A program made the translations under genes and the position numbers. From Thermoproteota archaeon (GTDB lineage: Archaea; Korarchaeota; Korarchaeia; Korarchaeales; Korarchaeaceae): 64,000 nt of DNA. The notes under the pieces are model-generated. The model was not told the DNA's origin and did not search any database. It saw nothing but the letters and a program-made list of their open reading frames with translations. Below are positions 1 to 64,000 of the stretch, piece by piece. How positions within the stretch are numbered: the first letter of the stretch is position 1; every line of letters begins with the position of its first letter. The DNA lies in the NCBI GenBank assembly GCA_026986575.1, contig JALSOH010000011.1, positions 1 through 64,000 on the forward strand, written 5' to 3'.

Positions 1-2
1 AG

Positions 3-526
3 GAGGCCCAAGGAAAACTCTACGCTAGCGTCATTCCAGCTAACTTAGCGGCCCTCGATTTCTTCCTGAGGGAGGGCTACTCCTTCCTCAACTCCCTGGA
101 GCTGACTAGGGCTGATGGAGAGGTGGAGACCGTCGTCTTGGGGAGGGTCGTGGAGGCCATCACGCCAGCTGGCTTCAAACTTGGGAGGTTGAGCTACGAG
201 GTCTTGGAGGGGGAGTACTGCATATCGGTCTGCGATGAGGTTCCATCCGACTTCCTAGCTGTGATTAGGGACTCGGAGGAGCTGACAGTCGTAAGCGGAA
301 CCAGCTGCGGTGAGAAGGCGGAGTGCGGATACAGGGTTATAAGGTTTCCGGACCTGCCCCTGGAGCTAGTGGGCCTGATGGCCGTGATATCCAACTCATT
401 GGCCTCGGAAGGGATTCCCATACTGACGATCTCCTCCTACAGCTCCGACCTCATCCCGTGAAGGAGAGGGATTTTGAGAGGGCCCTCAACTCCCTCAAGA
501 GGATCCCCTCCCCAAGGAGGAGCTAG
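3..526 (+). CDS. C-terminal part of a GNAT-acetyltransferase-like/ACT-domain (CASTOR/DUF2241-like) fusion; 5' end outside window, frameshift near 455
   Basis: The frame of ORF 123..461 is open back to position 3 (…LYASVIPANLAALDFFLREGY…, a GNAT C-terminal pattern). The ACT-like LELVGLMAVISNSLASEGIPILTISSYSSDLI continues as VKERDFERAL in another frame. Confidence 0.55.
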
Positions 527-788
527 GGAAGGGCGGGCTGGACAAACCCCTACTCCAAGCCTCGCATCGGGGAATGAAGGCAACGTTCTTCTAAGGGGTC
601 GCGTCTATTGAGAGTGAGTTGAGGTGAGGGCGGGGATCCCGTGACAGTCTCGATTTCAGCGTGCGATATCTCCGACACCCTTACTCGCCTCGCGCCAAGG
701 ATAGGAGGGATCTAAGTTTTCTACAAGATGGTGGGAAGTGGGGTAGAACAACCTCATTAGACTCATGTGCGGGACCCATCCCCAGTCC

Positions 789-1097
789 CTATCTAACTTC
801 CACCATCTCGTTACCTGAGAACCTCTTATACCACAAGAAGCCCTTTGGAGTAACTACGTGCAGCTCTATCGGTGCCTCAGTGGCTTTATACACTCTGACC
901 ATAATCTCATACTTCTTTTCTATCTTCTCGGTTACGACTAGCACGTCAATATCGCTTGAGGCCGTAAACCTCCCTCTCACAACGGATCCGAAAACGTATA
1001 CTCTTGCATCTGGATCTATCTCCCTCACGATATCTCTTATCCTTCGTGCCACCTCCATGTAGTTCCTCAAGTAATAGAGCGGATCATCGGTCGACAT
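789..1097 (-). CDS. Minimal nucleotidyltransferase (MNT) antitoxin
   Basis: VYVFGSVVRG…SDIDVLVV (GS-DxD) motif; overlaps the HEPN gene. Confidence 0.9.
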   Translation of the reverse strand: MSTDDPLYYLRNYMEVARRIRDIVREIDPDARVYVFGSVVRGRFTASSDIDVLVVTEKIEKKYEIMVRVYKATEAPIELHVVTPKGFLWYKRFSGNEMVEVR

Positions 1098-1461
1098 ACC
1101 GCTTGAACACCTCAGTTACGAATCTGTAGAGGTCCAGCACCTCTTTCTCCTCATAGGAGTAGGGGATATACCTAGAGACTATGTAAGCCTCCTCTAATCT
1201 CGCTATATAGTGGAGGTGTTCCTCATCCTCTATGAGCTTCAACATCTCGGGCTGACCCAATGAACGAATGAGGGACCTCAGAGAATGAGTTCTGGGGTAG
1301 CTCCCCTTCTTAACCAGTAGCTTATACTTCAGGATCAGTTGACAGTACTGCTCTAAATTGAAAACAGCCAGATCCCACTCTCCCTCCTCAATCAATCTCT
1401 TGGCGTTTCTAAGGAAGGCCTCAGCCCTCCTCTTCATCAGCTCGGCTTCCTCATAGGACAC
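1084..1461 (-). CDS. HEPN domain protein (HEPN-MNT pair)
   Basis: AVFNLEQYCQL…YPRTHSL…SRY pattern; coupled to the MNT gene. Confidence 0.9.
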   Translation of the reverse strand: MSYEEAELMKRRAEAFLRNAKRLIEEGEWDLAVFNLEQYCQLILKYKLLVKKGSYPRTHSLRSLIRSLGQPEMLKLIEDEEHLHYIARLEEAYIVSRYIPYSYEEKEVLDLYRFVTEVFKRYVDR

Positions 1462-2000
1462 ATGGTAGGGGAGCCCTTTCGCATATTAAATGTTCCATAA
1501 TCGTCGCATGAAGCGCGGATTCTCGCGCAAGCCTCCACTCCAGCCTAGGCTAGTTTCGTCCTTTACCATAACTAGACGGGCTCTTCTTTGTGGAATTCAA
1601 TGGAATTGGCCTTTCCAGGGAAGCTAACCTGAGGTACCGCTTCTCCTCCAAGTTTACTGAGCAGGATATTCATCTCACTTTTCGGAGGTCACGATCAACT
1701 TGGATAGTATCGGCTCCTGCTAATCGGGGGATCCGCAGCCTCATCTCCGCTAACTTCGCAGCCAGTTCGCGGTTCCCAATGGAACGATTGGGTCCTCATT
1801 CTCAAGCTCTTCTAATGGGATCCCTCTCAAGGGACATGCAGTTTGTCTTCACCGCTGAGATCGGGACGAAGCGGAAGAACTTGGGCGCTCTAGCCTCCAA
1901 ATTCTCTCAGGTAGCCGACGGGCGAGAGAGATCTGGGCTCCTCTGCTCAAGGTATGGCTGATCACAGGCTGGCCTGTGACTTCGCGCGGGATCGGGTAAG

Positions 2001-2558
2001 CTAGCCACCGAAGACCCCGGACCACATCTCATTGAACTCGGCCTCGTAAGCTCCTGCGACGTCCTCTCCAACCAAGATTAGGAGGTTCTCGTCGTTCCTC
2101 GTGTCCGCCTGCTTGGTGTAGTTGTAGCTGCCGGTCAGCACAACCCTGCCGTCGATGACCATGAACTTGTTGTGCATGTAGGCCGGATTCCCGTCCAGCT
2201 TCACCTTGACCCCCGCATCCCTCAGCCTGCTGTACTCTGACCACCTGTTCAGCTGTTCCCTCTCCATTATGACCCTGACTCTGACTCCCCTGTCGTGGGC
2301 CCTCACCAAGGCATCCCCTATGCTGTCGAGGGTGAAGGAGTAGATCGCCAGATCAATGCTCTCGTTTGCCCTCTCTATCCAGTCGATTACAACGGAGGAG
2401 CAGCGATCCTCTGGACAGAAGAACGGTCCGATGATCCTGTCTCCGATGGAAGGGAATGAACCGTGATCGGATCCGCCCGTCCTTAGGGAGTATCCCAATG
2501 CCACGCCTGCCGCCAGCAGGATGATGGGGAGGACCCAGGATCTCCTACTTTCAGCCAT
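2001..2558 (-). CDS. Membrane-anchored/secreted phospholipase D-family Nuc-like nuclease
   Basis: N-terminal hydrophobic helix; single HKD motif MHNKFMVIDG…TGSYNYT…NDEN. Confidence 0.9.
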   Translation of the reverse strand: MAESRRSWVLPIILLAAGVALGYSLRTGGSDHGSFPSIGDRIIGPFFCPEDRCSSVVIDWIERANESIDLAIYSFTLDSIGDALVRAHDRGVRVRVIMEREQLNRWSEYSRLRDAGVKVKLDGNPAYMHNKFMVIDGRVVLTGSYNYTKQADTRNDENLLILVGEDVAGAYEAEFNEMWSGVFGG

Positions 2559-2896
2559 GGGATCACCATCCAGATGAGCCCGATCCCTTTAAGAGAACTT
2601 CGCTGACGGTTATGTCCGGATCCCTATCATCTCCAAGTCGCTCCCTAAAGGGGTGATGGGAATGGGGGAGCAGTGAGTTCATCCATGGGTCAGTCAACAG
2701 GGATCCTCCACCTAAACAGGGTACGGTACCCCAGCGCACCCCTCTCTCCACCGAGCACCAGCCCCTATATCCATCGATTCCCCTCTAACTCTAGGCAGCG
2801 CGGGCCGGCGGAGCCTACCTAAGAGGTCACTGAAGATCCTCGGCGCGCAGGTCCATTGAGGTGCACCACTGGGCTGAAGCGCGGACCTACGGGCTA

Positions 2897-3292
2897 CTAG
2901 AGCTCGGAGGTTGACAGGGCCTCGACCCTCCCCTTAACCCTCTTCGCGAGTTTCGCATCGTCCGTTACCAATACTAGGTCGTTCTCGCTGGCGTAGGTGA
3001 TGTAGGATGAGTCATAGACGGTCAAATAATATCTAATGGCGTTCTCCAACACTTCCCTCTCGAGGTCAGCTACGGTCTTAACATCAATCACCTCGAATAT
3101 CCTGAGAAGTATATCGACGTATTCGGCCAGCAGGTCCCTGCTCAATCTCTTGAGCAGGTGATGTTCCTTCCATAGGGCATTCAGGGATTCATAAAGGGCC
3201 AGATCTAGAGTGCAGCCTTCGCTCAGTACCCTCAGATCCCCCTTCCTGATCAGATTGATGATTGCAGATGAGTCGAATAGGTACTTCAACAA
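2897..3292 (-). CDS. vapC: VapC/PIN toxin
   Basis: YLFDSSAII…LTVYDSSY…LVTDD PIN motifs. Confidence 0.9.
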   Translation of the reverse strand: MLKYLFDSSAIINLIRKGDLRVLSEGCTLDLALYESLNALWKEHHLLKRLSRDLLAEYVDILLRIFEVIDVKTVADLEREVLENAIRYYLTVYDSSYITYASENDLVLVTDDAKLAKRVKGRVEALSTSEL

Positions 3293-3520
3293 CTACCTCT
3301 CCCTGTCCTCTCGTATCAGCTCAGCTATCTCCTCATCGCTGATCTCTGGAAGCCTCTTTCTAAGCCTCTCAGCTCTCCTCTCCAGCTCCTCGAGGATCTT
3401 CCTCCTGACCTCCTCCTTCAGAGCCCTCCTCATCACGGGGCTGGGCTTGATTCCCAGCCTGTCCATGAGCTCCTTGAGTTTGCGGGGGATCTTGGTGGCC
3501 ACCACCACGTAATCTGCCAT
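3293..3520 (-). CDS. vapB: VapB-type (RHH) antitoxin
   Basis: 75 aa, VVATKIPRKLK…IREDRER; abuts vapC. Confidence 0.85.
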   Translation of the reverse strand: MADYVVVATKIPRKLKELMDRLGIKPSPVMRRALKEEVRRKILEELERRAERLRKRLPEISDEEIAELIREDRER

Positions 3521-3530
3521 CCTTTCTCGT

Positions 3531-3549
3531 GTAAAACCTTACGGTTTAC
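3531..3549. promoter_or_regulatory. Imperfect inverted repeat upstream of vapB (putative operator)
   Basis: GTAAAACC-TTAC-GGTTTAC just upstream of the antitoxin start. Confidence 0.4.
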
Positions 3550-4500
3550 CTACTTAAGGTTTACTAATGGGTTTAACGAACTGTTAGATGCTTAGGAGGG
3601 ATCGCAAGAGCCCAGTGGGAGTGAGTCTTTAAACTCTCCATCGCCCACTCCGGGATGGGAGCCTATTGTAGCCCTATATGCCGTATGTCGGCTCCTGCCA
3701 CTCTAAAGAGCTTTATCAGGACCTTCATGTCTACTCCATGATCTCTATTTTTTGTGAAAGCGGTATGCATTGTTCTATGCATGTAGACAGGGTCTCCCTA
3801 TCGCCTAAGTCGTTTAATAGATCCCTTATGCCTCTCTAGGACACTGAGCCCCATGGTCACAGCAATCATCAAGGCTATTCTGTCACTCCCTATCTCCTGA
3901 TTCCCCTGTCGATAGTCTAATTTACTCGACTGCAAAGGGAGATTGGTCCCTGAGAAGGTGGAGGAGAGTCTTAGAACCGTTCAGAGTGCTTACTGAATTA
4001 CTAATCGTTATGAGCTGAGATAGGAGCCGTGCTAGTCTAGAGAAAAGGCAGTAGACTCGACGCTCTAAAATAAGAGTTATTTTCTTTTGGTACGGCTGGA
4101 TGATCTTTACAACATCCAGCCTAAATTCGCCGAATATAACAAAAATATTGAGATAAATTACAGCCAATACCGGCTTGACGTTTAAAAGGGTGCTCTAACA
4201 GTTGTAGTCATTAAGCGCGCGCCCTCAAGGGATCACCCCTAGCGGTATCGCGCTGCCCCTCCCCATCGCGCAGATAACGCGATACCCATAAGTCCTGTGC
4301 GGCCAGATAGCCTTATCGGAAGGTTTCGTACTGATCACCGCTGGACCGACTTATAAATCGCTCGTGGGAATTGAATTCAACTCCACGGACCTACTAGGGA
4401 TCCTCCCTCGATCACCTCATCTACGGACCCTGGAGCTTCGATTTCGGAGACCCCACCACAGCGATTTTATAAAAATGAAGTTAATAAACCGGGTGCTCGC

Positions 4501-5216
4501 TTGTACTTCGTCAGGAAGGAGGTCCTCTTCTTGGTGCTTTTCATCCCCCTCCTCCTGCTCTTCGCATTCCTCCTGAACGGCGCGGAGTTCACCTACGAGG
4601 CTGATGGGGAGAGCGGAGTGATGAGGCTGGATTCCCCGACCTCGCTCCTGCCCTTCTCCGCCCTCTTCGGAGGGGTGGCTGCTCTCACCCTAGAGGCTAT
4701 AGCCTACGCCGTGGGCGCGGTCCAGTCGCCCTCTAGGAGGCTCTACCCGGACATCCAACCCGTCAGCAGGGAGGAGCTGGTCTCTAGACTCATGGCCCTG
4801 AACGACCCGAACAAGCCGTGGGAGATAGTTGAGGAGGACGGGAACCTAGTAGCTAGGTGGAAGGTCGTGGATGCCAGGTGGTGGGAGATCCTGAAGAGGG
4901 CGGGGCTCAGGATCTACTACCTGGGGAGGATGAGGCTGGATGACGATAGGAGGATGGTCCTCTACGCGGAGGAGATGGGGGAGCTGGAGTGGGCCGCTGG
5001 CTTATCGGACGAACCCGTGAAGTTCAGGTACTCCAAGTTCAGGGGGAGGATCCTGTTCAGCAAGAGGAAGGCGGTAGCCTACGCCTTCAAGTCCCTCCTC
5101 CCCCTGACTGGGGTAAGGTTTACGAGTTCGACTTCGATGTGAACCTGATCAGGGGCCCCATAATAGAGACGGTAGAGAGAAGCGGGTGGCTCTTCCAGCC
5201 GGTGACGAGGCTCTGA
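4501..5216 (+). CDS. Hypothetical membrane protein, frameshifted near 5100
   Basis: Two N-terminal TM segments; ORF 4501..5142 continues in ORF 4989..5216 (…DWGKVYEFDFDVNLIRGP) after a C-run. Confidence 0.6.
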
Positions 5217-5388
5217 GGTGAGATGCTCCTCTCAACTGGTGAAATCCTCTCCGGTCAAACGCGCGGCACCATATGAAAATTTATTCATCATAAACATCTA
5301 AGTAACCGATAATTCCGGATCTGTAGACCGCCAACTCTTTCCTCACTCAGGGAGAGCTCTCCCTTTGGCAAAAGTCCATACGAGGAAG

Positions 5389-5955
5389 CTACTCGGTAGA
5401 ATCGATACCAGCAGCCTCCATTAGGACCTCCAGCTCCTCAAGGATGCCGAGCCTCTCCGCTAACTCCCTAGCGGATCTCCAGTTCACTTGAACGCGTCTG
5501 AATCTCTCGATAGTCACTGGTCTCACCCCCCTGAACGCCTCCAGAACTGCGTAGGCTTCGACAGTCAGCGACAGGAACGATATCCCCCATCTCTTGACCT
5601 CCACTATGTGACCCTCGAAGGTGGGGAGGGGATCCCCTAGGGGGGTAGTCGTGAATATCTCCACCGGAATGGGTCTCTCATCGGTCGGATAGTACAGTGT
5701 AAACACCCGGCCCCTCTCCGTCTTGAGGAGCTCAAGCCTCATCTTCTCCAGGCCAGTGGCCTCTCTGTAAGCCTCCTCTATGATGGAGAGGGTGATGTTA
5801 GGGGCGAGCAGATCTATGTCCTTGCTGGAGACGTCGATGCCCGCGACCACAGCCAGTATCTGAGATCCGTAGATCAGAGTGGGGGTTTTCTCACTGAGGG
5901 GTGGGTAGATGGAGAGGAGGACAGGCAGCCACTCATCCTCACTCCTGACGGTCAA
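5389..5955 (-). CDS. Nucleotidyltransferase-fold protein (AbiEii-like), probable TTG start at 5955
   Basis: LIYGSQIL…SKDIDLL motif; TTG start overlaps the TGA of the upstream gene. Confidence 0.6.
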   Translation of the reverse strand: MTVRSEDEWLPVLLSIYPPLSEKTPTLIYGSQILAVVAGIDVSSKDIDLLAPNITLSIIEEAYREATGLEKMRLELLKTERGRVFTLYYPTDERPIPVEIFTTTPLGDPLPTFEGHIVEVKRWGISFLSLTVEAYAVLEAFRGVRPVTIERFRRVQVNWRSARELAERLGILEELEVLMEAAGIDSTE

Positions 5956-6299
5956 GGTGAATCCTCCGCCCACAGGACGGGCACGGCATTGAACATTCTC
6001 CTGAGCAAGATCCTGTCGTCTATTGGTAGGATCCGCCTTCGAGGTTCGACTCCGAATTTGGAGAACTCCTCCCTCAGCTTCCCGCACGATGGTTTGGTTA
6101 TCCAGGACACTAGGTCCTCGCAGTGGTATGCCAGCCACACGAGATGGGAGAGGAAAAGGGTTCCCTCCCTGCCGAGCAGCTTCGGATCCGAGATGACACT
6201 TAGAGATGTTTCAGCCGCTACCTCTAGGGCCCAAACCTCGCCCCTGAGCCCCCTTCGGACGAGGTCCTCCCACTCCCTCTGATCCCTTATCCTGAACAT
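5952..6299 (-). CDS. Hypothetical protein, translationally coupled partner of the nucleotidyltransferase (possible antitoxin)
   Basis: Stop overlaps the start of the downstream NTase gene. Confidence 0.5.
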   Translation of the reverse strand: MFRIRDQREWEDLVRRGLRGEVWALEVAAETSLSVISDPKLLGREGTLFLSHLVWLAYHCEDLVSWITKPSCGKLREEFSKFGVEPRRRILPIDDRILLRRMFNAVPVLWAEDSP

Positions 6300-6333
6300 A
6301 TCTCATCTCTCCTGAGGGTGGGTACTTGAACTC

Positions 6334-7068
6334 TTACTTGATCGCGTGCACATAACGCTTGTGGTTGCCCGTCCTCGGCTTTATAACTTTCCTTTCCTCC
6401 ACACCATGCCGTGTATGATCGGGCTTCCGGAACTTGACCGTGTAATCCCAGAAGCTACCTGCTATGTCCTCTACTAGAAACCGGTCTCTCCTGAGTCTCA
6501 CTGTGGTCGACTTTAGGGCGTAATCTGGGTCTATGAGGAATTCGGTCACAGCTAATATGCCGCCCGGTTTGAGGACCCTGAAGACCTCCCTGAGCGCTCT
6601 CACTCTATCTGGTATCTCTTGCAGGACTGTAACCATGAGGCAGATATCCACAGATCCATCTGCCAGTGGCAGGTCATGAGCTGAGGCTAAAATTACGTCT
6701 ATAGTGTTCCGGACATCCGAATGTTGAGGGCTATCCAGTTTTCTTTTGAGTTCCTCCAAGAAGGCCGGATTTATGTCCATAGCTAGGACTTTACCTTCAC
6801 GACCTACGAATCGGGCTAGGGGGACTGTGAAGGTGCCAGCTCCGCATCCCAAATCCAGAGCGATCATTCCCTCCCTGACGCCTGACCTTATTACCACGTT
6901 CTCAGGAGGTTGAAGGGCTCTCCTGAATCGGCTGTCCAAGACCTTGGAGAAGATGGCCGGATCTATTACTTGCACCCTCCTCCTAAGGACCTTGGACAGG
7001 AACCTAACGATCAGCTGATAGGAGATAAATAGCACGAGAATCATTAACAGCATATGAAAAAGATCCAA
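6334..7068 (-). CDS. Class I SAM-dependent methyltransferase with N-terminal membrane anchor
   Basis: ALDLGCGAG motif I; VLKPGG; N-terminal hydrophobic helix. Confidence 0.9.
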   Translation of the reverse strand: MDLFHMLLMILVLFISYQLIVRFLSKVLRRRVQVIDPAIFSKVLDSRFRRALQPPENVVIRSGVREGMIALDLGCGAGTFTVPLARFVGREGKVLAMDINPAFLEELKRKLDSPQHSDVRNTIDVILASAHDLPLADGSVDICLMVTVLQEIPDRVRALREVFRVLKPGGILAVTEFLIDPDYALKSTTVRLRRDRFLVEDIAGSFWDYTVKFRKPDHTRHGVEERKVIKPRTGNHKRYVHAIK

Positions 7069-7447
7069 TTCATTCCCCCAAAGATTTGAACGGTATGATC
7101 AGTAATTAGCAGCTATCTGGATCTCCCTAGCTATTAAATCTTATTCGAGGCTCCCCCCTCTATTACCTTATAAGAGCTCCTATCCTGCCAAGTAGCGAGG
7201 GATAGCGCCATTGCGCTATAAGTTCCATTGCACCTTGAAGTAATGTCTTCTCCGGCCGAATTAACCATTTTCTTTGCTGCCTTTTAACCAGAGAGATCAC
7301 CGCCGCTTCCGGGGGTAGGTGTAGTTTGTTACCCGCTACTTCTTCCCGGTTACATCTTCCAGATACATCACGCAGCGAGGCAATTTATCCGAAGTAGGGC
7401 TAACTGCTATGCTTGCATCGGGTGCTAGTTAGCTCCCTGCCTAGTGA

Positions 7448-7467
7448 CTGTAATACTTATATTACAG
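7448..7467 (+). promoter_or_regulatory. Perfect 8-bp inverted repeat over a TATA-like element upstream of vapB (putative autoregulatory operator)
   Basis: CTGTAATA-CTTA-TATTACAG, with further TATTACA/ATTACA half-sites before the ATG at 7490. Confidence 0.6.
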
Positions 7468-7489
7468 CAGTAGTATTACATTACATGAG

Positions 7490-7738
7490 ATGTCCGTGGT
7501 CGTGAGCTTCAGGATAGATAGGGAGCTCAAGAGGAAGATGGACCAGCTTAAACACATAAACTGGAGCGAGGTAGTCAGGAGGGCCATAGCGGAGACTATA
7601 AGGAGGGAAGAGGAGAGAAGACGCAGTAAGGACTTAACGAAGGTGAGGAAGGCTGCCCTCAGGTCGGAGATCATATCAAGAGAGGTGAAGGGCTGGAGCT
7701 CGGTGGAGGAGATAAGGAAGTGGAGAGAGTCGTCGTAG
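7490..7738 (+). CDS. vapB: VapB antitoxin (RHH)
   Basis: MSVVVSFRID…INWSEVVRRAI…EEIRKWR. Confidence 0.9.
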   Translation: MSVVVSFRIDRELKRKMDQLKHINWSEVVRRAIAETIRREEERRRSKDLTKVRKAALRSEIISREVKGWSSVEEIRKWRESS

Positions 7739-8136
7739 ACGCCTCGGTCGTGGTCAAGTGGTTCGTTGAGGAGGAGTACAGTGAGGAAGCTAGGCTGCTG
7801 AAGGACGCTTACTCCTCGGGGGTTTTCGACATAGCCGCTCCAAGTCTCCTCCACTACGAGGTATTGAACGCCCTGAAGTACTCTGGTGCCTTCGGGGAGG
7901 ACGAGCTGAAGAAAGTCGCATCTATACTGGAGGATTTTCAGATCACCCTGTTCGAGCTCTCAGGGGAGCTGGCCAGCAAGACCGTTGAACTGGCCATGAG
8001 AAAGGGGATAACTGTTTACGACGCCTCATATGCTGCTTTAGCTGAGATGCTAGGCAGTGTAGGCTACACAGCCGACGAAAAGCTCCTGAAGAAGGTAGGC
8101 GGTCGGTTGAGACATGTAAAAGATGTGAAGGTATAG
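7720..8136 (+). CDS. vapC: VapC/PIN toxin
   Basis: VVVDASVVVKWF…ITVYDASY…YTADEKL. Confidence 0.92.
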   Translation: MERVVVDASVVVKWFVEEEYSEEARLLKDAYSSGVFDIAAPSLLHYEVLNALKYSGAFGEDELKKVASILEDFQITLFELSGELASKTVELAMRKGITVYDASYAALAEMLGSVGYTADEKLLKKVGGRLRHVKDVKV

Positions 8137-8521
8137 CCTATAGCTTACGGAGGCATTTGACCGATTCTAGCAAAAACATGAAAATCAATTGGGATTGATG
8201 TGACTATAGGACCCTTTAAGCGAACAAGGGTCATCCCATGATACTATAGCTTAATCGCTCACCCCAAACCTAACCTCCCGACCCTCAGCCGGAGGAGTCT
8301 GTGCCATGCGGCTCACTAAGTTGTGGAGGCCATTAGAACCTTTCCAAGGGTTCGGGGAAGGTGAGTCTTCAATTCCATTTACCTTGAATCCACTAACTGA
8401 CGCATCGGCGTTTCCATCATTGGGGTCCAGCCATTTGAATGAAACTGGTTGTACGGTCAGGGGTGTACCCTAACTACCGTTTCCGGGCAACTAAGCTGAC
8501 TCGAGCGATGTCAAGCCGTTC

Positions 8522-9595
8522 TTAAGGGGGAACTAAGCATAAGTTCCCATCCCTATACACCGCCACCCTGTCCTCAACCCAGCCTCCCAAGAGCCCCCTG
8601 ACGGTGATCAGTCCATTTCCAGCAATACCGGTCATCCCTCCCTGAATTGAGAAGGCGAGTCTGCTCGCGTCGGGACTCCACTGCAGGTTGTAGGGTCTCC
8701 CGTCCAGCCGGAAGATCTGCCCGTCCATGTAGATCGACCAGCTGCCGTTGACCTGAATGGCGGCACCGACTCCCCTCTCACAATTCAGCTCGACCACGCT
8801 CCCATTCACCAGCTTCTTCAAGGATCCGTCGTAGACGTAGAGGCCCCCCGCCCCTCCTAGGTACAGCTTTCCCTTCCTCCAGCAGCCCACAGATGCCGCA
8901 GAGGGTATCTCGCTCTCCCTGCCTTGAGCGTCCATAACCACAACCTTATCACCCAAGGAGATCGCCGCTGCCTCCGCAACGTCGAGCACCCTGCCCTCCA
9001 TGGTCCTCTTCAGGACGGGACCGCCCATCCCGATTAGCTCGATCCACGATGAGCTGCCGTTTCCCAGAGCTACGAGCACGAACCTGCCGAGCCAATCCAT
9101 GTAGGTGGCATAGCCCCCCAGCTCGACCTTCCAAGGGAGCTGAAGCGTGGCCACCTCTCCCTTAGGCGTTATGATCCTGGTTACGACCGCTAGCCTTCCG
9201 TCGTCGCTCCATTTGATGAACTGGACCTCTCCATTGAATTTCATCTTATCCAGGACCGAGCCATCCTCCCCCACAACCACTAAAGCCCCGGAATCCGTGC
9301 CTATCGCGACCCTATCCTTCCACCACGAGGAATAGGTGGCCTTGCCGGGGAGTTCCATCTTCCAAGCTATCGAGCCGTCCGGTCGAAGGGCGTACGTGTC
9401 AACTCCAGGGGAATCCGTGTTCACAACCAAGAGGGAGCCTGTAGCAAAGAGTACGGGCTTCCCCTTTAGCTTGAGACACTTCTCCGTCTTGACGGGATTG
9501 GGTATCGGCCCTATTTCCGGTCCGAGCCTAGAGATGACCGCGTAGGCAACCAAGATCAGCAGCACGAAGATCAGGAGCTTGGTCCTCGTAGACAT
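8522..9595 (-). CDS. Membrane-anchored beta-propeller (WD40/PQQ-like) protein; probable start 9595
   Basis: MSTRTKLLIFVLLILVAY signal anchor; repeated W-S-x-D-G blades; TGATG overlap with the upstream ORF. Confidence 0.65.
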   Translation of the reverse strand: MSTRTKLLIFVLLILVAYAVISRLGPEIGPIPNPVKTEKCLKLKGKPVLFATGSLLVVNTDSPGVDTYALRPDGSIAWKMELPGKATYSSWWKDRVAIGTDSGALVVVGEDGSVLDKMKFNGEVQFIKWSDDGRLAVVTRIITPKGEVATLQLPWKVELGGYATYMDWLGRFVLVALGNGSSSWIELIGMGGPVLKRTMEGRVLDVAEAAAISLGDKVVVMDAQGRESEIPSAASVGCWRKGKLYLGGAGGLYVYDGSLKKLVNGSVVELNCERGVGAAIQVNGSWSIYMDGQIFRLDGRPYNLQWSPDASRLAFSIQGGMTGIAGNGLITVRGLLGGWVEDRVAVYRDGNLCLVPP

Positions 9596-10110
9596 CACAG
9601 CGCACCCTTGGGAGGTCTCGGTCCCCTTCCCCTCCTGCCCCTGAAGGGCCTGGCTGAGTATATCTTGGTGAGGACCGCCTGATAAACGTGAGGCGCCTCC
9701 CACTCGTACATCAGGCAGTTGCCGTGCTTCCACACCCAGTACTCGGCATCCAGATAGTAGGATCCAGTGGGGAGGAATGGAAGGTCGCTGTACTTCCTGA
9801 AGGGCTCTCCCTCCGAGTCAAGGGACGTGCTCAAACCGCAACCCTCGTCCGGGCACGCACAGCCGCAGACCACCACGAGCCCGGGCACCCAGCTCCCGTA
9901 CCTCCAGCATTCTCTGGGAAGCTCGATCGGGAGCCTCACCCATCCCTCTATATGTATGTCGCAGTTCTCTTCGTCGCTTAACCACTTCCTGCAGCCGCTA
10001 TCCTCCTCGAAGTCGTTGCACAGGTGGGCGAAGTACCTCACCCTTTCCCCGTACCAGAAGACCCTCCCCCTCCCGCTGAGCCTGAAGTTATCGCAGTCCA
10101 TCACAAGCAT
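9595..10110 (-). CDS. Cys/Trp-rich hypothetical protein
   Basis: 171 aa with many Cys including CGCACPDEGC; coupled to the beta-propeller gene. Confidence 0.55.
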   Translation of the reverse strand: MLVMDCDNFRLSGRGRVFWYGERVRYFAHLCNDFEEDSGCRKWLSDEENCDIHIEGWVRLPIELPRECWRYGSWVPGLVVVCGCACPDEGCGLSTSLDSEGEPFRKYSDLPFLPTGSYYLDAEYWVWKHGNCLMYEWEAPHVYQAVLTKIYSARPFRGRRGRGPRPPKGAL

Positions 10111-10441
10111 ACCCTCCTCTCAGATTTAAGTTGTCTGTAGGCTTTTGGATGGTTAAGTTCTAAGTTTAACAATAGCCGTGGAGGAAAAGGTCCAGCGTGG
10201 TGGATGAAATACAGCAGCCCCTTCCATTATGGTAAGACTCTCAAGTGAATAGTGTCAGGAAAGCAGAGAAATAAGGAGCGAAGAGAGAGTGAAGTGAGTC
10301 ACACCAGTTTTATCACTCCAGCCTATTAGAACGACGATTTCTATGATGCGAAATCACTCCATATGCTAGCGTTATTATGATAGACGTCAAAGCTGGCACT
10401 AAAACACTCCTGAACAGGAGATCTGACCAATCCATTTGTTT

Positions 10442-10903
10442 TCACGCCTCAAATTTTGTATCAACTATATATCCTCCTTGGATCCTCTTAACGAATCCCT
10501 TAACCGAGTACTCCCATCCCTCCTGCTCACGGACGCATGCATTGAATCTAACTAACCCCTCCTCCGGAGGATAAAGCACACCCAATAACACTTCTTGGTC
10601 GTTCTCTCCCCCCACCGTTGTATTTTCTGGCGGCTCCACAACTCCTCCAGAAGAGGAGAAACAGTAAGAATAGGGCCCAGTTGGGAAGTACCTCAGTTCC
10701 ACTCTCTAAAGATCAACAACGATTAGAGCTTTTTCAGTCACTGCGAATTCCTCCCCTCCAGAAAGTGCCACGACACGGATTATGGGGTAAGGCTGGGGGA
10801 GTCCTCTTACTGAGTGTATGGGCACAATCGCTAATACAAAAACAACGGCGAATATTCCCTTAGAGTTCCAGTTAACCTCATGTCTCAAGTGTCTCATATA
10901 CAA
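10442..10903 (-). pseudogene. Membrane/secreted protein interrupted by an in-frame TAG at 10706-10708
   Basis: ORFs 10706..10903 and 10442..10702 are in the same frame, separated by TAG-AGA. Confidence 0.45.
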
Positions 10904-11206
10904 GTTGTCTTTCTATCTTGCTTTTTTATCGTTTTTCCTAGTCCATTACCCATATCATCATACCTAGAAAGATCAAAGATCAGTGTCATTAAGAGTAAAT
11001 CCTTCCCCTTAGCCCCTCCCTTCCAGATATTCAAAGTAGCTGTTGCCAGCGTAATTGCAGAGACCAGAAGGTTCCAGCCCTCGGTATAACCCAGGGAACA
11101 TTTGAGTATCTCCATTCTCGCATGGAAGCTCTTGGCTCCTATCAGGTGACTAGCCTCAACACAAGTCTCTCCCACATAGTCGTTCATGTTAAGATCAGGA
11201 GCCAGA

Positions 11207-11562
11207 TGGGGTCGACACCGGAAAGCAATTACGACCTCCTTCTGCTATAAGAAGACCCTGAAGAGCTGAAGAGACTTCCAAAGGAGTTCAGGAAGGCTCA
11301 CTTGCCCGTGGATGTCCACCCTTTCACGCTAGAAGCTGCTCTGGATGCCATGCACTCGTCCATCGTAATCTTGGACGCCTTGGAGGAGGATGTGGTACTC
11401 AAGGAGAGCATTTCCTTGCCCCCTCTCAAGGAGTTTATCATCGCGGTCTCGCTACCTGAGGGATGGGAAGCTAGGTCTTCGGGTTCAAAAATTCATCCAG
11501 AGGTCATAAGTATTATGGGCCTACTCTGCCTTGGGAGAGCTCGATTCCGCTCAAGTCCTTGA
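11207..11562 (+). pseudogene. Decayed MNT nucleotidyltransferase
   Basis: ESNYDLLLL*EDP…LPVDVHPFT…IVILDALEE resembles an MNT C-terminal half, with an internal stop. Confidence 0.5.
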
Positions 11563-11716
11563 GAGGGACAAGTGAAGATCTAAGCGGGCTTAAGTACTGA
11601 GGATAGTTCCTGATTAACTAGGTGATTCTCATGGACCCGAAGCGGACTGGGTCAGGAGGCGATAGGGATCCGAATCACCAAAAGTTTATCAATGGTGAAT
11701 TCCAGTAAGTGGTAAA

Positions 11717-11953
11717 ATGGAAGAGATGGTAATAATAAAGAAGGTAGACAGGCAGGGAAGAGTGGTCCTCCCCAAGGAGTGGAGGGAGAGGCTAAAATCA
11801 GGCAGGGTCCTCGTTATCATGAGGGGTGATACAATAATTCTGAGGCCGTATCGGGTCGATCTAACGAAGTTCTTTGACAGGATAGAAGTGGAACTCAAGG
11901 CCGATCTCTCCGATTGGAAATCGGTGAGGAGGGAACTTCTTGAGGCTGATTGA
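11717..11953 (+). CDS. vapB: AbrB/MazE/SpoVT-type antitoxin
   Basis: KKVDRQGRVVLPKEWRE. Confidence 0.9.
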   Translation: MEEMVIIKKVDRQGRVVLPKEWRERLKSGRVLVIMRGDTIILRPYRVDLTKFFDRIEVELKADLSDWKSVRRELLEAD

Positions 11954-12359
11954 CGCCAATGTCTTCATCTATGCCTTCCTCAGACCTAAGAGGAAGATCA
12001 AGCCTCATGAAAGAGAGCTCAAGGAGAAGGCTAAGGGCATCATAGAGAGGGTTAACGGAGGGGAGGAGGTGGCGATCACCGTGGTACAACTGTCCGAGGT
12101 TGCCAACATACTTGAATCCTACCTCCCCTTAGATGAGGCGAGGGAGGTGGAGGAGTTCCTCGTGACCGTGCCAAACGTTAGGATAATCGAAGTAACCAAG
12201 TCAGACTGCCTCAAGGCCATAGAGCTGTCCAGAGAGGCGGGAATAGGGTTCAGCGATGCGATAGCCTGCGCTGTGATGAGGAGGCTGGGAATACATGAGA
12301 TCTACTCCTTCGACGGGGATTTCGATAGGGTAGGGGGGATCATCAGGGTTACCGATTGA
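11940..12359 (+). CDS. vapC: VapC/PIN toxin
   Basis: LIDANVFIY…FSDAI…IYSFDGDFD. Confidence 0.92.
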   Translation: MRLIDANVFIYAFLRPKRKIKPHERELKEKAKGIIERVNGGEEVAITVVQLSEVANILESYLPLDEAREVEEFLVTVPNVRIIEVTKSDCLKAIELSREAGIGFSDAIACAVMRRLGIHEIYSFDGDFDRVGGIIRVTD

Positions 12360-12678
12360 TCCCAGAGGTGCATCCACAGCCAGTGTCTCCCCTCACTTCT
12401 CTTTCGCTTACCTCATTGCCTCCATACGATGTACCCTCCTGTTTTAGAACGTACGTGGACACAGGAAGCGTAGACAACGAATTCGTTGACGTTATAGTGG
12501 GTGGCTCGGGAATTCTGACGAGAAATTGATGTTCTTTCATAAACCGTTTAAATCTTAAATTCCTCATGGAAATTTAGCTGTTGGTGAAAAGAAAAATCGA
12601 AGGATCCGAGAATGCTTTATAGAGGCTTGTGGTGGTTCTCGATGTGTAGAACTTAAAGGAGTAGTACTTATCATAGTA

Positions 12679-12912
12679 GTGATGATAGTGAAGGTTACTA
12701 GGAAGAGGCAGATCACGATCCTCAAGGAGGTGAGCGACGAACTGGGGATAGAGGAAGGAGATCTCCTCTCGGTGAGAGTGGAGGAGAGGAAAATAATCTT
12801 GGAGAAGACTGGTGGCTTGGATGAGCTGGATGGAACGCTCAATCCTGGGAGGGGGATCAGTAAGCTGGCTGACCGAGGAACTGGATAGGGAGAGGAAGGA
12901 GGGTGGCAGGTA
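12679..12912 (+). pseudogene. vapB: AbrB-type antitoxin with 3' frameshift
   Basis: VKVTRKRQITI…IEEGD; the acidic tail TEELDRERKEGGR lies in another frame. Confidence 0.7.
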
Positions 12913-13318
12913 GCTTCTACGACACCAACGTGCTCGCAGCGTACCTCTCCAGAGGGAGAAGGACAGGTTCGAGGTAGCTAGAGAGGTACTGGGCCTTAAA
13001 GGTGCCAAGGAGATCTCCGTGATCACGATCCACGAGCTCTATCACCTCTCCCTCAATTACGGAGTCGGAGGAAGGTTCATCCATGTTAAGAGGGACTTGG
13101 ACTCGCTCTTCAGGGTCATCCCTCTCGACCAAAATACCTGCCTGAAGGCCTCGGAGTTGAGGAAAATGGATCTTCCCGAGGCAGATGCCCTGATACTCGC
13201 TACAGCCGTGGTCAGGAGGTTCAGTGAGTTTTACACGTTCGACGGGGATTTCGAAGGGTTTGATGGGAGGAAGATAGGCGGAACCCTTGTGAGGTACCTG
13301 ACCCGGGCCGGGACGTAG
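12903..13318 (+). pseudogene. vapC: VapC/PIN toxin, frameshifted near 12947
   Basis: GTG…FYDTNVLAAY in one frame; …ISVITIHEL…ADALILATA…FYTFDGDF in ORF 13019..13318. Confidence 0.75.
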
Positions 13319-13623
13319 GTCGAGTTCCCGTAATCTCCCTTTGGGATTCGGCGAGGGGTTGTGGCGTAGGTGACCCGAACCGGGCGGATTTGCGCGGATT
13401 GAAGGTAACTACGTATTCGTGGAGCTCTAGGGGCGTGGAATGGTGATAAGAGGGATTCGGCATCAGGGAATTGAGGGTTCGGACGATTTGGACCGATGGA
13501 GATCTAGAAAAATCGGAGATTCTAGCGGTAGTTAGGGGGATCTGGATCAGGAGCTCACCATTGGGTCCAAGCTTAAGTATTAAGGGGGGAAATAAGATGG
13601 TGAAAGCCCGGAGGTGCCTCGGC

Positions 13624-14502
13624 ATGAACTCAGGGCACGAGGTTCGGGAGGATGAGCGGGTCGGCGGTAAGGTCCCGGCTATCTTGGAAACGGCAATCCT
13701 TGAGGCTGCCTTCTTCCTCATAGCTTGGTACCTCTCAGCCCTCAATCTGGGTCACCTGCTGCCCAAGGTTGCGATGATAGTCCTGGCCCTTCTGGGCGTG
13801 GCTATTCACGGTTCACCCAAAAGCTACGGGTTCTCCGTGAGGAACCCTTGGAAGGAGCTGAAGTGGAGCCTCTACGTGCTGCTGATCATGCTCGGACTAG
13901 GGGGAGCCGTCGCCTACCTCTGCCTAGCCCTCGGATTGGGAGCTCCGGGGAGGGTCAGCCTCTCAAAGGTGGTGACCGATGCCCTCCATTACCTAGTGAT
14001 GGTGGGGTTCGCCGAGGAGCTGTTCTTCAGGGGTTATGTTCAGTCGAGGCTCAACGAAGTGTTCACGAGGGAGTATGAAAGCTTGCTAGGATTCAGGTGT
14101 ACCAGACTCAGGCTGAGTCTGAGAGGCTTCCTGAGGCTGTATGAAAGCTTGCTAGGATTCAGGTGTACGTGGCATCAGGGAACCCTGATAACTGCCATCC
14201 TCTACTTCGGCCTGCCCCATGTACTGACGGGCATCAACCCCCTCACTGGGAAATACGGAGTGAGCGCCCAGACCCTCATGATAGCAGCTTCCGCGTGCTT
14301 CCTAGGGCTGATCTTCGGGGTAATGCGGGAGAAAACGGGGAACATCATCCTGCCCACTATCACCCACTTCAGCATCATCTACTCCACGTTCTCCCTCTTT
14401 CCCTCCATAGCTGGCGGCTTCGCCTCCATCATCGCACCAGTGGTTGCTCTATTCGTCTTCTTCCTGAAGCCCTTCCAGGACTTCCTAAACGATGAGTTTT
14501 GA
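13624..14502 (+). CDS. CPBP/CAAX (Abi) family intramembrane metalloprotease
   Basis: FAEELFFRG, FGLPH and ITH motifs; multiple TMs; GGAGGTG SD before ATG 13624. Confidence 0.9.
   Translation: MNSGHEVREDERVGGKVPAILETAILEAAFFLIAWYLSALNLGHLLPKVAMIVLALLGVAIHGSPKSYGFSVRNPWKELKWSLYVLLIMLGLGGAVAYLCLALGLGAPGRVSLSKVVTDALHYLVMVGFAEELFFRGYVQSRLNEVFTREYESLLGFRCTRLRLSLRGFLRLYESLLGFRCTWHQGTLITAILYFGLPHVLTGINPLTGKYGVSAQTLMIAASACFLGLIFGVMREKTGNIILPTITHFSIIYSTFSLFPSIAGGFASIIAPVVALFVFFLKPFQDFLNDEF
14073..14168 (+). repeat. 30-bp perfect direct repeat flanking a 36-bp insert within the CPBP gene
   Basis: GTATGAAAGCTTGCTAGGATTCAGGTGTAC at 14073-14102 and 14139-14168; the protein shows YESLLGFRCT twice. Confidence 0.95.
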
Positions 14503-14797
14503 CCCGGCACAAGGAATGGCCAATTCCATGTTCTCCGCATATCACCGAACGCCCTAATCTTCCACCAGATTTTGAATCGCGCTCAGATGCCCCGCTAGTG
14601 AACGAGGGTAGGGTTAACAGTTACTTTCCCGACGAACGAATGCTCAAACGTAAGCTTTGAAGGTGCTCCGCGACTAGGAATTGAATCTCGCCGAATTTCA
14701 AGCTGTGGCTGGACCTTCCTACGAGCGCGCTACTAGGTTCGTACATCAGGCACTAAGTGGCTTAAGGATGGGAGGTCGCCTGTGATCTGGATGCATC

Positions 14798-15109
14798 ATG
14801 CCCACCCCTGTTATAAGGCTCAAGGTGGATCTGGAGGGGAGATTAGTCCTCCCGGGTGATCTCAGGGAAGAATACGGGATCAAAAAGGGCGACTATGTTT
14901 CCGTGAGACTCGAAAGTAATGTAATGATGATATGGGGAAACTCTAGTATCGGAGAATTGATGGACTGGATTAGAAAGTACAGGAGGAGAATGAGGGAGAA
15001 GGGATTGCATTTGAGAGAAATAAGGCTCAAAGATTTGGTCGAGGTGGATCTGGAGGATGTGTCTGGAAGGGGAGTGGTTAATTACAGGATGTCCGATCCT
15101 TGGGAATGA
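14798..15109 (+). CDS. vapB: AbrB/MazE-type antitoxin
   Basis: KVDLEGRLVLPGDLREEYGIKKGD. Confidence 0.85.
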   Translation: MPTPVIRLKVDLEGRLVLPGDLREEYGIKKGDYVSVRLESNVMMIWGNSSIGELMDWIRKYRRRMREKGLHLREIRLKDLVEVDLEDVSGRGVVNYRMSDPWE

Positions 15110-15118
15110 GGTGATAGC

Positions 15119-15538
15119 GTGAATATTTTCATTGATTCCAATCTTCTCGTCTATCTCCTAGTTGGACTCTCAGATGAAAGCGAGGAAAAAGCCCTAGATG
15201 ACTTTTGGCTGAGTCTCCTGAGGGATCATAGCCTGTATGTTAACACATTGGTTTGGGAAGAACTGGGCTGCATGGCGTCCCGTTACATCCGGCTGTTATC
15301 TCTGAGCGACCTTCGCAGATTCCGGGAGAGGATGATGCCATTCGTTGAGGAGATTTACATGACTAGCGAGCTTTACTCCGCTGGTCGCTATTATGAGAGG
15401 ACTTACGGGCTGAAGTACTCAGACGCCATACATGCTGCTACAGTAAAACTCCACGAACTGGATGCGATCGCCAGCGATGATACTGATTTCGACAGGACTG
15501 GAATAAGGAGGATATGGTTCCAAGACTCCGAGTACTGA
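15119..15538 (+). CDS. vapC: VapC/PIN toxin
   Basis: IFIDSNLLVY…SDAIHAAT…IASDDTDFD. Confidence 0.9.
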   Translation: MNIFIDSNLLVYLLVGLSDESEEKALDDFWLSLLRDHSLYVNTLVWEELGCMASRYIRLLSLSDLRRFRERMMPFVEEIYMTSELYSAGRYYERTYGLKYSDAIHAATVKLHELDAIASDDTDFDRTGIRRIWFQDSEY

Positions 15539-15629
15539 CGGAATTTTTTACGACTCCACTTCTCGGAAGCTGGTCCTCAGGGTTTTTATCGTCTAATGGC
15601 GGCGAGGAACCTCTCCTATACATGTTCAC

Positions 15630-17566
15630 GATATCCTCATGTGGTAGTTCAAGCCAACATCCAGCTCCTTAATCCTCTCGATGGCCTCGGGATGGGTCTC
15701 CTGCAGGGCCCTTAGCACAGGCCCCGTGAAGTAGAAGTCCACCCTAACCCCATACTCCTCTTTGAATATCTAGGAGCCTGTTTAAGGTCTCGGCGCACAT
15801 GTCGGGGTCGTAATAATCGTTCACATTCACCGCGAAGTAAAAGTAGTACTGGGGCTCGTCGGGATCCGCTTTGCTCCTACTCCTCCCCTGATCCTCTCGT
15901 ACCTCTGCCTCGCCTTCTCCCACTTCAGGTAAACCTCGGCCATCTCGTCGAAGGTCATCCAAATAACCTTCCCTTGCCTGACAAGGGGATCTACCACATC
16001 GGTGAACCACTTCTCGTAAGCTTGAAGGACCCTCCCGAGCTCCTCGCCCGTTCCCGTCTGGTACAGGTGGGAGCTTGCCCACCAAACGTTGATGTGCTCG
16101 GCATCCATTTCAGCTAGGGCTTTCATGAGGCTCTCCGTAGCTGAATTGAAGCACCTAGGGTTCCTCCTGCAATCCACCTCGAACTCCTGACTGAGGTACC
16201 ACCTTGGGAGGTAGACAATGGAGCCCAATGGATCGTGCCTCAACCACTCATCATTGCGGAGGTCGAGCATGGACACGGGAGGGAGGATCCAAGGATGCAG
16301 CCACTCTGGCGATCGGTGGGTGGTCTTGTAGTAAGGCTTTTCCACTGAGGTCATGCTCGTGAACCCTAGGCACCCCTCGCAAACGCCAAGTAGGTTCACG
16401 TTCTCCAAGTCGAATCCAGCGCCTAGATTCGTCGGTTCCTCCCCTAACGCCTCTGTGACGGACTCCTTTACCTCCCTGTTGTATTGAAGCCTTGCTTCAT
16501 CCGTGTTCAATTCTAGCCCCCTCATGTGATGACCTAGATGGCTCTGCACCCCTATCCCATGGCCTCTGTCCTTCAGCTCCCTCAGGATGTATCTCTTGAA
16601 CTTCACATCTCCTCAGGCGAAGTTCTTCTCCGGCTGTATGGAGAGCTTGGCCCCATGCTCCTCGAACTTCCTGGCTAGCGCGTCTAGGGAATCGGCGTAA
16701 AGGTTGAAGATCCCCTCATCTTGGTCGTAGTAGAGCCTCTTCATCACCCCCATCAATCTCTACCTTCACTATCTCCTCTAGGTGGAGTTGGAAGCCCACG
16801 AGGAGGACCTCTCTCCTGCAGTCGAAGGGGCAGGACTCCCAAGACTCAGAAGCGTCGCAAACCCCGTTACCGCACGTCTCGGGGATTTCCACAATGTCCA
16901 AGAGCGAGCTGGGCGCGACTCCTCGGCCACCTCCTGACGTGAAGAAATCTAGAGCTTCCTCAAAGTACTCCTCTAGGGGCATCCTGTGACCTGTGTCGTG
17001 CCAGAAGATCTCCCTCTCCTTAGCTGATGTCGCGGCCTCATAGGCGAATTCACAGGCCTCTGGAGTGAGCAGATCATCGTGCTTCCCGCAGTGGAAGTGC
17101 ACAGCTCCCTCGTACTTAGGCAGAAAGTACAGGGGGTCTATTTGCCTGAGTTCCCCTTCGTCTTGGGGAAGAGACGCCCTTCCCACCTTTCCATGCTCCT
17201 TGACGTAGCTCAGATTGGCCGCCGCTAGGAGTAGCTCGGCCTTATCCACCGAAACCCTTCCTTTTCGAAGGCCTCCATATCTTTAGACCACTTCTCTTTA
17301 CTACCTCCCAGTCCGTGGACGAAGACTATGCACCTCCCGTTCCAGTTGGAGGGCTTGTGGTAGATGTGGGGGATCTTCGATACGGCCTCCGTTATGTCTT
17401 CTCGACTACGGGTCCGCGTTCCGGAAACGGTCCCAGCCAATCTGGATGTAGGACTGGTCACAGCCGAACTGGTACTGATGTGTTTTTGATGGTGGTATTC
17501 GATGAGAATTAGGAAAGCTAGTCCAAAGGCAAAGAGGATCAGAAGGATAAGCGCTAGCCTGCTCAA
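15630..17566 (-). pseudogene. Large exported multidomain protein (alpha/beta hydrolase plus polysaccharide-deacetylase-like domains), broken by several frameshifts/deletions
   Basis: Signal anchor and VFVHGLGGS (17225..17566); HCGKHDDL…DTGH and CGNGVCDASESWESCPFDC (16716..17249); GHGIGVQSH (15827..16606); second module YFAVNVNDY…VDFYFTG. Confidence 0.55.
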
Positions 17567-17892
17567 TCTCCCACTTCCCCGCCAGCGCTAGGGTTGCAGA
17601 GCTGCCCTCGGATTAATGATCAGACATACATAAATATATTTAGCTCAATAGTTCGCATGCGCGCCTCATCTCCATTCCACGAGAGAAGGTAAGTGTATAC
17701 TTCTGATGATCGCGCGGTAAGCTAATGCGACCTTGGGGGATACTCGAGAGTCGAGCGAACAGGGATCCACCCGCGGCTCCTCCATTTAATGAACTCCAGC
17801 GACGCTGCAGTGCTAGGGTTCCGAAGCATATGGCGGAACTATAGATTGGGATTCTAGGTCAAGGAGTTCACCAATATCCGCTACCCGCCGCT

Positions 17893-18389
17893 TCACGGAC
17901 CTATCCACCGGCCGACTGGGTTGACCACCTCTATGCCGTACCTTTCCCCTATGACCCTGAAGTGGGGATCCGATGAGTACGCGATGTCCACAAATTTCCT
18001 GACCGGCAAGAAGCAGAGGAAATCCCACACGTGGATTCGGGTCTCAGGACTCTCCTTTAGAGCTTCTCTGATCACATCAGCAGTTATGGACACCTTGACA
18101 ATGGATTTATCCTCCAGTATTCGCTCTACGATGGCTAAAGCCTCCCATAATGGTACTCTAAGCCCCCGAAACGCCATTACGTGGAATATCTCAATCAGCT
18201 GATGGTGGGAGATGTAAACGTGGAGGGATGGGAATATCTCCTGAAGAACTCCACTGCCCTCCTATGGATCTCCATGGCTAAATTAAACTCCTCATCTGAT
18301 TTGAATCTATGTCTCACAGGTCTCTTCTTGGCGAAACTCCAGAGTTCAGTGTCCACGAAAGCCCTCAATTCAATCACCGAGATCCTCAT
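17893..18389 (-). pseudogene. vapC: VapC/PIN toxin split by a frameshift near 18200
   Basis: FVDTELWSF in 18195..18389; IHVWDFL…YSSDPHF in 17893..18177. Confidence 0.7.
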
Positions 18390-18609
18390 ACCCGTATTCC
18401 ATCAGATCATCGGGGCCCGCGCCTTCCACGGGTCTCAGGATTAGATCCACTAGTTCTTTCCTCTTCCTGTCACCAGAAGTGCCCGAGCTCAGATAGTTCA
18501 GGAGAGCATCTATAAGTACGTCCTTCATGCTCCTACCCTCCTCCAGGGCCCGCCTCTTCAACTCCTTGTAGAGGTCCTCTGGAATGACGAAGCTAGTCTT
18601 GACCCCCAT
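18370..18609 (-). CDS. vapB: CopG/RHH antitoxin
   Basis: KTSFVIPEDLYKELKRRALEEGRSMKDV. Confidence 0.85.
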   Translation of the reverse strand: MGVKTSFVIPEDLYKELKRRALEEGRSMKDVLIDALLNYLSSGTSGDRKRKELVDLILRPVEGAGPDDLMEYGYEDLGD

Positions 18610-19119
18610 CGATCCTTCTTACATAAAACCGCGCGCGATCTATATACCTCTCGCAGGGTATCCCAAGGCCGGGACCAAGTTGTGGGTGGAAACTCCGACT
18701 GCCTGTCCAGTCGTTATTAACCACAGCGTGATGAGGAAACCCACACATTGTCTTCCCGATTGATTGGTTGTGCGATTCATGACAGGGAGGGCTTAGAGCG
18801 CCTCTGACTCCATATCCCAACGCTCTCAATAAAGATCATCTCAACCACTATAGGGGGTTTAACAGGCCTCGCTAGCTCGCAGACTATCGGTAGATGAACA
18901 AGTTGAGGAAACAGGAGAAGGATACGGTCATCAACCGCGCATTACCGACAGCACCCTACACATACGCCTGCTATCTCTACGGCCCATTCCAAGAAATCTC
19001 GAGAGGTTTCGAAGAGGCCACGAACACATCCCCCCCTGGGGGGGGGGGGGAACCGACTTTAACCAGCTGTTATGGTCGTGGCACCCACCAAGATATCGTT
19101 CCTGATCTCCTTCACACGC

Positions 19120-20834
19120 TCACGTCGATTGGTTGCCGGATCTCCTGTACTTCACCAGTAAGAGCATCCCCAGCAGCAGTATCAGAACCCCCGCTAGGGC
19201 AAGCCCCCATAGGTAGGTCCTATCCATCACCACCCCTCTGCCCGTCGTTCCTTCCTGAGTCGTGATCTTAGGACTGACGGCGGGGCTTATCCCTCTTCCT
19301 TGAGTGGTGCTGACAGGGATCTTTGGAGTTTCCTCACCGCGAACCGATTCTTGGGTAGCGATACTTCGGGTTGTCTTCGATCGCTCGCTCCCTTCTTTCT
19401 TGATGACGACGGATACCTCGTCTCCTACGGTGATCTCCCCGCTCCTCCCCACCACCTTCACAACTAATAGACCGGGCCTCGCTTCCTCGGGCACCTTGAA
19501 CCTGACGATTGACTCGAACGGTGGGACCCCTGCAGGTGGATCGATGCTCGCCACCTTGGGCTTCACCTCCAACCTCACAATATCCCTGAACCCGCCCAAC
19601 CGGATGACATTGACTTTGAGGATCACGTCATCTCCCGGTTCGACTTCCACGAGGGATGGAGAAACCTCTAGGGTGAAGTAGGGGCTCGAAGCGCTGACCA
19701 CCTTCACCCTCACAGTTCTCTCCCTCCTTTCTGTTGACGACTCTCCGATAATTCTTATCTCGTAGCTCCCCTCCCCGGCCCCCTTGCTGCCTATCGTGAG
19801 GTTTGATGAGAACGGAGCTGTACCGCCAGTCATGGAGAGTGAGCACTGAATTACGGGCGGACATATCGCCCTAGGATTCACCCTCATTGGCGAGGTGGAG
19901 ACCACATCAACGAGCACCCTTCCCTCGGATCCCCTCACCAGCTGCAGGTAGGTCGGACGGACCCTGAGATGGAATTCCGTCGAAGCGGTGGGCGGACCGG
20001 AGGTCGTCGGGGTGGAGGTTGTGAGGGGTGAGGTGGGCGATGTGGCCGTAGTGGTCGATGGCGAGGAGGTCACGATAGTGGTTGAACCCGTTGCACTGGT
20101 CGTGATTGGAAGGGGAGCTCTAGGCACAGAGAGGGAGGTGCAAGTCACTTCTATCCTAGGCGGGTAAGTGGATTCCTTGCTGTAGAAGCGGGCGTAACCA
20201 CTCGATCCTCCAGAGTCGAGTATGAGGCCGTTAGGTATGCTCATCCAATTGGATCTGACCCATTCGGTGACATCGAGCCTCACCTCTTCCCCATCCCTCA
20301 ATTCGGAGTAGTACTTGTGATCTAGCTGGTCAGAGGTATCATACTCGCCTCCTCTCCAAGGGTCACCCTTCCTAGCCCTCTCCCAAGTGACTTCCGCCTC
20401 AACAAACCCCTTCTTCAGGGGATAAACCCTCACCATGATATTCCTGCCCTCCTTTGCCCTTAGAACGAGCTCAGCCCTACCAACGGGGCAGGTACCGAGG
20501 TGAGGAGGAAGTTCAAAACAACCCTCCCGACGTAGAGCAAGTTCATGCTGCTCGAACTCCCCAAGTTCAGCTCCCACGTTTTCCCTAGGAACAAGGTGGA
20601 GTCGCTCCCGCAGTTCCTCCCGTCTAGCACATTTCCTCGGTTATCCCTTCCGTGAATTATGCTCGAATCGGCCACTGGAGCTATGGTGAGGGATCCAGCA
20701 GCCATTGCGTTGCACGTAATTAGTAGCAGGGGGAGGAACAGCACGATCAAGCAGCAAGAGGCAAGTCTAGAGCGGAGAGGGCCTACAGGCACAGTGAGAT
20801 CACCCGTATCCGATAAGGACGCCCTCAGATTCAC
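19120..20834 (-). CDS. Cell-surface protein with DNRLRE-like domain, Thr/Ser-rich linker, Ig-like domains and C-terminal TM anchor; frameshift near 20530-20570
   Basis: Signal peptide and APVADSSI…NCGS in 20460..20834; VTWE…LDVTEWV…NGLIL…FYSKES…PPRIEV, T/S-rich stretch and TM-KYRR in 19120..20577. Confidence 0.7.
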
Positions 20835-21549
20835 CGGAAATCCACTTAACCAGTAGCCCCTCCTTAGAGATCCAAGCCTTGTAATTCGATCCTTGGAATA
20901 CCCAACAGTCGAAGGTGCCCGCAGGTACGGAGACCCTCTCCTCTCCGATGTATCTCATTCCCTCCCCACTCACCGGTATCTGGGAAGCTTGAGAGCATGG
21001 AAAATCTCTCTTTCCCATTCCAGGTATTTCTATTGCGGCCTTAACGCACTTTCCTGTGCTCTTATCATACCAGATCTCCATTTTACTGGTCTGGGGCCCT
21101 TCTACTGATATACTTTGATGGTAGCATTCCTTACCATCCACCCGATCTTCACCTAGGTTCTCTAGGGTGTACTTGATCCGGTTCCCCCTCACAACTACTT
21201 CGTACTTCAACCAAGCGTAGCGAAATATCCCGGTCTCATATGAAGGGGTTTCTCTCTTGGGAGTAATTGAAGTAGAAGTACTTGAGGATCTAACCGAAGT
21301 TCTAGGCCTCTTAGTCACTTGCGTGGTCGTTGATTTGGTTTCCGTGCCACTAGGTCCTCTAGCCTTCTTTCCCGGTTTCTGCTTCTGCTTAGGTTTCGGC
21401 CTCGCTTTAGTCCCAGTTACCTGAGTGGTTGATGTAGGCCCTTGGCCTCCCTCCTGAGAACTCTGAAGGTAGAGATACCCGGCGTAAATCAGTATCAGGA
21501 CACCAACAGCGATCATGATGAAGGCGACCTTACCGCTCATCATGATCAC
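20800..21549 (-). CDS. Membrane-anchored hypothetical protein with T/K-rich linker (DUF3108-like C-terminus)
   Basis: N-terminal TM; ERVSVPAGTFDCW motif. Confidence 0.65.
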   Translation of the reverse strand: MIMMSGKVAFIMIAVGVLILIYAGYLYLQSSQEGGQGPTSTTQVTGTKARPKPKQKQKPGKKARGPSGTETKSTTTQVTKRPRTSVRSSSTSTSITPKRETPSYETGIFRYAWLKYEVVVRGNRIKYTLENLGEDRVDGKECYHQSISVEGPQTSKMEIWYDKSTGKCVKAAIEIPGMGKRDFPCSQASQIPVSGEGMRYIGEERVSVPAGTFDCWVFQGSNYKAWISKEGLLVKWISGESEGVLIGYG

Positions 21550-21720
21550 TTAGTCTTCCTACTGAACAAATTAATAAGCTTCCAAATAATAAAATTTTCA
21601 GATAATAGAGTTGACATGGGAGCTATCGGCCGGGTTCCTAGGGTGATATTCAAGGAGTAGTGAAGGTACGCGCGATATCGTGATTAGGAGCTGGCTCCTC
21701 CTTAAAACGCACAGGAAGCA

Positions 21721-22029
21721 TCAACCCTCGTAGAATATGCGGTATATCTGGACATGCTCCTCCTTCTCGAGCAGAAACTCGTCATCTTCCGGATAGTACT
21801 TGGCAACTTTGGGATCGTCTCCGGCGAACTTCCTCATGGAATCCATCGAATCCCATATAGTCACGAGCAGGAAGTGGGCCACATCACCTTCATCTCTCCT
21901 GGTGAAGTACAGCTTGAGCAGGCCCTCAACGGAAGAGTAATCGGGGACTGCCCTCTCCACTAGGAACCTCTCGTAGTTGTCCGCCTTGTCGATGGGGACC
22001 CTCCCATGCCAGATTCTCATCACTGGCAT
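21721..22029 (-). CDS. Antibiotic biosynthesis monooxygenase (ABM)-like protein
   Basis: MRIWHGRVP…FLLVTIWDSMDSMRKFAGDD…AKYYPEDDEFLLE. Confidence 0.85.
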   Translation of the reverse strand: MPVMRIWHGRVPIDKADNYERFLVERAVPDYSSVEGLLKLYFTRRDEGDVAHFLLVTIWDSMDSMRKFAGDDPKVAKYYPEDDEFLLEKEEHVQIYRIFYEG

Positions 22030-22181
22030 AGCAATCACCACGGTGCCAGCAAAAGGGTCAATATAACTTTGAAGGATCGACATCCGCAAAGCGTCGAGGC
22101 GTGACAGTACTCTCACTACTGTAGTCAAACCGGACCACGGGAAAGTTTTAGGAGCGCCTGGGGAGCCTCCAGATAGATGAT

Positions 22182-23128
22182 ATGAGTCATAACCATCGGA
22201 AACGCAAACTGATCACGCTCCTTCTACTCTCCCCCACGACTCCGGAGTTGTTAACTGGGAGCACTCCCCTCTGAGAGCTTGCGAATCCTCTCAACCTGCT
22301 CGTTCTAGTGATCCTGTACGGCTTCCCTGCCCTCATTCTGAGGGAGTATGTTCGCAGGAAGGGGTTGGGTTACCACTCACTCATGTTTCTGGGAATGCTC
22401 GAGGGAGTTCTCATGGAGGGCTTGGCCGTGAACACCTTCTACAGCGACAGTCAGGCGAAATTGGATCTGTTCTCCTCATACGGAAGGATAATGGGAGTGA
22501 ACTGGAACTGGGCCCTATACCTGACTTTCTTCCACAGTATTTACAGCGTGCTAGTGCCAGTGATGTTGGTCGACTCCATATATCCCGACGGGTCCCTGAC
22601 GGGGGAGATGCCCCTGAGCTACATGATGGCCGCCGTCGCTGGAGTCACATTGTTGTTCAATCTATCGGAGGACACTTACAGACCGCTCTTTTTCCTTATT
22701 ACATACTCTCCCTAGTTATGTCCCTGATGGTCATCCTGCTGTTCAGGTTGCAGGACGACAGACCCATGATCTGGGAGGGGCTGCGATTTCCCACGGGGAG
22801 GCTATACCTATTCGCGCCCCTCTTCCTAATAGTAGCCTTCTTCGGCCTTGCTGGTCACATCCATCCCCTCCTCCATGCGACTGTAGGGGTGCTGCTGTAC
22901 GCCTCTCTATACAACGCTCTGAGATCGATTTACGCTAACTGGAGGGAATCTAGGGATCTACTTGTGAGCCTTGCCATCACCGGACTGGTCGTGGCCTTGC
23001 TGAGTGGAAGGTACTACATCCTACCGCCTGCCATCGCCTTCCTGATTATAGCCGCTTATTGGGAAAGGAATAGGAGGAATGCTGTCTTACCGACCAGTTC
23101 CCGCCTCACCCATTCCACAGACACTTAA
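22182..23128 (+). pseudogene. Polytopic membrane protein interrupted by stops/frameshift
   Basis: SPTTPELLTGSTPL*…LYG…EGLAVNTF…FHSIYS; split ORFs 22308..22715 and 22718..23128. Confidence 0.55.
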
Positions 23129-23438
23129 GTTAATTTAGATTGCTTTAGGAGGTCAGAATGGCTCTGAGCCATAGCCCCCGCCCGATCGGGGGCGTACCTT
23201 ACCTCCTTTACAAGCTCAAAGCTATAACCGTGACTAGCATTGCGACCGTCTCCTCACCACAGCAGTCAGCGGGGGGCCTTCCACCTCCATCGCGCGTGAA
23301 CCCTTGAATATCCTTTATCTAAGCGAAAAACCGCTCTTCGACCCAATCACCTCCCTTGAGGCTCGAAAGGAGCCCCAAGGTTGACACGATTACCATGAGG
23401 GTGAATGGTCCAAGGAAGACTATGAGTGGAGAGGTCCA

Positions 23439-24489
23439 CTACAAACCCGGAGGAGGAAGGAGGTCCATGCCAGCACCGATCATAAGGAGGCCGATGACCG
23501 TTCCGATGTTTCCTAGGGAGTTCAACTTCCCCACCACCGATGCCGGATCGGGGAAGGCATATGCGAGGGCCCTAGATACGGGTATGAACGCTCCAACGAC
23601 AACGGAGATGACGGCTAGGCCGGCGAGGAAGAGAGGTAAACTCCTCACCCCTGAAAGAAGCGTCCCAATTACCAGGAGGGCGATAAGGGACTTCAGAGTC
23701 ATGTCAGCTCCGACCTCGTCCAAGGCATAGCCGGAGATCAGCTTGGATCCCACCGGCAGGCCCCCTATCAGGCTCAGCAGAAGAGCCACGGTTCCCTTAC
23801 CGAGAGAACCGCTCCCTAAGGAGAACGTAGATTATTGAGGAGCCCACGACGCTGGCCATGCCACCCATCCCGAACCCTAGGATTAGTAGCCAGCGAACAT
23901 CTCCCCTGTCACTCACCTCCTCCTTCCCCAATTCCTTCACTCGAACTTTTAGGGATCCCAGATAGGCCAGAAGAGAGGAGAGAATGTAGAGCGAGAGGGA
24001 AGCTAGTACTACGCTGGTCACGGGGGAGGTGCTGAAAAGGGCCCCGTAGACCGCATCGCCGGCGGGACCAGCGATGGATCCGACGAAGAAGTAGACGGAT
24101 ACAGCCATTCCAGTCCTCCCCTCGCTGGCTGAGGCCATCACCAAGTACTGGATGAAGGGCCAGGTGAGGCCCATCAGACTGCCCTGAAGGAAGCTCAGTC
24201 CCGCGACCTCATACCACCTTCTGGCTAGGGGATAGAGTAGGATCAAAAGGGCGTTGAGGATCAGGCATAGAGAGGGGAGGTGCCTCCACCTCCTTCCCAT
24301 CCTCCCGCTGAAGTAGGCCGTCAGGGATCGACCTAGCATGTAACCGGCGGTGAGCGTCGACACTCCCAAGAAGGAAGACCTCAACCCTTCCCTAAGGAAG
24401 AAGGATAGGGCTGGAGTCAGCATCCTCGTAGCGAGGGAGCCGGTGAAGGCCAACACCGTGAAGGCGACCAGAGCTAGCGAGTTCACCAA
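23439..24489 (-). CDS. MFS transporter, frameshifted near 23795
   Basis: Two consecutive hydrophobic ORFs (230 aa + 116 aa) with MFS-like helices. Confidence 0.7.
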
Positions 24490-24528
24490 ATTCCCCAGCG
24501 GGGGTTCGATATATATACAACTGAGCCT

Positions 24529-25266
24529 TCACCTGACGAACGAGTTGAGGAAGTGTGAGAAGGATCGGGCAACCAGCCTCACGTTCTGGATCGTGTCCTT
24601 ACCCAACTTCTCAGCCATTTTAATGGCCCATTCCAAGAACTCCTCCGGAGCACCCGAGAGGTCGCGAACGGGGTCCTCGCTTAGGAGCGGAAGGGAAAAG
24701 AAAATCGGTTTCAGCTGGGCCGCGAGCGCCAAGGCGCTGGCCAACTTATTCCGTCTGAGTTCCTCCCACGGAAGGGGGTCTAAGGGAAGCATCTCCTTCA
24801 CTAGGGGCCACTGAGTATGGGCTAGGCCCCTCTTAGCCAGGTAGCTCGAGACCTCGTAGTCCTTCACCGCTATCGACAGCAGGTAAAGCACCTTTGGGGC
24901 CGCGTTCCTCAAGGGAAGATCGTCTCTCGGCACGGATATCTCGTAGTATCTCCTATGACCGTGCAATTTCGCATGACCCAGCTCGTGGTATACGGAGGCG
25001 GTTAGCAGATCCTTCGGCACATCCAACCTGACCACGATGGTGGGGCTCTCCAAGGCTATGTGTAGAGCGTAGAAATCAGACGATTCCGGAGTCCAGTAAT
25101 CACCGAGCACCTCCCTGAGGTTCTCCCCTCCCCTTACCACGACGAGATTGAATCTTTCCACTGTAACCTCCCGGCTGGTCCTCTCGACTAATTCGATTAC
25201 AGGAAGGGCCTCGCGAGGAGAGACTCCCACGAGCCTTATCACAGGGAGTAAGTGCTTTGAGGTCAT
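24529..25266 (-). CDS. HExxH zinc-metallopeptidase-like hypothetical protein
   Basis: VYHELGHAKLH motif. Confidence 0.6.
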   Translation of the reverse strand: MTSKHLLPVIRLVGVSPREALPVIELVERTSREVTVERFNLVVVRGGENLREVLGDYWTPESSDFYALHIALESPTIVVRLDVPKDLLTASVYHELGHAKLHGHRRYYEISVPRDDLPLRNAAPKVLYLLSIAVKDYEVSSYLAKRGLAHTQWPLVKEMLPLDPLPWEELRRNKLASALALAAQLKPIFFSLPLLSEDPVRDLSGAPEEFLEWAIKMAEKLGKDTIQNVRLVARSFSHFLNSFVR

Positions 25267-25333
25267 ATAAGTAGAGAGGGTGAGTGAGGACGGGATGGAG
25301 GGAAGGAAGGTATATCACCTGTAAATTCCGATC

Positions 25334-25804
25334 ATGAAGGGAGTGCAGATGAGGGTGTATCTGGTGAGGCACGGTGAGGCCAAAAAGAAGGAGGAGGATC
25401 CTGAGAGGCATCTCACCGAGAAGGGAGCAGAGGAGGCTAGAAAGATCGCCGGATTCCTATCAGAGATAGGGGTTCGTGTGGAGGAGGTGCTCCACAGCGG
25501 TAAGACGAGGGCAAAAGAAACCGCTGAAATAATAGCCTCCGAGCTGGGAGTCCGGGTCAGGGAGGTAGGCGGACTTGATCCACTGGCTGATCCTTCCAAA
25601 TGGGCGGAGCGTTTGAAGGGAATGAAGGAGGATGTTATGCTGGTGGGCCATCTACCCCACTTGAGCAGGCTTGCTGGTCTGCTGCTCACCGGAGGTCAGC
25701 TCGAATTCGTGAAACTATCCTCTGGAGGTGCTCTCTGTCTAGAGAAGGAGGAGGAAGGCGGCTGGTCGCTGATCTGGCTAGTATCCCCGGGAATCCTTAG
25801 GTGA
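25334..25804 (+). CDS. sixA: Phosphohistidine phosphatase SixA
   Basis: YLVRHGEA…HSGKTRAKETA…MLVGHLPHL. Confidence 0.9.
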   Translation: MKGVQMRVYLVRHGEAKKKEEDPERHLTEKGAEEARKIAGFLSEIGVRVEEVLHSGKTRAKETAEIIASELGVRVREVGGLDPLADPSKWAERLKGMKEDVMLVGHLPHLSRLAGLLLTGGQLEFVKLSSGGALCLEKEEEGGWSLIWLVSPGILR

Positions 25805-25978
25805 GGTAGTACAGCTACGCGTCCGATCTCCTAGATGACTTCGCAGGCACCCCCAGGACTAACTCCGGGCTCGTGCGGGGGCAGCCAAGCTGATCGAACC
25901 CCAGCCGGGACCTGTTGATCACGGGAACCGGTTACTTGACTTACAATACTTTTTATCCCTAATCTATGTATTTTCCAT

Positions 25979-26218
25979 ATGCCACATATTACACTCAGTA
26001 TCCCTGAGGATCTGCTGGAGAGGATGAGGAGACACCCCGAGATCAAGTGGAGCGAGGTGGCCAGGAGAGCCATAAGGAGGTACCTGATGGAACTGGAGGA
26101 TGAGGTTTCGGGAGAGGAGATATTGGAAGAGCTCTCAGAGGAGGTGAGGGAGAAAATCGAGAAGTTAGAGTGGAAGAAGTTCTCGGAGAAGGTCGTATCG
26201 CTCAGAAATTACAGGTGA
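25979..26218 (+). CDS. vapB: VapB antitoxin (RHH)
   Basis: ITLSIPEDL…IKWSEVARRAI. Confidence 0.88.
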   Translation: MPHITLSIPEDLLERMRRHPEIKWSEVARRAIRRYLMELEDEVSGEEILEELSEEVREKIEKLEWKKFSEKVVSLRNYR

Positions 26219-26224
26219 GGGGGC

Positions 26225-26527
26225 ATGGAGGTCTTGGACACAAGTCTACTCATAGAGGGAAAGAGGGGGCTTACGACAATATTCAGCATAATAGAGTACC
26301 CCCTAGCTTCCAAAGGAAGCAGGATCCTCTTTCCTAAGAGAGAGGGCTTCTTGAAGTCTATAGAGATAATGGTGAAACTGAGGGAGATCGGTAAACCAGT
26401 TCCGGCCATAGATGTGCTCATCGCAGCGATATGCATAAGGAGGGATCTGAAGCTCCTCACTAGGGATAAGCACTTCCTCCTCATAAAGGAGGTGGAGCCT
26501 GAGTTCAAGGTGGAGGTAGTGGGATAA
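26225..26527 (+). CDS. vapC: Short VapC/PIN toxin
   Basis: VLDTSLLI…IDVLIAAI…LLTRDKHF. Confidence 0.88.
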   Translation: MEVLDTSLLIEGKRGLTTIFSIIEYPLASKGSRILFPKREGFLKSIEIMVKLREIGKPVPAIDVLIAAICIRRDLKLLTRDKHFLLIKEVEPEFKVEVVG

Positions 26528-26696
26528 ATAAGGATCCCGCGGTCTTTCCCTCTCGCCGATCTCATTCTTCAGCTCGCGGGGCTTCGGTCGATAATCGAAA
26601 GATCTGAACGCTCCCAAGGTGGATCCTCCCAGTTACAAGGGACCGCGCGATGTCCGCGCATCACTAAAAAGGCAGGCGATTCTAAAATCACGGATC

Positions 26697-27128
26697 ATGC
26701 CTTCGAAGGGACTAGCCGTTGAGAAGTTGAGGAAGGAGCTATCCAGGCTCAGGGGTGTTAGATTCATTTCCCTATTTGGCTCCATAGCTGAGGGTAAGAC
26801 CACGCCCCTCAGCGATGTGGATGTGGCGGTCCTCCCAGAGGAGGGAGCGGATGAGCTGTTACTCGTGGCCGACATCTTGGAGATCGTGACCCGCTCCCTA
26901 GGTGTAACTGAGGATCGGGTTGACGTGCTGCTCCTGAATCACGCGAACTCCCTCCCCCTCCTGTACAACGCTGTGGTCAGGGGGATCCTCCTCTACTGCT
27001 CGGATCCCCAGTTCTGCAGCGAGTATAAGAGAAGGATACTCTCCCAATACTTGGACTATCTCGTCTTCAGGGAGAAATTAGACCTTAGGAGGAAGTTCTT
27101 AGAGGCCGTGGGGAGGAGTCTGAGGTGA
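26697..27128 (+). CDS. mntA: MntA-type nucleotidyltransferase antitoxin
   Basis: LFGSIAEG…SDVDVAV. Confidence 0.88.
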   Translation: MPSKGLAVEKLRKELSRLRGVRFISLFGSIAEGKTTPLSDVDVAVLPEEGADELLLVADILEIVTRSLGVTEDRVDVLLLNHANSLPLLYNAVVRGILLYCSDPQFCSEYKRRILSQYLDYLVFREKLDLRRKFLEAVGRSLR

Positions 27129-27550
27129 GAAACGAGGGACTCTTGAGAATCATCAAGGAGAGCACGGAATTACTGGATGAGGGGATTCAGAGACACGGAA
27201 CCGCTATTTTAGAGGATAAGTTTCTCCTGTTAGCGGCTCTACACGCACTTCAAGTAGCGTCTCAGGCCCTCATAGATCTGGCGGCTCATATAACCTCGGA
27301 GGCAGGGGCTGCCGTCCCCTCGAGTTACTCAGAGATCCCCCAGATCCTCAAGCGGGAGGGCTGCCTGAGTGATCCTGAAGCTGAACTGTTCAGGAGGATC
27401 ATAGGATTCAGGAATGTCGTGGTCCACCAATACTCATTTGTGGACCTCGAAATCGTGAGAAGAATCTTGGAGGGTAAGCTCTACAAGGACATAGAAAAGC
27501 TCGCATTATCGCTGATCAAATGGGCTGAGGAGAAGGGAATAGACCCCTAA
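27125..27550 (+). CDS. hepT: HepT-like HEPN RNase toxin (DUF86)
   Basis: GFRNVVVHQY (RX4H) motif. Confidence 0.9.
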   Translation: MRNEGLLRIIKESTELLDEGIQRHGTAILEDKFLLLAALHALQVASQALIDLAAHITSEAGAAVPSSYSEIPQILKREGCLSDPEAELFRRIIGFRNVVVHQYSFVDLEIVRRILEGKLYKDIEKLALSLIKWAEEKGIDP

Positions 27551-27711
27551 CCTGTGGGATACTCCCACTTCCCATGAACCTCCCTGCCAGCATCACATTC
27601 AGGAACTAGGCACAGCATTCACAGGACGGTCCAGTACAATAGATGAACTTCCTCCGAAATTCTGGCTCCAAGTGAGAAGGATCGTTTTAAAGAAGCGATA
27701 CGAGGTTACAT

Positions 27712-28441
27712 ATGCCTTGGACCTCTCCTCTCACTCCTTCGGGTAGATCCGCTCTGGTCCCTGACGGCCCTTGGTACTATGTCTTCGATGCAATTGGGGT
27801 CCACGCCAAGGGAAATCCTGTCAAGCTAAGGGATATGGTTCCAGAAGGGGCGAAACCTAGGGATGATCTGTGGTTCTACGTAGCCGACATAGTCTCCTTC
27901 AGCCCCAATGCTCAGGAGCTTAACTACGAAGCTCCGGGCCTGCTTCAATATAGAGAGGCAGCGATCTTCGTCAGGGTGGACTGGAAGGGGAGGAGTTACG
28001 CATACTGCCCTTTCATGTACGTGGACAGCGACGTTTCCCTGGTCAGGGGGTTGGTAGCGGGCTTTCCCAAGAAGATAGCCCACATAGAGATGACTAGATT
28101 CCACGACCTGTTCAAGCCAGAGAAGTACGGGGGTCTAGCTTATAGGGCCGGGTACGGGCTCATGAAGCTCGTGGTGGAACCTGAGAAGGAGGTGAGCGAG
28201 CTTCCCCTAGACGATTTCGGTAATTGGCTCCTCAGGAGGTATATAAAACCGCTGAATGTGGATGACATGGTCGAATTCGTGCCCGAAGTCCAGTATGGGA
28301 GGATTGTCGAGGGAAGGGGGGACGGTGAAGCTGGGAGGAGGGATCAACGACGAACTGGAAGCCTTCGAACCCGTCGAGGTGCTCAAGGGATACCTGTACA
28401 GCGTGAAGATAGGGGTAAGGGACCTGAGGGTGCTTTACTGA
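27712..28441 (+). CDS. Acetoacetate decarboxylase-family protein; frameshift in the G-run near 28316-28321
   Basis: GPWYY…YREAAI…MYVDSD…GFPKK; true C-terminus in ORF 28256..28441. Confidence 0.8.
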
Positions 28442-28481
28442 GCTTATATATGTTTCTGAGGCTCCGCTGCCCTTATCCAAA

Positions 28482-29274
28482 TCAACCGTTCTCTTCACTC
28501 CTCTTAAGCCACACCACCCTCTGCGGGAAGGGTATCTCCACTCCCGCTTCCTCAAGCGCCTCCTTGACCTTAGAAAGCAGCCAGACCTTGGTCGACCACC
28601 ACTGACTCGTGGGTGCCCAACATCTGAAATTCAGCACCACCGCACTATCCCCATACTCCTGAACGAGCACCTCCGGCGCTGGCTCAGCCAGCACGAACGG
28701 GTGCTGATCAAATAACCTGATCAAAGCCTCTTTGGCTACCTCCAGATCCGAGGAGTATGAAATGCCGATGGGTATGCTTATCCTCCTGACGGGCATGGCG
28801 GAGAAGTTCACTATGGGGCTGGAGAAGAGCTTCTCGTTGGGTATCCTCACCAAGTGGCCGTCCCACGACATGATCTTAGTGGAGAAGATCCCTATCTCCT
28901 TCACGATTCCCTCCACCACTCCCTCGACCCTTATCGCATCTCCAAGTCTGAGCGGCCTGTCCAAGTATATGAAGACCCCGCTCAGGAAGTTCGCGAACAC
29001 GGTCCTGCTGGCAAAGGCCACGGCAATCCCTAACGTACCCCCCAGCTATCAGAAGTCCTGATAGGTCTATGTTGAGGGGTGCGAGTGACGAGACAACCCC
29101 GAAGAAGATTACTGTATAGAATATCAGACTGGTGAGGGGCTTATAGACCGTGGCGGTCATATACTTGGGCAGGACCCTGTTAAGGAACCTCCTAAGCAGG
29201 AACGCCACAATTAGCGTGCCAATCACACCCAAGAGGACTCCCATGTAGGGCAGCAGGGAATCGAGAGATTGCAT
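28482..29274 (-). CDS. mscS: MscS small-conductance mechanosensitive channel; frameshift at the C-run near 29038-29043
   Basis: ANFLSG…PLRLGD…RIPN…GVEIPFPQ; N-terminal TMs in 28876..29274. Confidence 0.88.
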
Positions 29275-29275
29275 G

Positions 29276-29929
29276 TCACCACACCATCCTGTAACCGCTG
29301 GCTATCCTCCTGATCAGGTCAACGGACTTGACGGGAGGGTACACCAGGTCAGCATCCACTGGAGGCTCATTCTTCATCTCAACGTAGAGGTCGTCGCCGA
29401 CGGTAACCTCCACCACCTCGTAGTAGAGGATCCCATCCTTGAAGAATATGTCCAACTCATTCACAGGTATTACGATCCTGTCCACCTCTCTCGGGTTCCT
29501 CACTTTGAAGACAACCTTTACCTTGGCATCTATTCCCCTCAGAGGGGCTTCTGAGGTGGGGCTCTCGTGGTACCTGCAGACTATTCCCTCCGTCGTGGGG
29601 CCATAGAGGGAGTACTTCACCCTGAAGGGAGAAAGAAAGCCGATTATCTTTCCATTTAAAGAGATATCAAGATCGTACGGGGCTGAAATCCATAGTTCTT
29701 GTCCGTCTAGTGGGATTAGACTCTCCTCCATCCTTATCATGAGGTAGTCCGTCACCTTGGAGGGAACGTTCACCGGTGGATTAGGCCGGACCTCCACCTC
29801 TTCGGCGTGAGTGTGGATGTTTCTCGTCACATAATCGTCCTGTAGGGTCAATCTATCATCTTCTAGCGATATCTTGGTTCTGCCGAGTTTGAGGGTATCA
29901 CCTCTCCCCACGGTCCACAACGGATCCAC
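29276..29929 (-). CDS. DUF432-like archaeal protein
   Basis: VKYSLYGPTTEGIVCRY pattern; adjacent to MscS. Confidence 0.65.
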   Translation of the reverse strand: MDPLWTVGRGDTLKLGRTKISLEDDRLTLQDDYVTRNIHTHAEEVEVRPNPPVNVPSKVTDYLMIRMEESLIPLDGQELWISAPYDLDISLNGKIIGFLSPFRVKYSLYGPTTEGIVCRYHESPTSEAPLRGIDAKVKVVFKVRNPREVDRIVIPVNELDIFFKDGILYYEVVEVTVGDDLYVEMKNEPPVDADLVYPPVKSVDLIRRIASGYRMVW

Positions 29930-30099
29930 CCCCTTTATTGGATCCTTAGCTTTTTAGTCATTCGTAAGAGGGATCGCAATCCCTGGTGATTGATATCGCG
30001 CCGATGAACCCCATGATTCCAAGGCCTGACCGATGGAGTACAGACCCTGCGAGGCTAGATGGAGCTTCTTTTAAATCACCCTTGGAATCATCGAGATGG

Positions 30100-30912
30100 A
30101 TGGAGATTGGAACGATCGCCCCAGCGGTGCTGGCGGTGAGCCTTACTGCTCTCCCTACCTCGTTGAGACAGCCCCCTCTCTTGGTCTACTACAGGAGAGG
30201 AGGTATCTCCGGATTAATCGAGAACTTGATCGTTTACTCGGATAGTACTGGGATCTACAGGAGGGATGGTGAGGAGATCAGAGGCAGGGTGGATGGGGAC
30301 ACGGTATCCGCCTTGGAAATGATCCTTAACTTGGTCTCCAAGCGGGGCTTCTCCGAGGTGAGCCCAAGGCTGGGAGCTGTGGATTTCCTCCACCACGAGG
30401 TGATATATCCGAGAAGGGGTGAGAGGTTCGCTTGGGTGGATGAATGGGCCTCTGAGGTGGAGCTGCCTAGTGAGATAAGGGCTCTTACCAAGCTCCTGGA
30501 CCATATCATCTCCATAGTTAGAGGAGTTGAGTGGGTGAACTGGGAGGAGAGCTCCACCGCCTATCTGAGGATGAGGGCCTCTTTGGACGGGCTGGTGGTG
30601 AGGGATGGTGCTACCCTACTGCTGAAGGTGTCGATAGCGTGCTTAGGAGAGGTTGAGATCTCCTACACCCTCCCGACACCTGACTCACCCGATGTGAAGG
30701 TCGGATCCGACGCAAGGATATTGGTGAACTTCTTGAAGGTTGAGGGACGTGTTATCGATGGAGGGAGGAGGAAACTGATCCCAAGGAGGAAACTCGAGAT
30801 CGAAGCATCTGTGAAGCTGAATGATGTGGGAAAAGGTCTCTACTGGTTGAGCGTTCACTTCCCTCCGAGGACCCCGAGCATCGAGGTATCTCTACCACTC
30901 GTGGTCGTGTGA
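30100..30912 (+). CDS. Exported hypothetical protein; N-terminal region resembles emfourin-type protease inhibitor
   Basis: Signal-like N-terminus; YRRGGISG…AVDFLHHEV…LPSEIRAL. Confidence 0.45.
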   Translation: MEIGTIAPAVLAVSLTALPTSLRQPPLLVYYRRGGISGLIENLIVYSDSTGIYRRDGEEIRGRVDGDTVSALEMILNLVSKRGFSEVSPRLGAVDFLHHEVIYPRRGERFAWVDEWASEVELPSEIRALTKLLDHIISIVRGVEWVNWEESSTAYLRMRASLDGLVVRDGATLLLKVSIACLGEVEISYTLPTPDSPDVKVGSDARILVNFLKVEGRVIDGGRRKLIPRRKLEIEASVKLNDVGKGLYWLSVHFPPRTPSIEVSLPLVVV

Positions 30913-31365
30913 GCCAATGTTCCCATCCAGCTCGCATCTAATTACTCTTCCCTAGTAGGGATCGGATCAGAGAAAACCCTACAGAGTGAATGGGAACTAT
31001 AAGAAATAAAGGTTGTGGGAACCCCGACCAGACCTGTGGATCTTATCAAAGATCCCCACGATTCAGCTGATCAGGAACACTAGGGTCAGGAGGATCAAGT
31101 AATATACAAAGTAGAGCTCAAAGGAGACCTCATTCTCAGCTATGCTCCCAAGCAGCTCCAAAGATGGGCAGTGGAACGAACTGATCAGGAGGAAGAGCAT
31201 GCAGGACAGATCTTCCATTTATATTGGAAGGGATCTTCAGGGAAAGAAATGTTCTTGCATAAATCCTTGATATAGCTTCTTCGTAATGAGTAATTTTAGA
31301 AAATAATTATAGAAAAAAAGTTCATAAATTTAAAAATAATTACATATACGCGAAAATGGATACCT

Positions 31366-32076
31366 ATGAGGCCATTCAATCGAGGATGGATTTTGATATA
31401 TGGAATATCCAATGTAGTGGTAGTTGCTTTATTTTTCCTACATTTCATCCTATTCCTGTTGGAAGGACTCCCATCTATTGAGCCTAGAACGGTGCTACCG
31501 CTGCTGATCTTCTCGGTATTGACTTCCTACATACTCCATGAACTCTCTCATTATGTGGCAGGCAGAGCCTTGAATCTCCAGCCTAAGATAGGGGTAGGGG
31601 GAGGAAGGGGAATTTTCAAGAGGTTTCTATACGTGAAGATATGTGATAGTGCTGCATCGAGGACTAGAGCCTCGATTGCCGCCTTGATGGGCCCATCCGC
31701 GAATGCTCTCGCCGTGATAGTAAGCGGATACCTATCCCGATACAACAGTACCGCTCTAATCTTCGGCATTGCTAACTTCCTAGTGCTCACCTCCACGGTT
31801 CTAGTCAGAGGACCTACTTCCGACTACAATGCCGCATTTCTGCCTACCCTGGTTAAGAAGACCTCAGGGAAGATCAGAGCCATCACCATGAATAAGGTGA
31901 AGATCGATACAGTACTGAGCAATGCGATATTCCTATTAGTTGCGATCTCTCCACTCACCAGAGGACTCGAGTACGTTTGGGTGTCCCTAGTACTGTTTCT
32001 GGCGATTATACTATCTACACCTCTCTATGGTCTGACGGCGAGCGTGATAGGTAAGTTGTTGCTCCCTAGGCGGTGA
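31366..32076 (+). CDS. M50 (site-2 protease)-family intramembrane metalloprotease
   Basis: ILHELSH (HExxH) in a TM context; ALMGPSAN; GPTSDYN. Confidence 0.8.
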   Translation: MRPFNRGWILIYGISNVVVVALFFLHFILFLLEGLPSIEPRTVLPLLIFSVLTSYILHELSHYVAGRALNLQPKIGVGGGRGIFKRFLYVKICDSAASRTRASIAALMGPSANALAVIVSGYLSRYNSTALIFGIANFLVLTSTVLVRGPTSDYNAAFLPTLVKKTSGKIRAITMNKVKIDTVLSNAIFLLVAISPLTRGLEYVWVSLVLFLAIILSTPLYGLTASVIGKLLLPRR

Positions 32077-32142
32077 GGTGAAGAACGCCCCATCTATGCA
32101 TAGATTATTCGTGGATCAAGGGTGGGGTCGTCAATGTCTAGT

Positions 32143-32158
32143 CACTTTTTATATTTTT
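32143..32158 (+). promoter_or_regulatory. TATA-box-like element for regulator/precursor transcript
   Basis: CACTTTTTATATTTTT about 30-45 nt upstream of GTG 32189. Confidence 0.5.
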
Positions 32159-32188
32159 GGTCTGTGTTCAGCACTTCGGGTAGTTGAA

Positions 32189-32662
32189 GTGTTCGAGAGG
32201 AAAAGAAGAAGCGAATTAGACATTATAGCAGATATACTAGGCATTCTATCAGAAAAAACGCAGTCCATAACAAAAATAATGTACAAAGCGAACCTTTCAT
32301 ATAATCTCACCAAGTACTATGTGGATAGATTATTATCTTTAGGCTTAATAGAAAAAATAGAAAGAGAATATTGTATTACAGATAAGGGTATCAAATTTTT
32401 AATAATATACTCATTTATAAAATCTGTAATTGGAGAGAAGGTAGAATTTAATTCTAGAATTATACACAGTAACAATATTTCTGAAATTTTAAAGCTTAAA
32501 GAATACCTTGAGTTGCTAAGTGGCAGAGGTCTTGGGGAGGTGAGTCCGTTGGTGGAAAAGGGAACTAGTAAAAGGATAGAGGAGCTGAAGGAGTTAAAAG
32601 AAGTTATCCCCGAGGAGCTCCCTGGATGTGGGCTCTGGGCCTGCGGGACAAGTGAGAGATGA
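32189..32662 (+). CDS. Archaeal winged-helix regulator (HTH_45/ArnR-like), reading in frame into the putative precursor peptide
   Basis: RKRRSELDIIADIL…TKIMYKANLSY…YVDRLLSLGLI…YCITDKG; probable GTG start 32189. Confidence 0.8.
   Translation: MFERKRRSELDIIADILGILSEKTQSITKIMYKANLSYNLTKYYVDRLLSLGLIEKIEREYCITDKGIKFLIIYSFIKSVIGEKVEFNSRIIHSNNISEILKLKEYLELLSGRGLGEVSPLVEKGTSKRIEELKELKEVIPEELPGCGLWACGTSER
32549..32662 (+). CDS. Putative RiPP precursor peptide, 37 aa: MVEKGTSKRIEELKELKEVIPEELPGCGLWACGTSER
   Basis: Strong SD GGGGAGGTGA (32534-32543) 5 nt before TTG 32549 (alternative GTG 32552); acidic/charged leader-like part then Cys/Trp core; directly upstream of a radical SAM/SPASM gene. Confidence 0.7.
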   Translation: MVEKGTSKRIEELKELKEVIPEELPGCGLWACGTSER

Positions 32663-32665
32663 GTG

Positions 32666-32712
32666 AGGGATGTCTCCCTACGATCTCTACCTCAATCTAT
32701 TATCTTTCTTCC
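32666..32712 (+). terminator. Stem-loop plus pyrimidine-rich tract after the precursor
   Basis: AGGGA-TGTC-TCCCT hairpin followed by TATTATCTTTCTT. Confidence 0.4.
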
Positions 32713-32783
32713 ATTTAGATTATGCTTTCATAATTAAATTTTATGTATTGAATTATTAAGGTAGTTGAGATAGGGGTGAATTT

Positions 32784-34019
32784 ATGATAGAGAGCGAGAG
32801 ATCTCTGACCGCTTTTGAGCGGACAAGTAGTACCGTCTTAATAAAGAAAGTAGTGTTTGTAATTACTTACTTGTGTAACATGAGGTGTACATATTGTTAT
32901 TATGGGAATGAAAATCTAAATATATTATCAAATAAGGCGATATTAGGAAAAACAGTTATGAGCTGTGAAGTAGTTGAAAAAAGTTTACACCTCTTCGAGA
33001 ACATGGGACTGCTCGCTAGGGATGTGCTGTATTTCCATATCTTCGGTGGAGAGCCCTCCATGTTCCCCGAAATAATCTACTGCATACACAAGAAAGTCAA
33101 TCAATTAACAAAATCTAGGAAAATTGCTCTTTCTATTTCTACAAACGGGTATTATTTCAGTAAAAAATTCCTAGAGGTTCTGGGTAAAATAGAGAATGTG
33201 GAAGTAACTGTGAGCATAGATGGACCTCAGGTGGTACACGACAACCAAAGAAAGGATATTCTTGGCAATCCTACCTTTGACAGAATCGTTAGTAATGTAA
33301 AAAAACTAGTCAAAATGAGGGTTAATAATAAAATTAGAAGGATAGTGGCTGAAGTAACAGTAACCAAGCATACCCTCGAGTCCGGCCTCCTTCGTACCGT
33401 AGAATTCCTCAGAAATCTCGGCTTCGATGACGTGGTACTCCATGTTGTTGAAGGAGTTAATGAATTGAAACCAGATGTCTCGATGTACTTTAGGAACAAG
33501 ATAGAACTACTGAAAGTTGAGCTGGAGAGGTTACTTTCAAGTGAACCGCCACTCTATTCAGGGACGGTGTCTCTCATCAGAGCGGTCCTCAATCCCAGCA
33601 TCAGACAGTGCGACGCTGGGAGGAGCTTAGTGGCTGTTACACCCGAGGGTGATATATACCCTTGTCAAGGCTTCGTCGGACTAGAGGAGTTCAGGATAGG
33701 TAACCTGGAAGATTTGAATAGTCGCGAAGAGTTCTTGAGAAATGTCCAGAGAGTTTTGAGGAGGATGGGTAACAAACTCATGGATCCTCGGTGCGCCGGC
33801 TGCGCTTTCGTGAGAGAATGCCCAAAGATATGCTTGGCATCAAACGTTTTAGATGGGAGGGATCCCTACCAGTTTAGCGATGAGTATTGCGATGTGATAC
33901 GAAAAGAGGTAGAAATAATTCATGGATTTTTAAAGAGACTTTCTAATAATGTTGGGGAACGGAGGAAGGTCGTGGAAGGCATGAGGAGGTGGGCCTCTGG
34001 TGGTGGCAGTAGTCTGTAG
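32784..34019 (+). CDS. Radical SAM/SPASM-domain peptide maturase
   Basis: CNMRCTYC (CxxxCxxC); FGGEP, STNG, VSIDGP; SPASM CDAG…GDIYPC…CAGC…C…C…YC. Confidence 0.92.
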   Translation: MIESERSLTAFERTSSTVLIKKVVFVITYLCNMRCTYCYYGNENLNILSNKAILGKTVMSCEVVEKSLHLFENMGLLARDVLYFHIFGGEPSMFPEIIYCIHKKVNQLTKSRKIALSISTNGYYFSKKFLEVLGKIENVEVTVSIDGPQVVHDNQRKDILGNPTFDRIVSNVKKLVKMRVNNKIRRIVAEVTVTKHTLESGLLRTVEFLRNLGFDDVVLHVVEGVNELKPDVSMYFRNKIELLKVELERLLSSEPPLYSGTVSLIRAVLNPSIRQCDAGRSLVAVTPEGDIYPCQGFVGLEEFRIGNLEDLNSREEFLRNVQRVLRRMGNKLMDPRCAGCAFVRECPKICLASNVLDGRDPYQFSDEYCDVIRKEVEIIHGFLKRLSNNVGERRKVVEGMRRWASGGGSSL

Positions 34020-34911
34020 AAATTTAACCAAGATCTACAGTAATGGAGTTGTGGCGAACGATTCAATCAATCTAACAGTAAGAAAGGGGATAATCTTCAC
34101 TATTCTAGGACCGAACGGAGCTGGTAAAACAACCTTACTCCGCCAGATCTACACCGAACTCCTACCGACGAGCGGAGAGATCGAGGTCTTCTCGATAAAT
34201 GTCGTTGAGAATCCTATGGAAGTGAGGAAGCTCATAGGGGTCGTGCCTCAGGCTGGTCTCCCCATACCAGAGCTCAGGGTAGAAGAGCACATTAGGTACT
34301 TCTCCCAACTCAGAGGGGTGGAGGATGTAAATTCGGCGGTCTCTTACGCCCTAGAGACTATGGATCTAGAAGATTACAGGGACAGACTGGTTATGGAGCT
34401 CTCCGGAGGATTAAAGCAAAGAGTGCTAGTGGCCACTGCCATAGCCACGAAGCCCAAACTACTGATACTCGATGAACCCACTGTAGGCATGGATCCAATC
34501 ACCAGAAGGAGGTTTTGGAGGAAGATGGAGGAGCTTAGGGGGGAAGGAAGAACGATCCTGCTCACTACCCATTACGTGGATGAGGCAGAGACCGTGTCTG
34601 ATGAAGTAGCTATTCTCAATAAAGGAAAGATAGTCCACAAAGGCAGACCGGCGGATTTCAAGTCGCTCCTGAAGCTCAAAGCTTATGTCATCGTGAAGGG
34701 GAGGAACATAGATCCTTCCATCTTCGTGAATTACGGGAAGATCGTTTACTTCGATGACTACACTCTCAAGCTCGGACTGGAGGAGATAGACTTCGACCTC
34801 CTTAAGGAAATCAGGGATTCCATTCTCAAAAGAGGATTCGTCTTCACGTTCAAGGAGGCTTCACTCGAAGATGCTTATGTCCAGCTGGTGGGAGGTGACC
34901 TGATTGGTTAA
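34000..34911 (+). CDS. ABC-2 exporter ATP-binding subunit
   Basis: GPNGAGKT, LSGG, LILDEPT, TTH. Confidence 0.95.
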   Translation: MVAVVCRNLTKIYSNGVVANDSINLTVRKGIIFTILGPNGAGKTTLLRQIYTELLPTSGEIEVFSINVVENPMEVRKLIGVVPQAGLPIPELRVEEHIRYFSQLRGVEDVNSAVSYALETMDLEDYRDRLVMELSGGLKQRVLVATAIATKPKLLILDEPTVGMDPITRRRFWRKMEELRGEGRTILLTTHYVDEAETVSDEVAILNKGKIVHKGRPADFKSLLKLKAYVIVKGRNIDPSIFVNYGKIVYFDDYTLKLGLEEIDFDLLKEIRDSILKRGFVFTFKEASLEDAYVQLVGGDLIG

Positions 34912-35641
34912 GCTCCTCAGGGACACCTTAGTGATTGTAAAGATAAGGTCAAGCTGGATAAGAAATCAGCCCACCCTCTACTTGGGAACTTCATTTTTCA
35001 TACCGATCGTCCTGTCGCTTCTGTTCTGGATGATGGGCATGGAGATGACTGAGAGAATACTCTTGGGATCCATGGTCTACTCGCTAGTGTATCCCGCTGT
35101 AGCAACTGTTGGCAAAAGTGTTGCTTATGATAAGATAAAGGGTTCCTTCACCCTCTTTTCTACCTCTCCCATCTCCCCCTATGCCTATATATTGGGTACC
35201 GCCCTGTCAACTTTGCCCTCAAGCCTCATACCTTTCCTCATGTTCATGCTTGCATCGACCCTGATCTTCGGACTGAATCTAACGGTGATATCTTTTATAC
35301 TCTCTTTAATGATCCTAGTTTTTGGTGCCCTCTCTCTCAGCTTCCTAGGGTTCTCATTGGGCTTTAGGCTAAGAGATCCCAGGAGCTCAGATGTCATAGT
35401 AGATATGATCTGGGCCTTGATGATATTCCTCTCTCCGGTCTATATACCTTGGTCACGGATACCTGAAATTGTAAGACCTGTCTCCCTCGCGATGCCGACC
35501 ACTTACTTGGCGGAATTACTAAATTTGGTGCTATGGGGTAGAACATTCCTCAGCACTTCAGTCCTAGTTGGAGCCAACGTGGCGTTTTTCTCATTCTTCG
35601 CAATGATCGCCCTCCGTTATGGTAAGATGAGGGAGAGCTGA
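34904..35641 (+). CDS. ABC-2 exporter permease
   Basis: About six TMs; FLSPVYIP…MPTTY; GGAGGTGA SD. Confidence 0.9.
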   Translation: MVKLLRDTLVIVKIRSSWIRNQPTLYLGTSFFIPIVLSLLFWMMGMEMTERILLGSMVYSLVYPAVATVGKSVAYDKIKGSFTLFSTSPISPYAYILGTALSTLPSSLIPFLMFMLASTLIFGLNLTVISFILSLMILVFGALSLSFLGFSLGFRLRDPRSSDVIVDMIWALMIFLSPVYIPWSRIPEIVRPVSLAMPTTYLAELLNLVLWGRTFLSTSVLVGANVAFFSFFAMIALRYGKMRES

Positions 35642-35643
35642 CT

Positions 35644-36663
35644 ATGATTCGGATTCACGGTACTAAAAGATACGCCAAAGAAACTAGGCGGATTCTAGGG
35701 AGAAGACTAGAGAGAGTAATAGGGAGGTTCACTGGAATAAGTGAGATCCTCATACCTCCGAGTATCGGTAAGATTGGGAGGAGCAGCCTCTTCTCAAGGT
35801 TATCACCATTACTATCGCGCTCAAACTTAAAATCCCGAGCGTTGAACACATCTAGGCTTTTTTACTGTATAGGTGAAGCTTTCTCCAAGTTACTTGGCAT
35901 GGATGAATCTCTGGTTAGGTTAAGTGGTGAAATCTCCGCTAGCTTAGCAGCTAAGAATCTGCTAGTGGACTGGATTGCGGATGAATCAGGTAAGAGTGAG
36001 GTTTTAGACATATTGGTAGAGGGCATGGAGTGGGAGGAGAGCCTGAGGATCATCTCAAACGATATGCTAGGGAACATATTAGGGACTATAATAACTATTA
36101 GGAGGTTAATTAAATCAAGAAATGAATTTTACGCTCGAATATTTACAAACAAAGCTATTAAATCTATCAAATATTTCAAAATATCTAGCAGGTGCTCCCC
36201 CTCAAGTGAGCACCTCTCGCCTGAATGGATATTAGACAAAGCCCGGCTTCCCATTGAAGAGATATTTGCGGCGATAGCTGGTCTATCCGCGGATCTGGGA
36301 TACAGAAACTACTTATCGATAAATGATAAGTTAAGGTATGGTTTCTCTATCTTCGCCGTCATAGATGATTTGGCCGATCTCCCTAAAGACATCCTTAGAG
36401 GTCAATGTAACTATGTCATCTATTACCTCTATGATAACGGTGTATTGAGGTTTTACAAAGGAAGAGGAAGAGGTCCTAGCGATGAGGAACTGGAGATCGC
36501 CTTCAATAAGGAGTTCGTTGAAATAATTTCCTGGCTATTGGATTACTATCTAGATATTTACACCGATATGGTCCGTAAACTATTCGAATTTGATAGATCG
36601 ATCAGAAACTACTTCAACTATATACTCTATTTGGAGATGATTAACTCCTTGGGGAAGCTATGA
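35644..36663 (+). CDS. Class I isoprenoid-synthase-fold protein (possible peptide prenyltransferase, ComQ-like)
   Basis: Degenerate first Asp motif LVDWIADE and second motif AVIDDLADLPKDILRGQCNY; helical-looking sequence. Confidence 0.55.
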   Translation: MIRIHGTKRYAKETRRILGRRLERVIGRFTGISEILIPPSIGKIGRSSLFSRLSPLLSRSNLKSRALNTSRLFYCIGEAFSKLLGMDESLVRLSGEISASLAAKNLLVDWIADESGKSEVLDILVEGMEWEESLRIISNDMLGNILGTIITIRRLIKSRNEFYARIFTNKAIKSIKYFKISSRCSPSSEHLSPEWILDKARLPIEEIFAAIAGLSADLGYRNYLSINDKLRYGFSIFAVIDDLADLPKDILRGQCNYVIYYLYDNGVLRFYKGRGRGPSDEELEIAFNKEFVEIISWLLDYYLDIYTDMVRKLFEFDRSIRNYFNYILYLEMINSLGKL

Positions 36664-36684
36664 TACTGGTTTCTCAGAAATCCG

Positions 36685-36815
36685 ATGAGTGATGACAGGA
36701 GGAAGAGGATGCTAGAGGACCTGAGGAAGCTGAGGAGGGAGGAGGAGAGGATGAAGAGGTTGGAGGGAAGATAGGTGAACGGAAGGAGTTACGCGGTTGA
36801 TGCGAGCGTTCTCTG
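36685..36815 (+). pseudogene. Truncated vapBC-like remnant at the island's right border
   Basis: MSDDRRKRMLEDLRKLRREEERMKRLEG followed by YAVDASVL (PIN start), then breaks off. Confidence 0.45.
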
Positions 36816-36943
36816 TGCACGACTCCTCTAGCTAAATTCCCCACAATCTCCCTCTCTCTATTGTCGTCGAGGGCTATGCTCTCCTCTTTATCGACTCAAT
36901 CGATTGGAAGACTCACATATCGCGCAATGCAGATCCAGCCCCA

Positions 36944-38806
36944 ATGTTTTTTATGATGCTCTCAGAAGGAAATGGTAAAGTAGGGCTGTTGATTTGGATG
37001 TTTTATAAATCTCTCCTTCTGGCTTTCATAGTTCTCGCCATGTTTATTCAGCCCCTCGCCATTAAGGCGGACCCTCAGAACTCGACCTTTACAGGCCCAC
37101 CCCCACTGCCTGAAAACCCTGGCACATTGACGGGCGTACCTCCAGACAAGTGTAGTTCCCAGAACCTTGATAACATCTACGACTCATATCAGAAGGCTGA
37201 AGAGATGTCCTCACAGTACCCCTGTTACAAGTACTTGGCGGAGCACTATCACTACAAGTATCTCCGGCTCAAGTGCCTGTGCCAAGGGGGTTGCGATAAG
37301 GAGGCCGTAGCCTCATACTACCAAAAGGAAAACGCTTATTATGAGAAGTTTCACACGCTCTTCGAAAATGGCAAGTGCGGACAGATTACGGCTCCGCCCA
37401 CAGACGTAGTAACCACAACAGAGGGGGCTTCCACTCCTGGAAATAACTCCGATCCTCAGCTCATCTCAACTTGGGTTTTCCCTAGGGAGGGAACGGGAAA
37501 CCAGGTCTATAATTATTCTGTAAGCCTCACCGACCCAGATAATGATCCTGTGATGGTTCAGCTCTGCATACACGTCCTAGACGCTGGATGGCAGTGCTTC
37601 GACGCCCTTCAGGTAATGGGAGAGGGAACTGCCAGCTGGAACATGACATTCGTGAACGCCACTCCTGGGACTTATGAGTACAGGATTTACTATGACGATG
37701 GGAATAACAGGGGGGCTTGGGGTCCCTACGGTGGGCCTGTAGTGAAGGCCAGTTTGGTAAACCCAAATGGGAGTAAGTTTGGAGCAGATGAAAGTAATCC
37801 TGCTACAGAGGGAAATGAATCCAGTACGAATAACTCCGATGATGTCACTGGAGCGGTTATAGTCGGGGTATCCGCGGCAGCAGGTGTTGCAATTGCCAAG
37901 AAGGCTAAGGGAAGGAGGAAAAACAAGGAGGAGAGGGGAGATGAGAAATCCTCCCTTGACCAGTTCACGCAATCCGTGGAGGATGCCAACAAGTGGGCCG
38001 GAAAGACGAAGCCCGTGACGGACGTAGTGAGCCAGGCTGGCGCCTATTCCTCAGAGAAGGGGCTGGATAAGGGAATTAGAATGGGTGCAGATAGTTGGAA
38101 GAACGCTGAGAGGAAGAGAATAGTGAAAAAGTTCAGGGAATTCAGGAATGGAAAGAGCGTGAGGCAAAGCGTGTTAAGGGGAGGGGGTAAGGACGGAGGA
38201 GGTTTCTGGGACCCAAAGAAGTATAAGAAGCTCAAGAGACTAGGTAGAAGGGCAGTTAACCTTCCCAAGAAATACAAGACTATTAAGAACTTAGCTAATA
38301 AGGTCAGAAGTGCCTCAAAATTCGCCTCGAAGTACATCGGGGCGGCCTCCATAGGCCTTTCCACATATGACGGGGTGAAGAGCTACAACAAATACATCGA
38401 TGAGAATAAGGACTTCGTGAAGGACCATCCGATCATGGGAAGGGCCCTAGGAGCCATGAAGGCCTTTGGCGAACAGGTCATAATATACACCGTGACCAAG
38501 AACCCGGTCATAGGTCTCCCAGATGCCGTGATAGGGTACGCGACCAACGGCAGGGTGTCCGTGGCCAGGGCGATTCAGGATACGGAGGACTTCGTTAGCA
38601 AGGGGATAAGATCCATGGCAGATGCCTACTACGGCAACCAGTACTCGGACTGGAGCGAGGGATATGCCAATCACTCCTCGATAAAGAAGCACCTTTCCAT
38701 GCTGAACGATCCCGACTATGTAAGAAAGCTGAAGGCTAGGGGTTGGACCGACGAGAGGATAGCGAGGGTGAGGAAGAGCATGGAGGAGGCCCTAGGGATG
38801 AGGTGA
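36944..38806 (+). CDS. Large exported/membrane protein: Cys-rich N-domain, Ig-like domain, TM, basic helical C-terminal region
   Basis: Signal peptide; six Cys; DPDNDP Ig-like motif; hydrophobic GAVIVGVSAAAGVAIA then a K-rich region. Confidence 0.7.
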   Translation: MFFMMLSEGNGKVGLLIWMFYKSLLLAFIVLAMFIQPLAIKADPQNSTFTGPPPLPENPGTLTGVPPDKCSSQNLDNIYDSYQKAEEMSSQYPCYKYLAEHYHYKYLRLKCLCQGGCDKEAVASYYQKENAYYEKFHTLFENGKCGQITAPPTDVVTTTEGASTPGNNSDPQLISTWVFPREGTGNQVYNYSVSLTDPDNDPVMVQLCIHVLDAGWQCFDALQVMGEGTASWNMTFVNATPGTYEYRIYYDDGNNRGAWGPYGGPVVKASLVNPNGSKFGADESNPATEGNESSTNNSDDVTGAVIVGVSAAAGVAIAKKAKGRRKNKEERGDEKSSLDQFTQSVEDANKWAGKTKPVTDVVSQAGAYSSEKGLDKGIRMGADSWKNAERKRIVKKFREFRNGKSVRQSVLRGGGKDGGGFWDPKKYKKLKRLGRRAVNLPKKYKTIKNLANKVRSASKFASKYIGAASIGLSTYDGVKSYNKYIDENKDFVKDHPIMGRALGAMKAFGEQVIIYTVTKNPVIGLPDAVIGYATNGRVSVARAIQDTEDFVSKGIRSMADAYYGNQYSDWSEGYANHSSIKKHLSMLNDPDYVRKLKARGWTDERIARVRKSMEEALGMR

Positions 38807-38810
38807 TCCG

Positions 38811-39740
38811 ATGAGACTCACGAATGAAGAGTTGGCGGCTGCCTTCGCCGCTTTGAATGAGAGCCCTTGGCTCCTCCTCTCCGTGTGGGGGTCCTTCCGG
38901 AGGGCGAGGGAGGGGGTCGAGGGCCTCTCCAGCAGAGGGCTGATCAGTGAAGGAAGGCTCGAGGAGGTTGCAAGCCTCATAAGGACCTTATCAAAACCGA
39001 AGCTGATGGCTGATGTCTTCACCGTAGACTTCGAGGGTGGAACCATGAGCAGGGAGTCCTATGTAGCAGGAGAGGGGACTTTCCTTCTCAGGATAGGGAA
39101 CGAGTTCATCTGGGCTGAAAGATCGGAGCTCAACCTCCTTGACCGCCCCACCTCCGTCATGAGGCCAATCCTCTTGGATGGAAGGGAGCTAATGGTCCTC
39201 TTCCTCATACTTACCATGGACATATACAGCTACGATGTTCCCGGTCTGGCGCCATTCACCGCAGACGATGTGCAGAAAAGGGTTGAGGTGGGATCTCACA
39301 TCCCCCTGAACGCCCAGATAATCCTGATAGGTGGTAAGAGAGCCCCGAAACTCAAGGTGAAGGACGTGAAAAAGGTGCTCAGATCCCTCGTCGAGAAGGG
39401 AGTGCTCATATCCCACGGGAATTCCCTCTCCATATCTGAGGAGTTCCTCCCGGCGGCCCTTGCCCTAGGCTCCCCCGACAGGATCAGGATAATATCGATC
39501 ACAGCGGACCCCGAGTCAGATGACCCCGACCTGAGGACGATCGCCATATACGAGCTGGGAAGCTCCTCGGTGGCCATGGACATCTTGGACGGGGGGAAGG
39601 GAATCGTGGTGATAGGAGGCCCCCTAAGCGATATCCCTGGCTATGCAGGGGAGGTTCACGGGAAGATCTGCCCGAATTGCGGTCATGTGAACAGGGGAGA
39701 TGCCAAATTCTGCATAAAATGCGGAACGAGACTGGCGTGA
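38811..39740 (+). CDS. Hypothetical protein with C-terminal double zinc ribbon
   Basis: CPNCG…AKFCIKCG; GAGGTGA SD; 4 nt after the previous gene. Confidence 0.75.
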   Translation: MRLTNEELAAAFAALNESPWLLLSVWGSFRRAREGVEGLSSRGLISEGRLEEVASLIRTLSKPKLMADVFTVDFEGGTMSRESYVAGEGTFLLRIGNEFIWAERSELNLLDRPTSVMRPILLDGRELMVLFLILTMDIYSYDVPGLAPFTADDVQKRVEVGSHIPLNAQIILIGGKRAPKLKVKDVKKVLRSLVEKGVLISHGNSLSISEEFLPAALALGSPDRIRIISITADPESDDPDLRTIAIYELGSSSVAMDILDGGKGIVVIGGPLSDIPGYAGEVHGKICPNCGHVNRGDAKFCIKCGTRLA

Positions 39741-39969
39741 ATGGATCTAGAAGGGGAAACTGCCTAATAATGAACTCCAATATGGCTTTCCCATCGCCTA
39801 TGAGGGGAAAGCAACATGGGAAGAGCAGGATCTTGAGAAATGCTGTAGGGACGGGAGTGGCTGGCTTACGAACGAGTGGAGATTAGCGGGCTGAGAGATG
39901 TAAAGCAGTCGATCTTGAAAGATCTCTTGGATAGTCAATAGGGGCCTTGGGTTAATCCATAATGGCCAA

Positions 39970-40320
39970 GGGATATATGCGCGATTCAGAGTCCTGGGGT
40001 CTTCGAGGAAGGAGGGAATGTCTTCCTTAAGCCTCCGGCAGTCTATAGGAACCTCGAGAAGGGCTCCAAGCTCCTGTTCCATGCTTCCGGTAACATAAGA
40101 AAGAGAGTGGGGGAAGGGACTGCCGAGAAAGTCGAGTTGCTGGAGCAGGAGGAGGCGGTAAGGAAGTACGGGGATAATCTGTTTCTGGATCTGGGTGAGG
40201 TAAGTGAGTACCTGAGGGGAAAGAAGAGGGCCTCCGAGGTACTGGTGATAGTGCTAAGAGATGAAGTGAACGGCTCGCTTCCATGGCACCCGCACGATAC
40301 GGTCATTATAAGATGCTCCC
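39970..40320 (+). pseudogene. DUF365/PUA-like remnant
   Basis: KGSKLLFHASG…VGEG…KYGDNLFLD…EYLRG…VLVIVL; N-terminus broken. Confidence 0.5.
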
Positions 40321-40323
40321 GAG

Positions 40324-40758
40324 TTAGGCCTTCCATCCATCATAATCCCTCAGGTGAAGCACCCTCACCGTGGTCTTGGCTTTCTCCTCCAACCTATCGT
40401 CGGCAGTGAGCAGTACAGCTCCTTCAGAACCTGCCATTACCACGTAAGCCGAATCGTAGTAGGTTGAATCGTTCCTCGATCCCCACCTCAGCGCCTCAAG
40501 CTCCTCCCCCACCTCGAGCTCCCTCCACAATCCCAGCTTGAGGAACTCCGCAAAGGACTCCAGAGCTTCCTTCTCGCTCACCAAACCCCTCCTTACAGCC
40601 TTCCAGAGCGTATTCCCCACTTCATAGACTACCAAGCTGGGAGCCAAGAGCTCTACCTTCCCCGACAGGAAGTCCTCCAGTACCTTGGCGGCCTTATCCG
40701 ACAGCTCCTCGTTGAGGATGAAGCGCGCCGCGACGGAAGCGTCCACCACGTACCTCAA
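40324..40758 (-). CDS. vapC: VapC/PIN toxin
   Basis: YVVDASVA…YYDSAY…LLTADD. Confidence 0.92.
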   Translation of the reverse strand: MRYVVDASVAARFILNEELSDKAAKVLEDFLSGKVELLAPSLVVYEVGNTLWKAVRRGLVSEKEALESFAEFLKLGLWRELEVGEELEALRWGSRNDSTYYDSAYVVMAGSEGAVLLTADDRLEEKAKTTVRVLHLRDYDGWKA

Positions 40759-40973
40759 CGCTCCCTTCCCTCCCTTATCGCCTCGTTCACGAACCCAGAT
40801 GGTACCCTCCTCTTCCCCTCTTTCAGATCGTTTAGCAGCTTTTCAGCTGCCTTCTTCCTCTCCTCAAGCTCTATTCTCCTCCTTATGGCCTCTCTAATGT
40901 ATTCAGACCAGTTTATCTTGATTTCCTTCATCTTCCTCCTCAGCTCGTCGTCCACCCTTATCGTGATGCTCAT
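40755..40973 (-). CDS. vapB: VapB antitoxin
   Basis: ITIRVDDELRRKM…INWSEYIR. Confidence 0.9.
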   Translation of the reverse strand: MSITIRVDDELRRKMKEIKINWSEYIREAIRRRIELEERKKAAEKLLNDLKEGKRRVPSGFVNEAIREGRER

Positions 40974-41741
40974 ACTCCTCGTACTTACTCTTTGTATGGA
41001 TTGTTATAAACACGAGGTGATAGTACACCATCACGAGAAGTTTCAGTTGGGCTCTCAATCGCGCGTGCGGCGCGAACGTGGATAACTTAGATGATACCTC
41101 CGTCAGGATAAGGCTTGAACTCATAAATGGCTAATCTAAACTCTAACAGACCACAGCTATCCTCACTATCTCAAACTCCAAAATCGCTCGATGAATGGCC
41201 GCTTGACTAGGACATGAAGGTGCGATTAAGAGCAGTCTATGACGCACAACAATCCCTTATGAGTCTCAAGGGCCACCTTCCTCAGACCATAGGGTTGTCA
41301 CGGACCCCTGGGTCTCCGAGATCGGGGATGAGGCTCTCTCCTCACGACTTGAACTCCCAGCTATTCACATGATTCAGGGCAAGTTGAATGGACGCTTCCT
41401 CTGCAAGACAGCCCTCACCGATCCATATCCATACCCACAGTCTTCAGGACTATCCTCAGGGAGTCCGAGGGGAGGAACTCCCCCGAGCCAACTTGGATCC
41501 CGCGCTTCGCTCAGGACTATGGCATCAACGCATCCATGACTAGATCTGACTTGCGCGATTTGAGGGGGCGCCTATGAAGTCGGAGAAAGCCCCTCCCCAA
41601 AAGATGTAGGAAGCATCCATTGCTTCTAAGCGGTAGGAAGGTTAGCATCCTCACCTCTCCTAATACCTTCCAAATCTTAGAGAGGGACGTCGGTTTGAAG
41701 ATCTGGTGAAGACTTTATTATCCCATGCTGACGAGTGAGAA

Positions 41742-41966
41742 TTGATGGAAGAATTGAGAGTATCATACGATAGGGTGGCTGACGCTCTATACATAAGGCT
41801 GAGGGAAGGTAAGGTTTCGGATTCCATCGAGTTGAATGAGGGAATAGTCGTGGATCTGGATGAGAGAGGCGAGATAGTCGGATTGGAGATAATCAACTTC
41901 TCTAGGTCAGGAGTGGACCTAGATAAGATAATCAGAGAAGGAGTGGAGAGTGTGGTGAAAATTTGA
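41742..41966 (+). CDS. DUF2283 family protein (putative antitoxin)
   Basis: YDRVADALYIRL…VVDLDERGEIVGLEI. Confidence 0.88.
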   Translation: MMEELRVSYDRVADALYIRLREGKVSDSIELNEGIVVDLDERGEIVGLEIINFSRSGVDLDKIIREGVESVVKI

Positions 41967-42289
41967 GGGAAAGGATAAGATATACGCTTCACGCCTTGGA
42001 GAGGATGGCTCAAAGGGGAATAAGCAGGGAAGAAGTAGAGAAGTGCATAAGATCTCCTGATGGCTTAATCAGGGGGGAAGTAGTTAGAGCATTAAAGGAT
42101 ATGGGAGTTAAGGTACTCGTGGTTGTTTATAGAGTGGAAGATGAGCGCATCTTAGTAATAACAGCATTCAAATCCTCGAAGAGGGAAAGTACTAGGCGGA
42201 TTCTACCAGATGATTACCAAATCCACAGGCACTGGAATTTCCCTAGAAATGACTTCGTGAAGGATTCGCGCAGTACTGTTCGCATCTGA
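41963..42289 (+). CDS. DUF4258 family (RelE-like/BrnT-like) putative toxin; C-terminus possibly frameshift-extended
   Basis: YTLHALERMAQRGIS…LVVVY…LVITAF. Confidence 0.82.
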   Translation: MRERIRYTLHALERMAQRGISREEVEKCIRSPDGLIRGEVVRALKDMGVKVLVVVYRVEDERILVITAFKSSKRESTRRILPDDYQIHRHWNFPRNDFVKDSRSTVRI

Positions 42290-42811
42290 GGGTAAATAGA
42301 GGAGACAGGGGAGAATATGAGAGGGAAGATGGAAATCGCGCTCGCGCGCATCAACGAGATCCTCAAGTAAGGAAACGAGTCTCCTGTTGCGTGCCCTCTC
42401 TACGCGAATGAAGCCGCTTTCACAATCTTCTCGCTTCCGGGTTTGCCCTTTATGCTAATTTCATTTCATACAGCTTCCGGAACTAGAACTTCGCGAAATA
42501 TTCTCTCGAGGAGATCCAATCGTCATGCCCTAGCGAGGGCTATGATCACGCTGGAATTCGAGATCACGATCAGCCCATCGTTAGCGCTCCTAGACCCTCC
42601 TTCCTGCGAGCCTCTTGGCAACCTTCAGGTCCTCCCGGAGGATCTCCGGGACTTCAATCACGATGCGCCTAACATTATCGGCCCCCGTCATTCGAACCTC
42701 CACTTAGGGCCCAAGTAATGCGATATTAACTCTATGTGGGAATTTTCTGTCTGCTCAATCGTAAATCATCCGATGATTTGGACGCTTAACGACGCATGAC
42801 GGTCTGAAGGT

Positions 42812-43234
42812 CTATTCCAAGGCCCCGATCTCCATGAAGATGTCAGCTCCCTCAGCAATGAGTTCCCTGATCTCCGAAGCTCTCACACTCCTGAACTCGC
42901 TCACGCCGCCCTCATTTCTGACCACGTAGATGGCGAGATCCTCGTCAGGTACCTTATCCACGATCGTCTCCAAGAAGTAGGGGTTATCGCGCGCGGTGGT
43001 GATCATATAAGAGTTGGACTCCTCCATGGCCAGCCTCTCCGCCAAGAACTTGGTGTAGAAGGGGAATTCGTGGGCCTCCGGTTCCTCCATCAGCACTAGC
43101 GATTTCCTGTTAGTCTCGATCGCCGCAAGGAAGAATATCAATCTCCCCATGGTATCCGAAAGCATATATTCCTTTATCTCGAGTATCTCACCTGTGCGGA
43201 GTAATTTGAGGAACCTGACCCTTTTGCTAGGCAT
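42812..43234 (-). pseudogene. C-terminal fragment of an AAA/ABC-type ATPase
   Basis: LSDT…LMEEPEAHEFP; H-loop TTHNPY replaced by TTARDNPY; no Walker A in the ORF. Confidence 0.7.
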
Positions 43235-43703
43235 TTCAAGGCTTCAACCAGAGAGCAGAGTCAGTGCGGTTCCACCGATGGCATAAACCGCACTTCCTCT
43301 ACGGCGAACCTCGATACTACCTCCTTCAAGAGGTTCATCAGGGAGCTCCTATCCATCAGGACCTACCTCCTGCCTTTTAGCGCGCGATTGGATATCCCTA
43401 GGGGCTCACTGCATAGCAGGAGTTGCTAGCACCATTCGAGGGATCAGTGAGGAGTAACCTCCGGTAGAGTGTGCTTCAGCCAATTCAGGAAGATCATCAA
43501 GGCGGATTCGTAGCTCCAAGCGTACTGAAGGGAAGAAAGAGGGGTATTTCACTTCGCTGGAGCGAACCTTCATTATCAGGCCTCTTACTTTCACTCTCAG
43601 GCTGGGTTGAGAGATCCAGCCGTATTTAACTAGAACTGGGCCGAGGTGGGAGGGAAGGAACGTATCAACAGTTCCACGTGAGCTACGAACTCGCGCGCGA
43701 AAA

Positions 43704-44111
43704 CTAGAAAACCCTCCTCAATGGACCCCTATCGAAGTCCCTGTCGTTGCTGACTATCTCATCAACTTTCATCCTCAGAGCAACTGCCAAGTGGAGGGCG
43801 TCCTCCAGATCGTAGCTGTCGACGAATCTGGCCGCTTTAACATAATCATTCCAAGTTAGGGAGACTATTCTCAACCCTCTAATCGATCCAATTGCTTCCA
43901 GGACCTCTCTTACGAATGAAGTATCCTTTATCGTCTTATCGGCTATACTAGCAAGCACGACAGCAACCTCGTAGGGGGTTAGGGACGATATGTATACCTT
44001 ACCACCTTCAGCTTCCCTGATCCATTTCTTGGCCCTTTCACCATGCTCTGGATGGCCCCCTAACCAATACACGAAGACGTTCACGTCATAATAACGTCTC
44101 AATCGCTCCAT
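43704..44111 (-). CDS. vapC: VapC/PIN toxin
   Basis: YYDVNVFVYW…EDALHLA…IVSNDRDFD. Confidence 0.92.
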   Translation of the reverse strand: MERLRRYYDVNVFVYWLGGHPEHGERAKKWIREAEGGKVYISSLTPYEVAVVLASIADKTIKDTSFVREVLEAIGSIRGLRIVSLTWNDYVKAARFVDSYDLEDALHLAVALRMKVDEIVSNDRDFDRGPLRRVF

Positions 44112-44329
44112 CTAACCACTTCCTTCTTTAGCACTTCATCCAAGTCTTCAGGCCACCTCTTAACCTTGAACCTCCCGTAGTACCTGTCAGCAGCAGATTC
44201 CGCCTTCCTTATGATGATAGCGTTTCCCTCAACGCTTATGGAAACCAGAGTACCCTCTGAAAGGTTTACGGAGTCCCTGACTTTCTTAGGTATGAGGATC
44301 CTGCCCTTCTCATCCACCTTAGAGATCAT
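44099..44329 (-). CDS. vapB: AbrB/MazE-type antitoxin
   Basis: KVDEKGRILIPKKVR. Confidence 0.9.
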   Translation of the reverse strand: MISKVDEKGRILIPKKVRDSVNLSEGTLVSISVEGNAIIIRKAESAADRYYGRFKVKRWPEDLDEVLKKEVVRWSD

Positions 44330-44846
44330 CGTTCATTAAATACCCACTTAATATATAAATCCCACTATGAAGCTGGTGGGAATAATGCACTGGGGATCTT
44401 GCCGTCTAATTGCAGGATCAGTCCAAGAGATACATAAAGGGACGGATAATAAGAATTTATGTTAATGTATTGAGCCTCTAACCGTTGAGATATATGATTA
44501 ATGGTAATAATGGAGGTTTTTAGGAAGCAGGGTATGTTTCATCTAGAGCTAGCGGGATGTCTGAGGATGTCTGCATGGTCTCGGAACTAAATCCGCTGCA
44601 GTTCCGCCCATTTTTGTGGTAAAGCTGTTCCCTCTTCAGTTTCAACGAAAATAAGCTACTTCTCTCGTAGCCACAGCTTTGAGTTGACAGCGCCGGTCCC
44701 CGTTAAAAGCATTGTTCAATGCTATCCTCTGACTTCGGAAGGAGCTCCAGTATGTCCTCTTCTAGTACCACTACTCCCCTTGGATACCTTCTGTGGGCCT
44801 CACAAGCTTTCACCCTCACCCTACCAGCAGCAGATCCCTGAAGAAG

Positions 44847-44897
44847 AACCTCGCCCTTAATGTGATTCATTCCGGGTCCCTCGAAGCGGCTACTGCT
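44847..44897 (+). repeat. 51-bp direct repeat, copy 1
   Basis: AACCTCGCCCTTAATGTGATTCATTCCGGGTCCCT(C/T)GAAGCGGCTACTGCT; 1 mismatch to the copy at 48534. Confidence 0.9.
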
Positions 44898-45116
44898 CGC
44901 GCGCGAGCGCGTGAGAAAAGCTAGAGCATCTCCCTCCCGATATTATGAGTTCCAAGACTGATCGGATGATCGTCAAGGCCAAGAGTTCTCCTGTCTTTAT
45001 GTGATAGTTCCTTGGAATTTTTCCATACGGAGAGTCAACCGCTAAAAAGCCCCTTTCACCTAATGTAGCCACATACTTGGTGCATATCACCGGAAGATTT
45101 AATCCTTCACAACGGT

Positions 45117-45521
45117 CTAAGGCCTCAGCATCACCAGCTCCAAGTCCGGTTCCACCTCTCTTATCCTCTGAAAGTCCTCATCTAGCGAAACCAGAACTTC
45201 CCCGAGCCTCAGTGAGATAGATGCTATTAAGATGTCCGCATCGTTCACCAAGGCCCCCTTCTCCCTGAGTTTCGACCACAGGAGGGAGGCGATCCTAGCA
45301 TCCTCGTAGGTGAAAGGTACTACGGGTAGCTCGGACAGCATGCGAATGATGACCCTCAGCTCCCTCTCACTTCCCCTCCTGGCCAGGTAGGCTGCCCCTC
45401 TGAGCAATTCGTAGGCAGTTATCGACGTGACAGCTATCTCCGCGACCCCCATCTCCTCCAGCTTGCTGACGAATCCCTCGTCCTTCAGGACCTGCAGGAT
45501 AGTGGAGGTGTCAAAGATCAA
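45117..45521 (-). CDS. vapC: VapC/PIN toxin
   Basis: IFDTSTIL…ADILIAS…VSLDEDF. Confidence 0.92.
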   Translation of the reverse strand: MIFDTSTILQVLKDEGFVSKLEEMGVAEIAVTSITAYELLRGAAYLARRGSERELRVIIRMLSELPVVPFTYEDARIASLLWSKLREKGALVNDADILIASISLRLGEVLVSLDEDFQRIREVEPDLELVMLRP

Positions 45522-45732
45522 ACTCCCTCACCCTGAACCTCCTCCTCTCTTCCATGATTATCTCCTCGATATCTGAGCTTTTCAACTTCCCAGCATATCT
45601 CTTCAGGATTTCAAGTGATCTTTCCCTGTTCCTCCTGAGAAGCCTGAGTATCACGTCAGAAAAGGACTCCCCCTCCCTCTTCAATCTCGATAGCTCCTCG
45701 TAAACCTCATCCCTCAAGGATATGTTCTTCAT
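45511..45732 (-). CDS. vapB: VapB antitoxin (archaeal DUF217-like)
   Basis: MKNISLRDEVYEELSRLKREGESFSDVILRLL. Confidence 0.9.
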   Translation of the reverse strand: MKNISLRDEVYEELSRLKREGESFSDVILRLLRRNRERSLEILKRYAGKLKSSDIEEIIMEERRRFRVREFDL

Positions 45733-46039
45733 ATGTGTGTATGTAATGTGTGAATATATAAAGATGAGAAAGCGGGCCACTTACCGGTCACGCGCCAAGG
45801 TATCGCTCTGACCCTTATCTTACGACGTTAAGAAGATATATCCGACTATGGGCCAGGCCAAGTTCCCTTGGCGGTGGCAGGAGGGGCTGGTGATGCCTCG
45901 CTGATCAAGCAGGTCTACAGATTGTCCCAGAGGATTTTGGTCAGGATGATCGAGGGGAAGTGGAAGGGTAGGACCCTCTTTCCTTGGAGAGACGCTCGGA
46001 AAGGTTTTATACCTTCAGACTCAATCAGGAAAGGCGAAT

Positions 46040-46276
46040 ATGTTGGAAGAGCTTCTCAGCAGGATCGTGGTCGACCTAAAGGTGATGACCGGCAAGCCCG
46101 TGATAAAAGGCACTAGGATCACAGTAGATGCTGTTTTAGAGTTACTAGCAGCTGGAATGAGTCCCGAAGAAGTAGCGGAGGATAACAAAATAAGTGTAGA
46201 GGACGTGAAGGCCGCCCTGCTGTACGCAGCAAGGGTCTTGGGGAGAGAGGGGGTGCTGATTGACACGGAGCCTTAA
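46040..46276 (+). CDS. DUF433 family antitoxin
   Basis: GKPVIKGTRITV…DVKAALLYA. Confidence 0.9.
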   Translation: MLEELLSRIVVDLKVMTGKPVIKGTRITVDAVLELLAAGMSPEEVAEDNKISVEDVKAALLYAARVLGREGVLIDTEP

Positions 46277-46287
46277 GCCCCTACTGG

Positions 46288-46617
46288 GTGAGAGTGGGTC
46301 TAAGGGTCTATGAGCTGCTCAGGAAGGAGGGCCTCAACGTGCAAAGCGTCTTACTGGAATTCAGGGGATGCGGGGCTGCTAAAATCATTGAGATGACAAA
46401 GCATCACGGTAAGGTAATCGTCACCATGGATAAGGACTTCGGACACTTGGCGATCTCCCAAAACCCTCCTAGGATCATCCTCTTACGGCACAAGGATCCC
46501 AAAATACCGAACAGGGTGATTGCGACTTTGAGGGCGGTGAGACTTAGAGAGGGGCTGTGCGGCCACATCACGGTCGTAACGGAAACCATAATAAGGAGAA
46601 GGCCACTAGCCCCTTAG
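46288..46617 (+). CDS. DUF5615 family PIN-like toxin (N-terminus possibly degraded)
   Basis: VIVTMDKDFG; follows DUF433. Confidence 0.75.
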   Translation: MRVGLRVYELLRKEGLNVQSVLLEFRGCGAAKIIEMTKHHGKVIVTMDKDFGHLAISQNPPRIILLRHKDPKIPNRVIATLRAVRLREGLCGHITVVTETIIRRRPLAP

Positions 46618-46677
46618 CGTAGAGATTTACGGCTATCTCCTCTTTCTTCTTCTCTAGCTCGTCCTTTATGGCTGAGT

Positions 46678-47100
46678 TCACGGTGAACTCGGGGGGGAAG
46701 TCCTGTATATGAGAAGCAGGAACTCTTCTTCGCTGAGGGCCTTCCTCAGTTCTTTCAGATCCTTTACCTCCCTCATAATGTCGCTTATCGAAAATCCTAG
46801 AATCTCCGAGAACTTGTCATCGTCCTTTATGAGCTTTTGCCTGACCCTCAATCCTTCATCGGTCGGGGAAATCTTATCGTCCCCTCTCACCAAACCCAGC
46901 TGGGAGAACTCCTCAAGACCGTAGTCAAGGACCTTGCTGTACTGTCCCATGTAGAAGCTCAAATTTCAGCTCTTTCCACAGGGACTCCCTATGTCTGGAC
47001 AGGAGGAAGCCCACCTTCTTCCACAGGTTCCCCGTATGCTTTCTTCGTATCCTCGGGAGCCACAATCTGATTTGGTTCACCTTCTCGTTTTGGTGATGTG
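46678..47100 (-). pseudogene. Frameshifted YwgA/Panacea(SocA)-like wHTH protein remnant
   Basis: …WKKVGFLLS…ELKFE / FYMGQYSKVL…GLV…TDEG…LIY across two frames. Confidence 0.4.
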
Positions 47101-47108
47101 GGGGATGC

Positions 47109-47534
47109 TCATAGGACAAGGTCCTTGTACCTATAGACCCTGATGCCATACTCCCTTTCAATTAAAGGAGCGCTCTCGTGTATCAAAGAGTCCTCTGTCG
47201 CTAGATCCTCCCCTACCGAGGTGGCCGTGGCCACTATCACCGCATCCAAGTAGTCTGGGAGCAAGCTCCTAAGGGAATGGGCACCCCTGACCACGTCCTC
47301 ATTATAAAAGGGGAAGACCCTGAAGCTCCCGAGTATGGCTCGAACCGCCCTGACAACCCTTTCAGGGGGAATATCTAGCTTTCTAGCCTTGGCTTGAAGC
47401 TCAAGTATTGATATCGAGCTCAGCCCCACTTCCTCCAGTCCGATTTTAGCCCTGTTCTCCACTACTGCCACCAGTAAATCCGTGCTCACATCAATACCGG
47501 CTAGGGGGAGGAAATACGTGGTGTCCAAGATCAT
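47109..47534 (-). CDS. vapC: VapC/PIN toxin
   Basis: ILDTTYFL…YLDAVIVATA…LATED. Confidence 0.9.
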   Translation of the reverse strand: MILDTTYFLPLAGIDVSTDLLVAVVENRAKIGLEEVGLSSISILELQAKARKLDIPPERVVRAVRAILGSFRVFPFYNEDVVRGAHSLRSLLPDYLDAVIVATATSVGEDLATEDSLIHESAPLIEREYGIRVYRYKDLVL

Positions 47535-47773
47535 CTCTCCTCAAGCTCCTCACTCAGTTCCCTCCTTAACTCCTCCACCTCCTTTAGATCCACTTTCGCG
47601 TACCTCTCTGAGTAAAGCAGTTCGATCACTTCATCAGTATGGCTGAGGGCCTTCCTCAAGATGGCGTTTATCACTTTCGAAACCGCTCTAGGGGTCCCAT
47701 ATCTCCTCATGCTCTCCTTTACCAGCTTCTCGTACACATCGTCCTCCAGCACGACCGTTGTGCGCTTAGGCAT
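47531..47773 (-). CDS. vapB: VapB-type antitoxin
   Basis: MPKRTTVVLEDDVYEKL. Confidence 0.85.
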   Translation of the reverse strand: MPKRTTVVLEDDVYEKLVKESMRRYGTPRAVSKVINAILRKALSHTDEVIELLYSERYAKVDLKEVEELRRELSEELEER

Positions 47774-47935
47774 CTATGCATCTATGCATAATAATGAGAT
47801 ATAAGCGTTGAGGTCCATGATGGCATGCTGGATCTTTGAATAGTTTATCCGAAGTGGCTTGTAGAGATCCAGATCCCAGTAAAAGTAGTGGATTTCCAGT
47901 TCTCCCCTACGCTCGACGATGACCTTCTTTGTTTT

Positions 47936-48379
47936 TTATCTATCATGACTATCTCCCTTTTCTCGCTTGATGGAGTAGACGGGCCTCCCATCCACCTCAC
48001 CCACTACGATCAAATCGTTAAGGGAGATGACCTGAACTCCTTCCTCTCTTAGATCCCCAATTTTCTCGAGAATAGACGCTATCTCCCTGATCTTATCTAT
48101 GAGGGAAGCTCTGGGAAGTCCCCTGAGCTCAAGAATTGTAGCTTCCTTTAGATACTCCCTTGTCAGGATAAAACCCCGTCTCTCAAGTTCGGTTAAATCC
48201 TCGGAATCTAGAGCGCTCTCAACATCCTCTAGGAGTGAGAGGAGGTCGGTGATACCTTCCCGCAGTGAAATCCGGACCAAGTTTGAGGGTTTATCGAGAA
48301 GATCGCTCTTTGATGTCCTAGATTTTCCATGGGTTCGCCTCTCTCGGACTGCCATAACGCTACGAGAGATTAGAGGCAA
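47936..48379 (-). CDS. Hypothetical protein
   Basis: 147-aa ORF with host-like composition; no recognised motif. Confidence 0.4.
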   Translation of the reverse strand: MPLISRSVMAVRERRTHGKSRTSKSDLLDKPSNLVRISLREGITDLLSLLEDVESALDSEDLTELERRGFILTREYLKEATILELRGLPRASLIDKIREIASILEKIGDLREEGVQVISLNDLIVVGEVDGRPVYSIKREKGDSHDR

Positions 48380-48533
48380 ATAAATCTATTCGCTAGAGCC
48401 TCGACGGATATAGTATCACATGAAAGGAGATCTAAGCAGGAACTGAACCTAGCTTATTTACCGACCCCTATCATTCTAGTTAGCGTGCGATCATCTTCAG
48501 GAAGTCGTGGAGGTCGTGATGAGGCAGGTCCAA

Positions 48534-48584
48534 AACCTCGCCCTTAATGTGATTCATTCCGGGTCCCTTGAAGCGGCTACTGCT
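48534..48584 (+). repeat. 51-bp direct repeat, copy 2
   Basis: Matches 44847-44897 with 1 mismatch. Confidence 0.9.
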
Positions 48585-48687
48585 GTAAGGTGGTGAAATT
48601 AGGTCGCTTCATCATCTAGAAATCGCCCAATGATAGAAGTGAGGGTAAGGGTTAAGACTCCATCGGCATCGTACTAGGGGATGATGC

Positions 48688-48885
48688 ATGTCTAAGATCA
48701 TACGAGTCCGCTACGAGAAGGGCGTCCTGAAACCCCTCGAGAGGTTGGAGCTGGAGGAAGGTAGAGAGTATGAGATCATCTTAGGGGAGGATATAGACGC
48801 TCTCATCAGGAGGTACAGGGGTGTACTGGGGAAGTCCTCGGTAAAGGAATTCGAAGAACTCGAGGAGGAGGCCCAGCTGCAGTGA
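48688..48885 (+). CDS. AF2212/DUF104-like antitoxin
   Basis: IRVRYEKGVLKPLERLELEEG. Confidence 0.88.
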   Translation: MSKIIRVRYEKGVLKPLERLELEEGREYEIILGEDIDALIRRYRGVLGKSSVKEFEELEEEAQLQ

Positions 48886-49328
48886 TGTGCTTGGACACCA
48901 ACGTGATTTACCACTTCCTATTCGAGACCGAGTTGACCGAAAGAGCCGAGAGGATCGTTCGTCTGGGGGCCGTGACCGGCACGGCCATGCCAATGATCGT
49001 GTACAATGAATCACTCTACGTTGTGGGTGCCAAGATCGCCCGCTCGGAACATGGGGTAAAGGGAAAGTACTCGTTTCGAAAGCTAATAGCCAAGCGGGGC
49101 TTTCCTCAAAAGGCTATAAGGATGGTGAACGACTTCACGAAGGATTTCCATATAGTCATCCTGAGAGATCATCAAGATCCGGACGAGCTCGTTCATGCGA
49201 TCAAGTCCTACAGGCTCGCTCCCAGCGATGCTCAGGTAGCCATCACGTGCAAGCAGCATGGGATAGGAACACTTGCATAATTTGATACCGATTTCAACCG
49301 CGTACCTTGGCTGAAGTTGCTCCCTTAA
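48882..49328 (+). pseudogene. vapC: VapC/PIN toxin with a premature TAA before the final FDxDF motif
   Basis: LDTNVIY…SDAQVA…IGTLA*FDTDFNRVPWL. Confidence 0.8.
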
Positions 49329-49339
49329 GGGAACTCACG

Positions 49340-49760
49340 TAACTGATTCATGATTCTCATAGATGTACAGCTCTCCCTTGACTCAGGCATCAGCATTCTC
49401 CTTCTCGGATCGAAAATTGACTGAAAAACCTCTAAACAGATCTCGAATTCGTCGAGCGCGATCCTAATCTCAGTTACGGTCCCACTCACCCTCCCGCGAT
49501 CCTCCTCACAGATGAAGCCACCCCTAGACATGAGGGATATCTGAAAGGCAGCCTTATTCTCAGTATCTGAGGTGACGAGAGCTATTGAGCAACCCCTTAT
49601 CTAGATCTACGCTTGCCCAACAAGATAAGACGGATAACGTGAGAAGGGAGAACACCTTGAGCTTGTACTGGAGATAGCTGGCTGCTTGGGTGACTGGGTG
49701 ATGATCTGGATCGTCTACACCAGCCCTCCTTAGCTCGTCGTTAACCCTAATCGAAATTAC
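49340..49760 (-). pseudogene. Decayed paralogous copy of the 3' part of the 398-aa gene at 54070..55266
   Basis: DPDHHPVTQAASYLQYKLKVFSLLTLS shared, plus GGFI…EFE.CLE.FQSIF.PRR. Confidence 0.85.
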
Positions 49761-49834
49761 CCGCACCGACTTCTCTCATACGGGATCAGCTGATGTAAAT
49801 ACGAGGCGACTGCACTACATCGCAATCCGCTTAA

Positions 49835-50170
49835 CTAGAAACCCTCCAGAGACCTCACCCTTACAATCCTGTCAGTGACAACTACGAGCTTCCCGGAAGG
49901 ATCTGTTCGATTAAGGACCCGCTTGAGTAGGGTAAGTCTCCTCTCGGGGTCGACACTCGAAGTCCTGAAGATGGTCAATCCGTAAGGCCTAAGGGATCTC
50001 CTGACAACGAGCTCTCCGAAATCCTTGTCTTCAGTTAATATGATTGATTGATCAGAGATCGACTTTTCCACGACCTCCTCATCCGATGCTCCAGCCTTTC
50101 AATCCCCCACGTAAACTGACTCGAAGCCCTCAGCGACGAGTGATTCGTGAAGCCTCCTACCGACACACTC
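49835..50170 (-). pseudogene. DUF5615 PIN-like toxin, 5' degraded
   Basis: IILTEDKDFGELV; upstream VDECVG segment interrupted. Confidence 0.7.
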
Positions 50171-50171
50171 G

Positions 50172-50402
50172 TCAACTAAGAACCTCGTCCTCGATCTCAA
50201 TTCCCTCCTCCTCAAGCATCCGAGCTGCATACTCCAGAGCGGCCCTAACATCCTCCTCGGTGAGCTGCGGGTACTCCTTCAGCAGGTCCTCCACACTCAG
50301 ACCAGAGGCCAGCCTCCTGAGGATGGTTTCCATCGTCACCCTCGTCCCCTTCACGACGGGTTTCCCGCCCATTACCTTCGGATCTCTAATTATCCTGTCC
50401 AT
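50172..50402 (-). CDS. DUF433 family antitoxin
   Basis: DPKVMGGKPVVKGTRV…YPQLTEEDVRAALEYA. Confidence 0.92.
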   Translation of the reverse strand: MDRIIRDPKVMGGKPVVKGTRVTMETILRRLASGLSVEDLLKEYPQLTEEDVRAALEYAARMLEEEGIEIEDEVLS

Positions 50403-50833
50403 CAGCGTATTAGAGGGCACGAGCCTTAAAAAGAATAGACTCGTCGATACGAGCTCCCTTACAAGCAGATCTATCAACTGTGGATCCTCAAGGAGATCTG
50501 TGAGGCATTAGAGGTAGGGGAGTTCAAGGCGTGGGATGGGAAGGAACCCGTTTGGTGGATTGAACAGGGATCCGAGATATCCACGTTCACAGCGGAGGCT
50601 TCCCTCGGGGATATGACCTTCTGGTTCGAATTTCAGCTTGGTAAGATGGGCCCACATGGTGGCATATCGACTAGGGAGAGGCTACCAGTGAGGCCAGACG
50701 TCGTGGCGTGAGGGGGAGCTACAGGTACGTAAGGGAAGTGCCGGATGCAGGAAAGAGGATAGACCTCATAGTGGAGTGTAAGGAAGACCCTCTAGTATCC
50801 TAAGCCAAGGAGCTTCTTACTCGTGCGGGAAGC

Positions 50834-51217
50834 CTAATAGTTCCTCCTTAATCCTCTGATCTTCTCCTCGACGAAGACCATAACCCTATCCACCAACTCC
50901 TCTAGGGAGGTAAACTCGCTGGGCCTGACGTTCTCATCGCTACCATCGTGGAAGTGGTGGGGGAAGGTGCTCACCCGCCTGTGGGCGTTGTGAGGCGTGT
51001 TGTCCCACCTGTAGATGGTTCCGTCCACGTGCCTCCTCTCCCAGTGAACCGCGTACCTACCCCTAAGCTTCCTGGAGATCCACACGTCCACGTAGCTCCC
51101 ATCTTCTAGGTATATCCTAAGCTTTCCCTCCCTGATCTCGGCATCGACCACTGACGGGTGCCCCAGCACCCTCGTCCTAAGCCTCTCGAGCTCTTTATCC
51201 ACATCGGAAGGATTCAT
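50834..51217 (-). CDS. TumE/DUF6516-like putative toxin
   Basis: YRWDNTPH…STFPHHFH. Confidence 0.8.
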   Translation of the reverse strand: MNPSDVDKELERLRTRVLGHPSVVDAEIREGKLRIYLEDGSYVDVWISRKLRGRYAVHWERRHVDGTIYRWDNTPHNAHRRVSTFPHHFHDGSDENVRPSEFTSLEELVDRVMVFVEEKIRGLRRNY

Positions 51218-51495
51218 CTTTCTATCTCCTTCAAGAGTCCCTTCAACCTCTCCTCCCTGTCCAGCAGGTAGTCCAGCCTCATCAGGTCCTCCAGCACATC
51301 GGTCTCCTTCAGCTCTCCCCCTCTTATCTTCCCGTCCAGCTCCTCTATGCTCCTCACCCCGTACCTCGACATTATCGCTTCCGCTTCGGCCCTCACCTTT
51401 CTCAGCTCCTTCAGCAGGAAGGATCGCAATGCTTCCCTCTCCAGCTCCTCCGGATTCATGCCTAGGATCTCGCTGACCCTCGCTATGGACATCAT
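51214..51495 (-). CDS. TumA-like putative antitoxin
   Basis: RYGVRSIEELD…EDLMRLDYL; overlaps the toxin start. Confidence 0.7.
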   Translation of the reverse strand: MMSIARVSEILGMNPEELEREALRSFLLKELRKVRAEAEAIMSRYGVRSIEELDGKIRGGELKETDVLEDLMRLDYLLDREERLKGLLKEIER

Positions 51496-51881
51496 GCCTC
51501 CATGGATGAAGTCCTTCTTAATGTTAGCTGACTTTCCCAGTTTGTTACCTGATCTAATCAATCTAGCTAGAGGGTCAAGAAGATGTCTCCACTTATAGGT
51601 AAGCATCTCCTTTTACCATGGATCCGCCCCTTCTTGGGCTCTTCGCGCGGACTTAGAGAGCCAGATAGCGCCCCCATCTCGTAGGGACTCTCCTCTCTTA
51701 AAACTGTAGGCGCGCTAGTATCCTGATCCTCCTGACTCACCTGTCAACCGGCTGGAAGTATACTCATAATCCTCTAGGCTTCGTATCAATCCCTCAGTTC
51801 ATTCTTGAAGTAAAGGTCCCTCATGAGCTTCACGCGTTATTGTGAGAGGAAATTTTGGGTAACAGATTGGAGGGTTCTTAA

Positions 51882-52548
51882 ATGAATAAATCGAGTGAGA
51901 AGGCTTCTAGCTCTATAATTGACTATTATATCGAAGTTTTGCGCGAAAATAAGCGCTTTCTACGAGATAACGCAGAGGACATATGCAGAGAGGTTGTAGG
52001 ATTGGTTAACGATACGATCGATTATGTCTTATCTGCTTTGAAAAGGAAAAGTGAAACACTCATAGAACCTTTTCGATTTTTCTTATATCACGTTCTCATG
52101 CCTCAGAGCTATGCCATTTTGGCGGATCTTCTGATGGCGAACCTGCCAGCATGCTTCATGGAGCTCAGGTTGATGCTGGAGACTATGGCAGAGTCCTATC
52201 TAGCAAATCTATATCCAAATAACGAGCCGTTCTTTGAAGGGGAAACTGAGTCGCTTTTCGGTAAGAAAGCAAATCTAAGTTGCTAGAGGAATTCGGAGAG
52301 AAGATTGGATCGGGAAGGAGACCCACTGCTCTATGGGGTAAACTCTCCAGGGAATTGGTTCACACGGAGGGGATAGTCACTAGAATAGTTCAAAAAGTAG
52401 CTCAGAAAGGAGATATACATGCTTGGGCCTTGTGATACCCGTAAATTATACAAGGGAAGATCTAGATACTCTCAATGAATTAGGCAAAATGATTAGGGAG
52501 TTCAGAGAGGTATTGAGAAAAACTGCGGGGAAGTATGGCCTCTTCTGA
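51882..52548 (+). pseudogene. Helical (HEPN-like?) hypothetical gene broken by frameshift and stop
   Basis: ORF 51882..52286 (ELRLMLE) continues out of frame as …LWGKLSRELVHTEG…. Confidence 0.5.
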
Positions 52549-52570
52549 TTAGATGAGGATAACCTACCGC

Positions 52571-52865
52571 TTAGACGCAGAAAGCATATACCGGGCATAG
52601 GGGTCTGCTATCCTGTATGTAACTCGGAACCCTCGTGACGGGCAGGATGCACTCCAATCGAATGAGAAGAGGGTATCCGTTGGGCGGTTCCCAGTACCTT
52701 ACTGATTTCTCAGCCAGTTCTTCATCAAGAAGCCTGCAGAGGACCCAGATTCCTTTAACACCACAGTTTTCACCGTAAAGGAACACGTAGCCGCCCGAGT
52801 TCTAGTGCTTCCCATCTTTCCCTGTTCCTCTTATTGTCAAGGAAACCCCATAAGCCCTCCGAATA
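52571..52865 (-). pseudogene. EVE-domain-like remnant
   Basis: GLWGFLDNKRNRERWEAL…VFLYG…YWEPPNGYPLLIRL, across a frameshift. Confidence 0.5.
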
Positions 52866-53225
52866 TATCGAGGATAGGTGGGGATGTGAGAAGCTCCTGA
52901 CATTTACTATGGCGCGCGCCGGGTCAGGGACCTTCGCAGAATGAAATCAAAACTTTTACGGTATGGTATATTAGATATCCGCAATTCGCGCGCGAATGCA
53001 CGCCTTTTTGGGTCATGTGAAGCTAGGAAAAAAAATGGATCCGTCGCCATAGAGGGAGACTTACTACTAAATGGTTCTAAGCGCGCGCTACTAGATCGCC
53101 TAATTTCACCACTCTAGCCTGGATCCGTGGTGAAATAGACAACCAGATTGTCCTGAATGGCCTTAACCTCGCTGGCACTCATGATATCCCCCTCAGCCAG
53201 GTAGCTAATAGGAAACAGGTTATCC

Positions 53226-53918
53226 ATACGACTATCGTGGCCGCAATGGCCGGTTCCTGAGACTCAAACCCTGTACATCAAGGTCTCGAACTCGTCGAAG
53301 GGGCATCCCTCAGTTTCCCCTCAGAAACAGGAGAAGCGATGAACCCCCACTGAGGAGGTCGATCAAATAATGAGGCTGATAGAGGAGAGGTTGATGTCTA
53401 GATATAGCAAACTGAGGAGTTTTGGAATAAGATTAGGGGCGGAGCTAGTCTTGGCAACGGTTTCGCTGGAAGGTAAGCCACTCCTCTATCACTTTGATTC
53501 AGTGGGCTTGGCAGATCCCGTTCACTTGGGTTCAAAATACGTGATCCTAGGGCATGGGAGAGTTACCGGTGCACAACTCTTGTTGGAGCTATTGGGCTAC
53601 AAACCGGAGATTGCTGAGTATTATGACATGTCGGTATTCCCAGCATTCATTATAGATCTCGTATCTAGAGTCGATCCAACGGTTTCGCCGTTTCTAGACC
53701 CAGAGAGCTCGATATACATTAGATATAGCGAGGAGGAGAAGAGGGTACTTATGGGACCTCTAAAGATGGAAGAATTCGGGAAGATAAAGAGCACGATAAA
53801 GGACAGGCTAGAGGTCATTAGGAAGGTGTGGCAGTTGGCTGATAATCGCGGTGATAGGTACGTACTCCAATTGCTTGAGAAGGAACTTGAAGAAGATGAT
53901 GAGCAGCCTGAAGGATGA
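53226..53918 (+). pseudogene. Proteasome beta-subunit-like Ntn-hydrolase, N-terminus decayed
   Basis: Remnant TTIVAA at 53228; ORF 53370..53918 AELVLAT…PLLYHFD…YVILGHG…AQLLL. Confidence 0.5.
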
Positions 53919-54069
53919 GGTACCTCAGTTACTCGCTCTGCGGCCTTATCTCCGCTCCTCCTAAGGACTGGATGCTTGATTCCAAAATGTTCGATCCTAT
54001 CCTAGAGCCTTTCACGAACTAATGGAGCAATTTTTGAGTAAAGAGAGCAAGCTCTCCTGATGGAAGGAG

Positions 54070-55266
54070 CTATCGAATGCGACTACTTATGAAACGCTCA
54101 TTATCTTTCTTCCAAGAGCTCCACGCCTCGGGAAAGCTCGTTGAGTTACCATAGAGGTGCTCCCTTCTGAGCACCCCGAGCCCCCTCATAATCCTCGGGT
54201 AGAGGAACATCATGGAAGTGCTTCCCCCAGCAACCGTCTGTAGCCAACTGAAATTACTCCTTCTTGGACCGAAAATTGACTGAAAGGCCTCTAGACAGGC
54301 CTCGAATTCGTCCGGTTTGATTCCGATCTCCTCGGCTATGACTCTAATCTCCCTCTCTCGCTCCTCCTCCCAGATGAAGCCTCCCCAAGACATGAGGAAT
54401 ACTTGGAAGGCCCTAGGCATTATTCTCAGTATCTGATGAGACGGGAGCCTCTTGAGCAGCCATTCATCTAAGTATATACTCACTCTACCAGATACGATCT
54501 CGGATAACGTAAGAAGGGAGAACACCTTGAGCTTGTACTGGAGATAGCTGGCTGCCTGAGTGACTGGATGATGATCTGGATCGCTTACACCAAAATTCCT
54601 CAGCTCCTTGGCGACATTATTCCTCAATGTCCTAATTTCTTCCCTCATCGAGACATCCAGGATAGTCCTTAGACGATCTCTCGGGTCGTACCAGAGGAGT
54701 CTTCCGATGAGCATCCTATGGAGGGTCTTGGTAATCCTCCTATACTTGACCGGGCATTCTCTATCGCAGTTTAGGCAGTCGGGCTTAATACCCTCATCTC
54801 GGCAGGCCATAAGCTCCTTCACTTCATCTCTAAGGGAATCAAGTTCCCTTAACAGATAATGCTCGGTTAGGAACGCCCTCCACCAATGCTCATACAGGAA
54901 GTTCCCCCGCTTAAAGATGTTTGGATTGAGGAAGAATATACGCCTGTTATCGAATTTTTCCGGTGCATTCTTGTGAACTAATAATCCTCTCACTGCGACG
55001 AGATTTTTCTCTCTGAACTTGTCAGACACATACACGACCGTACCGAGTAGATGAAGCGCAGCCTTGTATACCCCATCATTCCCTGCTTTACTACTGACAA
55101 GGAGCCATTTTTCAGGCGCTTCTGACATTTTTATCGCTAATACATCTATATCCGTGTAAAGGGCACCTTCCTCTCGCAATTCAATCCTATTCAAGACAAA
55201 CCATCCTTTATCGGCTAGTTTGCTGGCGATCTTCAACTCTAAATCCAATCCCTTCTCAACTTTCAT
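54070..55266 (-). CDS. Putative PD-(D/E)xK-like nuclease/restriction-type protein
   Basis: N-terminal E…TDIDVLA…LLVSSK pattern; CxxCxxxC-like Cys cluster. Confidence 0.55.
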   Translation of the reverse strand: MKVEKGLDLELKIASKLADKGWFVLNRIELREEGALYTDIDVLAIKMSEAPEKWLLVSSKAGNDGVYKAALHLLGTVVYVSDKFREKNLVAVRGLLVHKNAPEKFDNRRIFFLNPNIFKRGNFLYEHWWRAFLTEHYLLRELDSLRDEVKELMACRDEGIKPDCLNCDRECPVKYRRITKTLHRMLIGRLLWYDPRDRLRTILDVSMREEIRTLRNNVAKELRNFGVSDPDHHPVTQAASYLQYKLKVFSLLTLSEIVSGRVSIYLDEWLLKRLPSHQILRIMPRAFQVFLMSWGGFIWEEEREREIRVIAEEIGIKPDEFEACLEAFQSIFGPRRSNFSWLQTVAGGSTSMMFLYPRIMRGLGVLRREHLYGNSTSFPEAWSSWKKDNERFISSRIR

Positions 55267-55508
55267 CTCGGGGAAGTAGATACAAACTCGAAATAAGAGA
55301 ATCCTCTCTTACTTTTCTACTCCGGTGTGTTTCTCCCGGATAGATTCTCCAATCTGCCACTAATCGTCCGTCTTTATGGAATAAGAAGGTCTTTAGCGAA
55401 CTTTGAACCTTCATAATGGATATAATCAAGGAAATAGATGTAAGAGAACTCATCCATTATTCGCAGAACTCAAGCTGAGACATTCCTCTGAGATACGATT
55501 CCCAGTAG

Positions 55509-56294
55509 TCAAGTGTATTGGCGTCTTCCTCCCAGCATCACGTAACCTGTAAACCAAGCCCCCGCATTGAAGAGTGGGGATTTATCCCCGAACTCCCTGA
55601 CTATCGCACTTCTTATCTCCCAATCCCACTTTCCCCTTTTTACCTCCCCCTCCGGATGTTCTACCATCCCTAACATCTGGGCCACCTTTCTGACCCATGT
55701 GTCCACTGGCTGGAGATACTCGTAATCCCTCACACTTAGCATTGAGCCCCTCAGTTCCTCTTCGAAGTGGAGGTAGAGATCTCTGAGGAACAGCATCGAA
55801 GTCTTGGGACCAACCCCCTTTATCCCGTCTGTCAAACGGCGGCAGACGCAGTCGGTAAGTCCCGACTTGATCATTCGGATGGAGTAATTTACTATGTTCC
55901 AGTCTCCCTGAACCTCCTCCGCCAGGAAAACGAGCGAATCCAAGACGAGGTCGATATCTCTTCTCTTACCCACCTTCCTTCTCTCATCATCTCCTTTTCC
56001 GATATTCTCTTCCAGCTTGGGTCTTAGTGGATCCATCAGATCCATGGGGGTAGCGACTCGTCCTAGCTCCCTGAAAGTATCTTTAAGCAGCTTATTAACA
56101 ACCGAGATTACTCCGAAAGACATCTCGTCCGATCTCCCCTGAAGCAAGACCCTGCTGTAGAAGAACTCCAAGGCTTTCAGCCAATCACTTCGAGCTTCCT
56201 CAATGAAAGCGGCCTCCGGTTTGAGAAGGCACTCCACGTATTTTTCGCCGTTTTCAAGCACCACCTTACGCGATATATTTGGTTCTCCGGCCAT
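55509..56294 (-). CDS. HhH-GPD DNA-glycosylase-like protein
   Basis: IKGVGPKTSMLFLRD (HhH) and QPVDTWVRKVA. Confidence 0.7.
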   Translation of the reverse strand: MAGEPNISRKVVLENGEKYVECLLKPEAAFIEEARSDWLKALEFFYSRVLLQGRSDEMSFGVISVVNKLLKDTFRELGRVATPMDLMDPLRPKLEENIGKGDDERRKVGKRRDIDLVLDSLVFLAEEVQGDWNIVNYSIRMIKSGLTDCVCRRLTDGIKGVGPKTSMLFLRDLYLHFEEELRGSMLSVRDYEYLQPVDTWVRKVAQMLGMVEHPEGEVKRGKWDWEIRSAIVREFGDKSPLFNAGAWFTGYVMLGGRRQYT

Positions 56295-56442
56295 GAGATC
56301 CCCCGCGACGTCATCCCCAGAAGAGTAAAAGTATTTCTAACACACGGTTACCTCTATCGAGATTCTAACCATATGTGATCTTTCGTGAGATAGCAGAGCA
56401 ACATCAAGTTATATTCCCACTATACACCTTCAATATACATGT

Positions 56443-56838
56443 ATGGATAGCGGATTTGTCGAGATTACAGAGAGGAGAGGTAAGGGAACTCGAGGGGGCT
56501 CGTACGTCTACGTAGCTGAGGAGAGCGACAGAAGAGGGACTCTAGTGCATATCGGAGTGTACGCCTTCATGAGAAGAGAATCGGATTTTGAGGATATAAC
56601 CTACTCGGTGCCCGCTAGCTCTCTAAGCGATAAGACTCTCCTTAGATTCTCCTTCTCAGGTAGTATTCTACCTTCCGTTGAGATTGGCAGGATCAAAGGC
56701 ACAGAGTCATTAGAAATAGAATGGGAGCGCTTAACTCCTAGAAAACTGGTTGAGAGGTTTAGAGGGTATAGGTACGAGTTTCACAACGAGGAGCTCAAGA
56801 GGATTATTGAAGAGTTCGAGGAAGAGATGGTCCCATGA
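56443..56838 (+). CDS. Hypothetical protein (possibly truncated)
   Basis: 131-aa ORF with host-like codon usage. Confidence 0.45.
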   Translation: MDSGFVEITERRGKGTRGGSYVYVAEESDRRGTLVHIGVYAFMRRESDFEDITYSVPASSLSDKTLLRFSFSGSILPSVEIGRIKGTESLEIEWERLTPRKLVERFRGYRYEFHNEELKRIIEEFEEEMVP

Positions 56839-57081
56839 TAAAGGATCTCAAAAAGTACGAGGCGAGACTCGGCTTCAGGATCTCCTTCATGGGTCGAAGT
56901 AGAAGGCTGTTATCTCTGACGCTGATTGTGTTGAATTTTTCCGAATAAAGTTGTGACTAGGCATTTCTTTTAAGCTAAAAGCTAAAGCCTTTAAATAGTA
57001 GCTTAAGCTCACCCGGATTCCTTTTTTGTATCCGGATAGATGTTTTAATTTCCTTTCTAAATAATTTTGTGTAGATGGAAT

Positions 57082-57681
57082 ATGGGCTATGGAAGGGAGA
57101 GTAACACAGAGCGTGTCCTTTTAAGTTTAATACTCTTAGCAGTAGGAATACCCCTAGGTATAGGATTAGGGAGGAATTACTTTCCAACTGTAATGACGGA
57201 GACAGTCACCGAGACAGTTACCACACCAACGACCGTGAGCGTTATTGAAAAGCAGCCCATCACGGTAACAGTAACGGAAACCCGGACGGTAACCATCACC
57301 CTGCCTCAGACCAGTCCCTCCTACCTTGGAATGAACAAGTTCACCGTTCTCGATGAAGTGATAAAGGTGAAGGCCCATCACTTCAGTGCATACTCCATTG
57401 AGCCTTTCGATACCGACGTGAGGCTGCGGATTTACATTTCAGTGATCGAGGGAGGCCCCGTAAACTTCTTCGTTGTAGATGAGGAGAACCTCAAACTTCT
57501 GCAGGAAGGTTTCAGCTTTATGTACTACGTGAAGCCCTCTCAGAAATCAATAAGCTCTATTTACACAGTTGAGTGGATTGCTCCAGCCTCTAAGAACCTC
57601 GCGTTCGTTATTGATAATAGCGACAGTAATAGAGATGCTAAAGTGCTTGTCAAGATAGTGGGCTTTCCTTTGGGAGGATAG
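57082..57681 (+). CDS. Membrane-anchored protein with Thr-rich linker and beta-sandwich (GOLD-like) domain
   Basis: TM; TVTETVTT repeats; VNFFVVDEEN…FVIDNS. Confidence 0.7.
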   Translation: MGYGRESNTERVLLSLILLAVGIPLGIGLGRNYFPTVMTETVTETVTTPTTVSVIEKQPITVTVTETRTVTITLPQTSPSYLGMNKFTVLDEVIKVKAHHFSAYSIEPFDTDVRLRIYISVIEGGPVNFFVVDEENLKLLQEGFSFMYYVKPSQKSISSIYTVEWIAPASKNLAFVIDNSDSNRDAKVLVKIVGFPLGG

Positions 57682-57876
57682 TGTTTTACCGAACACTCTC
57701 ATATGTGGAATCCATTCTTTACTGAGCAGCATCAACCCAAGCGACCCCAATTCCTAATGCCAAAGCTATCCACATAACACAATGTCTGTGAAGGGCACGA
57801 TGAGTTATTAAGAGACCCTCAACCTCATAGATGCCCTCTTAACAAGTAAGCCCGCTTTGATGCCAGTTGAACATGA

Positions 57877-60800
57877 TCAAAGAGGAAGAACGTTTGGTTG
57901 ACTTGAGTTCATTCCTCTATGGCGTATAACTTCTACGTAGTGAACTTTTTCGGGCGCGAGTGCAAACGAACATCTCATCCTAAAACTAGCCATAGTTCTG
58001 TTAGTCACTAATAGTAATACCTCCTCACCACCAGAAAGCACATCCTCCACCCTATATTGACTCTTAGCAATTTCCTTAGTGATGGGCACGATTCTAGGAG
58101 ATACTGGTGGAAGTCCAAGTTCTTCTAAGAGATCGAATACGCTATCTTCTAGAGAACCCTTGAAACCGTAGGGCACTCCCACAACGAGCTTGCTAGGAAG
58201 CCTCCCTTCCTTAATCATGCGGAGGACGACCAAGGATGAGAACAGTTGAACGATTTCCTCCTTTTCCGAGATCGTAATGGTAATGCCCCCATCTTTCATC
58301 CTATCGTAAATAGAGAGGACATCACGTCCAATGACCTTTAAGAGGAGTTCCTCTCTTCTTGAGATCATCTCCCGGTAAAGTTCCTCTAGGGAACCTGACA
58401 GATACCTCTCCACAATCCGCCTGGCCAGCTCGTTCCTTTTCTCACTTGGTGTCTTGGAAACCTCGTTGCAGAACCTGTCCATGAGGCTCAACGAGATAAC
58501 CTGCCTGTCCCACTCTTCGAGCACCACGCTCTTGACTAACCCGGGGTCGACATTTTCGCTCAGGTAGTTCACTTGTATGCATTTCACCCTCCTGTCCCCG
58601 AACAATCCATTGTCCCTCACCACGGAGAACTCCCCATCATGTCCCAGTGTCAGGTCAAAGGCCTGTCCATTAACAGCTTCTCGAGGTAAAAGTACGTATC
58701 CATCTCCTAGCTTGAACGCTGGGCGAGGGTCATTTGGAGACATTGCAGCAGCAACTTTTTTGTAGAGTATCTCGTAGTCTAAAACCCCGATTGCGTTCAG
58801 CACTGCTACTGCCCTCTCCACGGAGCTCTCGAGGTCTTCTGGGAAGAGCCCCTCCTTGATCCCTCGTAAGATCTCTTCATGCTTGGATTCTAAGACTTTG
58901 CGTGGAAGAAGAAGCAGTACAGGGACTATTGAACCTTCATCCGCATCCCTCAGCCTATCGTATACTCTAAGGACAAATTCGGGACGAATGAACCCCATTC
59001 GGAGGAGCCACATCCTCCTCTTGAAGTCGTAGTTCTTTGAATACAGCAAGACCGTTCTAGCGTCTGAACCATCTCTGCCAGCTCTCCCAATCTCCTGATA
59101 GTAATCCTCCACACTCTCAGGCATCATGTGATGAATAACCCACCTTATGTTGGGGATATCGACACCCATCCCGAAGGCCTTCGTCGAGACAACTATCCTT
59201 GGAACCATAATGTCTCCCTTACTCACGCTCTCAATGAGATGCAGGATCTCTTTCTTTCTCTCGGCATCCAACTGACCGTGGAAATAAACGACAGGCTCAC
59301 CTAGCTCCCTTTCTAAATATGCTGCTATGGTAGGGGCGTTCTCGTCCCACCTCTTGGATCGAACGAAACTCACGAAGATGAGGCCTATCCACGGTTCACC
59401 CTTGAAAGTGTTATCGGCCCATTCTACAAGCTCTGCTACGACGCTAGCGAGCTTCTTCAGCCTGTATCTGCTAGTTAACCGGATATCGAGGAAGAGGTTA
59501 TCCCTCAGCACGGGCCCTTTGATGACCTCAACCTCGTAGAAGTCCAACCGACCGGTGAAGTCAGCGTCGAATCCTATATCGTCCAACTTGAATGTGGAGG
59601 ATCCGGAGAGCATGTCGATGACATCTTGAAGGCCTTCCCCTGTTATCGTAGCGGTGAATCCTGCCAAGGGGAACCAGAAACCCTTTTCCCTGCGCTTCCT
59701 GAGGTAGCTAGCCAGGAAGGAATAGCTCGGCCGGAAGTTCTTCCACTTGTGCATGGTGTGGATCTCATCTATCACGATGTAGTTGATCTCAGCTCTTTCC
59801 AGCACTTTCCTCACATCGTCCTTCCTCAGCTGCTCCGGCGTTACGTACACCATCTCGAAGGTTCCCAGCTGGAGTCCATGCAAGCATCCACTTCTATCAG
59901 GGGACAAGCTGGATATCTCACAGACCCTGAAGCCCCTCTTTCTCAAGGAGGTGACCTGATCCTTCATTAATGCCAACAGGGGAGATATGACGATGGTGGT
60001 TCCACCTATTCTGTTCTTGAGGAGCCGAGCGACCGTTTGAAATATCAGGGATTTCCCCGATCCCGTCGGGAGAATGATTATCGATAAAGGCTTACTCATT
60101 CGATGGCTAGGGCAGTACGGGGAGAGCAGCCGGGAGATGCACCTCCTCTGATAGGGTCTGATCGTAAACCCCCAATTCCTCTTGACCACTTCTTCCGCTG
60201 CCTTAATGGCTTCGTCGATGGAATCAAATGCGACCAACGGAATTTTGGGGTGAAATTCGTCGTCAGGTTCGACCTCTACGATCTGAGCCCATTTTGAGAG
60301 ATACTCGTCCTCTAACATCTCTGACCAAGAGCTCACCACTGTTAAGTCGGAGCCCGCCAACCAACAGGTTTCCATCAGTCCCTTGAGAAGGTATTCCTGA
60401 TCTGACCCCAGCTTGGCCGAAAGGCCAGCTGAAGAGAAGATAATAACCTCGTAGCCCGTACTGGAGAGCTTATAGGACCCACGAACGAGCTGAGAAACGC
60501 TGGCAGGAGATAGCACGGCCACTGTCATCCTTCTGTGCGAAGAAGCCTTCTCCGCTGCAAGTTTCTCCCTGGAATTCGATACGAATATGGCTTTTCTCCT
60601 CCGGGAAGCCAGCAAGGAGAAGAGGAGGCTCGCGAGATAGTCAACATGCCTGTTCCCCACGTCTAAGCCTTTCTCAACGAAAAAGACCCCTTTACCACCC
60701 CTGCTCGGGCGTACATACTTCACGCCACTGGTAGGGGGCGGAAATGGAGATTCAACAACCACCTCATCAGCGAGCTTCTCGAGCTCCTCGATCACTTCAA

Positions 60801-62067
60801 GGGGGCTGGAACCGTAAGCCCCGAATATCATCCAACCCTTTAGGTATATTCTCTTGAACCTCCTTTGGAGTTCAGGAAGGATGTCGAGGAGGTATTTATG
60901 TTCTACAGCGAACCCATCGCGTGGTATGGGACACTCCTGAGTTCTGGACTTGATCTCCTCGTACAGCGCTCGGCCATACTCGCTGTACGGGCCACCCTTT
61001 CCCGTCAACAAATTGGCGAGCTCTTCCAGCGCTGAGGGATCTCTGCCTCCTCCAGCGGAATAGGAGTATATGGTGACCGCAGCCAGTCCTCTCGCCTGTC
61101 CCTCTGGCCCGACATCATCTGACTCCGGAGCATTGACGACGAAGGGATACCAGCTGATCTCGTACCGACTGGCGTCGGGAACCACGACAAGGCCGTCAGG
61201 TTCGACAGGCTCCCTCTCAAGCGGGTAATTAATCTCCGTGACCGGGACGTCCAGACCCTTCAAACCCATTACCGGTTCGAATGCGCTGGCAATAGCATCC
61301 AGATCCAGCTGCTTCACGGATGCTATCGACAGCAAGTACTGGAGGAGGCGAGCTGAAGCGAAAGCATCCTCTTCCGGTTCATGGGGATCGTATTCTATCC
61401 CGAAAATATTGCACAAGAACTCCAATGAGTGACTAGGCATCTCTGGGAGCACGACGTAGGATAGGGCGAGCGTGTCGATCACGAGCTTCCCAGAGAGGTC
61501 GACACCCCAGTTTGTGAGGATCGAGGTGTCGAATTCGTAAAGATTGTGTCCCACGACACGGTCGAACTTGTCCAGCAACCTAGTGATGAAGTAGTTGGGA
61601 TCGACCCCATATCTCTCCCTGAAGGCGTACAGATCGCCAACCTTAATCCTGAAGATCTCTGACCAGTCGTGCACGGAGAAGACGGACAGTCCTATCTCTC
61701 TAGGTCTCACCTCAACATCTATCTCGGTTTCGATGTCCAACGACAGTATCAGCTGTTCATCCGATTCCAACAGAGCTCTCGAATCGTCCAAACCGAGGGT
61801 CTCCACCACTGCCGCGAACTCCTTAAACTTGGCGAAGAAGAAAAGGACATCAAGGGCCTCCGCTACTAGCTCTTTCCTAAGCAGCGCCAGCGTCCTGCCA
61901 AGAAATCTGTTAGTCAGTATCCGGTAGATTCTGCCAGAATCCCTCTCATCTATGGCATATAGCAGCGATGCTAATGTCCTCTTGAACGCGAAATACGCCA
62001 GCGCTATGCCGACGAAGACCAGCAGGACGAACTCAAGCAACGCGACCACCCACCAACCTAATTCCAT
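57877..62067 (-). CDS. Membrane-anchored DEDDh 3'-5' exonuclease-RecQ helicase fusion (1396 aa)
   Basis: N-terminal TM; LDIET, GHNLYEFD, IDTL, HEPEEDA exonuclease motifs; LPTGSGKS, ISPLLALMKDQV, DEIH, FRPSY, FTAT, AFGMGVD, YYQEIGRAGRDG RecQ motifs. Confidence 0.88.
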   Translation of the reverse strand: MELGWWVVALLEFVLLVFVGIALAYFAFKRTLASLLYAIDERDSGRIYRILTNRFLGRTLALLRKELVAEALDVLFFFAKFKEFAAVVETLGLDDSRALLESDEQLILSLDIETEIDVEVRPREIGLSVFSVHDWSEIFRIKVGDLYAFRERYGVDPNYFITRLLDKFDRVVGHNLYEFDTSILTNWGVDLSGKLVIDTLALSYVVLPEMPSHSLEFLCNIFGIEYDPHEPEEDAFASARLLQYLLSIASVKQLDLDAIASAFEPVMGLKGLDVPVTEINYPLEREPVEPDGLVVVPDASRYEISWYPFVVNAPESDDVGPEGQARGLAAVTIYSYSAGGGRDPSALEELANLLTGKGGPYSEYGRALYEEIKSRTQECPIPRDGFAVEHKYLLDILPELQRRFKRIYLKGWMIFGAYGSSPLEVIEELEKLADEVVVESPFPPPTSGVKYVRPSRGGKGVFFVEKGLDVGNRHVDYLASLLFSLLASRRRKAIFVSNSREKLAAEKASSHRRMTVAVLSPASVSQLVRGSYKLSSTGYEVIIFSSAGLSAKLGSDQEYLLKGLMETCWLAGSDLTVVSSWSEMLEDEYLSKWAQIVEVEPDDEFHPKIPLVAFDSIDEAIKAAEEVVKRNWGFTIRPYQRRCISRLLSPYCPSHRMSKPLSIIILPTGSGKSLIFQTVARLLKNRIGGTTIVISPLLALMKDQVTSLRKRGFRVCEISSLSPDRSGCLHGLQLGTFEMVYVTPEQLRKDDVRKVLERAEINYIVIDEIHTMHKWKNFRPSYSFLASYLRKRREKGFWFPLAGFTATITGEGLQDVIDMLSGSSTFKLDDIGFDADFTGRLDFYEVEVIKGPVLRDNLFLDIRLTSRYRLKKLASVVAELVEWADNTFKGEPWIGLIFVSFVRSKRWDENAPTIAAYLERELGEPVVYFHGQLDAERKKEILHLIESVSKGDIMVPRIVVSTKAFGMGVDIPNIRWVIHHMMPESVEDYYQEIGRAGRDGSDARTVLLYSKNYDFKRRMWLLRMGFIRPEFVLRVYDRLRDADEGSIVPVLLLLPRKVLESKHEEILRGIKEGLFPEDLESSVERAVAVLNAIGVLDYEILYKKVAAAMSPNDPRPAFKLGDGYVLLPREAVNGQAFDLTLGHDGEFSVVRDNGLFGDRRVKCIQVNYLSENVDPGLVKSVVLEEWDRQVISLSLMDRFCNEVSKTPSEKRNELARRIVERYLSGSLEELYREMISRREELLLKVIGRDVLSIYDRMKDGGITITISEKEEIVQLFSSLVVLRMIKEGRLPSKLVVGVPYGFKGSLEDSVFDLLEELGLPPVSPRIVPITKEIAKSQYRVEDVLSGGEEVLLLVTNRTMASFRMRCSFALAPEKVHYVEVIRHRGMNSSQPNVLPL

Positions 62068-62503
62068 ACTTAAGCGCTAGGACTCTACCGACCGGAAATC
62101 GGGAGAAGCGAGCACTCAGAACATAGAACGAAATTTTTCTGCGAGAATCTCGAACCTTTGGTTGAAACGAGAACTCCATCACGAAGATTGAGCTATCCTC
62201 GGTGATCAACCTCCTCAATAAAACCCCGCCCACCTCTAACAGACGAGCGACTTCCATCTTGGAGACGGATAATGCGCAGGTGAAGGAGAACACATTGCCA
62301 ATCCCCGAGAGATCACCCCGCGCTGTAGGACAGGACACCCTTATTATCCTGTTATCCCGAAATTTCTCAGGAGTGCTTCACTTTGAAAGGAGCGTACAGT
62401 AAAATCTCTTCCAGCAACCATCCTGATTGAAGTATTCCTTAGCAGAGTGGAAAACTTCCACCCTTCACTTATAAACAAAAAGTTTTCGATCGAACAGATC
62501 AGC

Positions 62504-64000
62504 ATGAGAATATCCTCACTTAGCATCGAGAATTACAGATGTTACTTGGATCTCCATCTGGAAATACACTCTGATTTCGGTGTGATAGTGGGACCAAACG
62601 ATTCAGGGAAGTCGACCATACTTAGAGCTCTGAATGTATTCTTTGAGAGCGAAAAGCCCAGTGAGGACGACATAAATGAGGTAGGCAAAAAAGAAGGGAT
62701 TAAGAAGATTGCGATCGGAGTTGGATTTGAAGTAGATCCGAACACCCCTATTGAGATAGAGGAGGGGGTGACAACCACCTTAAGAGAGGAGAACCTGCTG
62801 ATCGAGAAGCCCTCACCTGATGGTGGAACCGTGTATGAATTGAAGGTTTGGAAAACCTTTTTTCCGGGGACTAAGAAGAATCCCGAGATAAAACTAGGTG
62901 TCTACGACTACATCGATGGGGATTTTTCCAATCTTGCATCCAAGAAAGAATCGGAACTGAACGATCTGCTCGAAAAATACGGAATTCCCTACAAGAAATC
63001 CGGCAGATCCATAACTAACAGGGAAAAGAGAAGGGCCTTAAGGAATAAAGCTGATCAGCTGGGAATCCAGAAAATTGTGAGGATTATATCGCCAAGTAAC
63101 AATGTCAAGAATGCGATCATGAGCTTGCTGAGCCCTATAAGGTTCATTTTCTACCCGGCGGAGCAGCACATAGATAGGGCGGAGGTACCCCTTCAAAACG
63201 AGCTCATGCCCTTAATTTCGGAATCCATCCAAAAAGTGGGATCTGAGCTGAAATCAGAGTTCGAGAGCGCAGTTGAAAGTCAGATAGAGAAGAGCATAGA
63301 ACAGATAAACAGGATGTTGGATGACCTACATTCGGCCTTCGGTTACTCCTTTGAACTGACTCACCAGCTGAACTTCAGGTGGGAAAAATCCGTCTCCCTC
63401 GAGATAAGGGTTAAAGATCCCCAAGTCTCCGTCCCACCTAATTTCAGGGGAGCAGGAACCAGAAGGCTTATTCTTGCCACGGTGTTCCGATGGCTGGCTG
63501 AGAGATCGCTCGATAACAGATCTGATGAAGATTCCGATCATTACAAGTACATTTTCGCCATAGAAGAGCCAGAGGCTTTCCTACACCCCAAGGCAGTAAG
63601 TAGCCTCCTTGATTCACTAGAGGAGCTAACAGAGAAGGGAGTTCAGGTTTTCTGCACGACTCACTCCGATCGGGTGGTGGCAAGAGCGGATGACGAGTCC
63701 ATAATTTTCGTCCACAGATCTCCCGAGGGAGAGGTTCAGGTGGACGCCTTTCCGAACGTGGATGTGGTGGAGATAGCTAGAGAGCTGGGCGTATCTCCAC
63801 GTTCTGACCTACTCGCGCCTAAGGTGATCGTGTTCGTGGAAGGGGAGCACGACGTTTCCGTTTTCAGCTCTTTACTTAAGAAAGCAAGAGAGTTGGGTTG
63901 GACGGACATCTCGGAGAGGGACGTGTTGCTGTTGCCGTCGGGAGGGAATAACGTACAGACCCTCGTCGAAATCGAGGAGCTCATTAGATTTGGGAAAAAC
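62504..64000 (+). CDS. OLD-family ATP-dependent nuclease (ABC ATPase + TOPRIM), runs off window end
   Basis: MRISSLSIENYR…GPNDSGKST; RGAGTRR; IEEPEAFLHP; TTHS; VFVEGEHD…PSGG. Start and TOPRIM motif are in the same frame; absent from the ORF track because no stop falls in the window. Confidence 0.88.
   Translation, partial: MRISSLSIENYRCYLDLHLEIHSDFGVIVGPNDSGKSTILRALNVFFESEKPSEDDINEVGKKEGIKKIAIGVGFEVDPNTPIEIEEGVTTTLREENLLIEKPSPDGGTVYELKVWKTFFPGTKKNPEIKLGVYDYIDGDFSNLASKKESELNDLLEKYGIPYKKSGRSITNREKRRALRNKADQLGIQKIVRIISPSNNVKNAIMSLLSPIRFIFYPAEQHIDRAEVPLQNELMPLISESIQKVGSELKSEFESAVESQIEKSIEQINRMLDDLHSAFGYSFELTHQLNFRWEKSVSLEIRVKDPQVSVPPNFRGAGTRRLILATVFRWLAERSLDNRSDEDSDHYKYIFAIEEPEAFLHPKAVSSLLDSLEELTEKGVQVFCTTHSDRVVARADDESIIFVHRSPEGEVQVDAFPNVDVVEIARELGVSPRSDLLAPKVIVFVEGEHDVSVFSSLLKKARELGWTDISERDVLLLPSGGNNVQTLVEIEELIRFGKN

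Follow-up and report, generated by a model that had tools for sequence, protein, structure and literature searches.

The last ∼45 codons of a gene in this window (the whole 64,000-nucleotide stretch of DNA that was analyzed) appear to be a RiPP-type precursor cassette joined to a gene of Sso10a type, and we lean towards the encoded tail being the substrate of the radical SAM (rSAM)/SPASM enzyme adjoining it. In order, the proposed cassette would comprise a Shine-Dalgarno (SD) sequence and a start codon, then a short leader-like acidic segment whose last residues are PG, and finally the core CGLWACGTSER, all fused in frame and without a stop codon to a complete Sso10a-type winged-helix gene. 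Features of the locus are listed in Table 1.

Table 1. Features of the six-gene cluster and of the proposed embedded cassette (window positions)
Feature	Position	Strand	Remarks
17-nt direct repeat, left copy	31186..31202	.	16/17 identical to 36696-36712; spacing 5510 nt; family D3
Membrane protein, 236 aa, HELSH (HExxH)	31366..32076	+	Candidate leader or tail protease
157-aa ORF	32189..32662	+	Sso10a-type wHTH module (residues 1 to ∼112), variable linker, conserved Cys/Trp tail
SD-like motif inside ORF, GGGGAGGTGA	32534..32543	+	Codons 116-119, G-E-V
37-codon cassette plus stop, hypothetical free precursor	32549..32662	+	TTG 32549, alternative GTG 32552
Acidic leader-like stretch, conserved	32588..32626	+	Residues 134-146, K/E-ELKEV-I/L-PEELPG
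Putative core CGLWACGTSER	32627..32659	+	Residues 147-157; contains C-X4-C and C152-X3-E156
Radical SAM/SPASM maturase, 411 aa	32784..34019	+	CX3CX2C at C31/C35/C38
ABC transporter ATPase, DrrA-like	34000..34911	+	
ABC-2 permease	34904..35641	+	TTG start after GGGAGGTGA
339-aa all-alpha protein, invariant DDLAD	35644..36663	+	Candidate prenyl-transfer tailoring enzyme
17-nt direct repeat, right copy	36696..36712	.	

The host ORF had been given in the preliminary description as 194 aa beginning at 32078. That is merely the longest possible frame, and both the database form of the protein and its homologue start at GTG 32189, yielding 157 aa. The change in character noted there after the winged helix-turn-helix (wHTH) domain was borne out, since residues 1 to ∼110 form a complete module and the last ∼45 residues an appendage. 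HTH_45 (PF14947) matched with 78 bits against a cut-off of 25.5, starting at residue 43 of the 194-aa frame, and residues 1 to ∼110 exceeded the cut-off of the Sso10a family model (NF053610; 81.4 bits versus 60). Foldseek aligned the protein to the Sso10a structure 1r7j (E 9.7e-6, TM by target 0.79, 106 columns) and also matched 1xsx and 4hw0. The AlphaFold2 (AF2) model of the 157-aa protein had a pLDDT of ∼90 for residues 10-70 and below 55 beyond residue 88, and homologues lacking the tail stop at 108-110 aa. Judged from these matches, the wHTH module is probably a working DNA binder. Three other HTH_45 matches were found in the genome, with no such tail in the ORFs read at two of them, and the tail peptide matched no other place in the genome.

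Downstream of GGGGAGGTGA come GTCCG and then the in-frame codons TTG (32549) and GTG (32552). The genome's own 16S rRNA ends in TCACCTCC, and the octamer GGAGGTGA is fully complementary to these 8 nt. At the permease start, GGGAGGTGA is followed by CCTGA and TTG 34904, the same 5-nt spacing as between the cassette SD and TTG 32549. Translation from 32549 gives 37 aa ending in PGCGLWACGTSER, with the stop at 32660-32662. The identical spacings, the 37-aa peptide with C-X4-C around one Trp and the shift from AT-rich to G-rich DNA had all been described beforehand, and each was found again in the sequence or its translation. GC content rises from 0.24-0.29 over 32225-32524 to 0.53 over 32525-32674, with a GC skew of +0.46 to +0.50, and the shift is also visible at third codon positions (GC3), where 32/115 codons before residue 115 compare with 25/42 after it (about 28% and 60%). 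The best GC3 change point is the first base of the SD, with candidates spanning residues 104-116; the Fisher value for the step (P = 3.6e-4) should be considered optimistic because the change point was picked post hoc. GC3 is 0.29 in the wHTH part, 0.57-0.58 in the tail and 0.61-0.65 in flanking host genes. The end of Sso10a homology, the jump in GC3 and the SD with its start codons therefore coincide at residues 105-121. Predicted RNA folding around the SD and start was no better than that of shuffled sequences (z +1.14), and the same held for a hairpin directly 3′ of the stop of the 157-aa ORF (z −1.13).

Occurrences of GGAGGTGA inside genes numbered 164 in 1673 crude ORF-genes, and 19 of these (11.6%) were followed 3-9 nt on by an in-frame start, against a rough, hand-estimated expectation of ∼15%. 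An SD with an in-frame start, taken alone, thus occurs within genes of this genome at about the chance rate. Genome-wide, 126 cases of GGAGGTGA plus a start were counted, among which 54 resemble real gene starts and 19 lie deep within open frames. The coincidence of boundaries and the conservation of the tail exceed chance.

The sole homologue among ∼15 billion proteins, P0008, is 58% identical and likewise fused in frame. Identity between the two proteins is 47/76 in the wHTH, 7/31 in the linker and 21/24 (88%) in the last 24 residues, the last figure having a binomial P of 0.0014 against the 57% average; with two members in the tail family, this conservation is that of a single comparison. 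C147, W150, C152 and E156 are invariant between both tails, the last two within C152-G-T-S/K-E156, and the tail therefore carries one invariant copy of the Cys-X3-Asp/Glu substrate motif. The C152-E156 pair, absent from the first reading, fits the closest enzyme family, PapB. With two Cys and one acidic partner, the core is unlike multi-motif ranthipeptides. Two C-terminal signals were considered for the tail and rejected by eye: an archaeosortase-type sorting signal, the hydrophobic stretch being just 6 residues, and a CaaX box, the Cys not lying 4 residues from the end.

P0008, the rSAM homologue P0002 (51% identical) and the homologue of the 339-aa protein, P0014 (38%), each come from a contig of 6944 nt, and from the identical size we infer that all three share it. 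The tail, rSAM and 339-aa genes are linked in two loci. As for a RiPP precursor, the tail is encoded beside a maturase here and, by the above inference, in the second locus, and in neither copy is it a separate small gene.

Wider searches returned two public sequences with the wHTH-tail arrangement. The last 50 aa, run by phmmer against 1.84 billion representatives, gave three hits, namely the protein itself, one coiled-coil repeat protein and one weak match; P0007 and its tail gave none at E 10 among 14,672 ORF fragments from 90 distant-maturase loci (L005-L094). Of the 81 pattern matches in an rSAM-based scan of genome contigs, 10 were relatives, none of which exceeded 27% identity across the bulk of its length (one 29-residue stretch reached 50%), and a similar scan of metagenomes, covering at least 594 stretches, left 80 loci, all at ≤31%. 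A back-translated PGCGLWACGT pattern had 0 matches in viral contigs. Among contigs from sequencing runs, X2 was identical across the locus, and X3 and X4 gave short identical pieces along with unrelated partial matches.

Because the fusion is stop-free and in frame in both known copies, the 157-aa protein must be made, and the tail is certainly made as its C-terminus. Whether the tail is also translated separately bears on the first alternative, according to which a free 36-37-aa peptide from internal initiation is the physiological precursor and the fusion is incidental, a stop having been lost between formerly separate genes. We consider this rather unlikely. It would account for the perfect 8-nt SD complement with its permease-like spacing, for the exact coincidence of this SD with the GC3 change point, shortly after the Sso10a module ends, and for a tail GC3 near that of host genes and unlike that of the wHTH, which would fit separate, heavy translation. 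The unstructured RNA around the site, the 54/126 cases resembling real gene starts and the alignment of E-V-x-x-V in P0008 with E-V-x-x-L (L being the TTG codon, at which P0008 has V) are also in its favor. However, the frame is open from wHTH to tail in both loci, with no stop or frameshift, and the fusion is made anyway; internal SDs with in-frame starts are not enriched (19/164); and the first 13 residues of the would-be free peptide are poorly conserved in P0008 (4/13). Of the earlier proposal of a hidden precursor with its own ribosome-binding site, then, the distinct, conserved, rSAM-linked tail at the precursor position stood, and its independent translation is weakened by the fusion of both copies and the chance rate of SD plus start. 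Initiation at the internal SD and TTG/GTG is plausible, although we incline slightly against it.

In the rSAM, the cysteines C276, C294, C337, C340, C346, C350 and C369 are invariant in three sequences; their assignment as the SPASM seven-Cys set (two auxiliary clusters) follows the consensus spacing. The Pfam SPASM model scored 22.0 against a cut-off of 21.5. The best curated family was PapB (NF047865; 150.7 bits versus a cut-off of 340), followed by the SCIFF maturase (TIGR03974; 116 versus 425), QhpD (TIGR03906; 101.5 versus 453) and the CrpC family (TIGR04463; 70.7 versus 525), and the enzyme scored under every curated family cut-off. The N-terminal RiPP recognition element (RRE) of many SPASM maturases, those of SCIFF systems among them, is missing because the radical-SAM motif begins at residue 31, and the SCIFF, QhpD and CcpM models align from their positions 82-91 onward. 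Pfam found no PqqD-like domain in any cluster protein. The gap between the end of the tail and the rSAM start is 121 nt, and the stretches between the cluster genes contain no further small ORF with a Cys.

A complex of the rSAM with tail residues 108-157, three 4Fe-4S clusters and SAM was predicted with 'weak support' at a score of 0.59 (runs 0.59, 0.65 and 0.56), the best of three controls reaching 0.03; contacts agreed to at least 34% among runs, and partner pLDDT was at least 48. The mark applied was reached by 58/80 solved complexes and 2/110 mismatched pairs. Note that, among the pairs that reached it, scores of 0.60 or less account for just 7 of the 80 solved complexes but for both of the passing mismatches, and that 0.59 falls in a band more often wrong than right unless the pairing is likely beforehand. 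Together with the conservation, position and exclusivity of the tail and the rSAM linkage of its only homologue, this prediction modestly favors the earlier suggestion that the tail is an rSAM substrate.

The second alternative makes the tail a CX4C redox or metal/Fe-S switch of a regulator that controls the neighboring operon, with the rSAM acting elsewhere or marking the regulator. Two tails of an Sso10a-type dimer would supply four Cys, the wHTH scores above the Sso10a cut-off and probably binds DNA, and the tail is fused in every known copy. The HTH_45 protein P0010 also has a C-X4-C at its end, though a different one (LCSRGIC), and elsewhere in the genome tail-less HTH_45 genes adjoin another radical-SAM-like gene. 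Against such a switch, the tail is parted from the domain by a ∼30-residue linker that is non-conserved and of low model confidence, the GC3 step and SD suggest that the tail arose separately, the cluster offers no other Cys-containing candidate substrate, and the usual RiPP gene set is present (an RRE-less SPASM maturase, an exporter and a putative protease), in addition to the weak pass in complex prediction. We regard it as markedly improbable.

Very improbable is the third alternative, in which the tail has nothing to do with the rSAM and the substrate is another small ORF, such as a 29-aa aromatic-rich one (32670-32759) or one of 24 aa (32663-32737). Both lie directly upstream of the rSAM, and rSAM/SPASM enzymes, WprB for example, crosslink aromatic residues. 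However, the ORFs occupy an AT-rich spacer that probably includes the rSAM promoter, no SD at a proper distance precedes either one (by eye), both lack Cys, and the 88% identity between the two tails would be left unexplained. That nothing here is functional, and that SD-like motif, starts and tail are chance features of a long regulator, is barely tenable, for an SD with an in-frame start is indeed common inside genes, but chance explains neither the tail-to-linker difference in conservation (21/24 versus 7/31) nor the linkage to the rSAM and 339-aa genes in two loci nor the three coinciding boundaries.

The cluster is a ∼5.5-kb accessory island. Its HExxH protein was found in 1 of 36 genomes and its rSAM in 1 of 61, its own genome each time, and a congener has the same flanking genes around a different set of ORFs. 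The repeat that brackets the six genes is, from its sequence and position, a candidate island boundary. The 17-nt match could also have arisen by chance, and the congener locus (L108) lacks the motif. A search of 30500-37500 against Rfam at E 0.1 came back empty, and no tRNA was found over 20000-45000. The HExxH protein matched DUF3267, 'putative zincin peptidase', with E 7.9e-4 and 20.2 bits, under the 27.1 cut-off, and the Atlas placed it with M50 peptidases at 0.86-0.88, all below 0.9; these matches point weakly to a protease.

For the 339-aa protein, P0014 is the only homologue, and D241-D245 are invariant in both. The Atlas assigned it the features of a 'Class 1 isoprenoid biosynthesis enzyme' at 0.95, and comparison with models of terpene and squalene synthases gave TM values of 0.65 and 0.57. 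Most of the 48 Foldseek hits listed were polyprenyl synthases (top E at least 0.03, TM ∼0.33), and 0 of 500 hits reached E 0.001; this ranking should be considered a lead only, because the AF2 model is poor (pLDDT 48.1). The protein had no Pfam match even at E 10 and no sequence or profile match in the PDB, and by sequence it falls outside the polyprenyl synthase and ComQ families.

Under the precursor-cassette reading that we prefer, the tail would be modified by the adjoining RRE-less rSAM. A thioether is the most likely product, with a Cys sulfur joined to a side-chain carbon in the manner of PapB, between C152 and E156, and perhaps a second link at C147. The candidate isoprenoid-fold protein may prenylate the tail, and if it resembled ComQ/PalQ in this, the single invariant Trp would be the natural residue to accept the prenyl group. 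Release of the product may fall to the HExxH membrane protein, and its export, or protection of the cell, to the ABC-2 pump. A free 36-37-aa peptide may come additionally from the internal SD and TTG/GTG. The wHTH would either still bind DNA or act as an oversized leader or docking domain.

A more elaborate version, which we hold to be unlikely as a whole, has a working Sso10a-type DNA binder doubling as a RiPP precursor, its winged helix being the first such 'leader', with the tail crosslinked, prenylated, cleaved and exported and the cassette also translated alone. The wHTH module or linker of the substrate would then dock on an rSAM that has no recognition element, and prenylation of the Trp by a very divergent class-I isoprenoid-fold enzyme would precede a cut by the membrane HExxH protein. 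If the tail were cut off and exported in this way, peptide production would therefore consume or reset its own regulator, and the fused and free routes would differ in stoichiometry.

RiPP mining relies on small free-standing ORFs and on RRE domains, and this locus has neither. As the preliminary description anticipated, standard gene callers conceal the peptide, the tail and its candidate core sitting inside an ORF that pipelines would call a transcriptional regulator. If the tail is a substrate, a DNA-binding fold would join the protein-domain leaders, of which NHLP, Nif11 and the N-domain of CrpA are the ones known so far, and the locus would be a test case for one mRNA delivering a precursor both fused and free. 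Coming from a hydrothermal-vent archaeon, it would also be a rarity among rSAM RiPP candidates, almost no rSAM RiPP products having been characterized from archaea (PMC12144867). An rSAM crosslink together with a candidate isoprenoid-fold enzyme, should the two act as a pair, would make an unusual tailoring combination. Within the open-access literature (main texts), searches retrieved nothing joining Sso10a with radical SAM and nothing on SPASM enzymes with a RiPP precursor or leader fused to a DNA-binding domain; for helix-turn-helix-fused RiPP precursors, none of the open-access matches listed had an on-target title.

Compared with known systems, the host protein differs from Sso10a proteins not in its N-terminal ∼110 residues, which meet the family model and match the structures, but in its ∼45-aa extension with a conserved Cys/Trp tail, the matched Sso10a PDB entries being 90-98 aa. 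SCIFF peptides have six Cys in ∼45 residues, compared with two in this tail. In the QhpC/QhpD system a SPASM rSAM crosslinks the gamma subunit of quinohemoprotein amine dehydrogenase, a precedent for Cys-Asp/Glu thioethers made in a protein instead of a free peptide; the amine dehydrogenase genes of that system are missing from the cluster here. ComQ and PalQ are relatives of isoprene synthases that prenylate a Trp in C-terminal peptides. For ComX, farnesylation of its Trp by ComQ has been described (PMC13731918, PMC5331326), and for PalX a protein-like (NHLP) leader that boosts modification (PMC10853753). As in PalX/PalQ and ComX/ComQ, a short peptide at a C-terminus, with a single key Trp, is found close to what is here a candidate class-I isoprenoid-fold enzyme with a DDxxD motif. 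In contrast to ComQ and PalQ, the 339-aa protein has no sequence match, and its resemblance is by fold and features alone; furthermore, Trp150 lies 8 residues from the C-terminus and the cluster has an rSAM as well. The ORFs read at 28000-40000, eight of which were scanned with Pfam, showed no obvious two-component sensor gene.

The enzyme-substrate pairs closest to the one proposed are CrpA/CrpC and PapA/PapB (freyrasin). According to PMC13692751, CrpC of Methanococcus voltae is a SPASM rSAM that modifies C-terminal cysteines of the protein-sized CrpA, forming thioether crosslinks, and an extra N-terminal domain of CrpA helps enzyme engagement. An archaeal SPASM rSAM with a protein-sized substrate is what is proposed here. 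Unlike the present case, CrpC has an RRE and belongs to TIGR04463, and CrpA is Cys-rich, with ten 17-residue repeats and no DNA-binding domain. PapB acts on CX3D/E motifs, in which it bonds the sulfur of the Cys with the beta or gamma carbon in the Asp/Glu side chain (PMC9413430). Like PapB, its best family, the rSAM here is a radical SAM/SPASM maturase, but at 150.7 bits it scores far under 340 and leaves no room for an N-terminal RRE. PapA carries six motifs versus the single CX3E here, and the precursor proposed here makes up the C-terminal end of a DNA-binding protein of 157 aa, in an archaeal host and in a cluster that includes a candidate isoprenoid-fold enzyme.

The open reading frame upstream of the radical SAM gene had been described as encoding 194 amino acids. 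This figure corresponds only to the longest possible frame (from 32078); the ORF exists, and its true form is a 157-aa product initiated at GTG 32189. The HTH_45 domain begins at residue 43 of the 194-aa frame, public protein collections contain the 157-aa form starting at this GTG, the homologue P0008 aligns from that start, and a TATA-like T/A run (32147-32159, recognized by eye) lies upstream. The 157-aa protein scores 81.4 bits against NCBIfam Sso10a_fam (cut-off 60) and 78 bits against Pfam HTH_45. In its AlphaFold2 model, pLDDT values are 88-96 at residues 10-70 and poor beyond residue 88, and Foldseek searches with this model returned Sso10a structures at the top (1r7j; E 9.7e-6, target TM 0.79, 106 aligned columns). 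The protein's N-terminal portion is a genuine winged helix (wHTH) of the Sso10a type. Because Sso10a chains in the matched PDB entries comprise 90-98 residues and HTH_45 relatives lacking the tail in a large protein database are 108-110 aa long, residues 1 to ~110 were taken as a complete Sso10a-type protein and the last ~45 as an appendage, which ends in the conserved Cys/Trp stretch termed the tail.

A collection of ~15 billion proteins yielded one real homologue of the wHTH-tail protein (P0008, 159 aa, 58% identity), one close homologue of the radical SAM/SPASM enzyme, or rSAM (P0002, 51%), and one homologue of the 339-aa protein (P0014, 38%). Each is encoded on a contig of 6944 nt, from which we infer that all three lie on one and the same contig. 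P0008 is likewise a wHTH and tail fusion. The two proteins share 47/76 residues across the wHTH, 14/22 across positions 81-102, 7/31 across the linker (103-133) and 21/24 across the final 24 positions; the probability of at least 21 identities among 24 at the average identity is 0.0014. Residues C147, W150, C152 and E156 are invariant, as is the preceding ELKEV-x-PEELPG. When the last 50 residues were searched with phmmer against 1.84 billion cluster representatives, three matches were obtained: the query itself, a 5841-aa coiled-coil repeat protein aligned at the EELKELKE part, and one weak match. The tail is absent at the other HTH_45 matches of the source genome (n = 3; ORFs read at two), and that genome has no second match to the tail peptide. 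The 90 fetched loci of distant maturases contain no HTH_45 or tail-like ORF. The tail family thus has two known members. Retention of the tail in HTH homologues unlinked to rSAMs, which the preliminary description had named as contrary to its reading, was not observed; the sole other copy is linked to the homologous rSAM. A distant HTH_45 protein, P0010 (108 aa, JGI contig of 1550 nt), has another C-X4-C tail, LCSRGIC, and could hint that Cys tails are a broader trait of HTH_45 regulators.

Within the 157-aa ORF, GGGGAGGTGA occupies 32534-32543 and is followed after 5 bases by in-frame TTG 32549 and GTG 32552. The frame of 37 codons from TTG 32549 closes at TGA 32660-32662 and ends in PGCGLWACGTSER. 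Since the 16S rRNA of the source genome has the 3' end GGATCACCTCC, GGAGGTGA is a perfect 8-nt Shine-Dalgarno (SD) complement. The permease start has equal geometry (GGGAGGTGA, 5 nt, TTG 34904). Both the shared spacing and the 37-aa peptide had been proposed beforehand, and both can be read in the sequence. The change from AT-rich to G-rich DNA previously noted at the SD also holds: GC content is 0.24-0.29 across 32225-32524 and 0.53 across 32525-32674, where the skew strongly favors G over C. Sso10a homology stops at about residues 105-112, the SD corresponds to codons 116-119, and the TTG and GTG starts are numbers 121 and 122. GC3 is 32/115 (28%) up to residue 115 and 25/42 (60%) beyond. 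Maximum likelihood places the step after residue 115, at the first base of the SD, with near-equal candidates at residues 104-116 (Fisher P 3.6e-4, an optimistic value because the change point was picked post hoc). The amino acids of the tail cannot explain this step. In GC3 the tail comes close to the host genes on either side (0.61-0.65). The wHTH part is AT-rich (0.29), as is the rSAM gene over its first half (32784-33400; 0.40) but not over its second, which is host-like (0.51). One AT-rich block thus extends from the wHTH gene across the 5' half of the rSAM gene and encloses the tail, an islet of normal GC. Three boundaries coincide, namely the end of Sso10a homology, the SD with its start codons, and the GC3 step. 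This coincidence is the signature of an in-frame fusion of two units with different histories, one a regulator gene and the other a small gene led by an SD and lacking its upstream stop.

As read from the sequence, neither locus has a stop between the two parts, so the fusion is certain to be translated. Whether internal initiation also yields a free tail peptide is a closer matter, to which we give slightly less than an even chance. The SD is perfect and sits at the compositional and domain junction, the tail has host-like GC3, and no RNA structure surrounds the SD and start (z +1.14). In the protein alignment, P0008 has R-E-V-L-R-V opposite G-E-V-S-P-L(TTG), which could encode an equal order of SD, spacer and start. 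However, the frame is open in both loci, only 4 of the first 13 residues of the peptide are conserved, and such internal sites occur at chance-level frequency. The genome contains 358 copies of GGAGGTGA. Sense-strand copies inside genes were counted using 1673 longest ORFs of at least 120 aa, overlap-filtered, a crude set rather than the output of a real gene caller. Among 164 such copies, 19 (11.6%) have an in-frame ATG, GTG or TTG 3-9 nt downstream; the expected rate is ~15%, a rough hand estimate from codon frequencies. Motif and start occur together 126 times genome-wide: 54 cases look like true gene starts, 50 open short ORFs, 3 fit no class, and 19, including the site at 32534-32549, lie deep inside open frames. 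GGAGGTGA therefore serves real starts in this genome, yet its internal occurrence is not rare, and an SD with an in-frame start, taken alone, is not beyond chance.

Genes of the cluster
Feature	Coordinates	Remark
Membrane protein with HELSH motif	31366-32076	zincin and M50 leads weak
wHTH-tail gene	32189-32662	
rSAM/SPASM gene	32784-34019	
ABC ATPase	34000-34911	
ABC-2 permease	34904-35641	
339-aa protein	35644-36663	

The Atlas entry for the HELSH protein runs from residue 10, so translation may begin at 31393. Two small ORFs lie in the spacer that precedes the rSAM gene, 32670-32759 (29 aa, aromatic-rich, without Cys) and 32663-32737 (24 aa). Exactly the six genes of the cluster lie between the copies of a 17-nt direct repeat (31186-31202 and 36696-36712, 16/17 identical). 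The repeat is a candidate for the boundary at which a 5.5-kb accessory island was inserted; it could also have arisen by chance, and it was not found at the corresponding locus of the congener G011. AT-rich DNA lies at both inner edges of the repeat. The rSAM (E <=1e-20) was detected in 1 of 61 genomes, 20 congeners among them, and the HELSH protein in 1 of 36 searched, in each case only its own. Across the genus, the left flanking gene is present in 11 of 21 genomes and the right in 5 of 21. In G011 both lie on one contig ~4.3 kb apart, and the ORFs between them are unrelated to the cluster. The interval is a variable cargo spot. In G011 (L108, G011:C57, 3120-7418) it contains ORFs of 303, 282, 131, 87 and 73 aa, which on visual inspection look like an epimerase-like protein, a membrane protein and toxin-antitoxin pairs of the PIN/AbrB type. 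Locus-identical DNA was found in contigs of hydrothermal-vent metagenome runs. Elsewhere in the source genome (L096, G000:C1), a tail-less HTH_45 gene (1489-1758, 89 aa) lies 60 nt upstream of a further radical-SAM-like ORF (1820-2251, CTYSCIYC) at a contig end; HTH_45 thus adjoins a radical SAM gene twice in this genome. Outside the island, 36944-38806 encodes a protein of 620 aa that begins with a hydrophobic segment in its N-terminal part and also has a Cys-rich region and a lysine-rich middle; it has no Pfam match and is 88% identical in one congener.

The rSAM has its CX3CX2C motif at residues 31-38, and seven conserved cysteines in its C-terminal part are spaced as in SPASM domains. Among curated families, the PapB ranthipeptide maturase scores highest (150.7 bits, cut-off 340), followed by SCIFF, QhpD, anSME and others; the enzyme is a member of none of those scored. 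Because matches to SCIFF-type models begin at model positions 82-91 and only ~22 residues precede the core, the enzyme lacks a RiPP recognition element (RRE); the cluster contains no PqqD-like protein. Prediction of a complex between the rSAM, entered as an alignment, and tail residues 108-157, with SAM and three 4Fe-4S clusters included, scored 0.59 (0.59, 0.65 and 0.56 in the individual runs; best of three controls 0.03), graded as weak support; runs share at least 34% of contacts, with partner pLDDT of at least 48. Note that 58 of 80 solved complexes attain the mark used, as do 2 of 110 mismatched pairs, and that at scores <=0.60 it is reached by only 7 of the 80 together with both passing mismatches. 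We lean, modestly, toward the tail as substrate of the adjacent rSAM. That the CX4C serves the regulator as a redox or metal switch, which P0010 with its own terminal C-X4-C would favor, is unlikely. Modification of another ORF in the spacer is highly improbable, and a tail with no function at all is the least credible reading.

The 339-aa protein has no Pfam match and no PDB sequence match, and its DDLAD motif is invariant. By features, the ESM Atlas places it nearest to the cluster "Class 1 isoprenoid biosynthesis enzyme" (score 0.95, with 197 features in common), and the Atlas model matches terpene synthase models at TM 0.65 and those of squalene synthase at 0.57. With our own low-confidence model (pLDDT 48), polyprenyl synthases rank first, and 0 of 500 matches reach E 0.001. 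Going by these models, this ORFan is a possible, very divergent ComQ/PalQ-like prenyltransferase with a class-I isoprenoid-enzyme-like fold.

Clusters for rSAM/SPASM RiPPs, protein-domain leaders and protein substrates are already known, and predicted archaeal rSAM RiPP clusters are described as widespread yet uncharacterised (PMC12144867). In open-access main texts we found no account of a winged-helix DNA-binding module carrying a RiPP core, of such a maturase lacking an RRE, or of an archaeal isoprenoid-fold partner. In the CrpA/CrpC system, a SPASM enzyme is reported to act on a protein-sized archaeal substrate, with an extra N-terminal domain aiding engagement (PMC13692751). PapB is reported to join Cys sulfur to the beta or gamma carbon of Asp/Glu in CX3D/E motifs (PMC9413430), and the core studied here similarly carries invariant C152-X3-E156. 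As a first guess by analogy, the tail, if it is the rSAM substrate, would acquire a ranthionine-type C152-E156 link, leaving C147 free for a second. The HELSH protein, a putative protease, would cleave the product, which would then be exported; cleavage, export and every chemical step are what we infer for this pathway. Finally, PalQ, an isoprene-synthase-related enzyme, is described as prenylating Trp of the RiPP PalX, which has a protein-like NHLP leader (PMC10853753), and ComQ/ComX is the classical case of such prenylation; by analogy with both, the 339-aa protein may prenylate the invariant Trp150.

Follow-up and report, generated by a model that had tools for sequence, protein, structure and literature searches.

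Enzymes of the isoprenoid-synthase fold can act on ribosomal peptides, and ComQ, PalQ and the P domain of ChrPC (ChrPC-P) prenylate a Trp residue of such peptides (PMC10853753; PMC13290415). As presented in a 2026 review, isoprenoid-fold peptide prenylation belongs to few bacterial families only, namely ComQ, PalQ and ChrPC (PMC13290415), and the published trans-IDS-like peptide prenyltransferases, as far as the sources consulted describe them, all operate without a radical SAM partner. A Gln just upstream of the second acidic motif is described as common to ComQ, PalQ, ChrPC-P and Ord1 and as a determinant of Trp recognition (PMC13290415). Among the matches listed in literature searches, none described an archaeal RiPP cassette that joins a radical SAM/SPASM enzyme to a class I terpenoid-fold enzyme. 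At the locus analysed here an enzyme with this predicted fold travels with a radical SAM gene and a Cys-Trp-Cys peptide, which makes lipidation of this peptide its probable function.

The window, a stretch of 64,000 nucleotides from a Korarchaeaceae archaeon (contig JALSOH010000011.1, positions 1 to 64,000), contains a low-GC cluster of 5.3 kb, inserted in a variable hotspot of this vent archaeon genome, in which six plus-strand genes are spaced by -20 to +121 nt. Its features are listed below.

31366..32076, plus strand: putative membrane zincin-like protein with an HELSH motif, candidate leader peptidase
32078..32662, plus strand: winged-helix protein of the HTH_45 / Sso10a family (HTH_45 E 5.4e-22, residues 43-114)
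32536..32543, plus strand: internal Shine-Dalgarno-like sequence GGAGGTGA, 5 nt ahead of an in-frame TTG
32549..32662, plus strand: 37-aa peptide predicted to be the precursor, lying in frame within the 3'-terminal part of the HTH ORF (translation)
32624..32644, plus strand: core motif GCGLWAC of the precursor (six-frame translation search)
32784..34019, plus strand: radical SAM/SPASM peptide maturase without an N-terminal RRE domain (Radical_SAM E 8.8e-15, SPASM E 2e-4)
34000..34911, plus strand: ABC transporter ATPase, DrrA-like (ABC_tran E 2.2e-30)
34904..35641, plus strand: ABC-2 type permease (ABC2_membrane E 3.9e-16)
35644..36663, plus strand: 339-aa ORF, class I terpenoid-synthase-fold protein by predicted fold, of an undescribed three-member family
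35968..35985, plus strand: first acidic motif of this enzyme, D109-W-I-A-D113-E114 (residues 109-114, direct translation)
36364..36414, plus strand: second acidic motif, DDLADLPKDILRGQCNY, D241-D-L-A-D245-L-P-K-D249-...-G253-..-N256-Y257 (residues 241-257)

The 339-aa enzyme is encoded by an ORF that, in the ORF listing, starts 2 nt past the stop codon of the ABC-2 permease gene, and the list together with direct translation confirmed that this ORF carries both acidic motifs reported for it in the sequence-only reading. By sequence the protein is soluble (GRAVY -0.05, no TM segments). It matched no family in Pfam or NCBIfam at E values up to 1, and thus none of the member families PF00348, PF00494, PF03936, PF19086 and PF10776. 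Searches of about 1.8-5.8 billion proteins returned two homologues only, P0002 and P0003, and the alignment of the three sequences shows 30-41% identity. No relatives were found in 60 genomes of relatives, among 380 stretches from a GTDB pattern scan or among 237 stretches from IMG/VR, and 537 stretches from JGI metagenomes contained one, the locus L002. In the PDB, a sequence search with the whole enzyme gave a single unrelated chain (2ywx_A, E 0.57), while searches with the family profile and with a 35-aa segment around the second motif gave no matches. Since the family has only three members in billions of proteins, genome mining by homology misses these enzymes.

Structure prediction bore out the earlier proposal, made from the motifs, of an isoprenoid-synthase fold. 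The AF2 model used had a pLDDT of 74.5 and a pTM of 0.77, the five models, built on the three-sequence alignment, ranging in pLDDT from 37.7 to 74.5; all 46 Foldseek matches listed for it were terpene or prenyl-diphosphate synthases (prob 1.00, best E 8.7e-4). A model of the homologue P0003 (pLDDT 40.4, pTM 0.39) was left out of the fold search. When the enzyme model was compared with 48,161 chains by VIA-align, the best 50 entries all had the class I terpenoid-synthase fold and the best match was 4okm_A (Z 17.6, rmsd 4.1, 280 residues), a value to be read against the Z of about 13-14 that helical models can score without true kinship. The ESM Atlas, working from its own model and from language-model features, returned 'Class 1 isoprenoid biosynthesis enzyme' at 0.95 (197 of 256 features), and the structural TM was 0.65 to ent-kaurene synthase, 0.63 to DUF2600 and 0.57 to SQS_PSY. 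The AF2 and ESM Atlas models both have the all-helical class I (alpha-domain) fold of superfamily IPR008949, and the predicted assignment to the class I terpenoid-synthase (isoprenoid synthase) fold holds for both structure predictors. Kinship with the squalene/phytoene synthases was considered and rejected; the TM in the ESM Atlas is 0.57, yet the enzyme has no PF00494 match.

The best structural matches within this fold are bacterial class I terpene cyclases, selinadiene synthase (4OKM, Z 17.6) and epi-isozizaene synthase (3KB9, Z 17.4), which align over 280-282 of the 339 residues at 9-10% identity. The enzyme could accordingly be a true class I terpene synthase or cyclase, which would release a free terpene or a cyclised prenyl product with no transfer to the peptide and would owe its place in the cluster to co-regulation or to a second product, and we consider this rather unlikely. 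While the bacterial terpene cyclases (Z 17.6-16) do outscore the trans-prenyl synthases (Z about 14-15.4), gaps of 1-3 in Z among class I enzymes cannot separate subfamilies. The DUF2600 or tetraprenyl-beta-curcumene synthase family (PF10776), near both in structure, where it ranks second among the ESM Atlas neighbours, and in features (score 0.89), also speaks for a terpene synthase, and the DUF2600 member L006 carries a DYLD...DE-like first motif along with an exact DDLADxxxDxxxGxxNY. The enzyme differs from this family in having no PF10776 match and another gene context, and the hhalign probability of 41% that it obtained with L006 concerns a protein chosen by the motif. A cyclase-like fold can, moreover, serve as a prenyltransferase: DabA (6VKZ; Z 16.0 over 282 residues, 10% identity) is a glutamate N-prenyltransferase of terpene-cyclase fold, in which a prenyl group is moved to an amino-acid nucleophile rather than cyclised, with the difference that it works in an algal toxin pathway, on a free amino acid and not on a ribosomal peptide.

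The two motifs named in the sequence-only reading, DDLADLPKD…G..NY and a degenerate VDWIAD upstream, proved to be real, as both contain residues invariant in all three family members. VDWIAD corresponds to residues 108-113 and DWIADE to residues 109-114; D109, D113 and E114 are invariant (3/3 sequences) and are the sole invariant acidic residues across positions 24-240 of the alignment. In the AF2 model this first motif closes predicted helix 88-113 at its C-terminus, and, as a degenerate DxxxDE variant and not a canonical DDxxD, it would be the equivalent of the helix-D DDxxD (FARM) site. In the second motif D241, D242, L243, A244, D245, D249, G253, N256 and Y257 are invariant in the three sequences, and the motif spans the end of helix 220-244 and helix 246-251 of the model. 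It fits DDxxD and also, given Asp in the S/T and E positions, the layout of (N,D)Dxx(S,T)xxxE. It is thus the putative second metal-binding motif of the class I superfamily, which is either a SARM DDxxD or, on helix H, (N,D)Dxx(S,T)xxxE. In the account given in PMC10992375, the (N,D)Dxx(S,T)xxxE motif of cyclases is placed on helix H. This form of the second motif favours a terpene synthase, and the enzyme further resembles the cyclases in its long helices and in acidic motifs set about 130-140 residues apart. In contrast to the cyclases, however, the enzyme has no Pfam Terpene_syn_C_2 match, its first motif is DxxxDE so that the canonical DDxxD is absent, Asp stands instead of the Ser/Thr and Glu ligands, and its context is a RiPP cassette rather than a terpene pathway.

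A lone DDxxD may occur by chance, and the whole pattern DDLADxxxDxxxGxxNY was used in a DNA pattern scan across GTDB (596 Gb), which gave six matches. Three of these are Pfam-confirmed class I isoprenoid enzymes (two PF00348, one PF10776) with the pattern at the second Asp-rich site, two others, unclassified, each have a pair of Asp-rich motifs, and one is an unrelated phage tail protein, that is, five of the six are, or resemble, class I isoprenoid enzymes. Comparison of the enzyme with the pattern-scan proteins by hhalign gave probabilities of 27-85%, with the first motifs aligned unreliably, and was given little weight because the proteins compared had been chosen by the motif. A UbiA-type reading of DDxxDxxxD was rejected because the enzyme has no TM segment.

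The sequence-only reading had named the enzyme a possible ComQ-like tryptophan prenyltransferase; of this idea the fold, the pairing with a radical SAM enzyme and the conserved Trp stood, and membership of the ComQ/PalQ family did not, as there is no sequence similarity, no Gln ahead of the second motif, and the nearest structures are terpene cyclases. Like ComQ (IPR033965), PalQ and the ChrPC P domain, the enzyme is a soluble protein within about 300-340 aa of predicted isoprenoid-synthase fold, it is encoded beside a precursor whose conserved Trp, the candidate acceptor, lies close to the C-terminus (W30, within GCG[LI]W[AV]C at both loci), and its two acidic motifs each contain Asp residues spaced i/i+4 (D89/D93 and D200/D204 in PalQ). 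In contrast, it shares no detectable sequence similarity with them and lacks their Gln, the residues ahead of the second motif being FAVIDD, FALLDD and SAILDD in the three members; the canonical polyprenyl synthases of the genome have FQIQDD and YQIKDD at this site. The enzyme differs further in its extended second motif, DDxxDxxxDxxxGxxNY, in its archaeal host, and in its radical SAM/SPASM partner and Cys-Trp-Cys core. Sequence kinship with the trans-isoprenyl diphosphate synthases was not found either (no PF00348 match), and hhalign of the enzyme against the genome's two polyprenyl synthases gave probabilities of 0.2-1.1%.

The radical SAM/SPASM protein of the window has as its best NCBIfam match the PapB ranthipeptide maturase model (150.7 bits, cut-off of 340 not reached), and carries CNMRCTYC at residue 31, C276x17C294 and CAGCAFVRECPKIC at 337. 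Its counterpart at L002 shares 34% identity with it over 389 aa (E 7e-69), and both have the CX3CX2C motif, starting at residue 31 in the window and at residue 15 in L002, and the seven-Cys SPASM motif of radical SAM/SPASM RiPP cassettes. In both proteins the alignment to SCIFF-type maturase models does not begin until model position 91, and they thus have no N-terminal peptide-recognition domain, starting straight at CX3CX2C, so that something else may present the peptide to them. The enzyme might fill this role as a non-prenylating partner of an RRE-less radical SAM protein, either as a leader-binding scaffold or chaperone or by performing other chemistry on the peptide with an old fold. The degenerate first acidic motif would suit such a partner. 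On the other hand, the two motifs, 132 residues apart as expected, hold six acidic positions that are invariant among sequences of 30-41% identity, which a metal/diphosphate site predicts and a scaffold does not need, and we regard this explanation as unlikely, while giving it some weight.

The precursor lies upstream of the radical SAM gene by 74-121 nt at both loci. In the window, the winged-helix frame continues stop-free into the peptide, the ORF ending in ...EELPGCGLWACGTSER, and the internal Shine-Dalgarno-like octamer suggests that the 37-aa peptide is translated separately from the HTH ORF. The ABC permease gene start has the matching layout of GGAGGTGA, 5 nt and TTG (34891/34904), and this octamer has 358 copies in the genome, where 58 would be expected. 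Six-frame translation of the 1,911,475-bp genome yields a single copy of the core pattern GCG[LI]W[AV]C, 120 nt upstream of the radical SAM gene; L002 also has one copy, at position 6679 and again upstream of the radical SAM gene, and 145 kb of other loci have none. At L002 the radical SAM gene is preceded by a 51-aa ORF with GCGIWVC, and the two peptides have I10, P21, E22, G26, C27, G28, W30 and C32 in common, so that in both cores one invariant Trp (W30) stands between two invariant Cys. The single core Trp on which the earlier proposal relied is thus conserved at both loci with context. A profile search with the two peptides gave three candidates and among them found only the L002 peptide itself, and a complex prediction for the enzyme with the 37-aa peptide scored 0.03 against a mark of 0.32, a result that carries no weight either way.

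At L002 the P0003 gene begins 4 nt past the radical SAM/SPASM gene. Since L002 repeats the homologous radical SAM gene, the GCGIWVC peptide and the enzyme homologue, a three-part cassette of peptide, radical SAM/SPASM protein and enzyme is conserved, and the pairing with a radical SAM maturase claimed from the window alone extends to a second locus. Among matched families, the window and L002 share no further gene family beyond this cassette. Enzyme and peptide co-occur in 2/2 loci with context (of three family members), and the enzyme gene abuts either the radical SAM gene (4 nt, L002) or the exporter gene (2 nt, window), both of which argue against a terpene synthase that ignores the peptide. 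The enzyme could also be an unrelated passenger carried by the island, such as a membrane-associated or immunity factor that goes with the exported peptide, its adjacency being coincidental. Just two loci have context, and in the window the enzyme gene sits after the transporter genes and not after the radical SAM gene, as this explanation would allow; however, the sole distant homologue detectable among 1.84 billion representative proteins again lies beside a homologous radical SAM gene and a peptide whose core is the same, and the enzyme is soluble with no TM segments, making a passenger improbable.

The best explanation, to which we assign about an even chance, is that the enzyme is the third component of a RiPP cassette and prenylates the GCG[L/I]W[A/V]C core, being the founding member of a tiny, undescribed, soluble family with the predicted class I terpenoid-synthase alpha-fold. 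D109xxxD113E114 and D241DxxD245xxxD249 would bind Mg2+ and a prenyl diphosphate, which would be provided by the host polyprenyl synthases, the genome encoding two of the PF00348 family as candidates for donor supply. Ionisation of the diphosphate would give an allylic cation to be captured by the core peptide, the acceptor most likely being the indole of the invariant Trp, as in ComQ, PalQ and ChrPC, or alternatively a Cys thiol. The radical SAM/SPASM enzyme would make one or two cross-links from the flanking Cys residues, and the product might then be trimmed and exported, in this presumed order.

More tentatively, and with less than even confidence, the vent archaeon and its uncultured relative may represent a new RiPP class, in which an RRE-less radical SAM/SPASM enzyme and a terpene-cyclase-like family act on CG[L/I]W[A/V]C to yield a thioether-bridged, Trp-(or Cys-)prenylated peptide. 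This would be the first prenylated ribosomal peptide from archaea, and among the isoprenoid-fold peptide prenyltransferases the family would form a third lineage of independent origin. If the enzyme does prenylate the Cys-Trp-Cys peptide, it adds a lineage that is unrecognisable by sequence, and peptide prenylation extends to archaea and is combined with radical SAM cross-linking. The compact three-gene cassette would then be testable by co-expression, and it could provide a new lipidation tool of thermophile-grade stability.

The sequence-only reading had also raised an archaeal peptide-signalling circuit; the cluster has no receptor gene, and the support for signalling is thus no stronger than that for an exported antimicrobial. 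The cassette of the window is extended by the ABC-2 exporter, the winged-helix protein and the zincin-like membrane protein, and neither of the latter two has a counterpart in L002. In Pfam the zincin-like protein, whose translation contains HELSH, gave sub-cut-off matches only, to the DUF3267 putative zincin peptidase (E 7.9e-4, 20.2 bits, cut-off 27.1) and to Peptidase_M50 (E 0.039). The ABC ATPase scored 205.5 bits against TIGR01188 drrA, under the cut-off, and the winged-helix protein scored 81.4 bits against the NCBIfam model Sso10a_fam (cut-off 60).

The 339-aa target ORF (window 35644-36663, + strand), whose 5' end lies 2 nt past the stop codon of an ABC-2 permease gene, belongs to a cluster of co-oriented genes on the + strand, with intergenic gaps of -20 to +121 nt:

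31366-32076, + strand, membrane protein with HELSH (weak zincin/M50 similarity, below cut-off)
32078-32662, + strand, HTH_45/Sso10a-family winged-helix ORF
32784-34019, + strand, radical SAM/SPASM enzyme
34000-34911, + strand, ABC ATPase
34904-35641, + strand, ABC-2 permease
35644-36663, + strand, target enzyme

The target protein is soluble by composition (GRAVY -0.05, with every 19-residue Kyte-Doolittle window at or below 1.17) and matched none of the Pfam-A and NCBIfam models, even at E up to 1. A word-indexed search of 5.8 billion proteins passed two of 2,724 candidates, the target itself and its sole non-self homologue there, P0002 (346 aa, 38% identity, E 1.1e-59). When 1.84 billion cluster representatives were searched exhaustively with phmmer (E up to 0.001), three proteins came back: the target, P0002 again and, in addition, P0003 (377 aa, 32% identity, E 1.5e-6). 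A profile of these three found no further members (three of 7,999 candidates, all already known). Among 61 related genomes the window's own was matched and the 60 others were not, and relatives were absent both from 380 stretches of a motif-seeded scan of GTDB (185,579 species genomes) and from 237 IMG/VR stretches. Alignment of the three proteins, which represent a new and extremely rare family with a class I terpenoid fold, gave 54 invariant columns.

An AlphaFold2 model of the target, computed from the three-sequence alignment, was all-helical, with a mean pLDDT of 74.5 (the best of five models spanning 37.7 to 74.5) and a pTM of 0.77. All 46 of the matches listed by Foldseek against the PDB were class I terpene synthases or prenyl-diphosphate synthases (probability 1.00, best E 8.7e-4, TM about 0.4-0.55). 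VIA-align, which works independently of Foldseek, placed the same fold in each of the 50 best entries among 48,161 representative chains. Selinadiene synthase (4okm_A) led with Z 17.6 and an rmsd of 4.1 over 280 aligned residues, and epi-isozizaene synthase (3kb9_A) reached Z 17.4 over 282; DabA, a glutamate N-prenyltransferase, scored Z 16.0, and the trans-prenyl synthases Z about 14-15.4. Helical models without kinship can reach a Z of about 13-14 in this method, a level that the best values for the target exceed while spanning most of the chain and falling within one fold. The ESM Atlas gave its own model (pTM 0.81), a nearest language-model feature cluster of 'Class 1 isoprenoid biosynthesis enzyme' (0.95, 197 of 256 features), and ent-kaurene synthase (TM 0.65), DUF2600 (0.63) and squalene/phytoene synthase (0.57) as nearest structures. 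The model of P0003 reached a pLDDT of only 40.4 and contributes nothing to the assignment. The class I fold predicted for the target, which the sequence-only reading had proposed, is well supported by the agreement of these models and searches.

The same reading had pointed to DDLADLPKD…G..NY and to a degenerate motif upstream, and direct translation confirmed both as real:

35968-35985, + strand, first acidic motif DWIADE, residues 109-114
36364-36414, + strand, second acidic motif DDLADLPKDILRGQCNY, residues 241-257

In the three-sequence alignment no acidic residues other than D109, D113 and E114 were invariant between positions 24 and 240, and the most conserved block was D241-D242-L-A-D245-x-x-x-D249-x-x-x-G253-x-x-N256-Y257. 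The model places D109-E114 at the end of a long helix (88-113), while D241-D249 ends helix 220-244 and continues into helix 246-251. A distance of 132 residues separates the two motifs; in the genome's own polyprenyl synthases the Asp-rich motifs are similarly spaced, at roughly 130 residues as judged by eye. In terpene cyclases, helix D is described as the site of DDXXD and helix H as that of (N,D)DXX(S,T)XXXE, and for epi-isozizaene synthase D99 is named and diphosphate contacts are given as R194, K247, R338 and Y339 (PMC10992375). DDLADLPKD is compatible with the SARM DDxxD and also with the cyclase form, where Asp takes the place of Ser/Thr and of Glu; in DWIADE the acidic residues at i and i+4 are retained and the second Asp is missing. 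Both motifs are putative metal sites.

Scanning 596 Gb of GTDB genomes at the DNA level for exact matches to DDLADxxxDxxxGxxNY yielded six loci, which were classified with Pfam. Two were PF00348 polyprenyl synthases (E 1.7e-40 and 4.8e-39), in which the pattern falls at the second Asp-rich motif, one was a DUF2600 protein (175 bits), two were Bacteroidota proteins of about 350 aa that stayed unclassified and have two Asp-rich motifs each, and one was a chance match in a phage tail terminator. These classes mark the block as a hallmark of class I isoprenoid enzymes. Since none of the five loci examined (L008 left out) adjoined a radical SAM gene, they are not relatives of the cassette. The two unclassified proteins, from Bacteroidota MAGs (L005:5719-6861(-) and L010:5698-6759(-)), have the motifs DDLFD/DDLMD and DDFAD/DDLAD...NY, fall in no Pfam family and each adjoin a Ser/Thr-kinase-TPR gene of about 820-840 aa; they may belong to a further class I isoprenoid-fold family, as yet undescribed, whose conserved partner is a kinase.

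The HTH ORF of the window ends in ...EELPGCGLWACGTSER, in which the pattern GCG[LI]W[AV]C has its single occurrence (at 32624) in a six-frame translation of the 1.91-Mb genome. The sequence GGAGGTGA at 32536-32543 lies 5 nt upstream of an in-frame TTG at 32549, and the permease gene likewise starts with GGAGGTGA, 5 nt and TTG. This octamer occurs 358 times in the genome against 58 expected, a six-fold excess, and 126 of the 358 copies have a start codon 3-9 nt downstream; the archaeon relies heavily on Shine-Dalgarno-led initiation. We therefore predict that the 3' end of the HTH ORF contains, in frame, a precursor of 37 aa that is translated on its own. Alternatively, the peptide is possibly made as an HTH-peptide fusion, as the frame is open from the winged-helix domain to the peptide, with no stop codon between (window 32078-32662); such a product, if real, would be unusual.

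The rSAM/SPASM protein of the window has CX3CX2C at residue 31 and a complete SPASM cysteine pattern. Its best named model was the PapB ranthipeptide maturase (150.7 bits, far under the cut-off of 340), followed by other thioether-forming maturases. It could be aligned to SCIFF-type models only from position 91 onwards, and therefore lacks an N-terminal peptide-recognition domain. The target might then be a non-prenylating partner or scaffold for this RRE-less enzyme, a role that we consider unlikely.

The pairing with a radical SAM maturase claimed from the sequence recurred in a 13.9-kb metagenome contig (L002) carrying P0003 (7995-9128), where an rSAM/SPASM gene (6818-7990), homologous to that of the window (34% identity over 389 residues, E 7e-69), adjoins it with a 4-nt gap. 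Upstream of this rSAM gene an ATG at 6589, preceded by a Shine-Dalgarno sequence, opens a 51-aa ORF containing GCGIWVC, which was also called by JGI (P0004). In the contig GCG[LI]W[AV]C has one occurrence, at 6679, and it was absent from 145 kb of other loci; G26, C27, G28, W30 and C32 are invariant between the two precursors. The transporter, HTH and zincin-like genes had no counterparts in this contig; peptide, rSAM and target-type enzyme are common to both loci and thus form the conserved three-part unit. That the target is an unrelated passenger gene is a reading that we regard as very improbable. In the metagenome contig a metallo-beta-lactamase-fold gene (4958-6310) precedes this cassette and a tyrosine integrase (9135-10067; archaeal phage integrase model, E 6.5e-9) comes directly after it, which suggests that the cassette rides on an integrative element.

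Enzymes of the isoprenoid-synthase fold that prenylate Trp in ribosomal peptides are known (PMC10853753; PMC13290415). ComQ is described as using an internal Trp as acceptor, and PalQ a terminal Trp with dependence on Mg2+/Mn2+ and with the acidic pairs D89/D93 and D200/D204 (PMC10853753); the P domain of ChrPC likewise prenylates a peptide Trp (PMC13290415). In our reading, the rSAM/SPASM enzyme would introduce Cys-derived cross-links and the target would transfer a prenyl group, in a Mg2+-dependent manner, onto the cross-linked or linear core peptide, with donors supplied by the two canonical polyprenyl synthases that the host genome encodes. We give about an even chance to this reading of the target as a Mg2+-dependent prenyltransferase of the core peptide, with Trp30 as the favoured acceptor and a Cys thiol as the alternative. 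Bacterial terpene cyclases are slightly nearer to the target in structure, and a free-terpene synthase is a further reading, in our judgement an improbable one. A radical SAM/SPASM maturase and a Cys-Trp-Cys peptide accompany the target as its conserved partners.

The target may resemble the ComQ/PalQ group in action. In contrast to that group, however, it shows no similarity to polyprenyl synthases. A Gln directly before the second motif is given as the shared Trp-recognition determinant of ComQ/PalQ-type enzymes (PMC13290415), whereas all three family members have Ile or Leu at this position (FAVIDD, FALLDD and SAILDD); the genome's canonical synthases read FQIQDD and YQIKDD. On these grounds, together with the closer structural likeness to terpene cyclases, the target is most aptly classed as a new family of the class I fold, outside the ComQ/PalQ group. 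Thus, of the ComQ-like prenyltransferase first proposed, the fold stands and the membership does not, and the target is probably a peptide prenyltransferase of origin independent of ComQ and PalQ.

The SSU rRNA of the host genome matched the archaeal model end to end (1399.8 bits), which alone is no proof since the same model also matches in bacteria; the window also encodes an Sso10a-family and a DUF432 protein, both of archaeal families. The GC content of the cluster was 0.436 against 0.529 for the genome. Its flanking genes (29986-30912 upstream and 36944-39740 downstream) are kept in the congener G011, with protein identities of 66% and 87-90% respectively. Between them G011 (C57, 3117-7415) bears different cargo, namely an NAD-epimerase-like gene, an unknown gene and a PIN/MazE toxin-antitoxin pair, and the cluster (window 30912-36944) thus lies in a variable hotspot. 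The downstream flank includes a 620-aa protein (36944-38806; 87% identity in the congener) with an N-terminal hydrophobic segment, a Lys-rich C-terminal half and no Pfam family. An imperfect 17-nt direct repeat (31186-31202 and 36696-36712; 16 of 17 identical, 5,510 nt apart) flanks the cluster, with one copy at each GC transition; roughly 0.1 such pairs would be expected by chance in 8 kb, and the repeat could be an insertion remnant.

Among public sequencing runs, X1 contained the whole cluster on one piece, and this run may be where the present DNA comes from. X2 contained near-identical pieces of the cluster. Identical pieces of 151-433 nt were present in X3 and X4, the latter from a different study than X1 and X2, and among them were the precursor region (32512-32662) and a portion of the target (36041-36473). 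A contig of X2 fuses 31232 to 36460, omitting 5,227 nt, with a shorter side of only 34 nt, a weak hint that a cluster-less variant retaining the last ~68 codons of the target co-occurs in that run.
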